Assembly (NCBI GenBank): GCA_963727625.1
Contig: CAVSHR010000005.1
Coordinates: 928,001-992,000, forward strand
DNA length: 64,000 bases
Source of the DNA: an uncultured delta proteobacterium
GTDB lineage: Bacteria > Desulfobacterota > Binatia > UBA9968
Direction: 5' to 3'
Made by a program: the position numbers and the translations under genes. Positions 1 to 64,000 of the stretch are shown here, in pieces. The notes under the pieces were generated by a model. The model had not been told where the DNA came from, made no database searches, and saw only the letters and a list, made by a program, of their open reading frames with translations. The first letter of the stretch is position 1. The number at the start of each line of letters is the position of its first letter.

Positions 1-476
1 GCGCCTTCGGCCGGATCGGCGGCCGCGCGGCCGTAGTCGTGGTAGGCGGTCTGCCCCTGGAAGCGGAGCGCGGGCTGCGACATCGGCAGAAGCCCGCACT
101 GAAGCGACGAGACCGCGGTCGTGTACGGCATGTGGGTGTGAAACACGCAGTTGACGTCCGGCCGCGCCGCCAGGATCGACCCATGGATCGCGACGCCGGC
201 CCGATTCACCGGCGCCTCGCTCGGCCCTACGGCCTTGCCTGCGAAGTCCATCCTCACCAGGCTGGACGCGGTGATCTGGTTGAAGAGAATGCCGTGGGGA
301 TTGAGCAGATACGACGGCGTCGGCCCCGGCACACGCAGAGAGATGTGGGTGTTGATCAGCTCGGACATGCCGTACTTGTCGGCCAGGCGGTACGCGGCGG
401 CCAGGTTGACGCGCAGCTCGCGCTCCTCCTCGGATATCTGACCCGTGAGTCTCTGGTCGGTTGCTGTCACTGCCAT
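1..476 (-). CDS. Class II aldolase/adducin family protein (runs off window start)
   Basis: Manual translation of the minus strand: MAVTATDQRL...LAAAYRLADKYGMSELINTHISLRVPG...IHGSILAARPDVNCVFHTHMPY; AGGAG RBS upstream; absent from the ORF track because its stop lies outside the window. Confidence 0.85.
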   Translation of the reverse strand, partial: MAVTATDQRLTGQISEEERELRVNLAAAYRLADKYGMSELINTHISLRVPGPTPSYLLNPHGILFNQITASSLVRMDFAGKAVGPSEAPVNRAGVAIHGSILAARPDVNCVFHTHMPYTTAVSSLQCGLLPMSQPALRFQGQTAYHDYGRAAADPAEG

Positions 477-837
477 AACATACTCCTTTTCGCTCAACAG
501 TCTGCTTGCTGATCGGCGCAGACTTTCATGGTATGCAGCACGCATCAGTGCGGGAAATTTGAACGATCTCTTTCGCTGACGCGAGCTATAGCGCCGCGCC
601 GAAAAAGTGTCAACGGCACAACGCTTGAATCATGGCGTACCGTTACGGAATCGCCAGCCATAGTTTCTGCGCCCCCACCACTTCTGGCTGACGCTTGCCG
701 GGCATTGCGCAATCTTGATATCCAGGGCCTCGTTGATTAGCGAAATATGATCAATGTGCAAGCCCGGCGTCTGACTGTAAAGGAAGATTTAAAATTCACG
801 TACGATTTGTTTGTCGGGAACTTTTAAGGAGGCGGTC

Positions 838-1803
838 ATGACATTCAGGGGCATACATTTGTTCGCTGCCTTTCTGGGATCGATCACGTTCTTTGCTGCG
901 TGCGACGAGAGAGCAACCAGCTCATCCGAATCAAAGGCTGTCTCCGAACCAAACAAGTCCGCAGCATCCGACCTCTGGCGCGTCTACGATCAATCCCTCA
1001 AAGGCGCCAAGTACGTTGACCTGACGCACACGCTCACGCCGTCGATCCCAGTGTGGAAAGGATTCGCTCAGGCGAAGTTCATGCCCACGGTCAATCCGCA
1101 GACCAAGCAGTCTTACACCTACAAAAAGGACGGCTTCGAGGCAACGCACTACGACTTGCCCACCGATCAGTACGGCACCCAGCTCGATCCGCCGGCGCAT
1201 TGGGCGCCGGAGTATCCGGCCATCGACGAGCTGCCCGCGACCTATGCGGTGCGTCCGCTGGTGGTGATTTCCATCGTCGATCAAGTGGCGAAAGATCCCG
1301 GCTATCATTTGCAGAAGTCCGATATCGACAGTTGGGAAAAGCGCAACGGCACTATTCCGCCCGGCTCGGTGGTGATGGTCCGTTCGGATTGGTCGAAGAA
1401 GTGGCCCGATCCGGCGCTGGCGAGCGAAAAAGTTTTCCCGGGCGTGTCGTTGGAAGCGCTTAAATTTCTCCACCAGGAACGCCACATTCTTTTTCACGGC
1501 CACGAGCCGCTCGACACCGACACCACGCCGACGCTCGAAGGCGAAGATTGGCTGATGCACCACGGCTACTCCCAGGCCGAAGGTGTGGCGAACCTGGACA
1601 AGGTGCCCGAGAAGGGCTGCCTGGTCACCATCGGCTATCCGAAATTCGCCGGCGGCCTGGGCGGCTACGCTCGTTACATTGCGATCTGTCCGGCGGATTG
1701 GAAATACGGCGTGTCTGTGGGCGAAGTTCCGGAGGCTCCCCTCCCCAAGAGCGACAAGATTCTTCAGTGGGACGCCAAGCTCGGCATGCGCGTGCGCAAA
1801 TAG
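838..1803 (+). CDS. Cyclase (kynurenine formamidase-like) family protein, probable lipoprotein
   Basis: VDLTH, QYGTQLDPPAH and GHEPLDTD motifs; N-terminal hydrophobic stretch ending FFAAC; AGGAGG RBS before ATG 838. Confidence 0.8.
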   Translation: MTFRGIHLFAAFLGSITFFAACDERATSSSESKAVSEPNKSAASDLWRVYDQSLKGAKYVDLTHTLTPSIPVWKGFAQAKFMPTVNPQTKQSYTYKKDGFEATHYDLPTDQYGTQLDPPAHWAPEYPAIDELPATYAVRPLVVISIVDQVAKDPGYHLQKSDIDSWEKRNGTIPPGSVVMVRSDWSKKWPDPALASEKVFPGVSLEALKFLHQERHILFHGHEPLDTDTTPTLEGEDWLMHHGYSQAEGVANLDKVPEKGCLVTIGYPKFAGGLGGYARYIAICPADWKYGVSVGEVPEAPLPKSDKILQWDAKLGMRVRK

Positions 1804-1888
1804 ATTTTTAGCGTGCGGCAAAATTTCGCAGGTCGCTGGCTGGAATTTCGTCGGACGCGAGTCAAATTCATCACGGTGCGAAACTCGT

Positions 1889-3196
1889 CTACGCGACCGC
1901 CTCTTGGAACGTCAGTTGAATCTCCTCCGAACTCTGATCGTCCAGCTTTACTTTCTTGCCATCCTTGATGACCACCGCGAGATTGGCGGAGTCTTGCAAG
2001 ACTCGAATATCTGCGGCCGGATTTTTCTTTAGAATGATCACGTCGGCGAGCTTGCCCGCTTCCAGCACGCCGACCTGGTTTTCCAGTCCGACGGCGTAGG
2101 CGTTTTCTTTCGTGCAGGCGCTGATCGCTTCGAGCGGCGTGTAGCCGCCGCAGCGAACCAAAATCTCGGGCTCTTTGGCGTGCATCTTGCCATAGGGCAT
2201 CCAGGCATAATTGCCGCAATCCGTGCCGCACATGACTTTGATCCCCATGGACCGTGCTCGTTGCAGGACGTGCACCAGCCCGTCCATGTTCTTTTTCATT
2301 CGTTCGAGGCTGATCTGAATTTGCTCCTGCCCCACTTCACGGCCGATTTCCAAGACTCTTTCGACGAACGTCGCGGTCGGCACGATGCGCGCGCCCGCTT
2401 TTGCGACGGCTTCGAGGTCCGCTTCCGTGGCCATGTCGGTATGCATGATCCAGTCGACGCCGGCTTCCGCGGCCGCCCGCGTCGATGCTGAGCCTCGAGA
2501 GTGAATCGCAACTTTCACGTTGCGCCGGTGTGCTTCGCCGACCACCGCGGCGATTTCTTCTTTGGCTAGGGTCTGGATTTCGCCGGAGCGGCTATCCGCC
2601 ATTTTTATAAAATCAACGCCGTGCTTGCACTGGCGCCGCGCTTCGCCAACCATCTCCGCTGCACTGTTGCAAAGCACGCCGATGGAGTGATCCGGAGTTC
2701 CCACCCAGGAAGGCTCTTCGTCCTCGATCGAGCCATAGGTCACGATCATGCGGCTGGCACAGTATACACGCGGACCTTCGATCAAGCCGAGTTTTATCGC
2801 GTCGCGCACAGCCACGTCGGTGAACCAGGTTCCGCCCGGCACGGAGATGCTGGTCACGCCGGAGCGCAGCACCTGCTGCGCGTTTCTCGCGGCGCGCAGG
2901 GTGTTGAATTCGGGCCGGGTCGTGCCTCTGCCTCTGGCTTCGCCCGGCACTTTAGGGTTGCCATATGAAAGATGAGTGTGAGCATCGATCAGTCCCGGCA
3001 TAATCCATTGGCCGGCGGCGTCGATCACTTCCACGTTGTCTCGGTCTTCCAATTTTAAATCGCCCGGCAGGCGTCCCACGCTCTTGATGCGATTGCCTTG
3101 AATCACAATCGCCTCGTTTCGGAGCGGAGGATTGCCGTTGCCGTCGATGAGAATCCCGTCAGAGACGACAATCGTCTTATTGCCGTTGGCGCTCAT
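1889..3196 (-). CDS. Amidohydrolase family protein
   Basis: PGLIDAHTH, IKMA, AIHS, MHT, GTDCG and GKLAD motifs of the TIM-barrel amidohydrolase superfamily; GGAGGT RBS before ATG 3196. Confidence 0.85.
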   Translation of the reverse strand: MSANGNKTIVVSDGILIDGNGNPPLRNEAIVIQGNRIKSVGRLPGDLKLEDRDNVEVIDAAGQWIMPGLIDAHTHLSYGNPKVPGEARGRGTTRPEFNTLRAARNAQQVLRSGVTSISVPGGTWFTDVAVRDAIKLGLIEGPRVYCASRMIVTYGSIEDEEPSWVGTPDHSIGVLCNSAAEMVGEARRQCKHGVDFIKMADSRSGEIQTLAKEEIAAVVGEAHRRNVKVAIHSRGSASTRAAAEAGVDWIMHTDMATEADLEAVAKAGARIVPTATFVERVLEIGREVGQEQIQISLERMKKNMDGLVHVLQRARSMGIKVMCGTDCGNYAWMPYGKMHAKEPEILVRCGGYTPLEAISACTKENAYAVGLENQVGVLEAGKLADVIILKKNPAADIRVLQDSANLAVVIKDGKKVKLDDQSSEEIQLTFQEAVA

Positions 3197-3371
3197 AGCC
3201 ACCTCCATCGTAGGTCAATAATCGCTACCTAAGCCGCGTCCCGATGTGGATGAGCCAATCCGCGGTCGCTCTTAGTCGCGATCTATCAGGCTCGATATGC
3301 AAGCGCAACCAATAATTTGTCAGCGCATTCCGAGAGAAGAACAAGCCCAGGAAACGGAAAACAGGAAAACA

Positions 3372-3394
3372 GGGTCAGGTCTTTTCTTTTGACA
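3372..3394 (+). repeat. RAYT-associated upstream motif GGGTCAGGTCTTTTCTTTTGACA
   Basis: Resembles the reconstructed motif GGGGTCAGGTCTTGCAATACGACA at the same position upstream of the second RAYT. Confidence 0.7.
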
Positions 3395-3423
3395 TTTCCG
3401 AAAACGTAGATTAGATTCGCCCC

Positions 3424-4275
3424 ATGGCCCGGCCCTTACGGATCGAATTCGACGGCGCGCTTTATCACGTCACCTCGCGGGGAAATAACCGCAAAGCAAT
3501 CTACAAGGATGACGCTGACCGAGAGCTGTTTCTCAAAATTCTCGCTCGGGTCGCGGAGCGCTTTAACTGGATTTGTCACGCCTATTGTTTGATGAACAAT
3601 CATTACCACCTGGTCATCGAAACTCCGGACGGTAATTTATCTAAGGGGATGAGACAGCTCAATGGAGTTTATACTCAGTCATTCAACAAGCAGCACCGCC
3701 GTGTTGGCCATGTCTTTCAGGGACGATTTAAAAGCATCCTGGTCCAGAAAGACAGCCACTTTCTGGAAGTCTGCCGCTACGTCGTGCTTAACCCGGTGCG
3801 AGCGAAGATGGTCCGCCACCCGCGGCAATGGAAATGGAGCAGCTACCGCGCAACGGCAGGCAACACTCGCCCTCACGGTTGTCTCACCGTTGATGAAGTC
3901 CTTAGTCATTTTGGGCAAAGAAAATCCGCCGCGCGACGGAACTATGCCGAGTTCGTTCAAGCGGGGATTGGCAGTGCTTCGATATGGGATGGTCTCGAAG
4001 CACAGAGCCTTCTGGGTGTTGAAGGCTTCGCCGAGGGCCTACGCCAGCACGTGACGGGGAAGCGAAAGATCCGAGAGATTCCAAAAGGTCAAAGATACGC
4101 CGGACGACCCACCTTAGAGAAGATCTTCTCATCAAGAATTCGCCAAAAACAAATGAGAGACCAACGGATCGCAAAGGCTGTCACCGAATACGGCTACAGC
4201 CAAATGGAGTTGGCGAGCCACTTGGACCTACACTACTCGACAATCTGCCGGATAGTGGCAACATCCGGTGAGTAG
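3424..4275 (+). mobile_element. REP-associated tyrosine (HUH, Y1) transposase with C-terminal HTH
   Basis: MARPLRIEFDGALYHVTSRGN, NHYH (HUH), RYVVLNP, WKWSSY, and YGYSQMELASHLDLHYSTI HTH. Confidence 0.9.
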
Positions 4276-4509
4276 CAAAGATGCTGGGCTAATCCTTAAC
4301 TTCGGAGGCGCGGAGCTCGCGGAGCAAACCGCTTGGATTTGAAATTATTCGCTCCTAATATTTTTTCGCTTCAGCCAGCCTCCATGACGAATTGACCCAA
4401 GGGGGTTGATTTAGAATTGACCGAACCTAGACTTAAAACCTCGGGTAGGCGAAGAACCCGACACCGGCCCGAGTTGTAAAATCCGAGATAGAGCCAGATA
4501 GAGGAGGAC

Positions 4510-5664
4510 GTGATCATGTTGAGATTAAACCTGAAAAATATGCTGGTTTTACTGGCGGCGTCAGCGCTGGTATTTGCCGCCACCGGCAACGGCATGACGG
4601 CCCAATCATCATCCGTCCAGCTGCCCACCGGCTGGAAAACCCCCAGCGAGCTTTACGCCAAGCTGGCTAAATTGCCGCCGAACCAGCTTGACCAGGTGCT
4701 TTACGAAGGGGCGAAGAAGGAAGGCGCGGTCACCTATGCCGCGCCGTTCGAGGAGAGCCAGATGGCGAAGTTCATGGAGGGCTTCATGCAGAAGTACCCG
4801 GGAATCGACGCCAAAGGCCTGGGCGGCCAGCAAGAGGACGTCAGCAACCGGGTTCTCGCCGAAGCGCGCGCCGGCCGCAGTAGTTTCGACCTCATCAGCA
4901 TCGGCACGTTTCTGGGGCAATACCGGGAAGCAAAAGCCCTCGCCCAGATTCATGATCTGGTCGGCGATGCGCACTATCCAGCCAAATTCCGCGGCAAAGA
5001 CTTCTATTCCTGGAACCTGTTAAGCATGATCATCGCTTACAACACCAACTTGGTAAAACCGTCGGACGCGCCAAAAGGTTATACGGACATGCTCGATCCT
5101 AAGTGGAAGGGAAAATTTTCCGTCGACAACTCACCCGACACCTGGATCTTTGGCATGCTCAACAAATGGGGTGCCGAGAAATCCTATAACTATCAAAAGC
5201 AGCTGATCCAGGATCAGAAAGCGCTGATTCGCAAGGGTCACACCAACCAGACCAACCTCCTCATCGCCGGGGCGTTTCCGGTGTCGATTGAGCTCTATTC
5301 TTACAAAATAGCGTCCATGAAGCACAAAGGCGCTCCTGTTGAAATGGTCTTCCCAAAGGAGTTCGTGTCGGCCGAGGCCAGCGGTGTCGGCATCAGCAGC
5401 CGGGCGCCTCATCCCTATGCGGCGCTGCTTCTCGCTCGCTTTCACGTCGACCCCAATGGCGGGCAGAAAATTCTCGCCCAGTTCGGGCGCGTTATGGCGC
5501 ACCCGGACACTAAACTTAAGTATAAGGACCTCCAGCAGGTAACCGCTCAGGACACGTTGGATCGCATGTCGCTGCTTACTGCCGAGGAGTTGGTGAAGTA
5601 CAGTAAACCGTACACAAAGATCATCAAGGAAATTTACAACCCGGCATTCCGGGGAAAAAAGTGA
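4510..5664 (+). CDS. ABC transporter substrate-binding protein (Fe3+/PBP2-type)
   Basis: Signal peptide; EGAKKEG, AYNTNLV, LDPKWKGK, APHPYAA. Confidence 0.85.
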   Translation: MIMLRLNLKNMLVLLAASALVFAATGNGMTAQSSSVQLPTGWKTPSELYAKLAKLPPNQLDQVLYEGAKKEGAVTYAAPFEESQMAKFMEGFMQKYPGIDAKGLGGQQEDVSNRVLAEARAGRSSFDLISIGTFLGQYREAKALAQIHDLVGDAHYPAKFRGKDFYSWNLLSMIIAYNTNLVKPSDAPKGYTDMLDPKWKGKFSVDNSPDTWIFGMLNKWGAEKSYNYQKQLIQDQKALIRKGHTNQTNLLIAGAFPVSIELYSYKIASMKHKGAPVEMVFPKEFVSAEASGVGISSRAPHPYAALLLARFHVDPNGGQKILAQFGRVMAHPDTKLKYKDLQQVTAQDTLDRMSLLTAEELVKYSKPYTKIIKEIYNPAFRGKK

Positions 5665-5792
5665 GCTAAAACTCTAAACGCGCTCGGCCCGTTGTCACGC
5701 TGCATTGAACTGCTTCCGGGCCGGGGCGCTTTTCCCCATTTCATGGTAGGTGTTGGGGGCGCGATCGTCGCACTACCAAGAAGTTTTTCATC

Positions 5793-7541
5793 ATGAGCAC
5801 CCAAGCCGTTTCGGTGTCAGCGAGACGTTCATTGCGTTTGCCGCTCGACTGGTCGCGCCGGCTCAACGGTCAAACCATCGCCGTCGGTTTGCTTACCCTG
5901 CTGCTGACTTGGCTGATCATGGTCCCGCTGGCGGTGGTGATTTGGGGCGCCTTTCGCGATGGCCAACCTGGCCAGACCGGTCACTACACCCTGACGAAAT
6001 TCGTCGCAGCCTACCAGGACACGCTGCTCCAAACGGTCGGCAACACGATGGTCTTTGCACTAGGCGCGGCTTTCTTGTGTCTGGTGATCGGCACTTTTCT
6101 CGCCTGGATCACCGAGCGCACCGACGCGCCGCTGCGGCCGCTGATTTATGCTGTATCGTTGTTTCCGCTGATCGCTCCGGGTGTCTTGATGGCCAGTGCC
6201 TGGGTCCTGGTGCTCCACCCGAAGATCGGTATCATCAACGTCGCAGCCCAGACTTTGTTCGGCATAGAAGGGCCGGTGTTCAACGGCTATAGCATGGCCG
6301 GTATGATCTGGGCCCAAGCGATCGACCAGATTTCTCTGCCGTTCTTGCTCATGGCCGCGGCATTTCGTTCAATGGACCCGTCGCTGGAGGAGGCCTCCGC
6401 TGTCGCCGGCGCGCGCTTGGGCACCACCATGCGCACGGTAACGCTGCCGCTGCTGCTACCTGCGGTGCTGGCGGTTTTTCTGCTGGTCTTTGTGCGCGCA
6501 ATTGAGAGCTTCGATGTGCCCGCGGTGCTCGGCGTTCCAGCCGGCGTTCCGGTGTTCGCCACCCAGGTGTTTCTCGCGGTCTGGGATGTACCGCAGGATT
6601 ACAACGTCGCTTCGGCTTTCGGCGTCGGGTACCTAGTCATCAGCTTGCTTCTACTCTATCTCTATCACCGCGCGACGCGCATGTCGGAGCGCTACGTGAC
6701 GGTTACCGGGAAAGCGTTTCGGCCCCGCCGTATGCAGCTTAGTCGCTGGCGCTGGCCGCTCAGCCTCTTTAGCCTGCTGCTCTTGGCCGTCGGCGTGGGC
6801 TTGCCGGTCTTCGTCTTCGTCTGGACTTCCTTCCTGCAGTTCTACCAGATTCCATCGCTCTCTCAGCTGCCGCACTTCAGCCTGGACAACTACCGGGCAA
6901 TCTTGGAATTGCCCAACACCGCGCGAAGCATTTACAACACCCTGCTGGTCGGCATCGTGTCGTCGCTGATCATTGTCCTGCTGGCCGCGACCATCTCGTG
7001 GATTGTCATCCGCAGCCGGGTTCAAGGAAGAAAATTTTTGGACTTTCTTTCGTTCTCACCCATCGCGATACCCGGGACGGTCATGGGTCTGGCCCTTTTA
7101 TGGCTCTACTTGGTGGTACCGATTCCGATCTACGCAACCATGTGGATTCTCATCGTCGCCTTCGTCGGCAAGTATATCACCGTGGCCGTGCGCTCGACCC
7201 ACGCCTCATTGCAACAAATAAGCGTCGAGCTCGAAGAAGTGTCGACGGTGAGCGGCGCTTCCTGGGGTCGCACGTTCCGTTCCGTGGTGCTGCCGCTGAT
7301 GGCGCCGGGCCTGGTGGTGGCTTTCATCTACAGCCTGTCATTGACTTTTAAAGTTCTTTCCATGCCGATCCTGCTCGGCAGCGTCGATACCAAGCTGATG
7401 TCGGTAACGATTTACAATCTCTATGAGGACGGCCAGTATCCCATGCTCTCCGCGATGGGCGTCATTCTGTTGCTGCTCGTTCTCACCCTGTCATTCATCG
7501 GTACCTACGTCGGCAAGCGCTTCGGGGTGAAGCAGGACTGA
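5793..7541 (+). CDS. Iron-type ABC transporter permease (two fused TM domains)
   Basis: Multiple TM helices; two EAA-like loops (SLEEASAVAGA, ELEEVSTVSGA); ERTDAP motif. Confidence 0.9.
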   Translation: MSTQAVSVSARRSLRLPLDWSRRLNGQTIAVGLLTLLLTWLIMVPLAVVIWGAFRDGQPGQTGHYTLTKFVAAYQDTLLQTVGNTMVFALGAAFLCLVIGTFLAWITERTDAPLRPLIYAVSLFPLIAPGVLMASAWVLVLHPKIGIINVAAQTLFGIEGPVFNGYSMAGMIWAQAIDQISLPFLLMAAAFRSMDPSLEEASAVAGARLGTTMRTVTLPLLLPAVLAVFLLVFVRAIESFDVPAVLGVPAGVPVFATQVFLAVWDVPQDYNVASAFGVGYLVISLLLLYLYHRATRMSERYVTVTGKAFRPRRMQLSRWRWPLSLFSLLLLAVGVGLPVFVFVWTSFLQFYQIPSLSQLPHFSLDNYRAILELPNTARSIYNTLLVGIVSSLIIVLLAATISWIVIRSRVQGRKFLDFLSFSPIAIPGTVMGLALLWLYLVVPIPIYATMWILIVAFVGKYITVAVRSTHASLQQISVELEEVSTVSGASWGRTFRSVVLPLMAPGLVVAFIYSLSLTFKVLSMPILLGSVDTKLMSVTIYNLYEDGQYPMLSAMGVILLLLVLTLSFIGTYVGKRFGVKQD

Positions 7542-7645
7542 AGATATTTATCGCCGACACGGAAAAAAACTACACAAGTTTGAATCCCGGTTCACCACAG
7601 CGTAAAGAGTGCGCAGAGCAAACAAAAGGCTCCGAACTTTTGCCT

Positions 7646-8803
7646 TTAATCTTTACTTTTGACTTGCAACTTCTCTACCGCCCCCTGCACCAGTTCGGCC
7701 TGCCAGCGTAGCAGGCCGCCGCTTTTCATGATCTCATCGACGCTCCTTGCCCGGCTGCGGGTGACGGCCTCGAGCGCGGCGCGCGGCGCCAGAGTCGAAG
7801 CGGCGAGCCCCAACTCCGTGGCGCTGCGCACGCATTCGATGCGCAGCGCGTCGAATTGCGCCCGACAGTCGGCCGGAAGAACCGCGCCATGGTCCGGTAT
7901 CCTTCGTTCCGGCCATTGCGCCGGCGCCATCTGGGCGGCCCGGGCGATCGCCTCTTCGAGGGTTTGCAGCCGTGCGCCGCGAATGTTGCGCGGCAACTTC
8001 GGTCCTTGACGCAGTGGAACGGTCGAGTGAGACTCGGCCCATTGGAGCAGCTCGAACATCTGCTCATCGCCGAAGACTTTGAAGGGCGGTACGTCTGCGG
8101 TACGTGCGTGCTCGTCGCGCCAGCCCCAGAGCTCGCGTAGATAGGCGAGTTGGCGGGGGGTCAACCGGCCAGCCCCCTTGATGCGCCAGGCGTTTTTCGG
8201 GTCGCGCACGCGATCCCGGCCGGACGCCCCGACCATCCCCCGGCAGCTTTCCCTATGCCATTCGATCCGTCCACACCCGCTCAACTCGCCGGCCAGCCGT
8301 TCGGCGAGCGGCTCGAGGAAACGCGTATCATTCACCGCGTAGCTCAGTTGCGCTTCGCTCAGCGGGCGGCGCGACCAGTCGGACTTCTGCCCTGCCTTGC
8401 CGATCGTGATCGCGAAGCAGCGCTCGATGAGCGCCGCCAGGCCGATCTGTTCGATGCCGAGCAATTGCGCCGCAATCATGGTGTCGAAAACTTCACGGCG
8501 CGGCCGAAAGTCCATCGACGTGCGCATCATGCGCAGGTCGTAATCGCCACCGTGGAGAATCAGCGGCTTTTCGGCCAGCGCTTCCAAGAATCCACCCAGG
8601 TCCAACGCGGCAAGCGGGTCGACGAGGTAGTGCTCGCCGCCGAGCGAGAGCTGGATCAAACAGACCTTCTCAAAATAGTTGTGCAGACTGTCGGCCTCGG
8701 TATCCAGCGCGACGATTTCCGCTGCGCCGATGTGATGGATCAGCCGCTCCAGCGCCACGGGTTCCCGAACATAAAAGTATTCAACGGGCTCCGGTGTGTT
8801 CAA
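7646..8803 (-). CDS. rnd: Ribonuclease D (3'-5' exonuclease plus HRDC)
   Basis: ALDTEAD, LIQLS, HGGDYD, FDTMIAA, SDWSRRPL, YAVND; WRDEHARTADVPPF HRDC region; GAGGAG RBS. Confidence 0.85.
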   Translation of the reverse strand: MNTPEPVEYFYVREPVALERLIHHIGAAEIVALDTEADSLHNYFEKVCLIQLSLGGEHYLVDPLAALDLGGFLEALAEKPLILHGGDYDLRMMRTSMDFRPRREVFDTMIAAQLLGIEQIGLAALIERCFAITIGKAGQKSDWSRRPLSEAQLSYAVNDTRFLEPLAERLAGELSGCGRIEWHRESCRGMVGASGRDRVRDPKNAWRIKGAGRLTPRQLAYLRELWGWRDEHARTADVPPFKVFGDEQMFELLQWAESHSTVPLRQGPKLPRNIRGARLQTLEEAIARAAQMAPAQWPERRIPDHGAVLPADCRAQFDALRIECVRSATELGLAASTLAPRAALEAVTRSRARSVDEIMKSGGLLRWQAELVQGAVEKLQVKSKD

Positions 8804-8994
8804 GGATTACTCCTCATACCTGCCTTGTTAGTTTGAACCCGCGATTGCCAAGTTCCAAGAGCTGACGAGGAAACAAAGGAACTCCGGAGGGTTATATCGA
8901 CCGGCCCGGCGACAATGCTCGCTATCGACGCAAACTCGCTTCAGCGCTACTTTGAACCATTGAAGCGGGGTGCTAGCCGCGGCGTGGTGGCAAG

Positions 8995-9055
8995 TTGGAC
9001 GATTTGAACGAAGCGAAGCGATGGAACGATCGGAACTGCTGGACCTTCGGAACGG
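8995..9055. repeat. Dispersed ~9-bp-periodic repeat (TTGAACG/TGGAACG units)
   Basis: ttgaacgaagcgaagcgatggaacgatcggaactgctgga closely matches 11491-11530. Confidence 0.7.
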
Positions 9056-9484
9056 GCTTCGTTCTATCCGAGCAGAGCCATTGACAATCTGAAACCCTCG
9101 ATAGAGACAGTCTTCCGGCGAGATGACTGCCGTGTGGCACAAAGTCTCTCCCGTCTGTCACAGTCTTTAGAAAGGTGGCAAGAGCACGGCGAGCGCGCAG
9201 CTGGAACTTTTGAAACTCGCTTCGGAATGGAAAACCACGCCCGTGTAGCTTCTGGCTCTAGGACGGTCCCGATTCTGCTCGTCGTACCGCACCTTCGTAT
9301 CTATCCCGCGTAGGTAAAAATAACCGGCAACAGGGAGTTTCTACTTTTCCGGGGGAGCGTCTGTTTATGCAAACTTCACCACGAAATATCTCAGGATGGT
9401 TCCTTCTGGAAAGAAAGTGCCAAAAGTACGGCTTTTGGCGAACTGGCATCCTTTGTGCTCTCACTACCCTATATGAGGAACACC

Positions 9485-9862
9485 GTGAAGAAAATATTGA
9501 TCGTCGACAGCAACGACAGCTTCCGAGAATCGCTCCGTAATTTTATCCAAAGTTTAGGCCACGAAGTCTTCGAAGCGATCACCGGTCCACTCGCCATCGA
9601 CATGGCTTCCAGCGTCCATCCTGATCTCATCATGATGGACGTGCGCTTGCCTGGCATGAATGGAGATGAGGTGACGGCACGATTAAAGAGAAATACCTCC
9701 ACCCGAAACATACCCGTGGTCATCAATACCGGATGGACCACCGCCTGCAACGTGGAAGAGCGCATCAGCCGCGCGCTCAATGCAGGGGCCGCCGAGGTTT
9801 TGTATAAGCCCTTTCAATTCCCGATGCTGCGCGATGTCCTGCGTAACTATTTGTTGGCCTAG
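9485..9862 (+). CDS. Single-domain response regulator (receiver)
   Basis: KKILIVD, PDLIMMDVRLPGMNG, NTG, YKPF; GAGGA RBS before GTG 9485. Confidence 0.85.
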   Translation: MKKILIVDSNDSFRESLRNFIQSLGHEVFEAITGPLAIDMASSVHPDLIMMDVRLPGMNGDEVTARLKRNTSTRNIPVVINTGWTTACNVEERISRALNAGAAEVLYKPFQFPMLRDVLRNYLLA

Positions 9863-10033
9863 AGCGACACAGCAATCGATCAGCCAACGTTAAGCATCGG
9901 GGGCCCAAGGGTTCTTTCTTCGACGGGGGTTCCGCTTGCTCCGCGCCATGGCAAACCCGGGCCGCTGACAAATCGGCGGCGTAACGCGCTCGGTTATTTC
10001 CGCCAGCGCGCTGGTTCAGACCAATTTGGAAAT

Positions 10034-10059
10034 AGGGGCAACCCGACCTGTTGCCCTTT
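10034..10059 (-). terminator. Probable terminator hairpin after the RRM gene
   Basis: GGGCAAC...GTTGCCC inverted repeat ~30 bp downstream of the stop codon. Confidence 0.5.
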
Positions 10060-10086
10060 CTTCCGCTTACTTAGCTGACAAGAAAC

Positions 10087-10398
10087 CTACCAGCGATTGC
10101 GCCCGCCGCTACGGTTACCGCGTCCGCCGCCGGCGTCGTTATCGCGCCGCGCCATCGGCTTGGCCTCGTTAACTGTCAGAGTGCGGCCATCGAGTTCCGT
10201 GCCGTTGAGCCCCGAGATAGCGGCTTGGGCCTCGCTGCCAGAGCTCATCTCGACAAAGCCGAAGCCGCGAGATTGACCCGTGAACTTGTCGGCGATGACG
10301 TTGGCTGATTCGACCGTACCATGCGCCGAAAAAATTTCTTTTAAACGCCCTTCCGTTACGGAATAGGGCAAACCACCGACATACAATTTAGTACCCAT
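10087..10398 (-). CDS. RNA-binding protein (RRM) with Gly/Arg-rich tail
   Basis: KLYVGGL (RNP2), RGFGFVEM (RNP1), GRTLTVNEAKP; AGGAGG RBS. Confidence 0.95.
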   Translation of the reverse strand: MGTKLYVGGLPYSVTEGRLKEIFSAHGTVESANVIADKFTGQSRGFGFVEMSSGSEAQAAISGLNGTELDGRTLTVNEAKPMARRDNDAGGGRGNRSGGRNRW

Positions 10399-10882
10399 GT
10401 TCTCCTCCTATGAGAGACTGTTATAGTCTTTGACCCTGAGAATCTGCCTGCAAATGGGCTAGAACATGGGCTAAATACAAAAACCACGCTCTGGTCGGCT
10501 TGTCATTTAGAGATCGCTTCGCAAGGAGAGAGACTGACAAGAGGCCTTCGAATTACTTATTTTCCTCAGAAGGCCGGAGACTGAAGAAGATGAAGCACCC
10601 TACGTGTTATCCAGGGCGCTGTCAACCTCGATCCGATGGGTATCGCGGGGTGTACGAATCATTTCGCCCACCGTTAAACGGGAGCTCGAATATGAGGCCG
10701 ATTGCGAGCCGGGCGGAGGCCTTCCGATCGTATCGAAGCCACCAAGCCGCCGCGCAAAGACGCCGCAAGTTGCGGGGGTCCAACGGCGACAACGCACCTC
10801 CCGTATAACGATCAGGCCGCTACCCCGCTGGTCGAAGTTTTTCCAGAACTGTCTTTGACAAACGAGTCTGCGCTTTGGCGGG

Positions 10883-11077
10883 TTAGGGTTTAGGAACAGC
10901 CCACCGGACTTTATTTTCCGCGATTTCCCGAAGCGCGACGACAATATCCCGGTTATCGGATTCAACGCATGGCTTGGCTCCTTTTAGAAGCTGGCGCGCG
11001 CGAATAGATGCGAGCATGACGAGCTCAAACCGACTCGAAACTTTATCTAAACAATCTTCAACGGTTATTCTTGCCAT
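10883..11077 (-). CDS. rpoZ: RNA polymerase omega subunit, paralog 1 (64 aa)
   Basis: [30 protein letters not shown]...VVALREIA. Confidence 0.9.
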
Positions 11078-11085
11078 ATTCGAAC

Positions 11086-11114
11086 ACTCTAGGCTTCGGG
11101 ATCGTTGAACACAA
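11086..11114 (-). promoter_or_regulatory. Putative sigma70 promoter, leaderless rpoZ1
   Basis: TTGTGT-N17-TAGAGT ending 8 nt before the ATG; no SD; same architecture at paralog 2. Confidence 0.55.
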
Positions 11115-11397
11115 GAAGAATTACTGCTGTTTTACAGTTTGCCCTATCGCGCCCGCCGCGACTCTACATTATCCTCAGCGATACTAAGGAGTTAGTCTAA
11201 ACTATCCGTCGGACAGGCGATTTATTTATTTCGCACCCGCGCCAACCGCGCGGGAAATTTTCAAACGAGCTGAGATATTTACCGCTCCGCGTCCAGAGCC
11301 TCCGCGGTGAATTCGCCGATGATTTATCGGACGTTTCGATGTTCCGATAATTCCCGAAACTCCGAACTCGGCTCAGAGTTGTAGTTGTCTTTAACCT

Positions 11398-11530
11398 CTT
11401 GAATGGAGCAAAGCGGTTGACCGACGGGAACGATTTGAACAAGCTCAAGTCTTATCTCGAACTCTTGAACGAACTCCGGCTTTGAAGCACTTGAACGGAG
11501 CGAAACGATGGAACTTTTGGAACGACTGGG
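11398..11530. repeat. Two copies of the ~9-bp-periodic repeat between the rpoZ paralogs
   Basis: ttgaatggagcaaagcggttgaccgacgggaacgatttgaac and ttgaacggagcgaaacgatggaacttttggaacgactgg. Confidence 0.7.
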
Positions 11531-11677
11531 ATGAGCCGCGGTGTTATGGGCGCGCAGCGCTGACCTATCAGGCGAGGACGATCCGGGCATGAAGGGCGGA
11601 CTCCGGACCTTTTCCGTACTTGCTCCATAAAGGCTTTTGAAAACTATGGAGAAAAGCGAGCCTGTCGCTTCGACGCG

Positions 11678-11872
11678 TCAGGTTTGAGGAATTGCCCAGC
11701 GCACTTTCCCCGCAGCGATCTCGCGAAGAGCAATAACGATATCTCGGTTTTCCGATACGATAAGCGGCTTGGCACCTTTTAAGAGCTGCTTAGCTCGTAT
11801 CGACGCGAGCAATACGAGATCAAAACGACTGGGAATTTTCTCCAAACAATCTTCAACCGTTACTCTTGCCAT
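11678..11872 (-). CDS. rpoZ: RNA polymerase omega subunit, paralog 2 (64 aa)
   Basis: [30 protein letters not shown]...[11 protein letters not shown]; start set at ATG 11872 by alignment with paralog 1. Confidence 0.9.
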
Positions 11873-11879
11873 ACTTATC

Positions 11880-11908
11880 AGTGTAGGCCTCGTGATCATG
11901 GAACACAA
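11880..11908 (-). promoter_or_regulatory. Putative sigma70 promoter, leaderless rpoZ2
   Basis: TTGTGT-N17-TACACT ending 7 nt before the ATG; no SD. Confidence 0.55.
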
Positions 11909-12122
11909 GGATCATTTATGCGGTATTGCAGTTTGCCCCGCCTCGCCCGCCGCCAGTCTCCCTAATCGTCAGCGATGCCATGGAGTTAGTTAAAACAGCG
12001 TGCCGCCCGGGAGATGGAACAGCGTCTCAAGCCGCTGCGCTGACATGCCGCGGCCGGCCCAGCGCAATCCATAGGCGAGTCATCTAGAAATCTTTTGCGC
12101 GGGGAATCATCCTCACTATCGC

Positions 12123-12797
12123 TCAAACCTTGCTGATTGGCCGGGACAGATTGTAATCGAGTAATTCTCCGATTCTGTGAATGGTTAAGTCTGCGGCTGG
12201 ATGGGCCGCTTGCAGCGCCGGATCTTTCGCGTAATGCCCTTGCAGCGGTTGCACCGTGGTGACCCGATCACCCCAGATCTTCTTCACCGCGGCCAGAATC
12301 CGCAGCTTGTCGTCGATCAACATATAATGGTCGGCCGGATAGCGCTGTTCGATATCCTCAAGCTCCTGCTCTTTGTGAACGTAAATAAGCACGTTGCCGT
12401 CAACCGCATCGAATAAACCGGAACGCTCGACCTTGCGCGGCTGAAAGACCACGTCGCCGTCGGTCAAGATGGCGGTCGATCCCCATTGCTTCGCATGCTC
12501 GACGACGTCGAGGGAATTGGGAAATAGCCGGTTGGCAAAAGGGTAGTTCACCAGGAACGACGATACGACTAAAAGACGCAGATCACGCGGATATTTCATC
12601 CGATAGCGCTGCAATGCGCCCAAGTAGTCGGCGTAGCCAAGCTCGCCTCGCAATTGCTCGAAGATTGTCCAGTAACCGCTCGCGCGCTCCTGCCCGACGG
12701 CGCGCTCAAGATGGCGCATCAGATCGGCAATCACGCGGTCGTTGTCGAGCAGCGTGTTGTCCACGTCAAAAAGAAACACGGTCGGCGTTGCAGTCAT
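12123..12797 (-). CDS. HAD family hydrolase
   Basis: FLFDVDNTLLD motif I, LTDGD, IDDK; ATGA overlap with the zwf stop. Confidence 0.85.
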   Translation of the reverse strand: MTATPTVFLFDVDNTLLDNDRVIADLMRHLERAVGQERASGYWTIFEQLRGELGYADYLGALQRYRMKYPRDLRLLVVSSFLVNYPFANRLFPNSLDVVEHAKQWGSTAILTDGDVVFQPRKVERSGLFDAVDGNVLIYVHKEQELEDIEQRYPADHYMLIDDKLRILAAVKKIWGDRVTTVQPLQGHYAKDPALQAAHPAADLTIHRIGELLDYNLSRPISKV

Positions 12798-14183
12798 GGA
12801 CACGGCTCCACCTCTATGTCATTGAACCAACCGCCGATATCGGCAGCGATGGCGTCAGCTTCTTTTGGCCCCCAGCTGCCGTACTCGTACTCATGTACCG
12901 GAACAATGTCGTCGAGTACCGGCTCAATGACGCGCCAAGCCGCATCGACGGCATCTTCACGGTTAAATAGCGCCGCATCGCCACGCAGGGCGTCGCCCAA
13001 CAACCGTTCGTAGGGCAAGATCGGGTCGCCGGGATGCTCGTGCGCAATGAGCTCGACCGGTTGTCCAGCGAATGCTTCGCCGCTCGCCTTGACGCGCGCC
13101 CCAAGCGCTATGAGAAAATCCGGCGTCAAGCGAAAGCTATAGTAGTTGTCCTGCGCCGCGACCACTTCGCCGAAGACCGAATGAGGCGGGGGCTTGAGCG
13201 TAACCAGAACCTCGGTGGCCGTCACCGGCATACCCTTGCCGGCGCGGATGCAGAATGGCACTCCCGCCCAGCGCCAGTTATCGATAAAGAATCGCAACGC
13301 GGCGAAAGTTTCCACCTGGGAGCGGGGCGATACGCCCGGCTCGTTTCGATAGCCCTTGAACTGCCCGCGCACGACCGCGTTGCGATCGAGCGGCCGGATC
13401 GCCCGCATGACGCGAATTTTCTCGTCGCGCACGCACACCGTATCGCTTGCCGCCGGCGGGTCCATGGCGAGCAGCACCATCACTTGCAAGAGGTGGTTTT
13501 GCACGACGTCGCGAATCGCCCCCACCTCGTCATAGAACTTTCCCCGCCCTTGCACGCCAAAACTCTCGGCCATGGTAATCTGCACGCTTTGAATATGCTC
13601 GTGATTCCAAATCGGTTCCAGAAAAGAGTTGGCGAAACGAAAGTAAAGCAAATTCTGCACGGTTTCTTTGCCGAGGTAGTGATCGATACGGAAGATCGCC
13701 GCTTCAGGAAAATACTCGTGCAGGGTGGCGTCGAGCGCCCGGGCCGACGCCAGGTCCCGGCCGAATGGCTTTTCGACAACCACGCGCGCACCATCGTTGC
13801 CACTGACCTTCGCCAAGTTGGCCGCGACGATACCGAACATGCTGGGCGGAATGGCGAGATAATGCAGCGGCCGCTGGGCGTTGCCCAGCGCCTGGCGCAA
13901 CGCCTGGTAAGTCGAGCTCTCGCGGTAGTCGCCGTCGACGTATTTAAGCTGCCTCGAGAGCTTTTCCCAGGCGGCTTCATCGATGCCGCCGTGGTGGCGC
14001 AGACTATCGCGGGCACGCTCGCGCAGTTGTTCGAGGTTCCATCCGGACTTCGCAACGCCAATAATCGGCAAATCGAGCTGGCTCGCCTTTTACCAAAGCT
14101 TGTAGCGCCGGGAAGATCTGCTTGTAAGCGAGATCGCCCGTGGCGCCGAAAAAAACCAACGCGTCTGAATGGGTTTCGTTCAT
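12794..14183 (-). CDS. zwf: Glucose-6-phosphate dehydrogenase, with an apparent +1 frameshift near 14085-14091
   Basis: N-terminus MNETHSDALVFFGATGDLAYKQIFPAL is in a different frame from the body (EKPFG, RIDHYLGKE, RDVVQNH); the shift falls in an A-run. Confidence 0.85.
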
Positions 14184-14276
14184 ACCGTCATCTCAAATTC
14201 GCCTTCGCCTGAAATGCAGGTGAACGTCAAGCCGTATCTTGTAATTCGATTCATGACGTTTCGTGGCAAGTCTCTC

Positions 14277-15989
14277 CTAGCGCTGCCCCAAGATCACCAT
14301 GCTATGGGCCGCAAGCGGGATTCTGACGGTACTGCGGCCAGCGCGCGCTTCGACGTTCAGTTGCACCTTCGGGTCGAGTAAATTTGTCAGCGTGACCCCG
14401 GCCGGACTGAGACTCGCGTCGACCGTCACGTAATCGCGGCGCGGCGCGGCGTCGAGATTGAGCGCGATCAGAACTTCGCTGTCGTCGAGAATGCGCGAAT
14501 ACGCCAGCGTGCATTTGCCGTCGATCGGATAACCGAAGTCCAGCCCGTTGCCGGAAATCTCCCGAAAATATTGTCGGCCGTAGCGCAGCGCGGGTTCGTT
14601 TCGGCGAATCGCCGCAGTCCGCGCGACGCTTTTATAAATCGGATTTGACGGCCTGAAGAAGTGTCGTCCGGTGCTGTCAAACGCGCCCCACCGGCCGCCG
14701 AACATGCACTCGCGCACGTAACTGTCGTCTTCACCGCCGCCATCGAAACCTTGCTCGGTGCCGTAATAAATACAGGGCACACCATGGCTGGTCAGCAGAT
14801 AACCCATCGCCAGCATCGCTTGCTCTGGAAACGGATTGCCGTGCATGAATCGGCGGTAAGGCCGTGACATCTGGTCATGGTTGTCGACAAAGGTTACGAA
14901 ATATTGGCCGGCCTCACCGTGGTCGGCGTACCGAGTTTTAAATCTTTCGTAGCGTTCGCGCAGCTCGGCCGGATTTAAAAAACCCTTGATGGTTTCCTCG
15001 AGGAGAAAATAGAGCGGAAAATCCAGCGCCGCGTCGAGCGAAGGGAAGCGCTCGTTGGTGCCTTCGATGCGGCTGTTGCGACCAAGATAGCGCTGCAGGG
15101 TTTCGTCGTCGGCGACAATCTCGCCGAAAAGAAAAAAATTATGCTTGCCAATCCGCCGAGCATATTCGCGGATGGCATTGCAAAAAATCGCCGTCGCGCT
15201 GGACTCCATATGCTTCACCGTATCGAGGCGAAAGCCGTCGATGTCGGCGACCGCGATCCAATGTTTGTAGGCCTTGATCAGCGCATCCAAGACATCGGCG
15301 CGCCGGATATCGAGCTCTTTCAAGCTCAAGAAATCGCCGTCGATCGCCTCCTGGGGATCATTCCAGTTGCGAATCTGGCCGCGCCGCTTGTAGCACTCCG
15401 GACGCTGCAGCTCTTCAGGCCAGACCGCATCGTCGAGTTGCAAGCCCGGCGTCGGATCGTTCTCGCGCCAGAAGCCGAATTCAAAGGCGCCGGCTTGCTT
15501 TGAATAGTAGTACGGAAAATCGCCGGGATAGGCCCAGTTGTCGCCGGTATGATTTAATATGATATCGAGGATCACGTACATGCCGCGGGCGTGGGCGTCG
15601 CGCACGAGATTTTGCAGATCTTCGCGGCTGCCGAAGCGCGGGTCGACTTCAAGAAAATTCTGAATGCCATAGCCGTGGTAGCTGTCGGCTTTCTCGGCAC
15701 GGTTCTGCAACACCGGGCTGAGCCATAGGGCGCTGGCTCCCAGCCCTTTGATGTAATTCAAACGACGACGGATGCCCTTGAGGTTGCCACCTTGAAAAAT
15801 CTTTCCCTGGTCGGGGTCTCTGCCCTTCGGCGCCGCCGCCGTGTAGGGTCGCAACCTCTTCTGATTGTTATCGAAGCGGTCGACCAAAAGAAAGTAAATA
15901 AATTCGTCGCGCCAATCGGCAGGAGAGGGAAAGACTTCATGCTGCGGGGTAAAATCTAACTGGCGCGCGGATCGAAGAGTTTCGGCCAT
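14277..15989 (-). CDS. Alpha-amylase family (GH13) glycosyl hydrolase
   Basis: IYFLLVDRF, YHGY, DIILNH, DGFRLDTVKH, FGE, FVDNHD, IYYGTEQ. Confidence 0.9.
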   Translation of the reverse strand: MAETLRSARQLDFTPQHEVFPSPADWRDEFIYFLLVDRFDNNQKRLRPYTAAAPKGRDPDQGKIFQGGNLKGIRRRLNYIKGLGASALWLSPVLQNRAEKADSYHGYGIQNFLEVDPRFGSREDLQNLVRDAHARGMYVILDIILNHTGDNWAYPGDFPYYYSKQAGAFEFGFWRENDPTPGLQLDDAVWPEELQRPECYKRRGQIRNWNDPQEAIDGDFLSLKELDIRRADVLDALIKAYKHWIAVADIDGFRLDTVKHMESSATAIFCNAIREYARRIGKHNFFLFGEIVADDETLQRYLGRNSRIEGTNERFPSLDAALDFPLYFLLEETIKGFLNPAELRERYERFKTRYADHGEAGQYFVTFVDNHDQMSRPYRRFMHGNPFPEQAMLAMGYLLTSHGVPCIYYGTEQGFDGGGEDDSYVRECMFGGRWGAFDSTGRHFFRPSNPIYKSVARTAAIRRNEPALRYGRQYFREISGNGLDFGYPIDGKCTLAYSRILDDSEVLIALNLDAAPRRDYVTVDASLSPAGVTLTNLLDPKVQLNVEARAGRSTVRIPLAAHSMVILGQR

Positions 15990-16675
15990 CGGCTTCTCCT
16001 GAGCATCCTTTTTTATCCTACAACGTTGCATTCGCGAAACAAGCGCGTCACCGAAGGTTAGCGAAGCCGATCAATCAAGGCGTGCTTAGTCCTGACCCAT
16101 GACCGGCAGGCCTCAACAACAAAGGAGGCATGCTATTGACCGAGATTGCTCCGGTAAAAATTTCTGAGAGGGGGCTTGACTAAAAATTTCTAAAGGCGGA
16201 TACGGAGCTTAGTCGAAGATTAGCGTCGGATTCTTCACGGTGACGACAACACTGACGACGACCCGGGGAATTATCGATGAGATCAAAGCAGTCCGCCCGC
16301 GCACTGTTGTTCTCTAACAAGGGAATCTCCTGCGCGCCGTTTCTCAACTCTTCACCGATTCCTGCCGCTCACGCGCAAAGCAAGTTCCATGGGCAGCGGT
16401 GCTGGGAGCAAACTCACAAAGCTGTCAAAAGAGACCGCCGCCTCGTCTGGCCCGATCCCCAAGCTGACTTGCCGATCACCTTTAAGGTTCTAAAAGAGCA
16501 GCCCCTCGCATCATCATTGAGCATTCCAACGTCCGCAGCGGCGAGGCAAATCCTGGAGCTCGCGAGGTGTTGAGCCAGAACAAGGAGTGTAGGGAAGAGC
16601 GATGATGAAGGAAAACTTTTTTTGAAGAAGCTTTTCGGCAGCTAAAGTGTAGCTTTTTGATTCGAGTAAAAGACC

Positions 16676-18406
16676 GTGGAACTCACCAGGCCGGCGATTT
16701 TAAGAACCGTACCGTTTCCAAGGATCTCTTGGAAATGGCTGCCGATGACGATGCTTGCCGGAGTGTTAATCGCTATCCTGGCCTATCCGTTGATGCTGCT
16801 CTTCATCAAAAGCTTTGCCGTGAGCCGCCCCGGGCAGCCGGTCATCTGGGGCTGGGACGGCTGGTTGGCGGCGTTCACCGACGTCAATCTTGCTGTTGCC
16901 ATTGGCAACACGTTTTACCTCGCCCTCGTCCGCGTCGCCATCAGCAGCGCCCTGGCGATTTTCTTCGCCTGGGTGGTGACCCGCACCGATACACCCTTCA
17001 AAGGATTCATCGAAGTCGCGCTCTGGCTCGGGTTCTTTCTGCCGCTGCTGCCCATGACCATGGGCTGGATTCTGCTCCTGGACCCCTACTATGGTTTGAT
17101 CAATAAATTTTTGATGTCCAGCTTCGCGATTTCGGCGCCGCTCTTCGACATCTACTCCTACTGGGGCATTATCTGGTGCCATCTCGCCTTCAGTACGTCG
17201 GTTCGATTTCTCTTGATGACGCCCGCGTTTACCGCCATGGACGCGGCGCTTGAAGATGCCGCGCGCACTTCGGGTAGCAGCAATTTGGGCGTTTTGATGC
17301 GCATCACCATTCCGATCCTGGCGCCGGCGATTCTCGCGTCGACAGCACTCGGCTTTATCCGCAGCCTGGAGTCGCTGGAGATCGAAATGGTAATAGGCAT
17401 CCCCGCCGGCATCTACGTCGTGCCGACCAAGATCTGGGATTACATCCATTGGGAACCGCCGCTCTACGACCGCGCCACCGCGCTCTGCAGCATCTTTTTA
17501 ATCTTCATCTTCTTTCTGATTTGGCTGCATCGAACTTACCTGCGCGGCCGGGAATTCACCACCGTGACCGGGCGCAGCTACATGGTTCGGACTTTTTCCC
17601 TCGGACGGTGGCGTTGGGCAACCTCGGCTTTCTGCCTGCTGTTTATCTTCGTCATGATCATTCTGCCGCTGGCGACTCTAATCATGGGCACGTTCATGGA
17701 ATTCTTCGGCAACTTCGACGTCGATCATACCTGGACATTGCGCCACTGGATCTCCGTTTTCACCGACCCGGTGTTCCTGCGCGCGCTGAAAAACACTCTG
17801 ATCCTTGGCCTCGGCGCGGCCGCCGTGGGCACACTGCTTTATGCCCTGACCAGTTATCTAATCGTGCGTACACGGCTTGCCGGTCGCACCGTCATAGACA
17901 TTCTCTCGTGGCTGCCCTGGGCGTTGCCAGGAGTGTTGATCAGCCTCGCTTTGTTATGGGCCGTGCTGGGCTCGGGCGATTATGTGAAATTAATTTATGG
18001 CACGGTGACGGTTTTGGTCCTGGCGATTATTATCAAGGAGATGCCGCTCGGCACGCAAATCATCAAGGCCGGCGTACTGCAGATCAGCAACGAGCTGGAG
18101 GAAGCCTCCAGCGCCTCCGGCGCCAATTGGTTGGCCGGTTTTCGCCGTATTCTGCTGCCCTTGCTGAAGCCGACCCTGATGGCCGTGGCGATCATCGTTT
18201 TTATCTCGGCGGCGCGCGATATCCCCACGGTCATATTTTTGTCGACGCACAACACCCGCACGCTGTCCCTGCTGATGCTCGATTACATCGCCGACGCCAA
18301 CAAGGAAAAGGCCGCCGTACTCGGCGTATTTCTCGTCCTGCTCATTTTCGTGTTGTTGGTGATCGGGAGGTTGTTGGGATTTCGCCGATCATCGGTGCAA
18401 TCATGA
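16676..18406 (+). CDS. Iron-type ABC transporter permease
   Basis: TRTDTP motif, two EAA loops, many TM helices. Confidence 0.9.
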   Translation: MELTRPAILRTVPFPRISWKWLPMTMLAGVLIAILAYPLMLLFIKSFAVSRPGQPVIWGWDGWLAAFTDVNLAVAIGNTFYLALVRVAISSALAIFFAWVVTRTDTPFKGFIEVALWLGFFLPLLPMTMGWILLLDPYYGLINKFLMSSFAISAPLFDIYSYWGIIWCHLAFSTSVRFLLMTPAFTAMDAALEDAARTSGSSNLGVLMRITIPILAPAILASTALGFIRSLESLEIEMVIGIPAGIYVVPTKIWDYIHWEPPLYDRATALCSIFLIFIFFLIWLHRTYLRGREFTTVTGRSYMVRTFSLGRWRWATSAFCLLFIFVMIILPLATLIMGTFMEFFGNFDVDHTWTLRHWISVFTDPVFLRALKNTLILGLGAAAVGTLLYALTSYLIVRTRLAGRTVIDILSWLPWALPGVLISLALLWAVLGSGDYVKLIYGTVTVLVLAIIIKEMPLGTQIIKAGVLQISNELEEASSASGANWLAGFRRILLPLLKPTLMAVAIIVFISAARDIPTVIFLSTHNTRTLSLLMLDYIADANKEKAAVLGVFLVLLIFVLLVIGRLLGFRRSSVQS

Positions 18407-18462
18407 ATCATCGCAAAGAATTAAGTTGATCGCAGCTATGCCCGCTGGGCAAGGAGGAAACC

Positions 18463-19593
18463 ATGAAAACAGTGTTCACCAGATTCAAGACGGCCGCCTC
18501 TCCGGCGGCGTTGCTGATCCTCGCTCTCATCTATGCGCCGGTCGCAGCGGCACAGAGCGACGCCGGATGGCAGAAGAAATGGGATGACACACGCGCTAAG
18601 GCGAAATCAGAAGGGAAAGTAGTTGTACTGGGCCCGCCGGGGGATCAGATTCGCGAGGCCATCACCAAGGGGTTCTCCAAAGCTTTTCCCGACATCACCA
18701 TCGAGTTTTCCGGAGCCCGCGGCGGCGAGTTGGCGACGCGCATCAAGGCCGAGCGCGACGCCAGCATTTATAGCGCCGACATCTTGATCAACGGCACTAG
18801 CACGGCCAACTCGTATTTCAAACCGATGAAGTCGCTCGATCCGATCGAGCCGGCGCTGATATTACCCGAGGTGATCGATCCGAAAAACTGGCGCGACAAT
18901 CGGCTTGAATTTTCCGATCGCTCGACCCATCTCGATTTGGTCTTCTCCACCCAAAATAACGTGCCGGTGATTTACAATCCCAAGCAGGTCAAAGCCGAGG
19001 AAGTCGACGAGCTGTATAAGCTGCTCGACCCAAAATGGAAGGGGAAGATCGCCGTCCAGGATCCGATTCCGTCGGGCACCGGTAACGGGGTTTTTCGCTG
19101 GTTGTGGCATGTCCTGGGACCGGAAAAGGCGAAAGATTACTATCGCAAGATGCGCGCGCAAGCGGCTGCCGTCGACCGCGACCAGCGCCGCCAGATCGAG
19201 TGGGTGGCTCAGGGTAAATTTCCGTTGAACTTTGGCCCCGGCACGGTCATGTATCAACTGCAAAAACGCGGGTTAAAATTTGGCGTGATTTCTTCCTTCA
19301 AGGATTACGGCGCTTATCTGACACCGGGGTTCGGCAGCTTAATGTTCTTGAACAAGTCTCCTCACCCCAATGCCGGAAAGGTTTTTATAAACTGGCTGCT
19401 CACCAAGGAGGGCCAGACGGTTTTCAGCAAGGGAATGGGTTACGTGAGCCGGCGCATCGACGTGTCGACGGATCATGTGCCGCCTTACTGGGTACCCAAG
19501 AAGGGCGTCAAGTACTGGCCCGGCTATTACGAGGAAGACGCCAAGATGTCTCCCGAGCAGGTGAAGTTCCTCAAGTCGATTTACGGCCGCTAA
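18463..19593 (+). CDS. ABC transporter substrate-binding protein (PBP2-type)
   Basis: Signal peptide; LLDPKWKGKI, SPHPNAGKVFINWLLTKEGQ. Confidence 0.85.
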   Translation: MKTVFTRFKTAASPAALLILALIYAPVAAAQSDAGWQKKWDDTRAKAKSEGKVVVLGPPGDQIREAITKGFSKAFPDITIEFSGARGGELATRIKAERDASIYSADILINGTSTANSYFKPMKSLDPIEPALILPEVIDPKNWRDNRLEFSDRSTHLDLVFSTQNNVPVIYNPKQVKAEEVDELYKLLDPKWKGKIAVQDPIPSGTGNGVFRWLWHVLGPEKAKDYYRKMRAQAAAVDRDQRRQIEWVAQGKFPLNFGPGTVMYQLQKRGLKFGVISSFKDYGAYLTPGFGSLMFLNKSPHPNAGKVFINWLLTKEGQTVFSKGMGYVSRRIDVSTDHVPPYWVPKKGVKYWPGYYEEDAKMSPEQVKFLKSIYGR

Positions 19594-19765
19594 ACCATAG
19601 GAATCGGAGAGCGAGGCGAAAATCTTTTCAGCTTCGCTCTCCGATTTTCACACCCCTCACTCAACGATGCGCCGGGCTTCAACGGACGCACTGAAAGACG
19701 CCTGAATCGGATTTGACCGCGCCTGGCGTGAATCGACAAGCTATCAGAGTGTTGCGAAAAACTCT

Positions 19766-20554
19766 TTACCGGATTCGTTTGGCTGCCGCTCTGAGTTGAC
19801 GCAATATTTCTCGGCCGATGCGCTCGTCGTCGGTCAGCACCGGCGCTTTCCCCAAAGATTGGACGTAATAGGCCAGCAGCCAGATTTTCTCCTCGGGCAA
19901 GACTTGATGGAAGGACGGCATCGTCGTTCCATCGAGGCCGGTCAAAATAGTGCGGACGATATCTATTGCACTGGCGCCGCTCTTGAGCGGTCGGCGCGTG
20001 AGATCCGCCGGTTTGACGGATAACTTGGACGCCGATGGACCGTCGCCGCGAGCGCGTGCGCCGTGGCATTCGATGCAGCCGCTTTCTTGATAAATTTTAC
20101 GGCCCGCCGAGAGTGCACTTTTGTTGTTCGCGGGCGGTGACGGGATCGGCAAGGGCTTGGGACTCGATTTTTTTGCAAACTTGCTCGATAGCGTCTTGAT
20201 GAAGTCGACCAGCGAACGAATTTCCGATTCACCTAAATCCCTTTGGCCCACCATCGCGGTGCTCGGGATGCCGAATGAGATTGTCCGGATCAGGTCATCA
20301 TCGGTCGGCGGCTGGCTCGATTCGGTGGAGCGAAATTTATAGACGCCCAGGGTAAGATCGCGCGGCGCTGTTTTCAGCCGACTCGCGGCGGCGCCCTTGC
20401 CATCGCCGCGCTCGCCGTGACAAATTGCGCAATTAACGGCAAAAAGCCGGCGCCCCGCTTGAACCGAGTCAAGCGCAGACGCCGGATCCGAAATCGCAAG
20501 AACGAGAAATATAGCGATCGCGATCGCAGCGGCGAATCGGCAAGGCTCGATCAC
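19766..20554 (-). CDS. Periplasmic diheme c-type cytochrome
   Basis: Signal peptide; CAICH and CIECH; PRDLT..YKFRST; distal Met candidates (TAM, TMPSF). Confidence 0.85.
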   Translation of the reverse strand: MIEPCRFAAAIAIAIFLVLAISDPASALDSVQAGRRLFAVNCAICHGERGDGKGAAASRLKTAPRDLTLGVYKFRSTESSQPPTDDDLIRTISFGIPSTAMVGQRDLGESEIRSLVDFIKTLSSKFAKKSSPKPLPIPSPPANNKSALSAGRKIYQESGCIECHGARARGDGPSASKLSVKPADLTRRPLKSGASAIDIVRTILTGLDGTTMPSFHQVLPEEKIWLLAYYVQSLGKAPVLTDDERIGREILRQLRAAAKRIR

Positions 20555-20560
20555 TAATAT

Positions 20561-20923
20561 TCAGGGCAAGACCACCAATTGACCGGCAACGTGGGGCGGA
20601 TGGAGCTGGCATTTGATCGGGAAAATTCCCGCCTTATTGGCTTTGAAAGTCACCGTCGCGGTTTTCTTCGGACCAACCACCTCTTTGACTTTCACGGCGT
20701 CGATCTCGTAACCATGCTCCGCGTCGAGTTTATTGACGAGGGTCAGCGTCACCGTGTCGCCCCGTTTGGCGGTTATCGACTCCGGCGTCCAAATTTTTAC
20801 ACCCTGCCCCGTTTCGACGTTGACGATGGTCATCTTGATTTCACCGGCCTGGGAGTCGGTCGAAGTTACCAAACTCATGCCGCCAAGCAAAATCGCCAAA
20901 ACAATAATCTTGATTAATTTCAT
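20561..20923 (-). CDS. Secreted cupredoxin, nitrosocyanin-like
   Basis: Signal peptide; HGYEID...VTFKANKAGIFPIKCQLHPPH. Confidence 0.8.
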   Translation of the reverse strand: MKLIKIIVLAILLGGMSLVTSTDSQAGEIKMTIVNVETGQGVKIWTPESITAKRGDTVTLTLVNKLDAEHGYEIDAVKVKEVVGPKKTATVTFKANKAGIFPIKCQLHPPHVAGQLVVLP

Positions 20924-21154
20924 TCCTGCTATTCCTCCATGACTAAACGTAATCGATGTTTAACGGTTATTTCTCGAGGAGGCAAATGACCTCGAAGGGC
21001 GCCGGTTTAACTCACGGCGTCCTTCGCGCGACATTCGGCTCGAACCGGACAACCGGAGCCATCGTGCGCTAGGACTATACCCTGTGCCCGGTGTAGCGCG
21101 CTCTTAACGCGATCTCAGCTAAAGTGCCGCCCGAAGCGCGGAGGTTTATCGGAA

Positions 21155-22522
21155 TCATGCCGGGCGCCGCAACATACTGCCGATCGACGAGACGTCGTCA
21201 ACCTTTTCCAGATCATTCACCGTCTCGACCAAACGCTCCAGTTGCCGCTGGGATAGTATCCCGCGGGTGAGTTTGCGCGCCTTGTCCTCCACATCTAGCC
21301 GGCTCATCGGATTGCGCGGGGTGCCTTTGAAATGGATGACCAATTTGGCTAGCCGCCGCTTGCCGGCCAGCTCGACGGTCACGCGCGCGGCCCGGTCCCA
21401 ACCCTTTTCTTCAATCTCCTGATCTACTTTAAGCCGCACCTTACGCATCATCGTGAGAATTTTCTTGTCCCTGAGTCTCGCTTCACTGAACGACTCCGGA
21501 TCCGTCGGATCATGGTAGAGACTGAGCGCAATGCAAAACGGAATACTGTACTGCGCCATCATCAAATCCTTGGGTCGATAGATGGCGTGATGGGTCACCA
21601 GTTTTTCGATGCCGGCGACGACGACCTGACGAACTTCCACCGGCTCAAATCCAACTTCGGCGCGCAACTCTTGCAGAGCCTCGATCGGCGCGTGCGCGTT
21701 GATATGGCAGGCGCAGCGTTTGATGCCGATGTTCATGGTCTCGAACTCGCGGCCCAGACGGTGGGTGAGATAGGAAAGCTTGGGCGAATCGGAAAAGGTC
21801 CGGCAAAATCCGAATTTGCCTTCGAGGATGCTCTCCGGTCCCGCGAAGCCTCGGCTCGCGAGCAGCGCGGCGGTAACTCCGCCTTCGCCGGCCTTGCCGA
21901 GATGCAGCCGCTTGATCATCGCGCCCTCCTGGCAGCGGGAGAATTCGATAAGGCCGCCGGAGTAGGAACCGGCGATGCCGAGAGCGTTGACCATCTTGCG
22001 CTGATTCAAACCGAGCAGCCGGCCGGCGGCGATCGCCGCGCCGAAAGTACCGGTCAATCCCGGCGCGTGAAACCCCCTTCGCTCCAGTGAATTTCCGGCC
22101 GCGACGCCGATGCGCGACATGACTTCGCACGCGGCGACGAAGGCGGCCAGCAAGGCTTTGCCATCGGCATTCTTTTCTTCCGCCATGGCGAAGGCGGGAA
22201 GAAAGGCGGTGGCTCCGGGATGAACCCCCGCGCCGGGCTGGCGCACGTTGTCGAGCTCGAAAGCGTGGGCCATGACGCCGTTCGCCAGAGTTGCTTGGGC
22301 CGGCGCCGCCAAAAAGTTTTCACCCAAGACCGTGGCGCCGCCGCGCCCACCCGAGTCGCGAATGAAAGCGCTGACCGTGCGGCTCCACGGCTTGGTCGAG
22401 CCATAGAGCACGACTGCCAGGGTATCGAGAATGCAAGCCTTGGAGCGTGCGATGACCTCCTTGGGGATTTGTCTGTAACTCAAATCGACGGCGAAGCGAG
22501 CGAGGCGTTGCGTGGGGTTCAT
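21155..22522 (-). CDS. MmgE/PrpD family protein
   Basis: ANGVMAHAFELD, HPG, GFH, EGKFGF, AQYSIPF, KGTPRNPMS. Confidence 0.9.
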   Translation of the reverse strand: MNPTQRLARFAVDLSYRQIPKEVIARSKACILDTLAVVLYGSTKPWSRTVSAFIRDSGGRGGATVLGENFLAAPAQATLANGVMAHAFELDNVRQPGAGVHPGATAFLPAFAMAEEKNADGKALLAAFVAACEVMSRIGVAAGNSLERRGFHAPGLTGTFGAAIAAGRLLGLNQRKMVNALGIAGSYSGGLIEFSRCQEGAMIKRLHLGKAGEGGVTAALLASRGFAGPESILEGKFGFCRTFSDSPKLSYLTHRLGREFETMNIGIKRCACHINAHAPIEALQELRAEVGFEPVEVRQVVVAGIEKLVTHHAIYRPKDLMMAQYSIPFCIALSLYHDPTDPESFSEARLRDKKILTMMRKVRLKVDQEIEEKGWDRAARVTVELAGKRRLAKLVIHFKGTPRNPMSRLDVEDKARKLTRGILSQRQLERLVETVNDLEKVDDVSSIGSMLRRPA

Positions 22523-22694
22523 AAGAAAACTATTGATGTTTGCAGATTATAGTGACTAGCTTTTGGCCGAATTCATAAGGGAAAAAGCATTGCGATCCGT
22601 CACAATATTTTACAAACCTCAATAGATCAGGATTTGCGTTGAAGCGCTTCCTTGGAATTAAAGTGCGGCGGCATGGTGAATCTCAGTTGTAACG

Positions 22695-22770
22695 ATTGGA
22701 GTGCGGGAGTGGTGGAGTATTGGAGTGATGCTCCGGAACCCAACACTCCAATAATCCAATACTCCATCAC
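22695..22770. repeat. 8-bp-periodic inverted repeat array (TGGAGTAT / ATACTCCA)
   Basis: ttggagtgcgggagtggtggagtattggagtgatg ... caacactccaataatccaatactccatcac; the two arms are roughly reverse complements. Confidence 0.7.
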
Positions 22771-23159
22771 AGCAATTCATTCGGTTTCTTGTACCGCGCC
22801 TTGGGGACGATCTCGGCCACCGTTCCGCCAGGCGCGCGAAACTTGATGGGAATCACACCGGGGTCGCTGATGATCTCGCAGCCGAAGCGTTGCAGTTCGG
22901 CTGCCGACTTCGTCATGTCGTCGACCTCGATGGCAAAGTGATGGATGCACGGCCCCATACCCGAGGCACGCGATTCGGCCGATTCCTCGCTGTTGTATTT
23001 GATCAAAGCCAGGTCGATGGCGCCGTCAGTCAGGTGGCGCGAGGTATGGTCCCGCACCTGGCCGGTCTCGACCTCGACGAATCCGAAACCTTTATGGTAA
23101 AACTCCGTCGCCTTTTCCAGATCGTCGACCTTGAGCGCGATATGAACGATACGCGACAT
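22767..23159 (-). CDS. VOC/glyoxalase family protein (copy 1)
   Basis: IVHIALKVDDL, IHHFAIEVDD, APGGTVAEI. Confidence 0.85.
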   Translation of the reverse strand: MSRIVHIALKVDDLEKATEFYHKGFGFVEVETGQVRDHTSRHLTDGAIDLALIKYNSEESAESRASGMGPCIHHFAIEVDDMTKSAAELQRFGCEIISDPGVIPIKFRAPGGTVAEIVPKARYKKPNELL

Positions 23160-25719
23160 AATCCCTCCCCATCGGCAGCTTAGCTCTAACATAGTCGCGA
23201 GAAATGATTCAACTCGGCCGCGCTGGAGCTATCCGCCGCTAATCCAACTTGGCCAATCTATCGGCCGCGGCCGCAAGCGTCTCGTCCTTCTTGCAGACCG
23301 CGAAGCGCGCGAAATGCTTGCCGAGCTGTTTGTCCGATTCCTGATAGAATGGGCTGGCGGGAATACAGGCGACGCCGACTTGGCTGATCAGCCATCGGGC
23401 GAATCGAAAATCGTCTTGAACATGCGCCGGCGCGGCACCGCGCAAGTCGATCATAATGAAATAACTGCCGCTCGGTTTGAAAACCTTGAAACCGGCGTTT
23501 CGTAAAATATTCACCATGCGGTCGCGTCTAGCTTGGTAATCGCTCTGCAATTGCTCAAAAAATGAAAATGGCAGCTTCAGCGCCGTAGCGGCGGCGGCCT
23601 GCAGCGGCGAAGCTACCGCATAGGTAATAAACTGATGCGCCTGATTGGCTGCGTTCACCAGCGCCGCGGGTCCGCCAGCCCAACCGATTTTCCAGCCGGT
23701 GACGCTGAAGGTCTTGCCCAGGGAACTGATCGTCAGCGTGCGATCCGCCATACCGGGCAGCGTAGCCAGGCGCGTGTGGCTCGCATCGTCGTATAGTATA
23801 TGTTCGTAGACCTCCTCGGTCACTGCGATGACATCGTGCTTCGCGCAAAGCTCGGCGATGATTGGTAGTTCCTCACGGGAAAAAACTTTGCCGGTGGGAT
23901 TGTGCGGCGTGTTGATGAGAATTACGCGGGTGCGACGATTGAAAGCGCGCGCCAGCTCGTCGGGGTCGAACGTCCACTGATCGCCGCGCAACGGCACATA
24001 GCGCGGGACAACGCCGGCCATGAGCAAATTCGGCACGTAGGTGTCGTAGACCGGCTCGAAGACGATCGCTTCATCGCCCGGACCGGCGAGCCCAAGAACC
24101 GCCGCGAAAACCGCTTCGGTCGCGCCGGCGGTCACCAGCACCTCGGCCGGCAGAGCCATGCCTAAATTCTAGGCTGGACATTTACACGCTCTTTCAATAT
24201 CAAAGGCTGGAGGGAGACAAAATCATGGCTCAATCGACTGATTTCAACGTTGTCGAAGCGACCATCGACGACATCCACAGCGCTTACAAATCGGGCCGGC
24301 TCACTTGCCGGAAAGTAGTGCAAATGTATCTCGATCGCATCGAGGCCTTCGACAAAAAGGGGCCGGCGATCACTGCGATCATCACCGTCAACCCCGAGGC
24401 GCTCCAAGATGCCGATCGTCTCGATGCCGCAGACAAATCGTCCGGACCGGTCGGACCGCTGCACGGCATCCCGGTGATCGTCAAGGATCAGGCCGATGTC
24501 AAAGGCATGCCGACCACGCTGGGTTCGCTGCTGTTTAAAGATTATTTCCCCGACCGCGACTGCTTTGTGGCGGAAAAATTGCGCAAAGCCGGCGCGATCC
24601 TTTTGGGCAAGGCGACCCTCGGCGAGCTAGGCGGCGGCGACACCCATGGTTCGCTGTTCGGTTCGACGCGCAATCCCTACGACACTGCGCGCACGGTCGG
24701 CGGGTCGTCCGGCGGCTCCGCGGCGTCGGTATCGGCGAATTTCTCGACCGTTGCCGTCGGCCAGGAAGGTTTGGCGTCGATCCGCCGTCCATCGACGTGG
24801 AACTGCATCACCGGCATGCGTCCCTCCGCCGGTCTTGTCAGCCGCAGCGGCGTCTATGGCTGCTGGCCGGAAATTTTCGGCTCTTTGGGCCCGATGGCGC
24901 GCACCGTCAAAGATCTATCCACGTTGCTCGATGCCATGGTTGGCTACGACCCGGAAGACCCGATCACCGCGCGCGGCGTCGGCCAAGTTCCGGATAGTTT
25001 CACAAAATTCTTGGACAAAGACGGCCTCAAAGGCGCACGCATCGGGATCCTGCGCGAGGCCATCGGTCTTAATTCCGAACCCGATTCGGAAGACTTCAAA
25101 AAAATTACCGAAGTGTTTGGCCGAGCCGTCGAGGAGCTAAAAAGCGCCGGCGCCGAAATCGTCGATCCGATCGTGATTCCGAAGATCAAAGAGCTGCTCG
25201 CCAAGCGCTCAGGCGGGCCGGGGGATACCGGGCAGTCCTTCAAGAATTATTTCGGACGCAGCGCCAATCCGCCGTTCAAAACACCGCAGGAAGTCGTCGC
25301 CGCGCCCGACTTCGCCAAAGTGGTCAAACATTCCCAGGATCGCTTCAAGAGAAATCCCGATGCGGCAAAGCACTACGAGAGCCTGCGCGCGCAGGATGAG
25401 CTGATGACCAATTTCTTAAAGGTGATGGCCGATCACAGGCTCGACGCCATCGTGCACAAAGCCGTGGAGCACCAGCCGACGCTCATCAGAGACGGCATCG
25501 CTCCGCCCTTCGTCGATCAAAAGGGCGCACCGCACTTAAACACCTTTCTGGTCTACACGCCGACCATCGTCGTGCCGGCCGGTTTCACCCGCGACAATTT
25601 ACCGGCGGGAGTTTGCTTCATCGGCCGTCCCTATGACGACGGCCAATTGATCAAGTTTGCGTACGCCTACGAACAGGCCACGCATCATCGCCGGCCGCCT
25701 GCGAGCACGACGGCGCTGT
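22789..25719 (+). repeat. Direct repeat copy 1 (~2.93 kb; VOC, aminotransferase fragment, amidase)
   Basis: Aligns with 43493-48268 once the IS1182 element and its target duplication are removed. Confidence 0.95.
23239..24159 (-). pseudogene. N-terminally truncated class I/II aminotransferase (copy 1)
   Basis: Begins at EVLVTAGATEA, normally an internal motif; NTPHNPTG and SLGKTFSVTGWKIG present; the conserved DEVY reads EEVY. Confidence 0.7.
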
Positions 25720-25721
25720 AA
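24225..25721 (+). CDS. Amidase signature family protein (copy 1)
   Basis: GPLHGIPVIVKD, GGSSGGSAA, ASIRRPS. Confidence 0.9.
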   Translation: MAQSTDFNVVEATIDDIHSAYKSGRLTCRKVVQMYLDRIEAFDKKGPAITAIITVNPEALQDADRLDAADKSSGPVGPLHGIPVIVKDQADVKGMPTTLGSLLFKDYFPDRDCFVAEKLRKAGAILLGKATLGELGGGDTHGSLFGSTRNPYDTARTVGGSSGGSAASVSANFSTVAVGQEGLASIRRPSTWNCITGMRPSAGLVSRSGVYGCWPEIFGSLGPMARTVKDLSTLLDAMVGYDPEDPITARGVGQVPDSFTKFLDKDGLKGARIGILREAIGLNSEPDSEDFKKITEVFGRAVEELKSAGAEIVDPIVIPKIKELLAKRSGGPGDTGQSFKNYFGRSANPPFKTPQEVVAAPDFAKVVKHSQDRFKRNPDAAKHYESLRAQDELMTNFLKVMADHRLDAIVHKAVEHQPTLIRDGIAPPFVDQKGAPHLNTFLVYTPTIVVPAGFTRDNLPAGVCFIGRPYDDGQLIKFAYAYEQATHHRRPPASTTAL

Positions 25722-25918
25722 ATTCAGCGACAAGCGGCAACATTAGTTGATCGACTTCGGCCTATCGAATCTCACGTGACAGTAACAAAACCGGGAACGT
25801 AGTTAGAACGGGCGTGAGCTAAGACTTACCCAACGAACGAGGGCCAAGCAGCTGGGAAGTGAACTGACGGCGCTCACAAGATCGGAAAGGAAAGTGAGAG
25901 GCCTAGAATTTTGCTAAA

Positions 25919-27319
25919 CTAGAGCGACCGCAGAAAGTTTAGCAAGTCCTGCTTGTCATTCTCGCCGAGCGCAGCGAAGTTGTCGATGACTGCGTTGGCT
26001 TCCGACCCGTTGCGCCCGTTGCCGCTGCGGTGCAGACGGATCGCTTCGAGCAAGTCGGTGGTTCGCCCATCGTGAAGAAAGAAAATGCGTTGGCCCAGGC
26101 CCCAGAGCGGCGCGGTGCGAAAATCTCTCGGTCCCGCCTGTCCTTGGCTAACACCGTCTTCCAGTCCAGGCCCCATATCGTGGAGCAAGAGGTCGGAATA
26201 GAGATCGACGGGCTTGTTCCGCAGCGCCGCCACCGTCGCGTTGCCGGTATAGAGCTTGGGCGTGTGGCAGGCCGCGCAGCCGATTTGACCGAACAGGACC
26301 CGCCCCCGGGCGATGGAGTCGCTTCCACCCGGCGCGCTCGCCGACGGTTTCGGCGGGGCCAGGAAGCGCATGAAGAAGGCGAACTTCTCGATGCCGCCCA
26401 TCATATCTTCGTGTGTCATAGCGTCGGTATTGGTGCTGTCGTTGGGGGTCGTCGCAAACTGGCAGTCCGGCGCCTCGTCCCGCTCGCTCGGAAACATCTC
26501 GTTGCTGATGCCCATCTCGACGTTGTAGGCTTCGGCGGCAAAGAGCATCAAGGATTTGTTCTGCGCCTTCCAACCGAAACGGGCGACGGTTCCGTCGTTT
26601 GTACTGGTGTTGGCGATGCCCGATACCGGCTTACCTTGGATTCCGCCGAAGCGAACGAAACCGGCCCGGCCGCGGATGCCTAGCACCGTCTTTTTTTCCT
26701 GATCGGCTGCCTTATTGGCGAGGATCGCGCTGTCGGGAATCTGCTCGATGAGCCCGGCACCGAATAGCGGGGTGGGAATCCGCAAGGCAATATTGTTCTT
26801 TGCCAGCTCCAAGTTGAAATCGGGCTGAGTCGACGCGCATCCCGGAGCGTCCGATCGACCGGCGATGGTGAACAGCGCCTGGACTCCACCGTCGGGGTTC
26901 CCATCCGGATATTTGATCAGTCGGGCTTCCCGCACCGGTCCGTTAAGTGTAATGAACGGAGGAATGGCATTGGCAGCGCCGTTCTTTTTGGCGAAGGCCA
27001 CCTGCGGATTGACAAACGGGCTCGCTCCCCCTGGGGCAGGGTAGGAGTGGCAGCCGGCGCAGCTATCGAGATTCATCCTCGGCCCGAGCCCGTCGGTAAC
27101 TCCTTCTTCGCTTTCGAACTCTTCCTTCCCCGCATTGAAAAAAGCGACCTGGGTTAAAGACAACCCATTGATCGGTTCCCCGGCGCTTGGCGCGCCTGAA
27201 CGAACCCCAGGATCTCTGGCTTTGATGGCGCTGGCGGCGGAAGAGTGAAGGGATGAGGAAAGCAGGTAAATGCAGAGAAAGACAACGATTGCGAGCGGGC
27301 CAAGCAAGCTTCGTTTCAT
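25919..27319 (-). CDS. Di-heme oxidoreductase (DHOR/thiol oxidoreductase-like) family protein
   Basis: Signal peptide; DGLGP..SCAGCH, PLFGAGLIE, RFGWKA, GCAACHTP, YSDLLLHDMG, FRTAPLWG, FLHDGR. Confidence 0.85.
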   Translation of the reverse strand: MKRSLLGPLAIVVFLCIYLLSSSLHSSAASAIKARDPGVRSGAPSAGEPINGLSLTQVAFFNAGKEEFESEEGVTDGLGPRMNLDSCAGCHSYPAPGGASPFVNPQVAFAKKNGAANAIPPFITLNGPVREARLIKYPDGNPDGGVQALFTIAGRSDAPGCASTQPDFNLELAKNNIALRIPTPLFGAGLIEQIPDSAILANKAADQEKKTVLGIRGRAGFVRFGGIQGKPVSGIANTSTNDGTVARFGWKAQNKSLMLFAAEAYNVEMGISNEMFPSERDEAPDCQFATTPNDSTNTDAMTHEDMMGGIEKFAFFMRFLAPPKPSASAPGGSDSIARGRVLFGQIGCAACHTPKLYTGNATVAALRNKPVDLYSDLLLHDMGPGLEDGVSQGQAGPRDFRTAPLWGLGQRIFFLHDGRTTDLLEAIRLHRSGNGRNGSEANAVIDNFAALGENDKQDLLNFLRSL

Positions 27320-27326
27320 ATAATAC

Positions 27327-28148
27327 TCAGTGTTCTAATCGCTTGAGGCGCCGGCTCGCTGTCGCATAATGTATTCCCAGGTGAGACGCGATCTCATGGA
27401 GCCGATAGCCGTGCTCTTTATAGGCCTCGACGATGCCTTTATTGTTCTTTCGGTTCAGGACCTTCTCCAGCTTGGGCCGGGCCGCTCTCACTTGCGCGCG
27501 AGGAATTTCTTTGAGCTTTTGTGTCCTCGGCGAGTGTCTCTCGATGAACGCCTCGCTTCCGAGATAAATCTGCCCCTTTAGCTTGTCCCAAGGACGGTTC
27601 TCCGATCCTTCCCGTACGAATTCCCGATACCGTTTCTGGGCCACCCGCCGGTTCTTTCCAAACTGCCCAAGCGTCCAATCGGTAGTCAAAAAATCCAGCG
27701 CCGATGCTAAACCGGCGGTAGACCGGTAACTGCTCCATTTCCAACTGCCCATAGCCGCTTTGCCTTTGACTCTGATGGGGTTGAGCACGATGTAGCGGCA
27801 AAGCTCCAAGAGATAGGATTCCTTTTCCACTAGGATCACTTTAAAACGTCCTTGGAATAAATGGCCGACCCGCTTGTGCAAGCGATTGAACGACTGGGTG
27901 TAAACTCCGTTGAGCTGGCGCATCCCGAGACTTAAGTTTGCCTTGGGCGTTTCCACCAGGAGATGATAGTGATTCGCCATCAAACAGTAGGCGTGACAGA
28001 TCCAGCCGTAACGGGAAACAACTCCGGCCAAAGTATCCAAGAATAGCTCGCGGTCGGCATCCGTAAAAAAGATCTTTTGCCGGGCGTTGCCTCGGCCGGT
28101 CAGATGGTAAATCGCGCCGGGAAACTCCAGCCGAAGGGGACGGGCCAT
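27327..28148 (-). mobile_element. REP-associated tyrosine (HUH) transposase, second paralog
   Basis: MARPLRLEFPGAIYHLTGRGN, NHYH, RYIVLNP, WKWSSY, C-terminal HTH. Confidence 0.9.
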
Positions 28149-28181
28149 GACCGACTTAAATCAAAGCTGCTGTCGTATTGC

Positions 28182-28319
28182 GATTCTGCTGAAAAAGTCC
28201 GATTCCAAAAATTAGAAAAAATATTTCGCTCACGGTTGCTCTATAACGCACGATCGGATCTTGGTTAATGATTTTCTTCATCCCGAATTTTCGTGAATGG
28301 GGGGTTTTTCAGCAGAATC
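28182..28319. mobile_element. 138-bp MITE with the same terminal inverted repeats as the IS1182-family element
   Basis: TIR GATTCTGCTGAAAAA / TTTTTCAGCAGAATC; flanking direct repeat GTATTGC at 28175-28181 and 28320-28326. Confidence 0.85.
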
Positions 28320-28367
28320 GTATTGCAAGACCTGAACATCCCGCTGGAAATTTCAAGCAGGGTCCGA

Positions 28368-29681
28368 TTACGCGCTCTGTTGGTAAAATTTGTTATTTTT
28401 TCCTTTGACTGAAATTTTTGGCTTCCGTATTTGCGTTTTAATCAACGATCCCGGACTGACCTTGCTCTTGGTATTACCCTTTTCGGGGCGCATCTCATAC
28501 TCGCGCTCCTCGGTGAGCAGCTTGTAAATGATTCGACAGAGGTGGCGTCCCAGAGCTCGAATCGCCTGGTTGTGTTTTTTTCCCTCGCTTCGTTTCTTCT
28601 CGTAGTACCTCTGTGACTGTGGCACATACCTTCGATGACGATCGAGCGCTACCATCATCGCCGCTTTAGCTCGCGTGTTGACGTGCTTGGGTGGCCTGGA
28701 TCCTTGATACTTCCCCGAACTGTTGTCCAGAGTGGACATCCCTAGATACAGCGCCAAACTTCCTTCCTTTGAGAAGCGCTCGACGGTGCCGATCTCTCCG
28801 GCTAGCTCAGCAGTGCAGATCGTTCCGAATCCTGGAATGGACAATAAAATCTTAGCCATCTTGGAATCCTTGGCGACTTCTTTAATCTTAGCCCTCAACG
28901 CTTTGATCTTCTCGTCAAGTTCAAGACACCGTTGCGCGTCTTCCTGGATCATTTCGCTGACCCAATCAACCTCTTCGCTGAAATAGGCTCGCTTCTGCCA
29001 GTCCTCGGCGAGCCTCGCATACTTTCTACCCACAGCGGGGATCTTCAGTAAGGTCGACGGTCGCAGCCGAGCGAGTTGGGGAAGGGTTGGCGCACTGAGC
29101 AGAAAGTTCAAAAACCACTGGTTGCCGGCGTTCTTGGTGATTTCCAACAGTCCGGGGCAAACCGCTTGCAGATCGGTTTGCAGATTACTGATCACACGGA
29201 CCCGTTCGTCGACTAGCCTGCGTCGGCGCCGGGTGAGCCGCTTGAGAACCTCGTTTGCCTGGGGCGTTCCCTTGACTGCCTGCAACACTTCCTTGGCCAA
29301 CGGCAGATGATCGCTTAGCTGAAACAGCTCCAATCCCTTGCGCGCATCGATCCGATCGCTCTTGGCCGCTCCAGGAAAGATCTCCTTAAATCGCGCCAAC
29401 TTTAAATTGTTGATGTTATACAGCCGGTAGCCGCGCCGACGAACCATCGCATCCAACGGCCGGGCGCAACCATTGTACCCCTCCATCGCTACCGCGACTT
29501 CGCAGTCTCTGACCTTTTGATGTTTCTCTATGCGAGAAAAAAACTCCGCAAACCCTTCGGACCGGTGCGCTATCTCAAATTCTTCCAACACCTCCCCGCT
29601 CGGTAGCCCGATCGCCACGCTGTGGCACCGATACCCTACATCCACACTGACCCGAAGCTCTACTGATCTTTTGTCTGACAC
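28368..29681 (-). CDS. IS110 family DEDD recombinase
   Basis: SVDVG, AMEG, KSDRIDA, IPGFG, LYLG..NSSG, YYEKKRSEGK; GGAGG RBS. Confidence 0.9.
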   Translation of the reverse strand: MSDKRSVELRVSVDVGYRCHSVAIGLPSGEVLEEFEIAHRSEGFAEFFSRIEKHQKVRDCEVAVAMEGYNGCARPLDAMVRRRGYRLYNINNLKLARFKEIFPGAAKSDRIDARKGLELFQLSDHLPLAKEVLQAVKGTPQANEVLKRLTRRRRRLVDERVRVISNLQTDLQAVCPGLLEITKNAGNQWFLNFLLSAPTLPQLARLRPSTLLKIPAVGRKYARLAEDWQKRAYFSEEVDWVSEMIQEDAQRCLELDEKIKALRAKIKEVAKDSKMAKILLSIPGFGTICTAELAGEIGTVERFSKEGSLALYLGMSTLDNSSGKYQGSRPPKHVNTRAKAAMMVALDRHRRYVPQSQRYYEKKRSEGKKHNQAIRALGRHLCRIIYKLLTEEREYEMRPEKGNTKSKVSPGSLIKTQIRKPKISVKGKNNKFYQQSA

Positions 29682-29699
29682 GTAGCCCTCCTTCTGCAG

Positions 29700-29915
29700 A
29701 TCAAGATCGATTCATCATCCTTCGGTCTCGTCTACTTACAGAGCCACGTATTCGGTGAGAATATGGCACCATCCCGGTCGACCCCTCAGATGATGCAGGT
29801 GACGAGGGCGGCATTTCAAGCCGTTGCGAACCTGAATGAACAGGCCACTGACCCCAAGAGCCACACCCTCGTCAAAATCTCTTTACAGGATTCTTTTAAA
29901 TCCTGCTACCTGCTA
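29700..29915 (-). ncRNA. Candidate IS110 bridge RNA
   Basis: Non-coding left end with a 5' hairpin (29886-29905), a stem-enclosed loop containing TTGGGGTCAG (the target) and a second loop containing CGGGATG and GTAGA (donor ends); RNA boundaries approximate. Confidence 0.75.
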
Positions 29916-30000
29916 AATTCCTATGGTAGACCCCAACATCTGACCCCAAATAACCAAAGCCTGACACCGGGTCCCCCATTGTTTGCGCAAAAACTCTGCG

Positions 30001-30033
30001 TCCTGCTACCTGCTTATTCCGATGGTAGACCCC
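30001..30033 (-). mobile_element. Relic of a second IS110 left end
   Basis: tcctgctacctgcttattccgatggtagacccc versus tcctgctacctgctaaattcctatggtagacccc at 29901-29934. Confidence 0.7.
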
Positions 30034-30434
30034 TTAAATCTTGTTCGGTATGTCCATAAAAATTTTCCAGTGCCAGCAAATACGAGACCGATGCCGACGC
30101 AGGAAAAAAAGTAACCACTTAAAAGTCTACTAGCATAAAAGTCACTGAACCCCACCTTCAGTAAAATCGGGATACCCATAGATAACATGCAAACTGTCAA
30201 CAACGAGTAATAATCAATAAACCTGTCGATATACTTGGCTAAGAAATTCGACGGATTAGGATTCTTGTGGAGAAGGAAAATCCCCGTCAATACGCCTCCA
30301 ACAAAGCCAAAAGCAATGATGATGTACACCGTTAAATGCGGAAGTGAGTCAACGTCAAATGGGTTTCGTATAACATTAGAACCCACAGTCAGCCCTATAA
30401 TTAATCCCAATACAATTCCATTTACGTATTTCAT
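30006..30434 (-). CDS. Multi-TM membrane protein, possible orphan immunity protein
   Basis: About 4 hydrophobic segments, AT-rich, downstream of the RHS gene and its first immunity candidate. Confidence 0.6.
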   Translation of the reverse strand: MKYVNGIVLGLIIGLTVGSNVIRNPFDVDSLPHLTVYIIIAFGFVGGVLTGIFLLHKNPNPSNFLAKYIDRFIDYYSLLTVCMLSMGIPILLKVGFSDFYASRLLSGYFFSCVGIGLVFAGTGKFLWTYRTRFKGSTIGISR

Positions 30435-30615
30435 TGTCCGCTTGAAAATTTACACCTGAAAGATGCCGTCAAAAACAACGCCTGTAGGTGTAAGAGTTTG
30501 AACGTCCGTTCTTTGTGTAATTTGGACTTTCGTTTCCAAGGGCTACTTCCCATTTGATAAATAATACGAAAAGTTGTGCGAGCAACTAACAGCTGTACCG
30601 CTTTCACAGGTCCAC

Positions 30616-30882
30616 CTAATGGGGAGCAATCCTTAGTGCTATTTCACGAAATACGAAAAAAGACAGTACCAGAACGCCTAAAGTTATCCACGAGACATTC
30701 CGCCAAAAGATTCCTCGTTCAGTCAGATACCTTCTCCCAAAATATTGAATCGCCAGTGGATTGCCGAAGATGGCGGCATCAAATAGTTTGACGCCGGGCT
30801 TTCGATTCATGAGCATGGCCACTTGTGCAACCACGAATAGTATAAAACCGCAAAATCCGAAGAGAGATAAAATCAATCCCAT
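30616..30882 (-). CDS. 2-TM membrane protein, putative cognate immunity protein
   Basis: ATG 16 bp after the RHS stop; MGLILSLFGFCGFILFVVAQV...YLTERG..WRNVSWITLGVLVLSFFVF. Confidence 0.65.
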   Translation of the reverse strand: MGLILSLFGFCGFILFVVAQVAMLMNRKPGVKLFDAAIFGNPLAIQYFGRRYLTERGIFWRNVSWITLGVLVLSFFVFREIALRIAPH

Positions 30883-30898
30883 AAGCAACCCCGATGTA

Positions 30899-33800
30899 TC
30901 AACAGCGACATTTTTCCTTGGGGGGTGGTGTGCAATTAACCGTACAATAAACTTCGGTATTGCTTTCAGTCCCCGAAGCACCAGGGGGAAATAAAGGCAG
31001 TCCAACGCCTAACGTAAAACCTTGTACCTTCCCCCCAACCGTAATTATAGTTAGGGAAGCACCCATCGATAAATTCCAATTCACACTCTTCCCGGCTAAA
31101 TCTCCCCATACGATTCCTCCAAAAACATCAATACCCACATTTAAGCCACCGACTTGCGTCTCGTTATCACAGCCGGGTGGAACCGGATGTCCCGCCCCGG
31201 ATTCAAAGTGACCGAACTCCCCGGTTGCAGGATCGACGTACCAACCCATGCTACGTTCGCCACCTCTATTGCCTACGACTCCACTATAACCGAAGCCAAA
31301 GGGTATTACCTTAAACAAACCCACAGGGTCAGTGTAAGTTAATGGATTATTGGTAACATAGGAATAAAAATTAACGTCTCCACCGTAATATGTCACCGGA
31401 TCTTCACTGATAAATCTCTGAAGTTCCGGGTGATAATACCTCGCCCGGTAGTAAAATAGTCCCGTCCCGTCGTTCTCTCTTCCGGTGTACTGGTACGAAC
31501 TGCTGTTAGAATTCCCTGTGAACGTCGCTTTCCCAAACGGCTCGTAGGTGTATTCGGTCTGCACGACACCCGAGTTATCTGTTACTGCGACAGGAGAGCC
31601 GAGAGCGTCGGTCAGAAAATTGCCCGTCACGCCCGCGACAACGTCCGTTCGGGTTAGAAACTCGTCGATGGCAAGGCCGGGCAAAATATTGGCGAGGATC
31701 GTCGCGCCGGACGTTTCCTGCACCAGATTCAGTCTGTCGTAAAGGAACTCTGTCAGATTCCCGTTGATCGTCTTGCTCTCCCTTTTCCCCAATCCATCGT
31801 AAACAAAACTCGCGCTCACTCCCGGCCCGCTGATGCCGATAAGCTGATTCCTCGCGTTCCACGTGTAGGTCGTCGTCCCGCCGGCGTCAGTGATCGTCTG
31901 AAGGTTACCGTTGTTGTCGTATGTGAGAGTCTTTTCGGCAAACGTCGTCTGATTATTGGCAGCGTTGTACGCGGTAGTGTTGACAGCCTGCGGTATTCCG
32001 GTGCGGGCAAACGAACCGCCAATCCGGGTTCGATTACCGTTTTTGTCATACTCATAAGTCAGATTTCCGAGCACGGTGATCCCATTCTGTTTATAAGTCA
32101 TACTCGTCAATCGCGAGGCTCCATCGTAGCCGTATTCTACCAAAACCCCGTTGGGGAGTGTAAGGCTCGTCCGCCGTCCGGCCGCGTCGTAGGTGTAACT
32201 CGCTATGGACGAGCCCTGCATGATCTGCGTAAGGCGGTTCACATTATCATAGGAGTAGGTGACGCTCGACTGTCCCGCCACGGTCATGCTGGCCCGCCGT
32301 CCTGCGGCATCGTAGGTGTAGCCGACCGATCCCTGCGGCGTGGTCTCGGAGGTCAATCGGTCCAAGCCGTCATACGTCCGGGTAATCATTCCGGCGACGG
32401 AGTCGTTTACCTGGAGCAGCCGGTTACCTTTGTCGTAGGTGAAAGTTGTCGTGGACGTGTCTTGATAGGTCACGCCCGTGCGACGATTGAGGGCGTCGTA
32501 GGTGTAGATCGTCGCCTGGCTCTTGCGGTCGGTAAACTGCGACACGTTCCCGTTGAGGTCGTACTGATAACCCTCGGTGCGAAGCAAGGGGTCTTTTCGC
32601 GTCGCAAGCCGGTCCATGTTGTCGTAGGTATAGATCGTCGGGTTTGAGCGTGCGTCGGTGACACTCAGCAGGTTGCCGTTGGGGTCGTAACTAAAATTCG
32701 TCTGCCCATTTATCGGATCGGTAATCTTGGTGAGTTTATTGAGGCCGTCATAGTCAAATATGGAGGCATTACCGCGCGGATCGGCCTGGCTAATGACTCG
32801 GCCAGCCGAATCAAGTAGCCCGTTCGTAACGTTGCCCAGGGGATCGGTAACCGACACGACATCTCCCAGGTCGTATCCAAGAGTCGTTGCCTGCCCGAGA
32901 GGGTTTTTTACAGTCACGGGCTGGCCGGTCTGATTGTTAACGAAGACCGTTGTTTCGCCGAGCGGGTTGCTCGCGCTAACTAAATTGCCTTCCAAATCAT
33001 AATTTAACGTCGTTGTGTGATTAAGTGGATCGGTGATGCTCGCCAACTGGTTGAAGTGGGGCTCATAGGTGAAAGTCGTCGTCACGGCATCCGGAGTGCC
33101 GTCGAGGCGTGTTACGCTCGTCGTATTCCCCAAAGAATCGTAAGTGTAGGAGGTGGTCCGATTGAGCGCATCGACTTGAGACAAGCGAAAATTGGTTCCG
33201 GACTCAAGGTTGTAAGTGATCGTTTGTTCTTCAGGCAAGCCCAGTGCGCGTGTGTCGGAGACAATCTGCCGGTCTGCATTGAAAGTGACACGTCTTACAT
33301 TGCTGCGCGGATCCGTCACGTCGGTTTGGGTAACGTTGCTTCCGTTCATCGTGTAGTCGAACTGATAGATACCGCCGTCGATCATTGTCTGTCGCGTGAC
33401 TTTCCCGGTAGTGTCATATTCGTTGGTAATGTAAACAGTGCCCCTCGCGTCCTTGACCGTCGTCATTCGGTTGAGCGTGTCGTAGGTGTATTCGTTCGTT
33501 TCGCCGTTGGGATCGGTGACGCGAAATAAACGTCCGCTCGCGTCGTATTCGTAGTCGACGGTCCGGCCGGCATTATCCCGGGCTTGGGTGACTCGATGGC
33601 TTCCGTCGTAGGTAAACTCAATCCAACGACTACCCGGGCTGGTGATCCGAATAATGTCACCGGAGCCGGCCCGTTCAATGGTGGTTACGTTTCCATTGCG
33701 GTCCGCAATGCTGAGAAGCGCCGCCTGGGTTTGGCGTTGCGTCAGTTCACTGTCGGGAAAGTAGTAGCGCATTCCATCCTTGCGCTTCAGTTCCCAAACG

Positions 33801-36178
33801 CCGACCCAGCGAATTGTCGATTTGTACCAAATCGACTGAGTCGCATCATGCTCAAACACCGCATCGCCATAACCCGTGCCGGGGGAAATGCGAGTGAAAT
33901 GGAAACCACCTCCGTCCGCCATGATAAGATCCACGTCAGTGTAGAGATGACCGATAATATACATGTCATAAGGGTGGCTCGTGCCGAGCCCAAAGGCGCG
34001 GCTCACCGTGTCACCCGGCCGGTAGGTACGGGTTAAGGTAATTGGCATTACACTGTCGGCAACTTGGAGATCGGTCTTTTTATAGACGAACAGTCCGGTG
34101 GCCGCGTCGACAGGATCACCGACTGCGCAGTTCAAATCAGAAGGGCAGGACGGCGGTCCGCATAGATAGCCGCACCCTCCTTGGTACATGCCGCCGGTAA
34201 ACTCGTAGATCGAAATCCCATCGTCGGGAATGACCTGCTTGCCGTCTTCAAGGACCGTTCCCTGGCCGTACACGTACCAGCCGCGATATTCTTCTGGGTC
34301 GTAATGCCAAAAGGCAAAGCGCGTACCGGGAAGTTGCTTATAGCCATTGGGGTAGTAGATTCGCGCACCGATGCCGCCGGGGTTGCGGATATAAGCGCCG
34401 CCGGGCTGTGCGGTGAAATAGACCGGGACATCCACCGCAGGCAATGGGAATGGGGTACGATCCGTAGGAATCGCTGTGAGGCTCACTTCATTCACCGGCT
34501 TCTGATCACGCCCGATGAGCTCGCCATTGGCCGGGAGACGAAGCTCCAGATCTTTGATCTTCGGCGTTGTAATGATGAACTCGCTGCTTGGCTTCTGGGG
34601 AATCGCCACAGCATGTTCCGTGTCGATCTTTGGCAGCCAGATCGTGAATGGAAGGACCAGCGTCTGCCCGTCTTTGATCTCCAAGCCATATTCGAATAAG
34701 CCATGATCTTCTTCAGAGCGAAGGACGGATGAATTATCGCTCACGCGCCGCCGGCCCTTGTGCCCATCGATAATCAATTCGCCCCAACCGGCACCGATGT
34801 CCGCCAGCAAGAATCTCCCTGTCTCATCGGTCGTTGCGCTCTTTGATTTCCCCCCATATTCGCTCTCGACTTCCATCTCGACGTTTGCCAGCGGCAAGCC
34901 ATGGAGGTCCAAAACCTGACCGGCCAGAGCGGTCACACCGGCTGGAGCTTGCAGCGCCGGCAAATCCTGCCAATCCGAATGCGGCTTGCCGTCCTTGAGT
35001 TTGCCTTTCCATGCTAAGCCATCGTCGGTGTCTGCATCTGATGAACTCGACGGCTGGATTGAAATCTGGGAAGTGGCTGAAGACGAATTGCTCGAATCCA
35101 ACGGGGAATTTCCGCCTCCGGCTACGGATTTCGTTGAAAAACTAATGCCCGATACTGGCAAAGACAGTCCGTCCCTATCGACCGCACCGTTAACCGATAC
35201 GGTATAAGTCGACCCAAGGAGCAAAGGCGACTCGGGCGTAATAAACGCCAGAGATCCGTTCTCTGCGGGAACCACAGAGATTCTTTCGAGCCCTTTGGGA
35301 CCGCTTAAGGAGACCGTGTTCGGGTTGACTGTTTCCGCACGTAGTGGCTTGGAGAAGCGCAGAGACACCAGGCTCTCTATGTCGACATCGACAGAACGAT
35401 CGAGGGGGATCGAAGCGACTAATGAGGGAGCGTCCGTCGATGACGCTATAAGATCGGCCGGAAATGTCGGTTCGAGCGTAAAACGCTGGGTCGAGGGATC
35501 GTACAACTCGCCGTTATTGAGTGCATTCCCTGCTCCGTCGGCACCGCCCCAAAGCAGGACCCGTCCATCCGAGAGTAAAGTAGCGCTGTGGTCACGCCTC
35601 GGAGTTAACGTGGCGGGTAAAGAGACAGCAGATGGATCGACGGCGTCCCAAAGCTCCGCAGCGTCGAGCGCCTGGCCGTTACTTCCGACTCCTCCTGTGA
35701 TCAAGACGTGACCATCGGAGAGTAAAGTGGCGGTATGATGTGCTCGCGGGGTAACTCCAGCTGATGGCAAGATGGAGAACGTCTGTGTGGCAGGATCGAA
35801 AAGTTCCGCAGTCGAAACGACTTGCTTACCGTTGCCGAGCCCTCCCAGAATGAGAACCAGGCCATCGGGCAACATCGTGGCTGTATGCCAAGCACGGCCT
35901 TGAATCATCGTCGCGGGAAGCGTTGTGAGAGTGTTTGTCGTAGGGTTCCAGATGGACGCCGCCTTCATTCCCCCCGCAGGGCTCTCGCCGCCCAACAAGA
36001 GCAGCGTGCCGTCTGAAAGCTTTGCTGCCGTTTGGCCGGGATTCAGATTGGGCGATGCCGGTAAAGATTGAGAGCTCAGTGATATGGGCAAAACCGCGCT
36101 TGCAACACAGATAGCGCATACCCATATAATCGGTGCCAATTTGCATTGCTTTTTGAAGTTTAAAAACAATTTCTTCAT
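30899..36178 (-). CDS. Secreted RHS/YD-repeat polymorphic toxin with Kelch, Ig-like and carboxypeptidase-regulatory-like N-terminal domains
   Basis: Signal-like N-terminus; R..HTAT.L.DG.VL..GG Kelch repeats; FSKPL Ig domain; GDPVD.ATG; many YD repeats; YYRARYYHPELQRFISEDP...NNPLTYTDPVGL core. Confidence 0.92.
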   Translation of the reverse strand: MKKLFLNFKKQCKLAPIIWVCAICVASAVLPISLSSQSLPASPNLNPGQTAAKLSDGTLLLLGGESPAGGMKAASIWNPTTNTLTTLPATMIQGRAWHTATMLPDGLVLILGGLGNGKQVVSTAELFDPATQTFSILPSAGVTPRAHHTATLLSDGHVLITGGVGSNGQALDAAELWDAVDPSAVSLPATLTPRRDHSATLLSDGRVLLWGGADGAGNALNNGELYDPSTQRFTLEPTFPADLIASSTDAPSLVASIPLDRSVDVDIESLVSLRFSKPLRAETVNPNTVSLSGPKGLERISVVPAENGSLAFITPESPLLLGSTYTVSVNGAVDRDGLSLPVSGISFSTKSVAGGGNSPLDSSNSSSATSQISIQPSSSSDADTDDGLAWKGKLKDGKPHSDWQDLPALQAPAGVTALAGQVLDLHGLPLANVEMEVESEYGGKSKSATTDETGRFLLADIGAGWGELIIDGHKGRRRVSDNSSVLRSEEDHGLFEYGLEIKDGQTLVLPFTIWLPKIDTEHAVAIPQKPSSEFIITTPKIKDLELRLPANGELIGRDQKPVNEVSLTAIPTDRTPFPLPAVDVPVYFTAQPGGAYIRNPGGIGARIYYPNGYKQLPGTRFAFWHYDPEEYRGWYVYGQGTVLEDGKQVIPDDGISIYEFTGGMYQGGCGYLCGPPSCPSDLNCAVGDPVDAATGLFVYKKTDLQVADSVMPITLTRTYRPGDTVSRAFGLGTSHPYDMYIIGHLYTDVDLIMADGGGFHFTRISPGTGYGDAVFEHDATQSIWYKSTIRWVGVWELKRKDGMRYYFPDSELTQRQTQAALLSIADRNGNVTTIERAGSGDIIRITSPGSRWIEFTYDGSHRVTQARDNAGRTVDYEYDASGRLFRVTDPNGETNEYTYDTLNRMTTVKDARGTVYITNEYDTTGKVTRQTMIDGGIYQFDYTMNGSNVTQTDVTDPRSNVRRVTFNADRQIVSDTRALGLPEEQTITYNLESGTNFRLSQVDALNRTTSYTYDSLGNTTSVTRLDGTPDAVTTTFTYEPHFNQLASITDPLNHTTTLNYDLEGNLVSASNPLGETTVFVNNQTGQPVTVKNPLGQATTLGYDLGDVVSVTDPLGNVTNGLLDSAGRVISQADPRGNASIFDYDGLNKLTKITDPINGQTNFSYDPNGNLLSVTDARSNPTIYTYDNMDRLATRKDPLLRTEGYQYDLNGNVSQFTDRKSQATIYTYDALNRRTGVTYQDTSTTTFTYDKGNRLLQVNDSVAGMITRTYDGLDRLTSETTPQGSVGYTYDAAGRRASMTVAGQSSVTYSYDNVNRLTQIMQGSSIASYTYDAAGRRTSLTLPNGVLVEYGYDGASRLTSMTYKQNGITVLGNLTYEYDKNGNRTRIGGSFARTGIPQAVNTTAYNAANNQTTFAEKTLTYDNNGNLQTITDAGGTTTYTWNARNQLIGISGPGVSASFVYDGLGKRESKTINGNLTEFLYDRLNLVQETSGATILANILPGLAIDEFLTRTDVVAGVTGNFLTDALGSPVAVTDNSGVVQTEYTYEPFGKATFTGNSNSSSYQYTGRENDGTGLFYYRARYYHPELQRFISEDPVTYYGGDVNFYSYVTNNPLTYTDPVGLFKVIPFGFGYSGVVGNRGGERSMGWYVDPATGEFGHFESGAGHPVPPGCDNETQVGGLNVGIDVFGGIVWGDLAGKSVNWNLSMGASLTIITVGGKVQGFTLGVGLPLFPPGASGTESNTEVYCTVNCTPPPKEKCRC

Positions 36179-36238
36179 TTCAAACCTCGATTGCTTTCAC
36201 AGTCGGCTAACTCTTCCGGCGATCAGTTGTAAATCACA

Positions 36239-39200
36239 TTATGGAACGACAGTACTCCCTCCGGCTTGGGTGCCATCGGAAAACGTCACGACGATGTAAA
36301 AAACCGTGCCGGAATTAAAGTGGGTGTTATTGTAATCGGATCCAAAGACAGAAAAGCTCCCGCCACTTGCCAACGTGAAGTTAACCATACCGAGCGAATC
36401 GTTATAGAACGGGGCATCGAAGTTACTTGCTGCGCCAAGAACCCAAAAGGTGTCCGGTACGGTGTTCCAGTAACCGTACACGCTGTTACGTAGCTCAAGC
36501 GATGTGACAGTTCGTTGCCCGGAACCCGCTGGTGAACTCACCGTAAATGTGCCGTCCAAAGCGCCGTCCGGGTTCAACGCGGCGGGACCTGTATAAGAGT
36601 CACCTTGGCCTACACGGTCACGGATTTTGCCGTTATAGGTGAGTGTTAGAAATGGCCACGAAACCAACCTCAAAGTCACTTGGCCAAGTCCATCGACGCC
36701 GGGATCGACCATCAAGGTATAGGTTCCGTCTGTCGGCAACGGATATCCCCCCAAAGAAAACTGCGCGCTGCAAGACCCTCCCTGCGGCCCTAAGACTGCA
36801 TTTGACGGGCTTAGTATGGTTAGGCTTATCCCACAGGAGAAACCTTGGTCGGGGAATGTCGAGTTAGAGCCTTCTATGTTGATTAATTGTCCGGACGTTG
36901 CGGTAAACGTTAGAAGCGCTCTTTGACCCGGCGTGGTTATATTCACGGTTACGGGCGGGCCGTCCACCGTAATAGCTTCGGTTACGTCCACTACAGTGTA
37001 GAGTGTTGTTGTTACTTGGCCTGTGGAGGGACCCGAACCATCAACCCGTAGCGAGTAGGTTCCAGTTTCAGATAATGTCACGGGTTCGAGAAATTGTTGA
37101 CCGTTGCAAAAGTTGATTGAACCCAACGACGAATTGTCCGGCGCGCGAATGGATACCGACCCCGTGCCGCAGCCAAAAGTAGAGTTCAATGCGTGCAGAC
37201 TGACTATCTGATTTTGAGTGCCGGCAAAGCTGCGAATTATCTTTTGCCCCGGTACGGCTAGGTTAGCGAATACCGGTATGCCGTCGGCGGAAATTGACCC
37301 TTGGTCATCCGGTGGGACATTGTATAATCCAATGGTTGCTCTTCCAGTTCCTCCGCCTTGCGGATCGAGGAGGAGGGTATAGGTTCCCGAAACCGGGAGC
37401 TCTAGTGGTTCAATAAAAATTCCAGTGCCATTGGCCCAGGTTCCGCTAACGAGTGTCTGACCGTCGGGTTTGTAGATATAGACATAAGCCGCTTGGCACC
37501 ACGGACAGGCCATGGGTAAATTTGCGCCTGTAATATTCAAAGAGATCCTTTGCCCGGCTGTGCCGGTGAATGTCCACCAGGGATTCTGTCCGGGTATGGG
37601 CACACTCACTATTATGGGCGAATCCATCGCAATTGTCCCTTTGTCTTCTCCGCTAATATGACTCAAAGTGAGATTTGCCTGCCCGGTGCCGTCGCCGGGA
37701 TTGACCAAAACCGGATCGAACAAAATGGAGTAAGTCCCCGACATGGGAAGAGTTGGGGGCTCAAAATAGTGAGAACTCGAATTTGCCCAACTAGTGGTTA
37801 CCCATGAACTCCCATCTGGGCGGTAAAAGGTAAGAACAACATTTGAGCACCACGGGCAAGGAAAAGGATAGGTAGAGTTTGATACGCCCAAACTGACCCG
37901 GTGTCCCGCTATCCCGTCAAACACGAGCAAACCCTTTTTACCAGAGGTATTGAGGATCACGTTAAGAGGCGTCGCTTCGGCCAGGCGCCCAGTAAATTCG
38001 ATATGAGTGGCGGTTAAAGGCGATGGTGGTATGAAGAAATCTGCGTTACTCGTACCCTTGCCCCAGGCGGTAGTGACAGAAATTTGCCCAGAGCCCGTGC
38101 CGGTCGGAACTGTGGTAGAAAGTGAAGTGGGGCTGGCTGAGCTGATTGAGCCATGACTGATATTAAAGCGCAGATCATTTTTGCTGGGACTGTTATCAAA
38201 ATTATTTCCGGTAACTGTCACAGGCGTACCGACGGCACCAATGACCGGCGAGAATCCCGAAAGCGTAGGTGTCCCGCCCGACGACGAAGTGATAACCGTA
38301 AACAAATCGGCGCTTGTCGATGATCCTGACGGAGTCGTAATGCCGATAGGTCCCGTCGTTGCGCCGGAGGGAACCTCGGCGACAATCTGGGTTGGCGCGG
38401 ACGAGAGCACGGTCGCAGCTATCCCATTAAAGGTTACGCTATTCTGGGCCGGGGTTGCGCTAAAGCCTGTTCCCAAAATGGTGACTGCTGTACCTTCCGC
38501 GCCACTTTTCGGTGCAAATTCAATGAGCGAACCTTGTGAAGACGGGTATCGGGATATTCCAAGAAGATTTCCAACTGCGTCGTACGCATAGGTTGCCGTC
38601 TGCCCCGAGACATCGATAACTGCCTTTAGCCGTGAAAGCGGATCGTAGACATAGACAATCCGCTCTTGGCTCAGGCTAAAGTTGGCCGTTGCTGTAGAAC
38701 CTAAGAGCACCTCGACGCCGCTTTGAGTCTGCGCCAAAAAGCCAGGAGCCGATGTACGAATGTCAAAAATGCCGGTCGGTACATTCGGAATCGAATAGAC
38801 CCCATCTGCCGCCGAGACTCCGGAGCTCTTTACGATCCCTGATTGTAAAGCTTCGACTGTGGCACCCTCAATCGGTGCGCCGCCGCTTGCATTCAATATC
38901 GTTCCAGTGACCCCTCCCAATGGGGTTGTAATATCGAAGGGTGCGCTCGTAATGGTTTGGAAGCCGGAGGATGAAGCTCTGAGCGTATATGTGCCCAATG
39001 CATCGATTCTGAGATCGGAAAACGTCGCAACACCGGCTGATGCATTCTTTGTTTTTGTACCGTAAAGAGCCCCGTAATTTGGGCTGTTAATTTCTACCGT
39101 TATCGGCGAAGCGGAAGAAGTCACTATATTCCCAAAATTATCTTTGAATGCGATTGCGGGTGGCCCGACTATTGTTGCGCCGGCTTGTGAAGTTCCGGGC

Positions 39201-40354
39201 TGGGTTATGATTGATAGAGTCGTCGGATTGCCCGGATCAAACGTAATTGGGCTACTGTCACCGGGGTCTAAAAGGTCGCCGCTAGTTCTTGTAGCGGTTA
39301 ATACAACCCCGCTCTCAGCCTTGGTGTACTGAACAGGGCCGATAAACACTTGATATGAGCCAGCTGGGATTACTCCCGTTAGAGTGCCACTCAGGATCCC
39401 CGTACCTGTTTTAAGGCTAAGACTGACGCCGGTATCACTGCTCACGTTTGTCGGAACGCCACTGACGCTCTGGGACTGTACATGGAAAGAAAGGTCATAC
39501 CCTACAAAAGGATTTAACCCGGAAGTAATGATGGCGAGTTTGCTAACAGGCTCGACTGAATTTACTAAAATACCGGCTGAGGCGACCCAAGCACCGTTGC
39601 TCGCAATTCGAAATTCATAATTTCCAGGTGTCAGGGTATTGTAAATCAAAACATTACATGACCCGGAAGTAATCGGACTGCTCGGTACGACATATTGTGA
39701 ACAATTGAGGTAGCGCCAGTCGACATAGGAAGAGCTTCCAATCGGATATAGATAAAGCTTGTCACCTACGGCAGCGTTGCTCAGTTGATCCCAGGTCACG
39801 GAGACGATGCCGCCGGCGGGTATGACGGCAGGATTTGCGCTGAACGGGATTGGCGCAAGTACATTAACCGTAGTTGTAGACACCCGGCAATTGTTGGTCT
39901 CGTCAGACTCAGAGACTACCCCCGCTGCGTCGGCGCAGGCACCCAAATAGTAAGTTCCAACAGGCAGATTAGATGGAATGGTCACGGCCGTACTCGTATT
40001 GGAGCTCGCGGTTTTTTTGAGTACGTCGACTGACCTGGAGCCGATCAGCGTATCTGAACCCGTGATAGTGGCATCTGTCGACAAGCGAAATTCAGTAGTC
40101 GATGCGCCGGCTGTGTTCGTGCCCGAGTTAAGGGTTGTATCCGTAAGGGAAAAACTTCCTCCGGCAGGGATTGAGGACGGCGGATTACTAAGGATGCTAA
40201 TTTCTAGATCGGGATAAGACGCATGGGCGGCTTCCGCAGTTGACGGTCCCAGCCATAGCGGAAGATTGGGTGTCAGTGAGCAAACGCTCCAGTGGACGAG
40301 TACCAAAAACATCGATATGGTTATCGGCGAGCACTTCACTGAGGAACGAGACAT
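36239..40354 (-). CDS. Large secreted Ig-fold protein (CARDB-like, carboxypeptidase-regulatory-like, single YD hairpin, 2 IPT/TIG, 4 PPC-like repeats)
   Basis: Signal-like N-terminus; ESDETNN; YVYDPLSRLKAVID.SGQTATYAYDAVGNLL; FAPKSG..GT.VTI.G.GF; repeated PGQ...F.GTAGQ.ISL units. Confidence 0.85.
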   Translation of the reverse strand: MSRSSVKCSPITISMFLVLVHWSVCSLTPNLPLWLGPSTAEAAHASYPDLEISILSNPPSSIPAGGSFSLTDTTLNSGTNTAGASTTEFRLSTDATITGSDTLIGSRSVDVLKKTASSNTSTAVTIPSNLPVGTYYLGACADAAGVVSESDETNNCRVSTTTVNVLAPIPFSANPAVIPAGGIVSVTWDQLSNAAVGDKLYLYPIGSSSYVDWRYLNCSQYVVPSSPITSGSCNVLIYNTLTPGNYEFRIASNGAWVASAGILVNSVEPVSKLAIITSGLNPFVGYDLSFHVQSQSVSGVPTNVSSDTGVSLSLKTGTGILSGTLTGVIPAGSYQVFIGPVQYTKAESGVVLTATRTSGDLLDPGDSSPITFDPGNPTTLSIITQPGTSQAGATIVGPPAIAFKDNFGNIVTSSASPITVEINSPNYGALYGTKTKNASAGVATFSDLRIDALGTYTLRASSSGFQTITSAPFDITTPLGGVTGTILNASGGAPIEGATVEALQSGIVKSSGVSAADGVYSIPNVPTGIFDIRTSAPGFLAQTQSGVEVLLGSTATANFSLSQERIVYVYDPLSRLKAVIDVSGQTATYAYDAVGNLLGISRYPSSQGSLIEFAPKSGAEGTAVTILGTGFSATPAQNSVTFNGIAATVLSSAPTQIVAEVPSGATTGPIGITTPSGSSTSADLFTVITSSSGGTPTLSGFSPVIGAVGTPVTVTGNNFDNSPSKNDLRFNISHGSISSASPTSLSTTVPTGTGSGQISVTTAWGKGTSNADFFIPPSPLTATHIEFTGRLAEATPLNVILNTSGKKGLLVFDGIAGHRVSLGVSNSTYPFPCPWCSNVVLTFYRPDGSSWVTTSWANSSSHYFEPPTLPMSGTYSILFDPVLVNPGDGTGQANLTLSHISGEDKGTIAMDSPIIVSVPIPGQNPWWTFTGTAGQRISLNITGANLPMACPWCQAAYVYIYKPDGQTLVSGTWANGTGIFIEPLELPVSGTYTLLLDPQGGGTGRATIGLYNVPPDDQGSISADGIPVFANLAVPGQKIIRSFAGTQNQIVSLHALNSTFGCGTGSVSIRAPDNSSLGSINFCNGQQFLEPVTLSETGTYSLRVDGSGPSTGQVTTTLYTVVDVTEAITVDGPPVTVNITTPGQRALLTFTATSGQLINIEGSNSTFPDQGFSCGISLTILSPSNAVLGPQGGSCSAQFSLGGYPLPTDGTYTLMVDPGVDGLGQVTLRLVSWPFLTLTYNGKIRDRVGQGDSYTGPAALNPDGALDGTFTVSSPAGSGQRTVTSLELRNSVYGYWNTVPDTFWVLGAASNFDAPFYNDSLGMVNFTLASGGSFSVFGSDYNNTHFNSGTVFYIVVTFSDGTQAGGSTVVP

Positions 40355-40449
40355 AAAGACTCCTCTGGGTGACGTAACACTAAAAGTAGGGGTGCAACAA
40401 TGCTTCTACACCGATAGGCTTACTACGCTCTGTCGGTGCGCCGCGTCCA

Positions 40450-40485
40450 ATATAAAATTCTTATGGATAGATAAGTTTTGCTTAT
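40450..40485. promoter_or_regulatory. Two LysR-type T-N11-A boxes
   Basis: Palindromic ATAAG-N5-CTTAT at 40471-40485 and a degenerate copy ATATAAAATTCTTAT at 40450-40464, between divergent lysR and the RHS operon. Confidence 0.6.
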
Positions 40486-40801
40486 TGGCTAAACGGAGCG
40501 GGTAGTGCGGGAAGATACCGTGTGGCGGGAATTGGGCATAGTGTTTATACGGTAATACGGCGCAAACGAAGTCTGACAACACTCGTTTACCGTCCCGTAA
40601 ACAAAAGTTTACAGCGACCTAATGTAGTGTCTGGTATTATCGCAAAAAGCTGATCGACAATTGCGAAATGAATTTGGACACTTAGATAGACTTGACAGCG
40701 GTCGGAGCGTATTGGCATGTCCTTTGCTGAAGGCTAGATTCCAGTTTGATTTTAATTGAGATGTAGCCAGGTTTTTGTGCGCTTGCGAATAGGAGCGTGG
40801 G

Positions 40802-41767
40802 ATGAATATTGATCGTGTCCGGCTATTCGTTTCCGCAGCACGGCAGCTCAGCGTCACTCGTGCAGCCTGCGAACACAAAATTAGCCAATCTGCGGTGAGC
40901 CAGCACCTCAAAATTTTACAGTACGAACTTGGAAGTATACTCTATAATAGAAATAAAAATGGGCGGTTTGTCTTAACGGACGCTGGCCAAGCTTTTTACG
41001 AAGATGCTGTTTCAGTGCTGTCAAGTGTCGATGAATTAAAGAACAAGCACAAAAAAGACATCTATTCGGTTACCATCGCCGCTAGTGATCGTCCGTCGCG
41101 GTTTCTTTTACCTCGTCTTATGACGGAATTTGTTAAAACACATCCATTGGCTAAGTTGACTTTAATTACTCGAAGTAGCCGTGAAATCGAGAAAATACTT
41201 TTAGAATCTAGGGTGGATCTCGCCCTTTTGACCGATTCAAAACTTCCGCCAGGGATCTTTGTCGCGGAGCCTTATTGCGTTGAAAAGCTCACTGCCTTTG
41301 TTGCAGCCGATCACCCATTAGCTAAAGGGACGGGTCTGCGGGCATCGGAAATTTTTACCAACCCCGTTATCATAAAGGCCACGGGCGACAGGGAGAGCAA
41401 AGTTGAAGCAGAACTGAGGAAGATGGAAAAGGAGGGTGTCAAATTCAAAACTGTAATACGCTGTGAATCTTCGGGTGTATTAAAGGAAATCGTGAAGCAG
41501 ACAATGGGCATAGGCGTTCTGTATTATAGTGCAATTAAGCCAGACATCGATCGAGGGGAGTTCAAGATCATTCAGTTTCCGAAATTCGATATAGCAGGAA
41601 AAGGTTACATCGTTTACCGAAAGGACAAGCCCTTCCCTATGCTTGCGCGAGACTTTCTGTTATTTCTCCGTACCTCGGTTGATAATTCAGAGCCAATCAA
41701 ACCTGTCCCAAAGGGTCCCTTCGCAAATGCACTTATGCATCGTCAGGTGCGTGACTATATGCACTGA
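40802..41767 (+). CDS. LysR family transcriptional regulator
   Basis: SVTRAA...ISQSAVSQHLK.L..ELG HTH, LTDAG, VDLAL, GIGVL. Confidence 0.9.
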   Translation: MNIDRVRLFVSAARQLSVTRAACEHKISQSAVSQHLKILQYELGSILYNRNKNGRFVLTDAGQAFYEDAVSVLSSVDELKNKHKKDIYSVTIAASDRPSRFLLPRLMTEFVKTHPLAKLTLITRSSREIEKILLESRVDLALLTDSKLPPGIFVAEPYCVEKLTAFVAADHPLAKGTGLRASEIFTNPVIIKATGDRESKVEAELRKMEKEGVKFKTVIRCESSGVLKEIVKQTMGIGVLYYSAIKPDIDRGEFKIIQFPKFDIAGKGYIVYRKDKPFPMLARDFLLFLRTSVDNSEPIKPVPKGPFANALMHRQVRDYMH

Positions 41768-41827
41768 TTCGACCTGCGAGCTAGCCGGATTTCGGAGCTA
41801 CAATCAAAAAGAGTGGAAAAAGAAAGT

Positions 41828-42950
41828 TATAAATCGCGGCGGTAAAGTGTACCACTGAACCGGCTTTGACTTGGCAGGCGATGGCGGGTCAAAAGTGTAC
41901 CGGTCCTGCTAAGCTGTCTCGATGTCTATGGATGGCATTGGGAGGCAGGAAGGATGTTCACAGTGGAACTTTATGCAAGGATCAGGCGCGCCGTGATGGT
42001 GGAGGGTCTGAGCCGACGCGAGGCGGCCAAGCAGTTTGGCGTGCATCGCAACACGATCACGAAGATGCTTGAGTTTTCGATACCACCCGGCTACCGGCGG
42101 CGCGAACGGCCAGTTTCGAAGAAGCTCGGTCCGTATCGGGCGCGGATCGATCGCAAGCGAAAGAACAAGGGCTCGAACGACGATTGGACTCATCCCCATG
42201 ACCCCGACGCCAAGATCACCAAGATGAAGGACGGACGCACGCACTTGGCGCACAAGGCCGAGCACGCGGTCGACCTGGAGACCGGCGCGGTAGTGGCCGT
42301 CACCGTGCAAGGCGCCGATCAAGGGGACACCACCACGAGTGTCGAGACGTTGATTGAGGCCGCCGAGCAGATCGAGACGGTCGTCCCTGACAGCGACGGG
42401 CCGAAAGAGGCCGTTGCAGACAAGGGGTACCATAGCAACCAAGCGCTCGTGGACCTCGAAGCGGTGGGCGTGCGCAGCTACATCTCGGAGCCCGATCGGG
42501 GGCGACGACAGTGGAAGGATAACCCCGAGGCGCGCGACGCTGTTTATCGCAACCGTCGTCGGATTGGGGGCGCGCGTGGCAAGCGCCTGATGCGTCAGCG
42601 GGGAGAACTCCTCGAACGACCGTTTGCCCATCTGTACGAAACCGGAGGGATGCGGCGGGTGCGCCTGCGCGGTCATCAGAACATCCTCAAGCGCGTCCTG
42701 CTACATGCTGGGGGGGTAAATCTCGGGTTGTTGATGCGCACGCTGTTCGGTGTGGGCACGCCGCGGGGTCTGCAGGGCCGCGTGGCCGCGTTTTTATTAG
42801 CTCTGTGGTCTTTCGTAAACCCCTCAGAGATATTCTGGGTAAGGCTTACACGCCTTTATCGACTCGCAACCTCGAATGTAGACTTGCACGAGTGCCGCAA
42901 AGAATATCCCATCAGATTCGCTTTATGATCTCTTTTGCCACGGGCTGCTA
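41828..42950 (+). mobile_element. Chimeric IS remnant: IS21 left end and IstA N-terminus fused in frame to an IS1182-type DDE C-terminus (ORF 41954-42928)
   Basis: AAAGTGTACC repeats at 41844 and 41892; MFTVELYARIRRAVMVEGLSRREAA (IstA HTH) then HPHDPDAKITKMKDGRTHLAHKAEHAVD, ADKGYHS, ERPFAH. Confidence 0.75.
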
Positions 42951-43212
42951 GGGTCGATTTTCTGTTGTCAATCCTCGGGCTGGCAACGTATCCCGGGCAA
43001 GCAGAGTCAGTGTCATCGACAATTTGAATTTTCTCGAGTAAAAAATTCTTAATTTCACGCGTCGCGAGATCCTCTGCCTTTAACATTTTACCCGAGATGA
43101 GAATCGGAAGGATCGACCGCTTTGTCCCTGGCTGACTACCGCCATAATAAAGAATAGTGATCGATTCATTCTTTCCTGCTGCTTCAGTTATGCAATCCCG
43201 GATATTTTTCAT
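42856..43212 (-). CDS. Small WYL-like domain protein, probably truncated by the IS end
   Basis: ITILYYGGSQPGTKRSILP...LKAEDLATREIKNFLLEKI resembles the WYL pattern; 3' end runs into IS sequence. Confidence 0.5.
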   Translation of the reverse strand: MKNIRDCITEAAGKNESITILYYGGSQPGTKRSILPILISGKMLKAEDLATREIKNFLLEKIQIVDDTDSACPGYVASPRIDNRKSTLAARGKRDHKANLMGYSLRHSCKSTFEVASR

Positions 43213-43422
43213 TTCGTCGCTTTCCCAAGCAGATTGGAATTAAAAAGCCAAATTTCTTTGGCCTTTATTTTCCGATTTTCTAGCGACTGGTCTCTCGCCA
43301 AAAAAAAGCAGACTTGGCCCGCTTAACTTTGTCGCGCTCATCACGAGCGCTACGTCCGTAACCTATAGAACAACCTGCCTTTAATCGTCGCTCATGATCT
43401 GAGCGATTAGAGTGATCCTCTG

Positions 43423-43478
43423 AAAACCCAATACTCCACCATTCCAGTACTTCAATCCACTGATATTCCGTCACTCCG
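43423..43478. repeat. Degenerate 8-bp-periodic ATACTCCA array
   Basis: cccaatactccaccattccagtacttcaatccactgatattccgtcactccg. Confidence 0.55.
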
Positions 43479-43863
43479 ACTCTTTGGCTTTTTTGTACCG
43501 CGCCTTGGGGACGATCTCGGCCACCGTTCCGCCGGGCGCGCGGAACTTGATGGGAACCACACCGGGGTCGCTGATGATCTCGCAGCCGAAGCGTTGCAGG
43601 TCGGCTGCCGACTTCGTCATGTCGTCGACCTCGATGGCAAAGTGATGGATGCACGGCCCCATACCCGAGGCACGCGATTCGGCCGATTCCTCGCTGTTGT
43701 ATTTGATCAACGCCAGGTCGATGGCGCCGTCAGTCAGGTGGCGCGAGGTATGGTCCCTAACCTGACCGGTTTCGACCTCGACGAATCCGAAACCCTTATG
43801 GTAAAACTCCGTCGCCTTTTCCAGATCGTCGACCTTGAGCGCAATATGAACGATGCGCGACAT
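43471..43863 (-). CDS. VOC/glyoxalase family protein (copy 2)
   Basis: Near-identical to 22767-23159 with different last residues. Confidence 0.85.
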   Translation of the reverse strand: MSRIVHIALKVDDLEKATEFYHKGFGFVEVETGQVRDHTSRHLTDGAIDLALIKYNSEESAESRASGMGPCIHHFAIEVDDMTKSAADLQRFGCEIISDPGVVPIKFRAPGGTVAEIVPKARYKKAKESE

Positions 43864-44506
43864 AATCCCTCCCCATCAGCAGACTAGCTTTAACATAGTC
43901 GCGAGAAACGATTCAACTCGGCCGCGCTGGAGCTATCCGCCGCTAACCCAACTTGGCCAATCTATCGGCCGCGGCCGCAAGCGTCTCGTCCTTCTTGCAG
44001 ACCGCGAAGCGCGCGAAATGCTTGCCGAGCTGTTTGTCCGATTTCCGATAGAATGGGCTGGCGGGAATACAGGCGACGCCGACTTGGCTGATCAGCCATC
44101 GGGCGAATTGAAAATCGTCTTGAACATGCGCCGGCGCGGCGCCGCGCCAGTCGATCATAACGAAATAACTGCCGCTCGGTTTGAAAACCTTGAAACCGGC
44201 GTTTCGTAAAATATTCACCATGCGGTCGCGTCTAGCTTGGTAATCGCTCTGCAATTGCTCAAAAAATGAAAATGGCAGCTTCAGCGCCGTAGCGGCGGCG
44301 GGCCTGCAGCGGCGAAGCTACCGCATAGGTAATAAACTGATGCGCCTGGTTGGCTGCGTTCACCAGCGCGGCGGGACCGCCAGCCCAACCGATTTTCCAG
44401 CCGGTGACGCTGAAGGTCTTGCCCAGGGAACTGATCGTCAGCGTGCGATCCGCCATACCGGGCAGCGTAGCCAGGCGCGTGTGGCTCGCATCGTCGTATA
44501 GTATAT

Positions 44507-46344
44507 GATTCTGCTGAAAAACCCGTCAATTTGAATTGCGACCGCCGTTAGCAAACGCTGTCGATCCCCAAATGGTGTTACGACAAAAAAATTTTCACCT
44601 GCAACGCTGCCATAGCCAGTAAAATGAACGGCCCCGAGCCCTTAAGCCGGGCTCAGAACCGGCGTTCTCATCTGGAATGCGAGCAGATTTAGGTATCGTT
44701 TCACATTGCACGCGGCGCCCATGAAATAGTGCGATAGACCGACCCGGCTTAAGCCTCGATATTTCGTCCGTCTCATCGCGTGCCCACGCACCAACTCGCT
44801 GTGAGTCCCTTCGATGCCGTTTCGCGGATGCATGCTCTTTGAGAACCCACTCTGTTTCATTTCTCTGCGCCGCTGCTCCACCAGATCGTGGCGCACCCCG
44901 ACGACTAAAGTTCTCCGGCCGTTCTTGGAATGCGTACACTGCTTTTGTACAGGACAGCTATCGCATTGACTGGCCCACTCGATGCGGTAGTACTCGGTTC
45001 CCTGGTAATTATCTTTGATGCGGCTACATTGACTGCTTAAGTTACCCTGGGGACAAACCGCCTGACGCTTCTCGACATCAACATGGAATGCATCGCTATT
45101 GTACGCTCCCTTGTACGGGTCGGGACGCGTCGGCCCTAATAACTCGATGCCGTTTTGTTCCGCTTGCGTTAAGGTGTGCTCGGTGACGTAACCGGCATCG
45201 CTGTACATCGCCTGGGGTGTAATCTCATGGTGCTGTTGTTCTGTTTTAAGCACCTCGGTTAAGCCGGCCATCTCGTCTTGGGCCGCTTCAGTAGTGAATA
45301 TCTCGGTAATGAAATGCTCGGCGGGCTCGCCTTTTTTCTTGATCGGTTGTTGGGGATCGACCGTCTCAGCCACGTGCACTTTGTAGCCGATCCATTGCTT
45401 AGTCTTCTTATCGGCATAATGGGCATCGGGATCATGGGGGTTCTGTACCGCGCGAGAAGGCCGCTGGGTGGCCAGTTCAAGCTTTCCCTCGACCACTGCG
45501 AACTGCTCGTCAAAGACTCGCCGCAACAGTTTCACCGCCTCACGTTCAGCGAGCTGGGGATTCTCTGTATCGATCCACTCCAGCAGCTCTGTGATGTCCT
45601 GCCCACATTGCCGATGGCGGTTGGCTTGCTCGGTTTTGCTTAACCGCCAATCCAGATGGCTCTCGACATAAAACTCCCACAGTCGGTCCCAAAACTCTGG
45701 GCGCTTTTTCATTCCTGCTTCATATTCCAAATCTTCCAACCCCAAACGCAGCGTCTCCAGCGCGCATTCCATCCAGCTCATCGCTTTGACGTATCCCACG
45801 ATATGGGTGCTATCGAGCCGCTGCTTGCCCTTGCGCTTTACCAACCCCAGCTCGATCAATAAATCCACCACCCCGTCAAAAATCAGCCGCTCGGCTGTTT
45901 TCTCCTCCAACCGATTGCGAAAATAAACCAACACCGTGGCATGAAACCCGCCGTAGTCCAGTTCCAAATCCAGCGCGTACTTCCAACCCAGATGATAGAC
46001 AACATGCTCGCTGGCGCCCCGGTCCGCCACTTTCTCCATAAACTGGAGAAGCGTCACCCCGCAAAGTAGCACCGGATCGATCGGCGGCCGGCCGTTCTCG
46101 GCGCAGTAAAGCGCTTCCAGCTTAGGCGCAAGCTCCAAAAGCTTGGGCCAAATCTTTTCCCGAAACAGCCGGTAGCGGTTGGCCGGACCGAACAGATTTC
46201 CAGCAAGATAGTCGGTGTGATAAAAGCTTCTCTGTGCATCGATCGGTTTCACGCTCATGGAAAAACCTTGAGGCCCACTCCGTCCATTGTCAACATTTAT
46301 TCTATTAATATGACGAAATACCAAGAGGGTTTTTCAGCAGAATC
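44507..46344 (-). mobile_element. Complete IS1182-family insertion sequence (1838 bp)
   Basis: 18-bp TIR GATTCTGCTGAAAAACCC / GGGTTTTTCAGCAGAATC; TSD GTATAT confirmed by the empty site near 23796. Confidence 0.92.
44642..46258 (-). CDS. IS1182-family DDE transposase
   Basis: GRPPIDP, WKYALDL, RLDSTH, PHDPDAHY..K...WIGYKVH, SDAGY, Cys cluster CPQG...CDSCPVQKQC, RNGIEGT. Confidence 0.88.
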   Translation of the reverse strand: MSVKPIDAQRSFYHTDYLAGNLFGPANRYRLFREKIWPKLLELAPKLEALYCAENGRPPIDPVLLCGVTLLQFMEKVADRGASEHVVYHLGWKYALDLELDYGGFHATVLVYFRNRLEEKTAERLIFDGVVDLLIELGLVKRKGKQRLDSTHIVGYVKAMSWMECALETLRLGLEDLEYEAGMKKRPEFWDRLWEFYVESHLDWRLSKTEQANRHRQCGQDITELLEWIDTENPQLAEREAVKLLRRVFDEQFAVVEGKLELATQRPSRAVQNPHDPDAHYADKKTKQWIGYKVHVAETVDPQQPIKKKGEPAEHFITEIFTTEAAQDEMAGLTEVLKTEQQHHEITPQAMYSDAGYVTEHTLTQAEQNGIELLGPTRPDPYKGAYNSDAFHVDVEKRQAVCPQGNLSSQCSRIKDNYQGTEYYRIEWASQCDSCPVQKQCTHSKNGRRTLVVGVRHDLVEQRRREMKQSGFSKSMHPRNGIEGTHSELVRGHAMRRTKYRGLSRVGLSHYFMGAACNVKRYLNLLAFQMRTPVLSPA

Positions 46345-46773
46345 GTATATGTTCGTAGACCTCATCGGTCACTGCGATGACATCGTGCTTCGCGCAAAGC
46401 TCGGCGATGATTGGTAGTTCCTCACGGGAAAAAACTTTGCCGGTGGGATTGTGCGGCGTGTTGATGAGAATTACGCGGGTGCGACGATTGAAAGCGCGCG
46501 CCAGCTCGTCGGGGTCGAACGTCCACTGATCGCCGCGCAACGGCACATAGCGCGGGACAACGCCGGCCATGAGCAAATTCGGCACGTAGGTGTCGTAGAC
46601 CGGCTCGAAGACGATCGCTTCATCGCCCGGACCGGCGAGCCCAAGAACCGCCGCGAAAACCGCTTCGGTCGCGCCGGCGGTCACCAGCACCTCGGCCGGC
46701 AGAGCCATGCCTAAATTCTAGGCTGGACATTTACACGCTCTTTCAATATCAAAGGCTGGAGGGAGACAAAATC

Positions 46774-48270
46774 ATGGCTCAATCGACTGATTTCAACGTT
46801 GTCGAAGCGACCATCGACGACATCCACAGCGCTTACAAATCGGGCCGGCTCACTTGCCGGAAAGTAGTGCAAATGTATCTCGATCGCATCGAGGCCTTCG
46901 ACAAAAAGGGGCCGGCGATCACTGCGATCATCACCGTCAACCCCGAGGCGCTCCAAGATGCCGATCGTCTCGATGCCGCAGACAAATCGTCCGGACCGGT
47001 CGGACCGCTGCACGGCATCCCGGTGATCGTCAAGGATCAGGCCGATGTCAAAGGCATGCCGACCACGCTGGGTTCGCTGCTGTTTAAAGATTATTTCCCC
47101 GACCGCGACTGCTTTGTGGCGGAAAAATTGCGCAAAGCCGGCGCGATCCTTTTGGGCAAGGCGACCCTCGGCGAGCTAGGCGGCGGCGACACCCATGGTT
47201 CGCTGTTCGGTTCGACGCGCAATCCCTACGACACTGCGCGCACGGTCGGCGGGTCGTCCGGCGGCTCCGCGGCGTCGGTATCGGCGAATTTCTCGACCGT
47301 TGCCGTCGGCCAGGAAGGTTTGGCGTCGATCCGCCGTCCATCGACGTGGAACTGCATCACCGGCATGCGTCCCTCCGCCGGTCTTGTCAGCCGCAGCGGC
47401 GTCTATGGCTGCTGGCCGGAAATTTTCGGCTCTTTGGGCCCGATGGCGCGCACCGTCAAAGATCTATCCACGTTGCTCGATGCCATGGTTGGCTACGACC
47501 CGGAAGACCCGATCACCGCGCGCGGCGTCGGCCAGGTTCCGGATAGTTTCACAAAATTCTTGGACAAAGACGGCCTCAAAGGCGCACGCATCGGGATCCT
47601 GCGCGAGGCCATCGGTCTTAATTCCGAACCCGATTCGGAAGACTTCAAAAAAATTACCGAAGTGTTTGGCCGAGCCGTCGAGGAGCTAAAAAGCGCCGGC
47701 GCCGAAATCGTCGATCCGATCGTGATTCCGAAGATCAAAGAGCTGCTCGCCAAGCGCTCAGGCGGGCCGGGGGATACCGGGCAGTCCTTCAAGAATTATT
47801 TCGGACGCAGCGCCAATCCGCCGTTCAAAACACCGCAGGAAGTCGTCGCCGCGCCCGACTTCGCCAAAGTGGTCAAACATTCCCAGGATCGCTTCAAGAG
47901 AAATCCCGATGCGGCAAAGCACTACGAGAGCCTGCGCGCGCAGGATGAGCTGATGACCAATTTCTTAAAGGTGATGGCCGATCACAGGCTCGACGCCATC
48001 GTGCACAAAGCCGTGGAGCACCAGCCGACGCTCATCAGAGACGGCATCGCTCCGCCCTTCGTCGATCAAAAGGGCGCACCGCACTTAAACACCTTTCTGG
48101 TCTACACGCCGACCATCGTCGTGCCGGCCGGTTTCACCCGCGACAATTTACCGGCGGGAGTTTGCTTCATCGGCCGTCCCTATGACGACGGCCAATTGAT
48201 CAAGTTTGCGTACGCCTACGAACAGGCCACGCATCATCGCCGGCCGCCTGCGAGCACGACGGCGCTGTGA
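46774..48270 (+). CDS. Amidase signature family protein (copy 2)
   Basis: Protein identical to 24225-25721. Confidence 0.9.
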   Translation: MAQSTDFNVVEATIDDIHSAYKSGRLTCRKVVQMYLDRIEAFDKKGPAITAIITVNPEALQDADRLDAADKSSGPVGPLHGIPVIVKDQADVKGMPTTLGSLLFKDYFPDRDCFVAEKLRKAGAILLGKATLGELGGGDTHGSLFGSTRNPYDTARTVGGSSGGSAASVSANFSTVAVGQEGLASIRRPSTWNCITGMRPSAGLVSRSGVYGCWPEIFGSLGPMARTVKDLSTLLDAMVGYDPEDPITARGVGQVPDSFTKFLDKDGLKGARIGILREAIGLNSEPDSEDFKKITEVFGRAVEELKSAGAEIVDPIVIPKIKELLAKRSGGPGDTGQSFKNYFGRSANPPFKTPQEVVAAPDFAKVVKHSQDRFKRNPDAAKHYESLRAQDELMTNFLKVMADHRLDAIVHKAVEHQPTLIRDGIAPPFVDQKGAPHLNTFLVYTPTIVVPAGFTRDNLPAGVCFIGRPYDDGQLIKFAYAYEQATHHRRPPASTTAL

Positions 48271-48425
48271 GCGCGGCCAGCCAACGGTCGGCGACAAGAT
48301 TAACAGCGATAATTTTCGCTCTGGAGTTTGCCGGAGCGGGAAGTTTTTTTGGCGGCGTGCGAATTTCTCTGGAACTTGAATGAACTAAACCGACAGTGGG
48401 TCCAAACTTTTTGGACGCTGGCAGA

Positions 48426-49067
48426 TTAATGGATCGCTTGCGGGATGTTGAACCTTACATGATAACGGATGCCGATGTGGTCGATGCCTTCGTTTTCGCC
48501 GGGCAGAATACCTTTGTGCGACATATGATCGTAAAACAGCGATAGCCCCTGATTGCCCCGAAAGTAGGTTCCCAACTCGATGTTCAAGCGCGGCAACACG
48601 CGGTAGCCGAAACCGCAATCGCTGTCCTCGCGGCAGCCGACTTTGTCTTTGTGCAGCGGTCCGTTGTGCAGCGCCGCGCTCACGCCTCCCGAGAGAAAAA
48701 GATTTTTGGTTAAATTTCGCGTCAACCGGTCGGTGAGCCGGTTCGATAGACTCAATTCATAGTTCAGGCCGGCGTAAAACGCGCTGGTGTCGCCGTTGAA
48801 GTTTGGCGTCATACCCGCCATCGGCGCGGGTGAGCCGATCCATTTCCAATATTTCCAGTCGGGCGCCTTGAGTTGAATCTCCCAATTCGGATCGACGCCG
48901 CTTTCATGGCGGTCACTGCCCGGACCGCGATCGTGCAGAAACAAACCGAAGACCAGCTTGTGAATTGACGGCAAAGGCGAAGAGTCGGCCCCGCGCGCCC
49001 GCGCCAAAGGCGCGCCCATTACAAACAACAACAGCGAACAGATCACCACGGTTTTTTTCATCGCCAT
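48426..49067 (-). CDS. Acyloxyacyl hydrolase / PagL-like lipid A deacylase beta-barrel
   Basis: Signal peptide, amphipathic strands, YDHMSH and NEGID..GIRY matching the PagL H-x-S and N-x-G pattern. Confidence 0.7.
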   Translation of the reverse strand: MAMKKTVVICSLLLFVMGAPLARARGADSSPLPSIHKLVFGLFLHDRGPGSDRHESGVDPNWEIQLKAPDWKYWKWIGSPAPMAGMTPNFNGDTSAFYAGLNYELSLSNRLTDRLTRNLTKNLFLSGGVSAALHNGPLHKDKVGCREDSDCGFGYRVLPRLNIELGTYFRGNQGLSLFYDHMSHKGILPGENEGIDHIGIRYHVRFNIPQAIH

Positions 49068-49345
49068 CTCGTCGATAAATTACTAGAAACTTTATCTGCC
49101 CAAGTCAACGTCGGGCGATTTTTTGCGGGGAATTCAGTTGGCGGAATTTGCACCAAGCCCGGCGCCGGTTTCCCGCCGATCGGCGGTCGGTCATCGCCGG
49201 GATTCGACGGGGAACAAGATCGACCGGCCTCGTCAGCACCCGGTGCACTTTGATCGGGTCAAATTTTTCGAGGCAACCGCAGTGTGCCCATGTGAGGGGG
49301 AGGACTTCAATCCCTGTGATTGCGCTTCACGCTACGAAAAAGGCT

Positions 49346-50407
49346 TCAGAGCGGCGGCGCCTTGACGACAGTCGAGGAATCGATGCTGGCGATCGTCGGC
49401 CGGCCGCACTTGGCCATGGTGATTTCGATTTCTTCGCGCAGGATATGCATCACGCGCGAGACCCCTTGCTCGCCGGCGTACGCTAAACCCCAAAACAGCG
49501 GCCGGCCGATGAAAACCGCTTTCGCTCCCAGCGCGATCGCCTTGACCACGTCGGCGCCGCGCCGGATACCGCCGTCGAGATAAACTTCCAGTTTCCCCGC
49601 GGCGGCGTTCACCGCTTCACTTAGCACTTCGACGGTACCTAGCGTGTTGTCGAGATGTCGGCCGCCATGGTTGGAAACGATCACACCATCGGCACCGACT
49701 TCGGCGCACAGCGCCACGTCTTCGCCGGCCATGATGCCTTTGGCGACCACTGGCAGCCCGCCGATCGATTTGATCCATTCCAGATCTTTCCACGTTGCCG
49801 CCGGATCGCCACCGCCGGGATGGGCGCCACGCGGCGATCGCGGCCGGTCTTTGGAAAAATTGGTGCCGCGCCGATTCTCATATTGGTTGCGAATATTGCG
49901 CTCGCGCTTAGCCGGCCACTGGGAATCCAAGGTCACGCACACCGCTTCGTAACCGTCTCGCTTGGCACGCGCCAGCCACTCTTTGGTCATTTCACGGTCG
50001 CGGAACGGATAAAGCTGCAGCCAGAGCCGCCCGTTCGCTGCCTGGCTCAATTCTGTGAAGTCGGCGCTGGCATTCGCGCTCACGGCAAAAATCGAACCGC
50101 ATGCCGACGCGGCGCGAAAGGTCGCGAACTCACCTTCGGGGTGCGCTTTCTTGTGGCCGCCGCAGGGCGCGATCAAAACCGGGAAATCGACTTTGGCGCC
50201 CAATACCGTAGTCGATAGATCGAGCCCGCTCACATCGCGCAGCACGCGCGGGCGCAGCGCCCAGGAGGCATAGGCACGCCGGTTGCGATCGACGCTGATC
50301 TCATCGGTGGCGCCGCCGGCGATGTAATCGTATTCTTCCTTCGGCAACCGCTCACGGGCGATATCCTCGAAGTCAAAAAGATTGATCGGTTGAGGATTTG
50401 TGGTCAT
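49346..50407 (-). CDS. FMN-dependent alpha-hydroxy acid oxidase/dehydrogenase
   Basis: YDYIAGGA, LRPRVL, WLQLY, VSNHGGRHLD, DGGIRRGADV, IGRP. Confidence 0.92.
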   Translation of the reverse strand: MTTNPQPINLFDFEDIARERLPKEEYDYIAGGATDEISVDRNRRAYASWALRPRVLRDVSGLDLSTTVLGAKVDFPVLIAPCGGHKKAHPEGEFATFRAASACGSIFAVSANASADFTELSQAANGRLWLQLYPFRDREMTKEWLARAKRDGYEAVCVTLDSQWPAKRERNIRNQYENRRGTNFSKDRPRSPRGAHPGGGDPAATWKDLEWIKSIGGLPVVAKGIMAGEDVALCAEVGADGVIVSNHGGRHLDNTLGTVEVLSEAVNAAAGKLEVYLDGGIRRGADVVKAIALGAKAVFIGRPLFWGLAYAGEQGVSRVMHILREEIEITMAKCGRPTIASIDSSTVVKAPPL

Positions 50408-50505
50408 CGATTCCCCCATAAAGAATGCTTCGCCACGTTCAAAATCTAAATCCAGCGGATCGTTGTTTCATATCACCCGTTCTTCGCAGATCGCGTGGCG
50501 TTGTG

Positions 50506-51426
50506 TCAACGCCTCGCTGCCTGCTTCCTGACATCGCTAGCGACGGCCGCGCAGCTAGCTGTGCCGCGATCATGAAAACTCTGGCCGGCCACCGGGACGA
50601 ATTCCCATTCGTAGCGATCCGGATGAAGCGTCAGCTTGAGCACACCGTGAGCCACCGTGTTGCGTACTTCACTGTTGGCTTTGACTTTGCCGATCGAGTA
50701 GAGCCGGGCCCCGCCGGTGCCGACGATAAATTGCCGCACGCCGTGCAAGTCGCTTTCGCCCTTCGGATCCTGCGGCGCAAAGCGCTCGTAAATATGATCG
50801 TGCCCGGAGATCAGCAAGCTCACGCCGCGCGCAAAAAGAATTTTGTACAGGGCGTTCATGTAGGCATGGTCACCGTATTTGTTTCCTGAGCTGAAGCGTG
50901 GGTGGTGCCAATAAGCCGCGACGCAATGGGATCGGTTGGCTTGCAAGTCGGCGCGCAGCCAATCCTCCTGCGCGGCTCCCCAGCTCTTGGCGTTGCGGTT
51001 ACTATTGAGGGACACCACATGCCATGCGCCAAGGTCATAGCTATAATAGCCGCGGCCGGCGGGGCCGGCATTGTCGCCGAAATATTTGAAATAGGGCGCG
51101 GCTTGGGGAGACTCATAGTCGTGATTGCCCGGCGCGGGGCGGGTGCGAGATCGATGACGCCCCCAGGTCAGACCGTAGCACTCGACGAATTCTTGCGCCG
51201 TCCCATGCGAGTAAGCGTTATCTCCGGCGGTAAAAACCGTGCCGGGAATCTTGTCAAGCAAGCGCGCGGTAAGCTCGCTTTGGCGCTCGTCGCAGTTGGC
51301 AATATCTGCGGCGCCGACCAACACCGCATCGCCGGATCGGCTCTCGGCAAAAGAAATTGACCGGATATCGCCAACGGATATACACCAAAGGCAAAGAATC
51401 AAAATCTCCGCAAAGCGTCGTTGCAT
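50506..51426 (-). CDS. Secreted metallophosphoesterase
   Basis: AADIA, GDNAY, PGNHDY, WHHP, SGHDHIYERF. Confidence 0.85.
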   Translation of the reverse strand: MQRRFAEILILCLWCISVGDIRSISFAESRSGDAVLVGAADIANCDERQSELTARLLDKIPGTVFTAGDNAYSHGTAQEFVECYGLTWGRHRSRTRPAPGNHDYESPQAAPYFKYFGDNAGPAGRGYYSYDLGAWHVVSLNSNRNAKSWGAAQEDWLRADLQANRSHCVAAYWHHPRFSSGNKYGDHAYMNALYKILFARGVSLLISGHDHIYERFAPQDPKGESDLHGVRQFIVGTGGARLYSIGKVKANSEVRNTVAHGVLKLTLHPDRYEWEFVPVAGQSFHDRGTASCAAVASDVRKQAARR

Positions 51427-51608
51427 CCTGCTTTTCCGCTGACTCAAGTATCCCGACGGTTCGAAAATTAAGGCATCGCGCAATCTTATCGTGACCCGCA
51501 GGTGCTCGCTGGCCGCAGCGAGTTGTCGACATGGGTCAAAAGTGACTGGCGGGGCGCGCGCTGGGTTGGGCGTCGAAATCCGATTGTTTTATCTCTCGAT
51601 AGTCAAAG

Positions 51609-52547
51609 CTATTGAGCATAAAGTTTCCTGATATAGCCGATATCGTCGATCTCCTTGACATAATGCAAGTCCCAGAGCGCCAGCGGATTAAAGTCTTTGA
51701 TTTCCGGATCGCGTTTCACGCCGAGGGCGAAGACGTTCTGAATCGCTTCGATCGACGGATACGGAACGCTCTCCAACGACTCCGCCTGGTTGTCGTAAAA
51801 ACAATCCCACTCATCGTCGCTGCGCATCTTGAGCAACTCCGAGCAGTGTTCCTGGACGATTTTCAACGTGTCGGCCTTTTTGGTCTTGAAAAAGTGGATG
51901 CCATCGATCAGCGCCATGATCAGCGACCTGCACTCGTCTTCATGCTTATTCACGTACGTGGTGGTCGTCGTCAGTGTCACGCCTTCGATCATCGCCATGG
52001 GCGGCACTTCGATGATCTTGGCGCCGAATTTGAGCGCGCGCAACCGGTCCACCGCTCGGATGAACGTGGCGTCATATTTGCCGTCGAGCACGCCCTTTGC
52101 ACGTTCGGCTCCCTTCACCGGATCGGTAACCAACTCGACGTCGCGCCCTTCTTCCAAACCATGCAGTCTGAGATAAAGCCAGACATTGAGTCCGGTGTGG
52201 CCGTCGTAGTCGTCCATGGCAACCTTCTTGCCCTTGAGATCGGCAAGTCCATTGATACCCTTGCCACAGACCAGAAAGTTCTCGCGCCAAGAGTTGTTGC
52301 TCTGGCCGATATGCACGTAGGGGTCGCCGTTGAGCGCCTTGCGCGCGTAGAGGTTATGATGGTTGCCCGAGACGATGTCGAGATCGCCCGCCTTCAAGCC
52401 CTCGGCAGCGCGTTTGCGCTGGCCTTCGAGCGAGCCCATTTCCATCGACAACCCGTGTTTCTCGAGAAATCCGCCCTCCTCCATCACTTTCCACAGCGGC
52501 ACGTGACTCGGCGCCCGATAATAAATTTTAATTTTCTTCCCAGCCAT
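51609..52547 (-). CDS. NMT1/SsuA-like substrate-binding protein (no obvious signal peptide)
   Basis: GFLEKHGL, LADLKGKKVA, GLEEGRDVELV; GGAGG RBS before ATG 52547. Confidence 0.7.
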   Translation of the reverse strand: MAGKKIKIYYRAPSHVPLWKVMEEGGFLEKHGLSMEMGSLEGQRKRAAEGLKAGDLDIVSGNHHNLYARKALNGDPYVHIGQSNNSWRENFLVCGKGINGLADLKGKKVAMDDYDGHTGLNVWLYLRLHGLEEGRDVELVTDPVKGAERAKGVLDGKYDATFIRAVDRLRALKFGAKIIEVPPMAMIEGVTLTTTTTYVNKHEDECRSLIMALIDGIHFFKTKKADTLKIVQEHCSELLKMRSDDEWDCFYDNQAESLESVPYPSIEAIQNVFALGVKRDPEIKDFNPLALWDLHYVKEIDDIGYIRKLYAQ

Positions 52548-52708
52548 GATTCCTCCCGCCTTTTCTACAATTGATCGAACGGTTTGAACGGATGCTATTT
52601 CCCCTTGAGCAGTTTCCAAACATTTTCGCGATATTTGCGATCCCCGGTAGCGATCCAATTTAAATTGGTGCCGTCGAATTCCTTAACACGGCCATGAATT
52701 CGAACCCG

Positions 52709-53443
52709 TTAAACCGGCTCTTCATCGAGGAGCTTGCAGTAGTAACGCCAGTTCGATTGGCTATGCACCGACTTGAAGCTGCCACGAGACTTGCCGGCCA
52801 TGATGTCGATGTCTTCTTGGGGAATCGGCCGGGGCGTGCCGAGCAGATTGGCTTGGTAGTTGATCACCGCCGCGTCGTTGAGTTTGATCGCCGTCAGCGT
52901 CGCTTCTTCGATGTTCACTCCGGAGCTGGTAATGCCGTGACCGCGCATGAGGCAGGCCTGTTTGTCACCCATCGCCCGCGCGAATTCCTCGCCGAGCTGT
53001 TCGCTCGACACCGTGATGCTGCGCGGATAATTCGCCAGGCCATCGACGATGAGGCGCAGGCCGGACGGATCATAGGCGCCATACAGTGGCTGAATGGGTT
53101 TGTCACAGATCGTAAATAGCACCACGGTCAACGGATGAACATGCACGACGCATTCGACATCGGGACGGGTTTTATAGAGCCAAGTATGGATGAAGACTTC
53201 CTGCGGCGTTTCCAGTCCGTCATCACCGGCGACTTTTTTGCCGTTGAAGTCGACGGTGATGATGTCGCGCGCGGCGACGAAGCGCAGACCCGACTCGTCG
53301 GGACCGCGCGCTTTGATCAGCACGCGCTCTTCGCCGGGCACCCGCGCGCTCACGTGGCCGCTCGGTTCTTTAGTTAAGTTTAGTTTACCGAGAATGCGGC
53401 AGGACTGCGCGACCCGCGCGCGCAGCTTGGAGATATCACTCAT
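52709..53443 (-). CDS. Class II aldolase/adducin family protein
   Basis: GHVSARVPG, EVFIH..YKTRPDV.CVVHVHP, LMRGHG. Confidence 0.88.
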   Translation of the reverse strand: MSDISKLRARVAQSCRILGKLNLTKEPSGHVSARVPGEERVLIKARGPDESGLRFVAARDIITVDFNGKKVAGDDGLETPQEVFIHTWLYKTRPDVECVVHVHPLTVVLFTICDKPIQPLYGAYDPSGLRLIVDGLANYPRSITVSSEQLGEEFARAMGDKQACLMRGHGITSSGVNIEEATLTAIKLNDAAVINYQANLLGTPRPIPQEDIDIMAGKSRGSFKSVHSQSNWRYYCKLLDEEPV

Positions 53444-53669
53444 AGGTCTGTATCCTCGATTGCAATGGGTCGCGCCGAAAAGCGGCGACGGCCGAATCAT
53501 ATGCGCGAGCTAGCGCCAAGGCAAGCGGTTAGTTTCGGGCATAGCTCGAAATCGACCCGGCGCCGCCATCGGCACGGTGCGGGATCTTCCTCAAACGTTT
53601 TCGCCGACGCCGGAAGAGTGAGACAAAAACCCTCCGGGCTGAGCCGAAGGGCCGATTCGAGACAAGCGC

Positions 53670-54836
53670 TTATTCGTTGACGGCGCGGGGCGTGCGATCT
53701 TGACCGATTTGTTCGATGGACTCCATGAGATGGGTATCGATGAAAGGGTTCTGATGAGCATCGCGAACGATACCCATCGGATCCTGCCCCTGCTGCACTC
53801 TTTTCATCTCGCGGAACATCACTTCACGCAATAGGAGGACGCCGCGGTCGGAACTCGTCAGTCTTTCGGTTGTGCGGTCACAGATCGGCCCCTGAGTTTC
53901 CCAAGCCATGTGGTCCTGCGCCTGCACCGCGTCCATGCGGAATCTGGTGTAGGGATGCAGCGCATCGGGTGGATTCTTGTAAGGCTTGATGTATTCCACC
54001 GGCGGCTCGTCGTTCTCGACGATCTCGCCGTTTTTGCTCGGAAAGAAACGGACGAAATAGACTTTCGTGTGGGTGTCGTCCATCGGCACCCGGATCTGGC
54101 CGACGTTGCCCTGACGCAAGATGTTCGGGAAGAGGACGGGATGCTCGTCGACCATGCCGTTCTTGTAGGTGCGCCGCTTCATCAGACCGTAAGAAACTTC
54201 ATAGAAGTCGAATTCTTGGACGTCATCGGTCAATCCTCGTGTGCTGTCCTGAATCGGCCGGCCGCGGTTGGCGGTATCCTGATGGAGAATCTGCAAATGC
54301 GCCGGATCCATCGAGTTCTCCATCGCTTGAAACCAGTTACAATCGAGCTGCGGCTGGATGAAAATCTTCCGGCGGCCATCCTTGCGAAACCAAACATCGA
54401 AATTGGTAAACAGTGGCGCCGGCTGCGGGCCCAGATAAGCCCAGTACAAACCCACCAGTTCTTGCACCGGGTACGCTTTCTGCTTCACCGTCAGATGGAA
54501 CTTGCTGCTGCACGGCTCCGCGGGCGTCTCCAAGCAGCTGCCTTGGGTGTCGAAAAGCCAACCGTGATACGGGCAAGCCACGCCGCGCTCTTCGACTCGG
54601 CCGTACGACAGCGACGCGCCGCGGTGCGGACAGCGATCGTTCAGCAAACCGACGTTGCCCTTTTTATCGCGGAACAACACCAGCGTCTCGCCGAGTATAC
54701 GAACCAACTGAGTCGGGTTCTCCTCTGTCAATTCGCTCGCCACGCCCACCGGAAACCAATAACGGCGCAACAATTCGCCCGCCGGGGTTCCTGGACCTAC
54801 ACGTGTGAGCCTGTCATTTTCTTCCCGCGTCAACAT
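53670..54836 (-). CDS. Rieske non-heme iron oxygenase (phthalate 4,5-dioxygenase/LigX-like)
   Basis: CPHR...CPYHGW; ENSMDPAHLQILH; QDHMAWETQG. Confidence 0.9.
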   Translation of the reverse strand: MLTREENDRLTRVGPGTPAGELLRRYWFPVGVASELTEENPTQLVRILGETLVLFRDKKGNVGLLNDRCPHRGASLSYGRVEERGVACPYHGWLFDTQGSCLETPAEPCSSKFHLTVKQKAYPVQELVGLYWAYLGPQPAPLFTNFDVWFRKDGRRKIFIQPQLDCNWFQAMENSMDPAHLQILHQDTANRGRPIQDSTRGLTDDVQEFDFYEVSYGLMKRRTYKNGMVDEHPVLFPNILRQGNVGQIRVPMDDTHTKVYFVRFFPSKNGEIVENDEPPVEYIKPYKNPPDALHPYTRFRMDAVQAQDHMAWETQGPICDRTTERLTSSDRGVLLLREVMFREMKRVQQGQDPMGIVRDAHQNPFIDTHLMESIEQIGQDRTPRAVNE

Positions 54837-55131
54837 GCCGTTCTCCTCCGTCGAAATGGATCGTCAACTTCTTCTTCTGCGATTTCAGTTTTCTTTTTTC
54901 GCAAGCAGTCAGTTTAGAAATACTCCACACCGTGTCGGATCATAGACGAATCCGCCCCCTTCGCGCAAGGCCGGAAGCGAAAAAAGCCGTGTAAATTCAA
55001 TAAGTTATATTATGTATGGAATTTTGATACTTTAACGATCGCAGCTGGCCAGGCGCGGCGGGAATTCTTACCGGAAGAAATGGAATGGATTGTCGCCCGA
55101 CGCCAAAACGCGGGCAGAAGAAAATCGAGGG

Positions 55132-56316
55132 TTACGACGCGGCTCGGTCTCGGCTAGGTTGGCGACTCTCGGCGCTCTTGAGCCCGATTCGTTCGTTGAT
55201 CACGCCGAGATCGATCAGCTGGTTTTTTTCCGGATCGCGGAGGATACCCAAGGGGTCGAGTCCCTGACCCACGCGCTCGATCTGCTCGCGCAGAAGTTTC
55301 CTGAGCTCAATGACCCCTTCGTCACCGACGCCGAGGTGTTCCTGCGCTCGGTCGGTCCGCGCCCCTTGGGTTTCCCATGCCATCGAATCCTGCGCCGGAA
55401 TCATATTCATCTTGTACTCACGCGGACCGCTTTTAAGTTGCACGAAACGCAACGGCACCGGCGCGCTTGCCGGCGATCGTTCGGAGTCCATCGGTAAAAA
55501 ATTCACGCGAAACACCTGGGTATGAAAATCGTCCACCGGCACGCGAATCTGTAAATTATGGCGGTGCCCGCTACCCTCATTAAATGGCGCCACGTGCCGC
55601 AACACAGTCGGGAAAAGCAACGGATGATCGTCCACTGCCGGCGCTCCGCCGGTTGCCAACGGTAAAGTCGTGCGGCGTTTTCTGATGCCGTACTCGAAGC
55701 GGATAAACTCGTGCTTCTCGGCGTAGGTTTTCACTGCCGGCACAAAGCGCTCGGTATCGCCGTGGAGCCAAAAAAGATGCGATGGGTCAACGGAGTTCTC
55801 CATCGGCTGGAGCCAGTTGCAATCGATGATCGATTCTTTGACGATCCAGCGCCGGCCGTGCTCCCAAACCAGCACGTCCCAACGCGGCAGCAACGGCGCG
55901 GGCGCGGGACCGAGATACGCGTAGATAAGCCCGCCCAAATACTCCACCGGATAGGCGACATGCCGGATGCGGTCCTTGAACCGGCCCTCGGGCGGCTCGG
56001 CCGGCTGTTCGAGACACTTGCCCGCTCCATTGAATTTCCAGCCGTGATAGGGGCAGCGAATCCCTTCCTCGTCGACGCGCCCGTAGGCGAGGGAAGCCAT
56101 CCGATGCGGGCAATGCTCGCCGACCAAGCCGTACTTTCCCGTCTTGTCCCGATAGACCACCAGCTCTTCGTTGAGAATCTTCACCGCTTTGACCGGTTTC
56201 TCGTCGGTCAGCTCGGCGGCGGCGGCCACCGGATGCCAGTAACGGCGCAATAGCTCGCCGCACGGCGTGCCGCGGTTCACCTGGGTTAGCAGTTCGTTCT
56301 CTTCTCTTGTGAGCAT
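55132..56316 (-). CDS. Rieske non-heme iron oxygenase paralog
   Basis: MLTREENELL start; CPHR...CPYHGW; ENSVDPSHLFWLH; QDSMAWETQG. Confidence 0.9.
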   Translation of the reverse strand: MLTREENELLTQVNRGTPCGELLRRYWHPVAAAAELTDEKPVKAVKILNEELVVYRDKTGKYGLVGEHCPHRMASLAYGRVDEEGIRCPYHGWKFNGAGKCLEQPAEPPEGRFKDRIRHVAYPVEYLGGLIYAYLGPAPAPLLPRWDVLVWEHGRRWIVKESIIDCNWLQPMENSVDPSHLFWLHGDTERFVPAVKTYAEKHEFIRFEYGIRKRRTTLPLATGGAPAVDDHPLLFPTVLRHVAPFNEGSGHRHNLQIRVPVDDFHTQVFRVNFLPMDSERSPASAPVPLRFVQLKSGPREYKMNMIPAQDSMAWETQGARTDRAQEHLGVGDEGVIELRKLLREQIERVGQGLDPLGILRDPEKNQLIDLGVINERIGLKSAESRQPSRDRAAS

Positions 56317-56369
56317 ATTCGATTCACCATTCCGATATTTTACGCCGAGAGCCCGTCGACGCTTGCTAG

Positions 56370-57032
56370 TTATTTCTTGTTCAGCATTTGTTCGTAGCCA
56401 AGCTTTTCCAACATTTCCATACCGGAGTGCCCCTTGCGGATGCCGGCGGCCATTTCTTGTTCCTTGGCATAGACCGCTTCCGCCGCCGTCACGACTTCGT
56501 CTTCCTTTTCTCGTGGAATGATCACCACGCCGCTGCCGTCGGCGATCACCAAATCGCCGGGACGGCACTGCACGCCGGCAAATTGAATTTCTTGATTGAA
56601 AGACTCCTGCACGACCCGCCCGCGCGCGGTCATCGGCACCGCGCCGCGCGCGTAAACCGGAAACTCGAGTTCACGTGCCTCGTCGATGTCGCGGGACGCG
56701 CCGTCGATAACCACGCCGCTCAGGCCTTTCAATTTCGCGGAAAGGGCCAGCAAACCGCCCCAGCAGGAGAACTCCAGCTTGCCGCTGTTGTCGATGACGA
56801 TGATGTCGCCCGGCCGTGCCGCCTCGATCGGCGCCGTGCCAAGATGCTGCGTCGGTTGCTCTAGCCCGGCCGGTTTGATTTTCATTGTCACCGCGCGGCC
56901 GACGATGCGCGGGCAATGCCACTGGGGGCGCACGCCCCAAGTCGCGCCTTTCAAACTCAAGCTATCCAACGCATCCGACACCGCGCAGGTGTCGAGCTTG
57001 GCCAAACGTTCGACGATCACTTCTCTAGCCAT
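56370..57032 (-). CDS. RraA / HMG-CHA aldolase family protein
   Basis: AVSDALD, GRAVT, WGGLL, IDGASRD, PGDLVIADGSGV. Confidence 0.85.
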   Translation of the reverse strand: MAREVIVERLAKLDTCAVSDALDSLSLKGATWGVRPQWHCPRIVGRAVTMKIKPAGLEQPTQHLGTAPIEAARPGDIIVIDNSGKLEFSCWGGLLALSAKLKGLSGVVIDGASRDIDEARELEFPVYARGAVPMTARGRVVQESFNQEIQFAGVQCRPGDLVIADGSGVVIIPREKEDEVVTAAEAVYAKEQEMAAGIRKGHSGMEMLEKLGYEQMLNKK

Positions 57033-57174
57033 TCAATTTCTTTCCGATAAACACCCTTTTCTCATTGCTCATCGCGCCGGGTGTCGTTCCGAGCAACCCG
57101 CAAAATCGGTTTTTTCCAATTCCATCTTGAATCCGAATCAAAACCCGAGACCCAAGATTCAAGACTTGAAACTC

Positions 57175-58131
57175 TTATATCCAGTACGCGAACCCCATCC
57201 CGCAACCGGTCGCCGCCGGGGAGCGATAAGTGGTGACGTATTCAAAGTACTTGAGCTCGCGCTCCTCCATCGCGCCGGCCATGGCGACCCAATTGAGAAT
57301 CTCCGAGGTGCCGCCCCAGAGTCTCTCGCGGGGCAAGCGAAACAGCAGTTCCGATTTCTTGTTTTTGAGCCCTTCGATGGTCATTTGATCGATTTCCTCG
57401 TCGATCACCACGTGGCTCAACCCGCCGGAAGCCATAAGGGCCACTCGCTTTTCACTATCCCAGGATTCGATCGCCTGGCGCAAGGCAAGGCCGAAGTCAT
57501 AGCAGCGCTTGGGCGTCGGTTGGTTCGGCGGGAAATACGTATTCACCATCACCGGAACCATCGGCATTTTACTGCCCGGCAGCACCCTGCGATAAAGAAA
57601 ACTAAAGGCGTGGCCGACGCCGATTTCAGGTCTAAGCTTGTTGCATCTGGTGATATCGAACTCAGCCGCGCTGAGCGCACGGATCAAATGCTCTGCCAAC
57701 GCCGGATCGGTTTCGTACTCGGGAGCAGTGGCCGCCCAACCGCGTTCTTCAGCGTCCTTCCAACCGGCCGGATTGCGCCCGGTGTGCGTCACCACCGGCA
57801 GCGACTTGCCGTGGTAGATAGCGAACATCGGCATGTTGTCGTCGTGAAACTGCTCATGCTGGTCGTCGCCCAAGACAACCACCACATCGGCCATTGCCTC
57901 CCGCAGTGCATCGCCCAAGTTTTTGACCGCTTTAAGGCAAGCTTCGTCGCGTTCTTGAAATTTTTCCCCTGTGAGTTCCTCTTCCAAGCCCGGCTTCGCC
58001 CGTTTGACCAAGCTCGGGTAATCGAGACGCGGGTCGGTCTGGTCTTTCCTAAGCAGATAATCCCAGTCCTTCGCTCTAATGCTCAATTGCGGGCTATGCG
58101 ACGTCGCCATTCCTAGAACGATCTCAGCCAT
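57175..58131 (-). CDS. LigB-like (class III) extradiol ring-cleavage dioxygenase
   Basis: ATSHSP, GDDQHEQF, GHAF, ASGGLSH, GTSEILNW. Confidence 0.8.
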   Translation of the reverse strand: MAEIVLGMATSHSPQLSIRAKDWDYLLRKDQTDPRLDYPSLVKRAKPGLEEELTGEKFQERDEACLKAVKNLGDALREAMADVVVVLGDDQHEQFHDDNMPMFAIYHGKSLPVVTHTGRNPAGWKDAEERGWAATAPEYETDPALAEHLIRALSAAEFDITRCNKLRPEIGVGHAFSFLYRRVLPGSKMPMVPVMVNTYFPPNQPTPKRCYDFGLALRQAIESWDSEKRVALMASGGLSHVVIDEEIDQMTIEGLKNKKSELLFRLPRERLWGGTSEILNWVAMAGAMEERELKYFEYVTTYRSPAATGCGMGFAYWI

Positions 58132-58468
58132 GTTTAGACCCTTCCTTCGATCCTCGGATGCACGCCATTGTGGCGAAACGTTAACCGACTCAGAACCTGT
58201 ATAAATAAACTTCGCCCGCTGTCAAGCGACGCAGATTTCTCCGAGCCGACTCACGCACCCCCAAACCGATAAAGCCGGGTGAGTCTTTATTTTGGCCGCA
58301 TGCTTGCCTAAGGAATAGATAACGATAAATTTACTTTGATGACAGCCACCGGATTTTCTACGACAGCGAGTCTCCGGGACTGGCTAAAAAGACCGCGATG
58401 GCCCGTATTTCGATTGAATCCAACTCAAGTGGTGGCGGCAATCATTTATTTTGATAAAGGAGGTCATT

Positions 58469-59522
58469 ATGCATAGCAACATGACAGGGCGCGTCATCTC
58501 ATTGGTTTTGTTCGGCGGGCTAACGCTCTACCCGGCCATGGGGTATTCCGCTCCGCTGGACCGGTATATCGAGGGCGCCAAGAAAGAAGCTTCCGTGCGC
58601 GTGGGAATCACCATCCGGCAGAAAGTCCAAGGGCAAGGTCGCCGGACAAAAATATTTAGACGCGTTTGAAAAACGCTACCCGTTCTTGAAAGTCAAATTC
58701 AAAAGAATCGGCGGAGCTCGAGAGCGCAATCGAATCATTTCTGAGATGGCTGGCGGGGTCGTGAATTTTGACGTTGCCACGGTGAGTGAAACCATGATCC
58801 CGACGATCGTGGATGCAAAATTGGTGCAGGTTGTCGATTGGAAAAAACTCGGCGTACCCGAAGCGCTGCGCCATCCGAAAAATATCGGCGTGACCCTGCG
58901 CACCCCGGTATTCGGCATCGCCTACAATCGCGATTTGATCCCGGACAACGTCGCCAAGACCTTCACCTGGGAAACCTGTACCGACCCAAAATGGAAAGGA
59001 AAAGCCGCCACGGACGACCGTCCGCGACACTTGAACGAGCTCTATTACGCCTGGGGTAAAGAAAAAACACTGGATTATGCCAAGCGTTGGGCCGCCAATA
59101 AGCCGGCCATGGAGCCGAGCCGTTCCACCGGAGCGCAAAAACTGGCTTCGGGGGCGTACCATTTGATCTGCGGCATGCCGCGCCGGCAGGTGAAAGACCT
59201 CCAGGTTTACGGCGGCAACAAATCCATCGGCATCGTATACCCGGAACCCGTCCCGGTTGGCATCGGCGATCTCATCTTTGTGACCCAGAAGGCCAAGAAC
59301 CCCAACGCGGCGACGCTGTTCGTGCAATGGACAACCACCCCGGAAGCGCAAAAACTTTTGGATGACGTGGATTTTTCCGGCCACCCCTCGTTCGACGGCA
59401 GCGATGTCAACCAGATCGTCAAAGGCAAGAAAGTCGCGTATGGGACATGGGAGCAGGCCGCTGAGTCCGACAAGGTTCTCGCTGAGATTCTGCAAGCCAT
59501 GGGTTTTCCGGTCGTCCGTTAG
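58469..59522 (+). CDS. ABC substrate-binding protein with an apparent +1 frameshift near 58620-58635
   Basis: Signal peptide and IEGAKKEA in one frame; YLDAFEKRYPFLKV...DPKWKGK...NPNAA in the next; AGGAGG RBS. Confidence 0.8.
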
Positions 59523-59543
59523 GATTCAGCGCCGCTCACAAAC

Positions 59544-61307
59544 ATGGAAGCTGTGGGAGCGTCTCGAACTGTATCCGTGCGACTGGCATGGATGCGCCAA
59601 CGGGTCGCGCCGAATCTATTTTTCGGCGCTGTCGTGCTCGTCTTGCTCTGGTTGATTTTGGTTCCTCTGGGGCAGTTGATTCTCAACAGCTTCCGGACCG
59701 GGCATCCCGCCGTCCCGACACCGTTCACACTGCAAAACTATATCGTCGGCTTCGCCAATCCTCTGACCTATCAGATGATTTGGAATACGCTGTACTTCGC
59801 GACGGCGGGAACCCTGCTCACCGTTTCCATAGCCGTGCTGTTTGCCTGGCTCACAGAACGAACCGACATGCCTTGGCGCAACCTGGCCTGGAGCCTGCTG
59901 TTGGTACCGTTGGCGATGCCGGGATTCTTATTCGCCATGGCCTGGATATTCCTACTGGATAATCGGATCGGCATCGTCAACATTTGGCTGCGCGCGCTCT
60001 TTGCGTCGCTTGGTTGGGACATGGCGACCGGCCCCATTAATATCTACTCGATGGGAGGCATGATTTATCTCGACGGCCTGAGGGGCGTCACCACGGTTTT
60101 TTTGCTGGTCGTCGGCGCCTTCCGGGCCATGGACCCGAATCTCGAAGAGGCGGCGCGCATCGCCGGCGCAAGAGCCTGGACGACCTTTCGTCGCATCACC
60201 ATGCCGACGCTTCTGCCCGCGATCCTCGCCGCCTTCCTGTATTCGTTTATATCCTCCATGGAGTCCTTCGAAGCTCCGCTGCTCGTGGGACTGCCCGGCG
60301 GTATTTATGTCTATAGCACCATGATCTACTTCTCTACCCGGCTCATGCCGAGCTTCGGTCTCGCGGCCGCATTTGCCGTCAGTTACTGCGTTCTCGCCAT
60401 CTTCATGGTGGTCATCTATCAGCGCGTTGCGTTGAGGCAGACCGAGCGATTCGCGACGATCACCGGCAAAGGCTATCGTCCCCGGGTCACTCGTTTGGGC
60501 CGGTTGCGTTGGCCGGCCTTCGGCCTTTTTGCCGGCTATTTTTTTCTCGCGGTGGTGCTACCGCTCTTCATTCTGATCTGGGCGGCGCTATCGCCGAATT
60601 ACAATCAACCCAATTGGGAAGGGCTCAGCGCGCTTAGTTTTGACCATTTCCGCCAGCTGTGGGACGAGCCGGGAATCTGGCAAGCGACGTGGAATACGGT
60701 GGTGATTACGCTCACGACGGCAACGGTCACCGTGCTGCTCTCCTTTTTCGTTTCATGGATCGTGGTTCGAACGCAAATCCGCGGCCGCATGCTGCTAGAC
60801 GGCCTGACCTTCCTCGCTCATTCGGTTCCCGGCATCGTCATCGCGCTCGCCTTTATCTTTGTCTATCTCCAGGAGCCGTTTCGCTCTCTCCATCTTTACG
60901 GCACAGTATGGATTGTCTCCCTCGCGCTGATTACCCAGTATATTGCCTTCACGAGCCGCACCACGAACGCCGCGATCGCCCAAATTCATAAGGAGCTCGA
61001 AGAGGCGGCGCGCATTTCCGGCGTCGGTCGCATCACGACTTTGATTCGTGTCACTCTGCCGTTGGTGCTGCCGGCTTTTGCCGCTGCCTGGATTTGGGTG
61101 GCGGCCCACGCGGTACGATCCTTTTCCGTGCCGGTCATGCTTGCCAGCGAGGGCAACTGGACGCTGTCCGTCATATTGTGGCAAATCTGGGACGATCAAA
61201 ATGCCCTGCCCCTGGCGGCCGCGCTGGGTGTGATTTTTATTCTCAGCGTCGCAGTTTTAACTTTCCTTGGACGCCGTTTAATCGTCAAGGCGTTTTCCGT
61301 AGAGTAA
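59544..61307 (+). CDS. Iron-type ABC transporter permease
   Basis: ERTDMP, two LEEAAR loops. Confidence 0.9.
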   Translation: MEAVGASRTVSVRLAWMRQRVAPNLFFGAVVLVLLWLILVPLGQLILNSFRTGHPAVPTPFTLQNYIVGFANPLTYQMIWNTLYFATAGTLLTVSIAVLFAWLTERTDMPWRNLAWSLLLVPLAMPGFLFAMAWIFLLDNRIGIVNIWLRALFASLGWDMATGPINIYSMGGMIYLDGLRGVTTVFLLVVGAFRAMDPNLEEAARIAGARAWTTFRRITMPTLLPAILAAFLYSFISSMESFEAPLLVGLPGGIYVYSTMIYFSTRLMPSFGLAAAFAVSYCVLAIFMVVIYQRVALRQTERFATITGKGYRPRVTRLGRLRWPAFGLFAGYFFLAVVLPLFILIWAALSPNYNQPNWEGLSALSFDHFRQLWDEPGIWQATWNTVVITLTTATVTVLLSFFVSWIVVRTQIRGRMLLDGLTFLAHSVPGIVIALAFIFVYLQEPFRSLHLYGTVWIVSLALITQYIAFTSRTTNAAIAQIHKELEEAARISGVGRITTLIRVTLPLVLPAFAAAWIWVAAHAVRSFSVPVMLASEGNWTLSVILWQIWDDQNALPLAAALGVIFILSVAVLTFLGRRLIVKAFSVE

Positions 61308-61313
61308 ATCACC

Positions 61314-62426
61314 ATGGATCTCAAGGTGACCGACCTTAGAAAGGCTTTTCATGCCCAAGCCGGAGAAGTCCAAGCCGTGCACGGGGTTTCGTTCGATGTT
61401 CCCAGAGGCACTTTTTTCACTTTGCTTGGGCCGAGCGGTAGCGGGAAAACAACCATTTTGCGCTGCATCGGCGGCCTGGAAATGCCGGATAGCGGCGAGA
61501 TTCGTCTGGGCGAAAAAATTTACTATTCCGATCAGCAGCGAATCGGGCTGATGCCCGAGGAGCGCGGCATCGGCATGGTGTTTCAATCCTACGCCATCTG
61601 GCCGCACATGACGGTTTTTAGCAACGTGGCTTTTCCGTTACGCTTCGGGCTAAAGCGCGTGCCCGCCGCCGAAATCACGACCCGGGTCGGACGGGTTCTC
61701 GACCTGGTTCAAATGGAGGGCTTGTCCTCACGCATGGCAACTCAGCTTTCCGGCGGCCAGCAGCAGCGGGTGGCTCTCGCCCGAGCGCTGGTTTCGGAGC
61801 CGGATTTGCTCCTGCTCGACGAACCGTTGTCTAATCTGGACGCCAAACTGCGCGAAGAGATGCGCGTGGAAATTCGCCGGATTCAGAAAACGCTCGGGCT
61901 TACGACGATCTACGTGACGCACGACCAAGCCGAGGCGCTTTCGATGTCCGATCAGATCGCGCTGTTGCGCAGCGGCAATATTGTTCAAGTCGGGGGTCCG
62001 AGAGAGCTGTACGAAAAACCCAACAACATGTTTGCGAGCGGATTCATCGGAACCAGCAACCAGCTTCCCGGAACCGTCGCCGGCCTTGTCTCACCGGGCG
62101 CGATGGGAAGCGTTTTTATTGCGGGAAAACCGCTCGCGTGCATTATCGTTGAGGGGTGCCCTCGACAAGGGCCCGTAATCGTCAGCATACGCCCGGAGGA
62201 CATCGAGGTGAGCGCTAACGGCGCGAACGAACCGGCGACCTGGAAGGGAATCGTGCGGCAGGTGGTTTATTTCGGCGACAGCATGAACTGCGAAATCGAT
62301 TTCGCGGGCACGGTGCTCCGGGCGCGACTGCACCCCTCCACCATCCTCGAGGACGGCCAGGAAGTGACGCTCAACTTCAAGGCCGGACGTTGCGTCGCCT
62401 TTCCCCAAGAATCGGCAAGCCGATAG
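61314..62426 (+). CDS. ABC transporter ATP-binding protein (PotA/FbpC-like, TOBE domain)
   Basis: GPSGSGKT, LSGGQQQR, LLLDEP, YVTHDQ. Confidence 0.93.
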   Translation: MDLKVTDLRKAFHAQAGEVQAVHGVSFDVPRGTFFTLLGPSGSGKTTILRCIGGLEMPDSGEIRLGEKIYYSDQQRIGLMPEERGIGMVFQSYAIWPHMTVFSNVAFPLRFGLKRVPAAEITTRVGRVLDLVQMEGLSSRMATQLSGGQQQRVALARALVSEPDLLLLDEPLSNLDAKLREEMRVEIRRIQKTLGLTTIYVTHDQAEALSMSDQIALLRSGNIVQVGGPRELYEKPNNMFASGFIGTSNQLPGTVAGLVSPGAMGSVFIAGKPLACIIVEGCPRQGPVIVSIRPEDIEVSANGANEPATWKGIVRQVVYFGDSMNCEIDFAGTVLRARLHPSTILEDGQEVTLNFKAGRCVAFPQESASR

Positions 62427-62456
62427 TTTCAGCGTTGCGCCGACGCCATGGCGGCA

Positions 62457-63482
62457 TTACTTTTTCGGTAACAACACTTCCCTGAGTTTTGCCACCACCG
62501 CCGGTTGTAAGTCGTAGAGACCGCCGAGTTTCTTGGCGATCGTTGGTCCGTTGATGACTTCGATTTCGAGCTTCGACTTCTTGGCTTCCGCCAGAAACTC
62601 CGGATCCTTCATCGTATCCACGAAGGCTTTTTGTAAAAGCTCAAGCCGGTCTTTGGCCATCCCGGGCGGCACTGTATAGGGGAACTGCGCCCCATGGGCG
62701 CTGTCGGCGACGTTGATGAGCTGGCGAGCGAAATCCGTCTTGGCGTAATCGACGGCCAGCGGAACTTTCTTATACTTTGGCTGGGATTGCAGACTCGCCT
62801 GGAGCACCGCGCGGATCTTTCCGCTTTGGTAAGCGTTGCGCCACACCGTTTCCACCGTCTGCCACGAACCGCAATAGCCGTCGACCTCTGCGGACTCCAC
62901 CGCGAGGCGCGCGCCCGCGCCGCCCTTGTAGCCGTCCAGGACATTAATCGGCAAATTGAGGGCGACCTTGAGAAGCTTGGGAATATCCGAGGTGCTGGTG
63001 CCGGGGCCGATGGCCGATATTTTCATCGGCCGCTTCGAGTTGATCCAGTCGTTCATGTTGGCTATGCCGCTTTTTTCATTAAACATGCACACCGTGTCGT
63101 AGGGACTCGGCACGCCGAGGTAGCCAAATTTACGACCATCGAATTTCGTTGCTTGATTGCCCATGACGTTTTGCAGCACCAATGGCGCCGCCCAGGCGCC
63201 GATGGTCAGACCGTCCGGCGCGGCCCGATTGTATAAATGATTTGCGGCGATAATCCCGCCGGCTCCGGTCATATTTTCCACGATGGTCGTCGGATTGCCC
63301 GCCACATGCTTGGAAAAATGGCGCGCGATGGTTCGGGTATAAAGATCGAAGGAGCCTCCGGCCGAATAACCGACGATGAACTTGATCGTTTTATCTTTAA
63401 AAAACTCCTGTGCTCGCGCCTGCGATAGCAAGCCAACGGCAAGTCCGAGCGCGAGCGTCAAAATGAATTTTAATTTTCGCAT
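62457..63482 (-). CDS. Bug/TctC tripartite tricarboxylate transporter substrate-binding protein
   Basis: IVGYSAGGSFD, VENMTGAGG, PDGLTI, GYKGG. Confidence 0.85.
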   Translation of the reverse strand: MRKLKFILTLALGLAVGLLSQARAQEFFKDKTIKFIVGYSAGGSFDLYTRTIARHFSKHVAGNPTTIVENMTGAGGIIAANHLYNRAAPDGLTIGAWAAPLVLQNVMGNQATKFDGRKFGYLGVPSPYDTVCMFNEKSGIANMNDWINSKRPMKISAIGPGTSTSDIPKLLKVALNLPINVLDGYKGGAGARLAVESAEVDGYCGSWQTVETVWRNAYQSGKIRAVLQASLQSQPKYKKVPLAVDYAKTDFARQLINVADSAHGAQFPYTVPPGMAKDRLELLQKAFVDTMKDPEFLAEAKKSKLEIEVINGPTIAKKLGGLYDLQPAVVAKLREVLLPKK

Positions 63483-63528
63483 CCTGTCAACTCCATTTCT
63501 TGCGCGTTTGTGGCTGCTGGCCTGATTT

Positions 63529-64000
63529 TTATCCGCGACCGACAAAAGGATTCGTCTTCTTTTCCGTCCGCTCCAAATACCTCACAAAGGTGTATTTATT
63601 TTCCGCGAGATCGGTGTTGGGCCGGGGAATCTCCCGGTGCAGCAAACTCTCTTCGACCTTGCAAACCAAGAAGGCGAGTTCATTTTGCGACAGCGCCTCG
63701 ATCCCCTTGTTTTTGAAGTCGTTGATTTCGCGGATTGTATGCGCGTTGACGATTCCCGCGCCGTGCGCCATCGCGACCAAATCCGTATTTCCCGCTGTGG
63801 CCGTCGGGTAGCTGATCCGGCTGCCGCTGTAGACGCCGTTGTCAAAGACATAAACGACCAAATTCTTCGGTCGCAAATTGCCCAGCGTCGCGAGATTGAA
63901 GAGCGAGAGCAACACACTGCCGTCGGAATCCAGCGCGATCACTTTGCGGTGCGGCAAAGCCAAGGCCAATCCCGTCGCCACACCGATGGCACAGCCCATC
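63529..64000 (-). CDS. TPP-binding protein (sulfopyruvate/phosphonopyruvate decarboxylase beta-like), partial
   Basis: MG.A.....GLALA.P.RKVIALDSDGS.L...FDNG motif; start lies beyond the window. Confidence 0.8.
   Translation of the reverse strand, partial: MGCAIGVATGLALALPHRKVIALDSDGSVLLSLFNLATLGNLRPKNLVVYVFDNGVYSGSRISYPTATAGNTDLVAMAHGAGIVNAHTIREINDFKNKGIEALSQNELAFLVCKVEESLLHREIPRPNTDLAENKYTFVRYLERTEKKTNPFVGRG

What the first reader, a model, noticed from the sequence alone, without database searches (positions are those of the whole stretch)
29700..29915. Readable bridge RNA apparently programmed against the RAYT-associated repeat
Seen (minus strand): target TTGGGG-TC-AGGTCTTG, donor CGGGATGT-TC-TACCAT. 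A stem TGACGAGGG/CCCTCGTCA (29800-29874) encloses TTGGGGTCAG (29848-29857, a 10-nt target match), an internal hairpin, and CTTGA, which can pair with TCAGG using one G:U. A second loop holds CGGGATG (29770-29776, left donor), a hairpin, and GTAGA (29731-29735, complement of core plus right donor TCTAC). Known: this order matches the bridge RNA architecture of IS621, which targets REP sequences. Inference: a new RNA-guided recombinase with a TC core aimed at a different repeat class, and a candidate programmable tool.
Basis: partly seen in the sequence, partly recalled or inferred. Interest (0 to 1): 0.88.

Follow-up and report, generated by a model that had tools for sequence, protein, structure and literature searches.

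The report
Bridge-RNA insertion sequence aimed at transposon ends
This is an intact IS110-family jumping gene whose own guide ("bridge") RNA matches both its ends and its insertion site, the end motif of another mobile gene, which makes it a new but unsurprising member of a known class of RNA-guided recombinases.

Summary
Window 28336-29928 (minus strand) is one intact IS110-family element. It has a 247-nt left end, a 437-aa DEDD/Ser recombinase gene and a 32-nt right end, with the dinucleotide TC on both sides. The left end folds into two stem/internal-loop/hairpin modules. In 55 distinct homologues 93% of pair cells are standard pairs, against 84% after shuffling, and 24 of 39 pairs show compensatory changes.

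Across relatives the right target guide covaries with the right flank (0 of 2000 permutations reach the observed value). The right donor guide covaries with the element's first bases. All 53 distinct right ends place TTGnAA exactly 17 nt before the left-end TACCAT, so a promoter would form only in the excised circle.

The target, wTGGGG-TC-AGRYYT, is the terminal motif found about 40-60 nt upstream of RAYT-like Y1 transposase genes. The 138-bp repeat lying between the element and the Y1 gene is not the target. It is a MITE of a DDE insertion sequence.

Verdict: a real bridge-RNA element and a new member of a known kind. Its activity and RNA expression were not shown.

The parts
28336..29928 (-). 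Complete IS110-family element (1593 bp), flanked by the core dinucleotide TC on each side
   Evidence: Junction sequences. The same conserved ends are found in related loci. The right boundary is confirmed by an occupied/empty site pair.
29929..29936 (-). Left target TTGGGG (29936-29931) plus left copy of the core TC (29930-29929)
   Evidence: In 69 distinct left flanks of relatives, positions -4 to -1 are G in 56, 66, 54 and 68.
29923..29928 (-). TACCAT: first bases of the element (right donor) and the -10-like hexamer of the circle-junction promoter
29885..29906 (-). 5' stem-loop (GCAGGAUUU / AGAAUCCUGU)
   Evidence: Minimum-free-energy fold only. Covariation was not tested for this hairpin.
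29800..29874 (-). Target-binding module: outer stems, internal loop and hairpin
   Evidence: Helices 1-3: 19 pairs, 12 with changes on both sides; 89-99% of cells paired.
29848..29857 (-). Left target guide UUGGGG-UC-AG, same sequence as the target top strand
   Evidence: Guide and flank agree more in own pairs than in permuted pairs at positions -7 to -5 (0 of 2000 permutations reach the observed value).
29816..29822 (-). Right target guide GGCUUGA, pairs with TC-AGGTC (two G-U pairs). The A at 29815 sits at the handshake position and could pair with donor T7.
   Evidence: Handshake rule taken from passages of PMC11208158.
29713..29795 (-). Donor-binding module: outer stem CAUCAUCU / AGGAUGAUG, inner stems and hairpin
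   Evidence: Helices 4-7: 20 pairs, 12 with changes on both sides.
29770..29776 (-). Left donor guide CGGGAUG, same sequence as the right-end terminus CGGGATG(T)
   Evidence: Nearly invariant in the relatives, as is the right-end terminus.
29731..29735 (-). Right donor guide GUAGA, complement of TC-TAC. The C at 29730 sits at the handshake position and could pair with target G7.
   Evidence: Guide AUAGA goes with element start TCTAT in 4 of 4 loci where both were read.
28368..29681 (-). Recombinase gene, 437 aa, GTG start, with AAGGAGGG at 29693-29686
   Evidence: Pfam PF01548 and PF02371. NCBIfam NF033542 scores 174 bits against a cut-off of 140. D14, E67, D109, D112 and S322 are conserved.
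28336..28367 (-). Right end, holding the -35-like TTGAAA (28356-28351) and the left donor CGGGATGT (28343-28336)
   Evidence: All 53 of 53 distinct right ends have TTGnAA 17 nt before the junction.
28326..28335 (-). Right copy of the core TC (28335-28334) plus right target AGGTCTTG (28333-28326)
28182..28319 (-). 138-bp MITE with inverted ends GATTCTGCTGAAAAA and 7-bp duplication GCAATAC. It is not part of the target.
27327..28148 (-). RAYT-like Y1 (HUH) transposase gene, 273 aa. The IS110 element occupies its upstream terminal motif.
   Evidence: Pfam Y1_Tnp. NCBIfam REP_Tyr_transpos scores 70 bits, below its cut-off of 80..
29936..29968 (-). Two further target-like units in the left flank: GGTGTCAGGCTT (29968-29957) and GGGGTCAGATGT (29947-29936)
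30001..30029 (-). Remnant of an older related element: core TC plus the first 27 nt of a left end, preceded by AAGGGG
3371..3382 (+). Unoccupied target-like site AGGGTCAGGTCT, 52 nt before a second Y1 gene (3424-4275)

Best explanation
Window 28336-29928 (minus strand) is an intact insertion sequence of the IS110 group.

Shown:
- Its left end encodes an RNA of about 200 nt with a 5' hairpin and two stem/internal-loop/hairpin modules.
- The first loop holds a sense copy of the left target plus core (UUGGGG-UC) and an antisense copy of core plus right target (GGCUUGA).
- The second loop holds a sense copy of the element's last bases (CGGGAUG) and an antisense copy of core plus its first bases (GUAGA).

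Inferred, by analogy with IS621:
- The element excises as a circle. That joins TTGAAA in the right end to TACCAT in the left end at a 17-nt spacing and creates the promoter for the RNA and the recombinase.
- The DEDD/Ser recombinase binds the RNA. One loop pairs with both strands of the circle junction and the other with both strands of the target.
- Strands are exchanged at the TC core.

Shown by comparison with relatives: the natural target of this subfamily is wTGGGG-TC-AGRYYT. This motif marks the outer edge of the terminal repeats of RAYT-like Y1 transposase elements and of orphan copies of those repeats. The element therefore lands just outside another mobile element, with its right end facing it.
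For: Family membership:
- Pfam PF01548 (E 8e-19) and PF02371 (E 5e-15).
- NCBIfam 'IS110 family RNA-guided transposase' scores 174 bits against a cut-off of 140.
- D14, E67, D109, D112 and S322 are kept in 89-94% of 54 distinct relatives.
- S322-G323 aligns with the Ser-Gly of IS621 in the PDB match 8wt6 (E 2.7e-5).

Fold, on 55 distinct sequences, namely the window plus 54 distinct of the 80 loci fetched:
- 93.2% of 2076 pair cells are standard pairs, against 84.3% in shuffles (0 of 500 shuffles reach the observed value) and 37-52% when partners are slid by 1-3 columns.
- 24 of 39 pairs show changes on both sides.

Guides and flanks:
- Right target guide against right flank, 53 distinct combinations: 3.53 of 5 Watson-Crick pairs in own pairs against 2.78 in permuted pairs (0 of 2000 permutations reach the observed value).
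- Left target guide against left flank, 59 combinations, positions -7 to -5: 1.27 against 1.01 (0 of 2000).
- Donor guide AUAGA goes with element start TCTAT in L023, L030, L036 and L037. In the other loci read, GUAGA goes with TCTAC.
- The handshake positions fit the IS621 rule. The A after the core-pairing GA in the target loop can pair with donor T7. The C after GA in the donor loop can pair with target G7. Neither pairs with its own substrate.

Promoter:
- All 53 of 53 distinct right ends carry TTGnAA exactly 17 nt before the junction.
- No sigma-70-like site lies upstream of the RNA in the integrated copy.

Target:
- Consensus built from 69 left and 67 right flanks.
- 10 of 27 distinct Y1 N-termini in this genome have GGTCAGRYYT within 130 nt upstream, at -52 to -62 plus one second copy at -91.
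- 10 of 62 related loci with at least 900 nt of right flank have a Y1 homologue there. Five have the ATG 39-74 nt after the right end and five are in the opposite orientation.
- A DNA contig of run X1 joins the right end of a 95-99% similar element to 30 letters identical to an unoccupied site of this genome...CACAGGG-TC-AGG|CCTGAG....
Against: - No experiment or read-level RNA data. The RNA-library contigs that hold relatives cannot prove transcription.
- This genome has one full copy and six truncated left-end fragments, so this copy may no longer move.
- After CGGGAUG the left donor guide matches only the T of the core. IS621 was described as pairing with the core in all four interactions.
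- Some relatives break the pairing rule. Seven of the 12 distinct left flanks read in one Methylococcales genome have GGTG where the guide has GGGG. L025, L032, L036 and L038 have a mismatch within +3 to +4 of the right target.
- Position +6 is T in 52 of 67 right flanks and is not explained by pairing.
- Only 10 of 62 loci have a Y1 gene nearby.
- The Y1 protein is below the NCBIfam RAYT cut-off (70 bits against 80).
- The best-defined terminal-repeat class has 14 copies in the genome, far fewer than classical REPs.
- The window's own 16-nt target is not repeated in the genome: 38 hits against 24 control hits at up to 3 mismatches.
Confidence: 0.85

Rival explanations
1. The element is a real bridge-RNA insertion sequence, but this copy is a stranded relic that no longer transposes in this genome.
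For: There is only one full copy. The other copies are truncated left ends: C8 twice, C9, C2, C6 and window 30001-30029. A MITE has since landed 10 bp from its right end. No promoter-like site precedes the RNA in the integrated state.
Against: The reading frame is open, at the full length of its closest relatives, and keeps all five catalytic residues. Both loops and both ends are intact. Lack of a promoter in the integrated state is expected for this family. A 95-99% similar element occupies, in another sample, a site that is empty here.
Confidence: 0.3
2. The left end is only a structured 5' leader that controls recombinase expression. Site choice is made by the protein, and the matches to the flanks are subterminal repeats or chance.
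For: The two short antisense matches are not significant on their own in this copy. The target motif is almost the same in all relatives, so a protein could read it. Older work proposed that the non-coding ends regulate expression (passage).
Against: The right target lies outside the element, yet it covaries with the loop bases (0 of 2000 permutations). Examples are guide AUCUGA with flank AGAT, ACUUGA with AAGT and GUCUGA with GGAC or AGAC. A one-base change in the donor guide goes with the matching change in the element's first bases in 4 of 4 loci. The layout follows the experimentally proven IS621 plan, down to the handshake positions.
Confidence: 0.05
3. The link to Y1 (RAYT-like) elements is incidental. 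The element simply uses any wTGGGG-TC-AGRYYT in the genome.
For: 52 of 62 related loci show no Y1 gene within about 1.4 kb. In this genome the 13-nt motif with up to 1 mismatch is only about twice as common as its control, 53 against 23.
Against: Spacing is fixed in six independent cases: five loci have a Y1 ATG 39-74 nt after the right end, and the window has about 40 nt once the MITE is discounted. Five more loci sit at the opposite end of a Y1 gene, as expected for inverted terminal repeats. The motif is present upstream of 10 of 27 Y1 genes, where I estimate about 0.03 by chance. Right flanks in other samples continue as the Y1 terminal repeat CCTGAGTWTTGACT....
Confidence: 0.1

Closest known systems
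IS621 of Escherichia coli (IS110 group), with its bridge RNA
   Same: - DEDD RuvC-like domain plus Tnp domain with a Ser nucleophile.
- Long left end and short right end.
- RNA encoded in the left end, with a 5' hairpin and then a target loop and a donor loop. Each loop has a sense guide on its 5' side and an antisense guide on its 3' side.
- 2-nt core present on both sides of the element.
- Promoter rebuilt at the circle junction.
- Handshake positions that fit the other substrate.
- Natural targets linked to RAYT-type repeats (REPs for IS621).
Sources: passages of PMC11208160 and PMC11208158.
   Different: - The protein is only distantly related: phmmer E 2.7e-5, over the Tnp domain only.
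- The core is TC, not CT.
- The target loop is as conserved as the donor loop across relatives from many phyla. IS621 relatives were described as having a variable first loop.
- The left donor guide does not cover the whole core.
- The target is the outer edge of the inverted terminal repeats of multi-copy Y1 elements, not a high-copy REP.
ISPpu10 and ISPpu9 of Pseudomonas putida (IS110 family, inserted in REP-type intergenic repeats)
   Same: IS110-family elements whose insertions all fall in copies of one conserved intergenic repeat (abstracts seen). The commonest Y1 terminal repeat here also contains a short palindrome, TCAGGCCTGA, right at the insertion point.
   Different: For ISPpu10 a target-encoded stem-loop 5' of the site was shown to add specificity (abstract only). 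No such requirement was tested here, and the window's own target has no palindrome.
[quoted passage not shown]
   Same: A member of the wider IS110 family that lands specifically in the terminal repeat of another mobile element. I saw only the title, in the reference list of PMC11208160.
   Different: The IS1111 group carries its guide RNA in the right end and has long subterminal inverted repeats. The element here is of the IS110 group, and its host element is a Y1 (HUH) transposon rather than a DDE transposon.

Membership tests
IS110 family, IS110 group (bridge-RNA recombinase elements) | Recombinase with an N-terminal DEDD RuvC-like domain and a C-terminal Tnp domain | tested here: met
   PF01548 at residues 12-176 and PF02371 at residues 277-361. 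NF033542 scores 174.1 bits against a cut-off of 140.
IS110 family, IS110 group (bridge-RNA recombinase elements) | Catalytic D, E, D, D and Ser residues present | tested here: met
   D14, E67, D109, D112 and S322 are conserved in 89-94% of 54 distinct relatives. D109/D112 and S322 align with the matching IS621 residues. The alignment of the N-terminal part to IS621 is weak.
IS110 family, IS110 group (bridge-RNA recombinase elements) | No terminal inverted repeats; a short core sequence on both sides; left end much longer than right end | tested here: met
   TC on both sides. Left end 247 nt, right end 32 nt. Only a 3-bp inverted pair, ATG...CAT, flanks the donor site, read directly from the sequence.
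IS110 family, IS110 group (bridge-RNA recombinase elements) | Left-end RNA with a 5' hairpin followed by two stem-loops with large internal loops | tested here: met
   The two modules are supported by covariation: 24 of 39 pairs are compensatory and 93.2% of cells are paired. The 5' hairpin rests on the energy fold only. No Rfam family matched at E up to 1.
IS110 family, IS110 group (bridge-RNA recombinase elements) | [quoted passage not shown] | tested here: met
   UUGGGG-UC has the sequence of the top strand. GGCUUGA pairs with TC-AGGTC. Covariation.
IS110 family, IS110 group (bridge-RNA recombinase elements) | Loop 2 pairs with the left donor and the right donor, each including the core | tested here: inconclusive
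   The right donor guide GUAGA includes the core and covaries in 4 of 4 loci. The left donor guide CGGGAUG matches 7 nt, but the next bases, G-U-G, match only the T of T-TC.
IS110 family, IS110 group (bridge-RNA recombinase elements) | Promoter reconstituted at the right end-left end junction of the circle | tested here: met
   In sequence only. TTGAAA, 17 nt, then TACCAT in the window. All 53 of 53 distinct right ends have TTGnAA at 17 nt. No circle or transcript was observed.
IS110 family, IS110 group (bridge-RNA recombinase elements) | RNA-dependent, reprogrammable recombination | not testable with these tools
   Needs a recombination assay.
RAYT / REP system (as the identity of the target repeat) | Y1 (HUH) transposase that reaches the curated RAYT model | tested here: not met
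   NF047646 scores 70.1 bits, below its cut-off of 80. Pfam Y1_Tnp is met. The protein carries an extra C-terminal helix-turn-helix region.
RAYT / REP system (as the identity of the target repeat) | Gene flanked by inverted copies of the repeat | tested here: met
   Met for paralogues on contigs C4, C8 and C9, with arms of 29-48 nt about 920-950 nt apart. Not shown for the window's own Y1 gene, whose 3' side runs straight into the next gene.
RAYT / REP system (as the identity of the target repeat) | Single-copy gene with a repeat present in high copy number (recalled as typically over 100 per genome; the abstract of PMC2817692 says the same) | tested here: not met
   29 places with Y1 homologues. 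14 copies of the best-defined repeat class. These elements look more like an insertion sequence than a domesticated RAYT.

The most novel reading that the evidence does not exclude
This IS110 subfamily may be a dedicated parasite of Y1 (RAYT-like) mobile elements. Its target loop would have stayed fixed across relatives in MAGs titled Nitrospira, Binatia, Acidobacteriota, Beta- and Gammaproteobacteria and Chlamydiales because it reads the conserved outer edge of the Y1 terminal repeat, perhaps the Y1 cleavage site.

The tandem duplications of the DNA just outside that edge are seen at both occupied and free sites. They may record a so far undescribed single-strand nicking or copy-out step at this junction, carried out by one of the two elements.
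Probability: 0.3. Interest if true: 0.6.

Novelty: new member of a known kind. Interest (0 to 1): 0.4.

Why it matters
It adds a well-resolved, distant bridge-RNA system. The whole guide code (four guides, handshake positions, TC core, junction promoter) can be read from sequence, and relatives are available for comparison. That makes it a reasonable candidate for bench testing alongside IS621-type enzymes.

It also shows a natural case where the target loop has been held constant because the target is the end of another mobile element. This is useful for thinking about how these elements choose safe landing sites.

It does not change the picture of what IS110 elements are.

Tried and rejected
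- Rfam scan of 27000-32000 at E up to 1 found no family over the left end. The only hit was a chance-level OmrA-B match elsewhere.
- The plain energy fold of the left end closes the loops on themselves and is not informative about the loops. RNAalifold pairs CAUCAUCC with the donor guide instead of with the 3' strand. I rejected that pairing because only the 3'-strand pairing shows two-sided changes.
Its two other full copies lack the target, and it is a MITE of the DDE element at 44503-46349. The claim was rescued only when a motif search showed inverted pairs about 1 kb apart around Y1 genes.
- I considered a sigma-54-like reading of some right flanks (TGGCATG-N4-TTGAC). I dropped it because these are Y1 terminal repeats.
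- I considered that conserved bases beyond +5 of the right flank pair with an extended guide. No consistent register was found by eye, and this was not tested formally.
- Protein search of the plasmid collection found only relatives below 30% identity, annotated 'IS110 family transposase', so no named element could be assigned.
- Contigs from three RNA libraries (X15, X17, X19) hold 90-95% similar relatives of the whole element. This does not show transcription, a start or a strand.
- The one joint reported there (it skips 29748-29833, one contig at depth 2.3) was not interpreted.
- Spread among relatives: 5 of 30 related genomes, besides the window's own, have a match at E up to 1e-40. This count includes one genome flagged unpublished (G005).
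Supplementary files of the papers were not opened. The supplementary tables of PMC11208160 may already list this subfamily.
- No literature search for the tandem flank duplications was made.

Full report
**What is there.** On the minus strand, the region 29930-28334 reads TC, then a 247-nt non-coding left end beginning TACCAT, then a 437-aa open frame (29681-28368; GTG start preceded by AAGGAGGG), then a 32-nt right end ending CGGGATGT, then TC. The protein carries the two Pfam domains of IS110 transposases (PF01548, E 8e-19; PF02371, E 5e-15). It scores 174 bits on NCBIfam NF033542, 'IS110 family RNA-guided transposase', whose cut-off is 140.

I aligned 54 distinct open frames. These came from the 66 frames of at least 380 aa among the 80 fetched loci plus the window. 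D14, E67, D109, D112 and S322 are each kept in 89-94% of them. The only solved structures found by sequence are IS621 (8wt6, E 2.7e-5) and ISCro4 (9t56, E 1.7e-4). Both match over the Tnp domain only, where S322-G323 aligns with the Ser-Gly of IS621. So this is a distant member of the family.

**Check of the observation.** Every motif lies at the stated coordinates (details are in the observation check). I shuffled the left end 5000 times, keeping dinucleotide content. The 10-nt sense match to the target is reached in 20 shuffles, the 7-nt sense match to the donor in 721, and both together in 4. The two 5-nt antisense matches are reached in 4298 and 4486 shuffles, so in this copy alone they prove nothing.

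**The RNA fold.** The genome-contig collection gave 114 relatives, of which 80 loci were kept. Their left ends are 70-95% identical to the window's. I aligned the window's 29875-29711 with the 54 distinct homologous stretches that carry both anchor blocks (alignment A3). On that alignment I counted a hand-drawn structure with two modules, each made of an outer stem, an internal loop and a hairpin.

Results for this structure:
- 93.2% of 2076 pair cells are standard pairs. The shuffled mean is 84.3%, and 0 of 500 shuffles reach the observed value. With partners slid by 1-3 columns the figure is 37-52%.
- 24 of 39 pairs show changes on both sides.

RNAalifold found the first module by itself. 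It paired the 5' strand of the second module with the donor guide instead. The pairing with the 3' strand is the one that shows two-sided changes, so I kept that one. The 5' hairpin at 29906-29885 rests on the energy fold alone. [quoted passage not shown] The core is included each time (passage). Here:
- Loop 1 has UUGGGG-UC on its 5' side and GGCUUGA on its 3' side. The latter pairs with TC-AGGTC over seven positions, two of them G-U.
- Loop 2 has CGGGAUG on its 5' side and GUAGA on its 3' side.

Among relatives the right flank varies and the guide follows it. Examples are AUCUGA with AGAT, ACUUGA with AAGT, GUCUGA with GGAC or AGAC, and GCCUGA with AGGC.

Statistics:
- Right target guide against right flank. 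Of the 74 rows extracted, 53 distinct combinations remained after dropping rows without a right flank and duplicates. Own pairs give 3.53 Watson-Crick pairs at +1 to +5, permuted pairs 2.78, and 0 of 2000 permutations reach the observed value.
- Left flank. It is nearly constant (G at -4 to -1). At -7 to -5 own pairs still agree more than permuted pairs: 1.27 against 1.01, 0 of 2000, over 59 combinations.
- Donor guide. It reads AUAGA in L023, L030, L033, L036 and L037. The element start could be read in four of these and is TCTAT in all four. In the other loci read, GUAGA goes with TCTAC.

The base after the core-pairing GA is A in loop 1 and C in loop 2. The A can pair with donor T7 but not with target G7. 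The C can pair with target G7 but not with donor T7. That is the handshake rule worked out for IS621 (passages).

Points that do not fit:
- After CGGGAUG the left donor guide matches only the T of the core.
- Seven of the 12 distinct left flanks read in one Methylococcales genome have GGTG against a GGGG guide.
- L025, L032, L036 and L038 carry a mismatch at +3 or +4.
- T at +6 (52 of 67 flanks) is not explained by pairing.

**Promoter.** The right end holds TTGAAA exactly 17 nt before the point where TACCAT follows once the ends are joined. All 53 of 53 distinct right ends of relatives have TTGnAA at that spacing. In the integrated copy no sigma-70-like site precedes the RNA. One site was found against 0.9 expected, and it is internal. 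This agrees with the published idea that excision rebuilds the promoter (passage). No circle or transcript was seen here.

**What the target is.** The 138-bp repeat between the element and the Y1 gene (28182-28319) has inverted ends and a 7-bp duplication, GCAATAC. Its two other full copies lack the target. Its ends are those of a 1.85-kb element at 44503-46349 that encodes a DDE transposase. It is therefore an unrelated MITE that landed 10 bp from the IS110 element.

The window's 16-nt target is not a repeat: 38 hits against 24 control hits at up to 3 mismatches. The family-wide motif gave a different picture. TGGGGTCAGRYYT with up to 1 mismatch gives 53 hits against 23 control hits. Several hits form inverted pairs about 1 kb apart. 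Each such pair encloses a Y1 transposase gene flanked by inverted repeats of 29-48 nt that begin GGKGTCAGGCCTGAGTATTGA....

The genome has 29 places with Y1 homologues. Of 27 distinct N-termini, 10 have GGTCAGRYYT within 130 nt upstream, at -52 to -62, and one locus has a second copy at -91. By my own estimate about 0.03 would be expected by chance. Several more N-termini carry near variants.

The window's Y1 gene (28148-27327) is 54% identical to a second one at 3424-4275. That second gene has a free site, AGGGTCAGGTCT, 52 nt upstream. Without the MITE, the IS110 element would sit about 40 nt before the first gene's ATG.

In other genomes, 10 of the 62 loci with at least 900 nt of right flank have a Y1 homologue there. 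In five the ATG is 39-74 nt after the right end. In five the Y1 gene points the other way, as expected if either inverted end can be used. Two more loci have a Y1 fragment in the left flank. In multi-copy genomes the right flanks resemble each other for about 20 nt and then diverge.

Contigs of other samples support this. A 95-99% similar element in run X1 abuts 30 letters that are identical to an unoccupied site of this genome...CACAGGG-TC-AGG|CCTGAG.... That is an occupied/empty pair, and it also confirms the right boundary. A relative in run X17 abuts a sequence that differs by one letter from the Y1 terminal repeat.

**How far 'RAYT' is right.** The Y1 protein matches the curated RAYT model below its cut-off (70 bits against 80). 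The genes are numerous. The best-defined repeat class has only 14 copies against 0 control hits. These elements behave more like insertion sequences with inverted ends than like a domesticated RAYT with hundreds of REPs. 'RAYT-like Y1 element ends' is the accurate name for the target.

**Comparison and novelty.** Bridge RNAs were predicted in 85.7% of catalogued IS110-group elements, and targeting of REPs by the family is long known (passages). ISPpu10 and ISPpu9 are further repeat-targeting members (abstracts). So the finding is a new, distant member of a known kind.

Three things are particular to it. The core is TC. The target loop stays constant across relatives from many phyla, whereas the first loop of IS621 relatives was described as variable. 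The target is the outer edge of another transposon's terminal repeat. No close relative was found in the plasmid collection: all 1060 matching records are below 60% identity and the ten listed are at 25-30%. Among 30 related genomes, 5 have a match at E up to 1e-40. That count includes one unpublished genome.

**Left open.** The DNA just outside the Y1 repeat edge is often tandemly duplicated. This is seen next to the IS110 element (17 bp twice in L038, 13 bp twice in L056, and three target-like units at window 29931-29968). It is also seen at free Y1 ends (window about 3345-3375; L103, L107, L109, L115). I have no tested explanation for it.

Noticed in passing
window 29931-29968 and about 3345-3375; loci L038, L056, L014, L015, L025, L103, L107, L109, L115: The 8-17 bp (39 bp in L101) just outside the Y1 terminal motif, ending at or near GGGG|TC, are tandemly duplicated two to four times. 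This occurs both where the IS110 element is inserted and at free Y1 ends. The mechanism is unknown.
   Followed up: partly
window 44503-46349 and 28182-28319: A 1.85-kb DDE insertion sequence (560-aa ORF with DDE_Tnp_1_6 and DUF772) interrupts the second copy of a duplicated segment (22740-24092 against 43444-46641). A 138-bp MITE with the same inverted ends and a 7-bp duplication sits between the IS110 element and the Y1 gene. Two other full copies and one partial copy of the MITE are in the genome.
   Followed up: partly
own genome, 29 places (L098-L126); contig C5 near 844823-844914: There is a large and diverse set of Y1 (RAYT-like) transposase paralogues, many with inverted terminal repeats. 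One repeat class has 14 copies, including an inverted doublet of two repeats about 45 nt apart with no gene between them.
   Followed up: partly
own genome: L003, L004 (contig C8), L007 (C9), L009 (C2), L010 (C6); window 30001-30029: Six truncated left ends of this or a sister IS110 element, each starting at GGGTC|TACCAT with a different left flank. Two of them keep a complete target-binding module. L003 lies about 20 nt from an intact Y1 terminal repeat.
   Followed up: partly
L062:1-60: One copy of the element is inserted in the DNA that encodes the left target guide of another copy (flank GGTGTGGCTCTTGGGG|TC). This is self-targeting, expected because that guide has the sequence of the target's top strand.
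   Followed up: no
window 30899-36178 (minus); L096:1-270: A 1759-aa RHS-repeat protein with Kelch and Ig-like domains lies upstream of the nest of mobile elements. Y1 elements on contig C8 also abut sequence whose translation looks RHS-like by eye. The C8 sequence was not scanned against any family library.
   Followed up: no
L051-L060, L073, L077 (one Methylococcales genome): Twelve copies of a relative carry an insertion of about 100 nt with a long palindrome just after the first 20 nt of the left end, upstream of the two loops.
   Followed up: no
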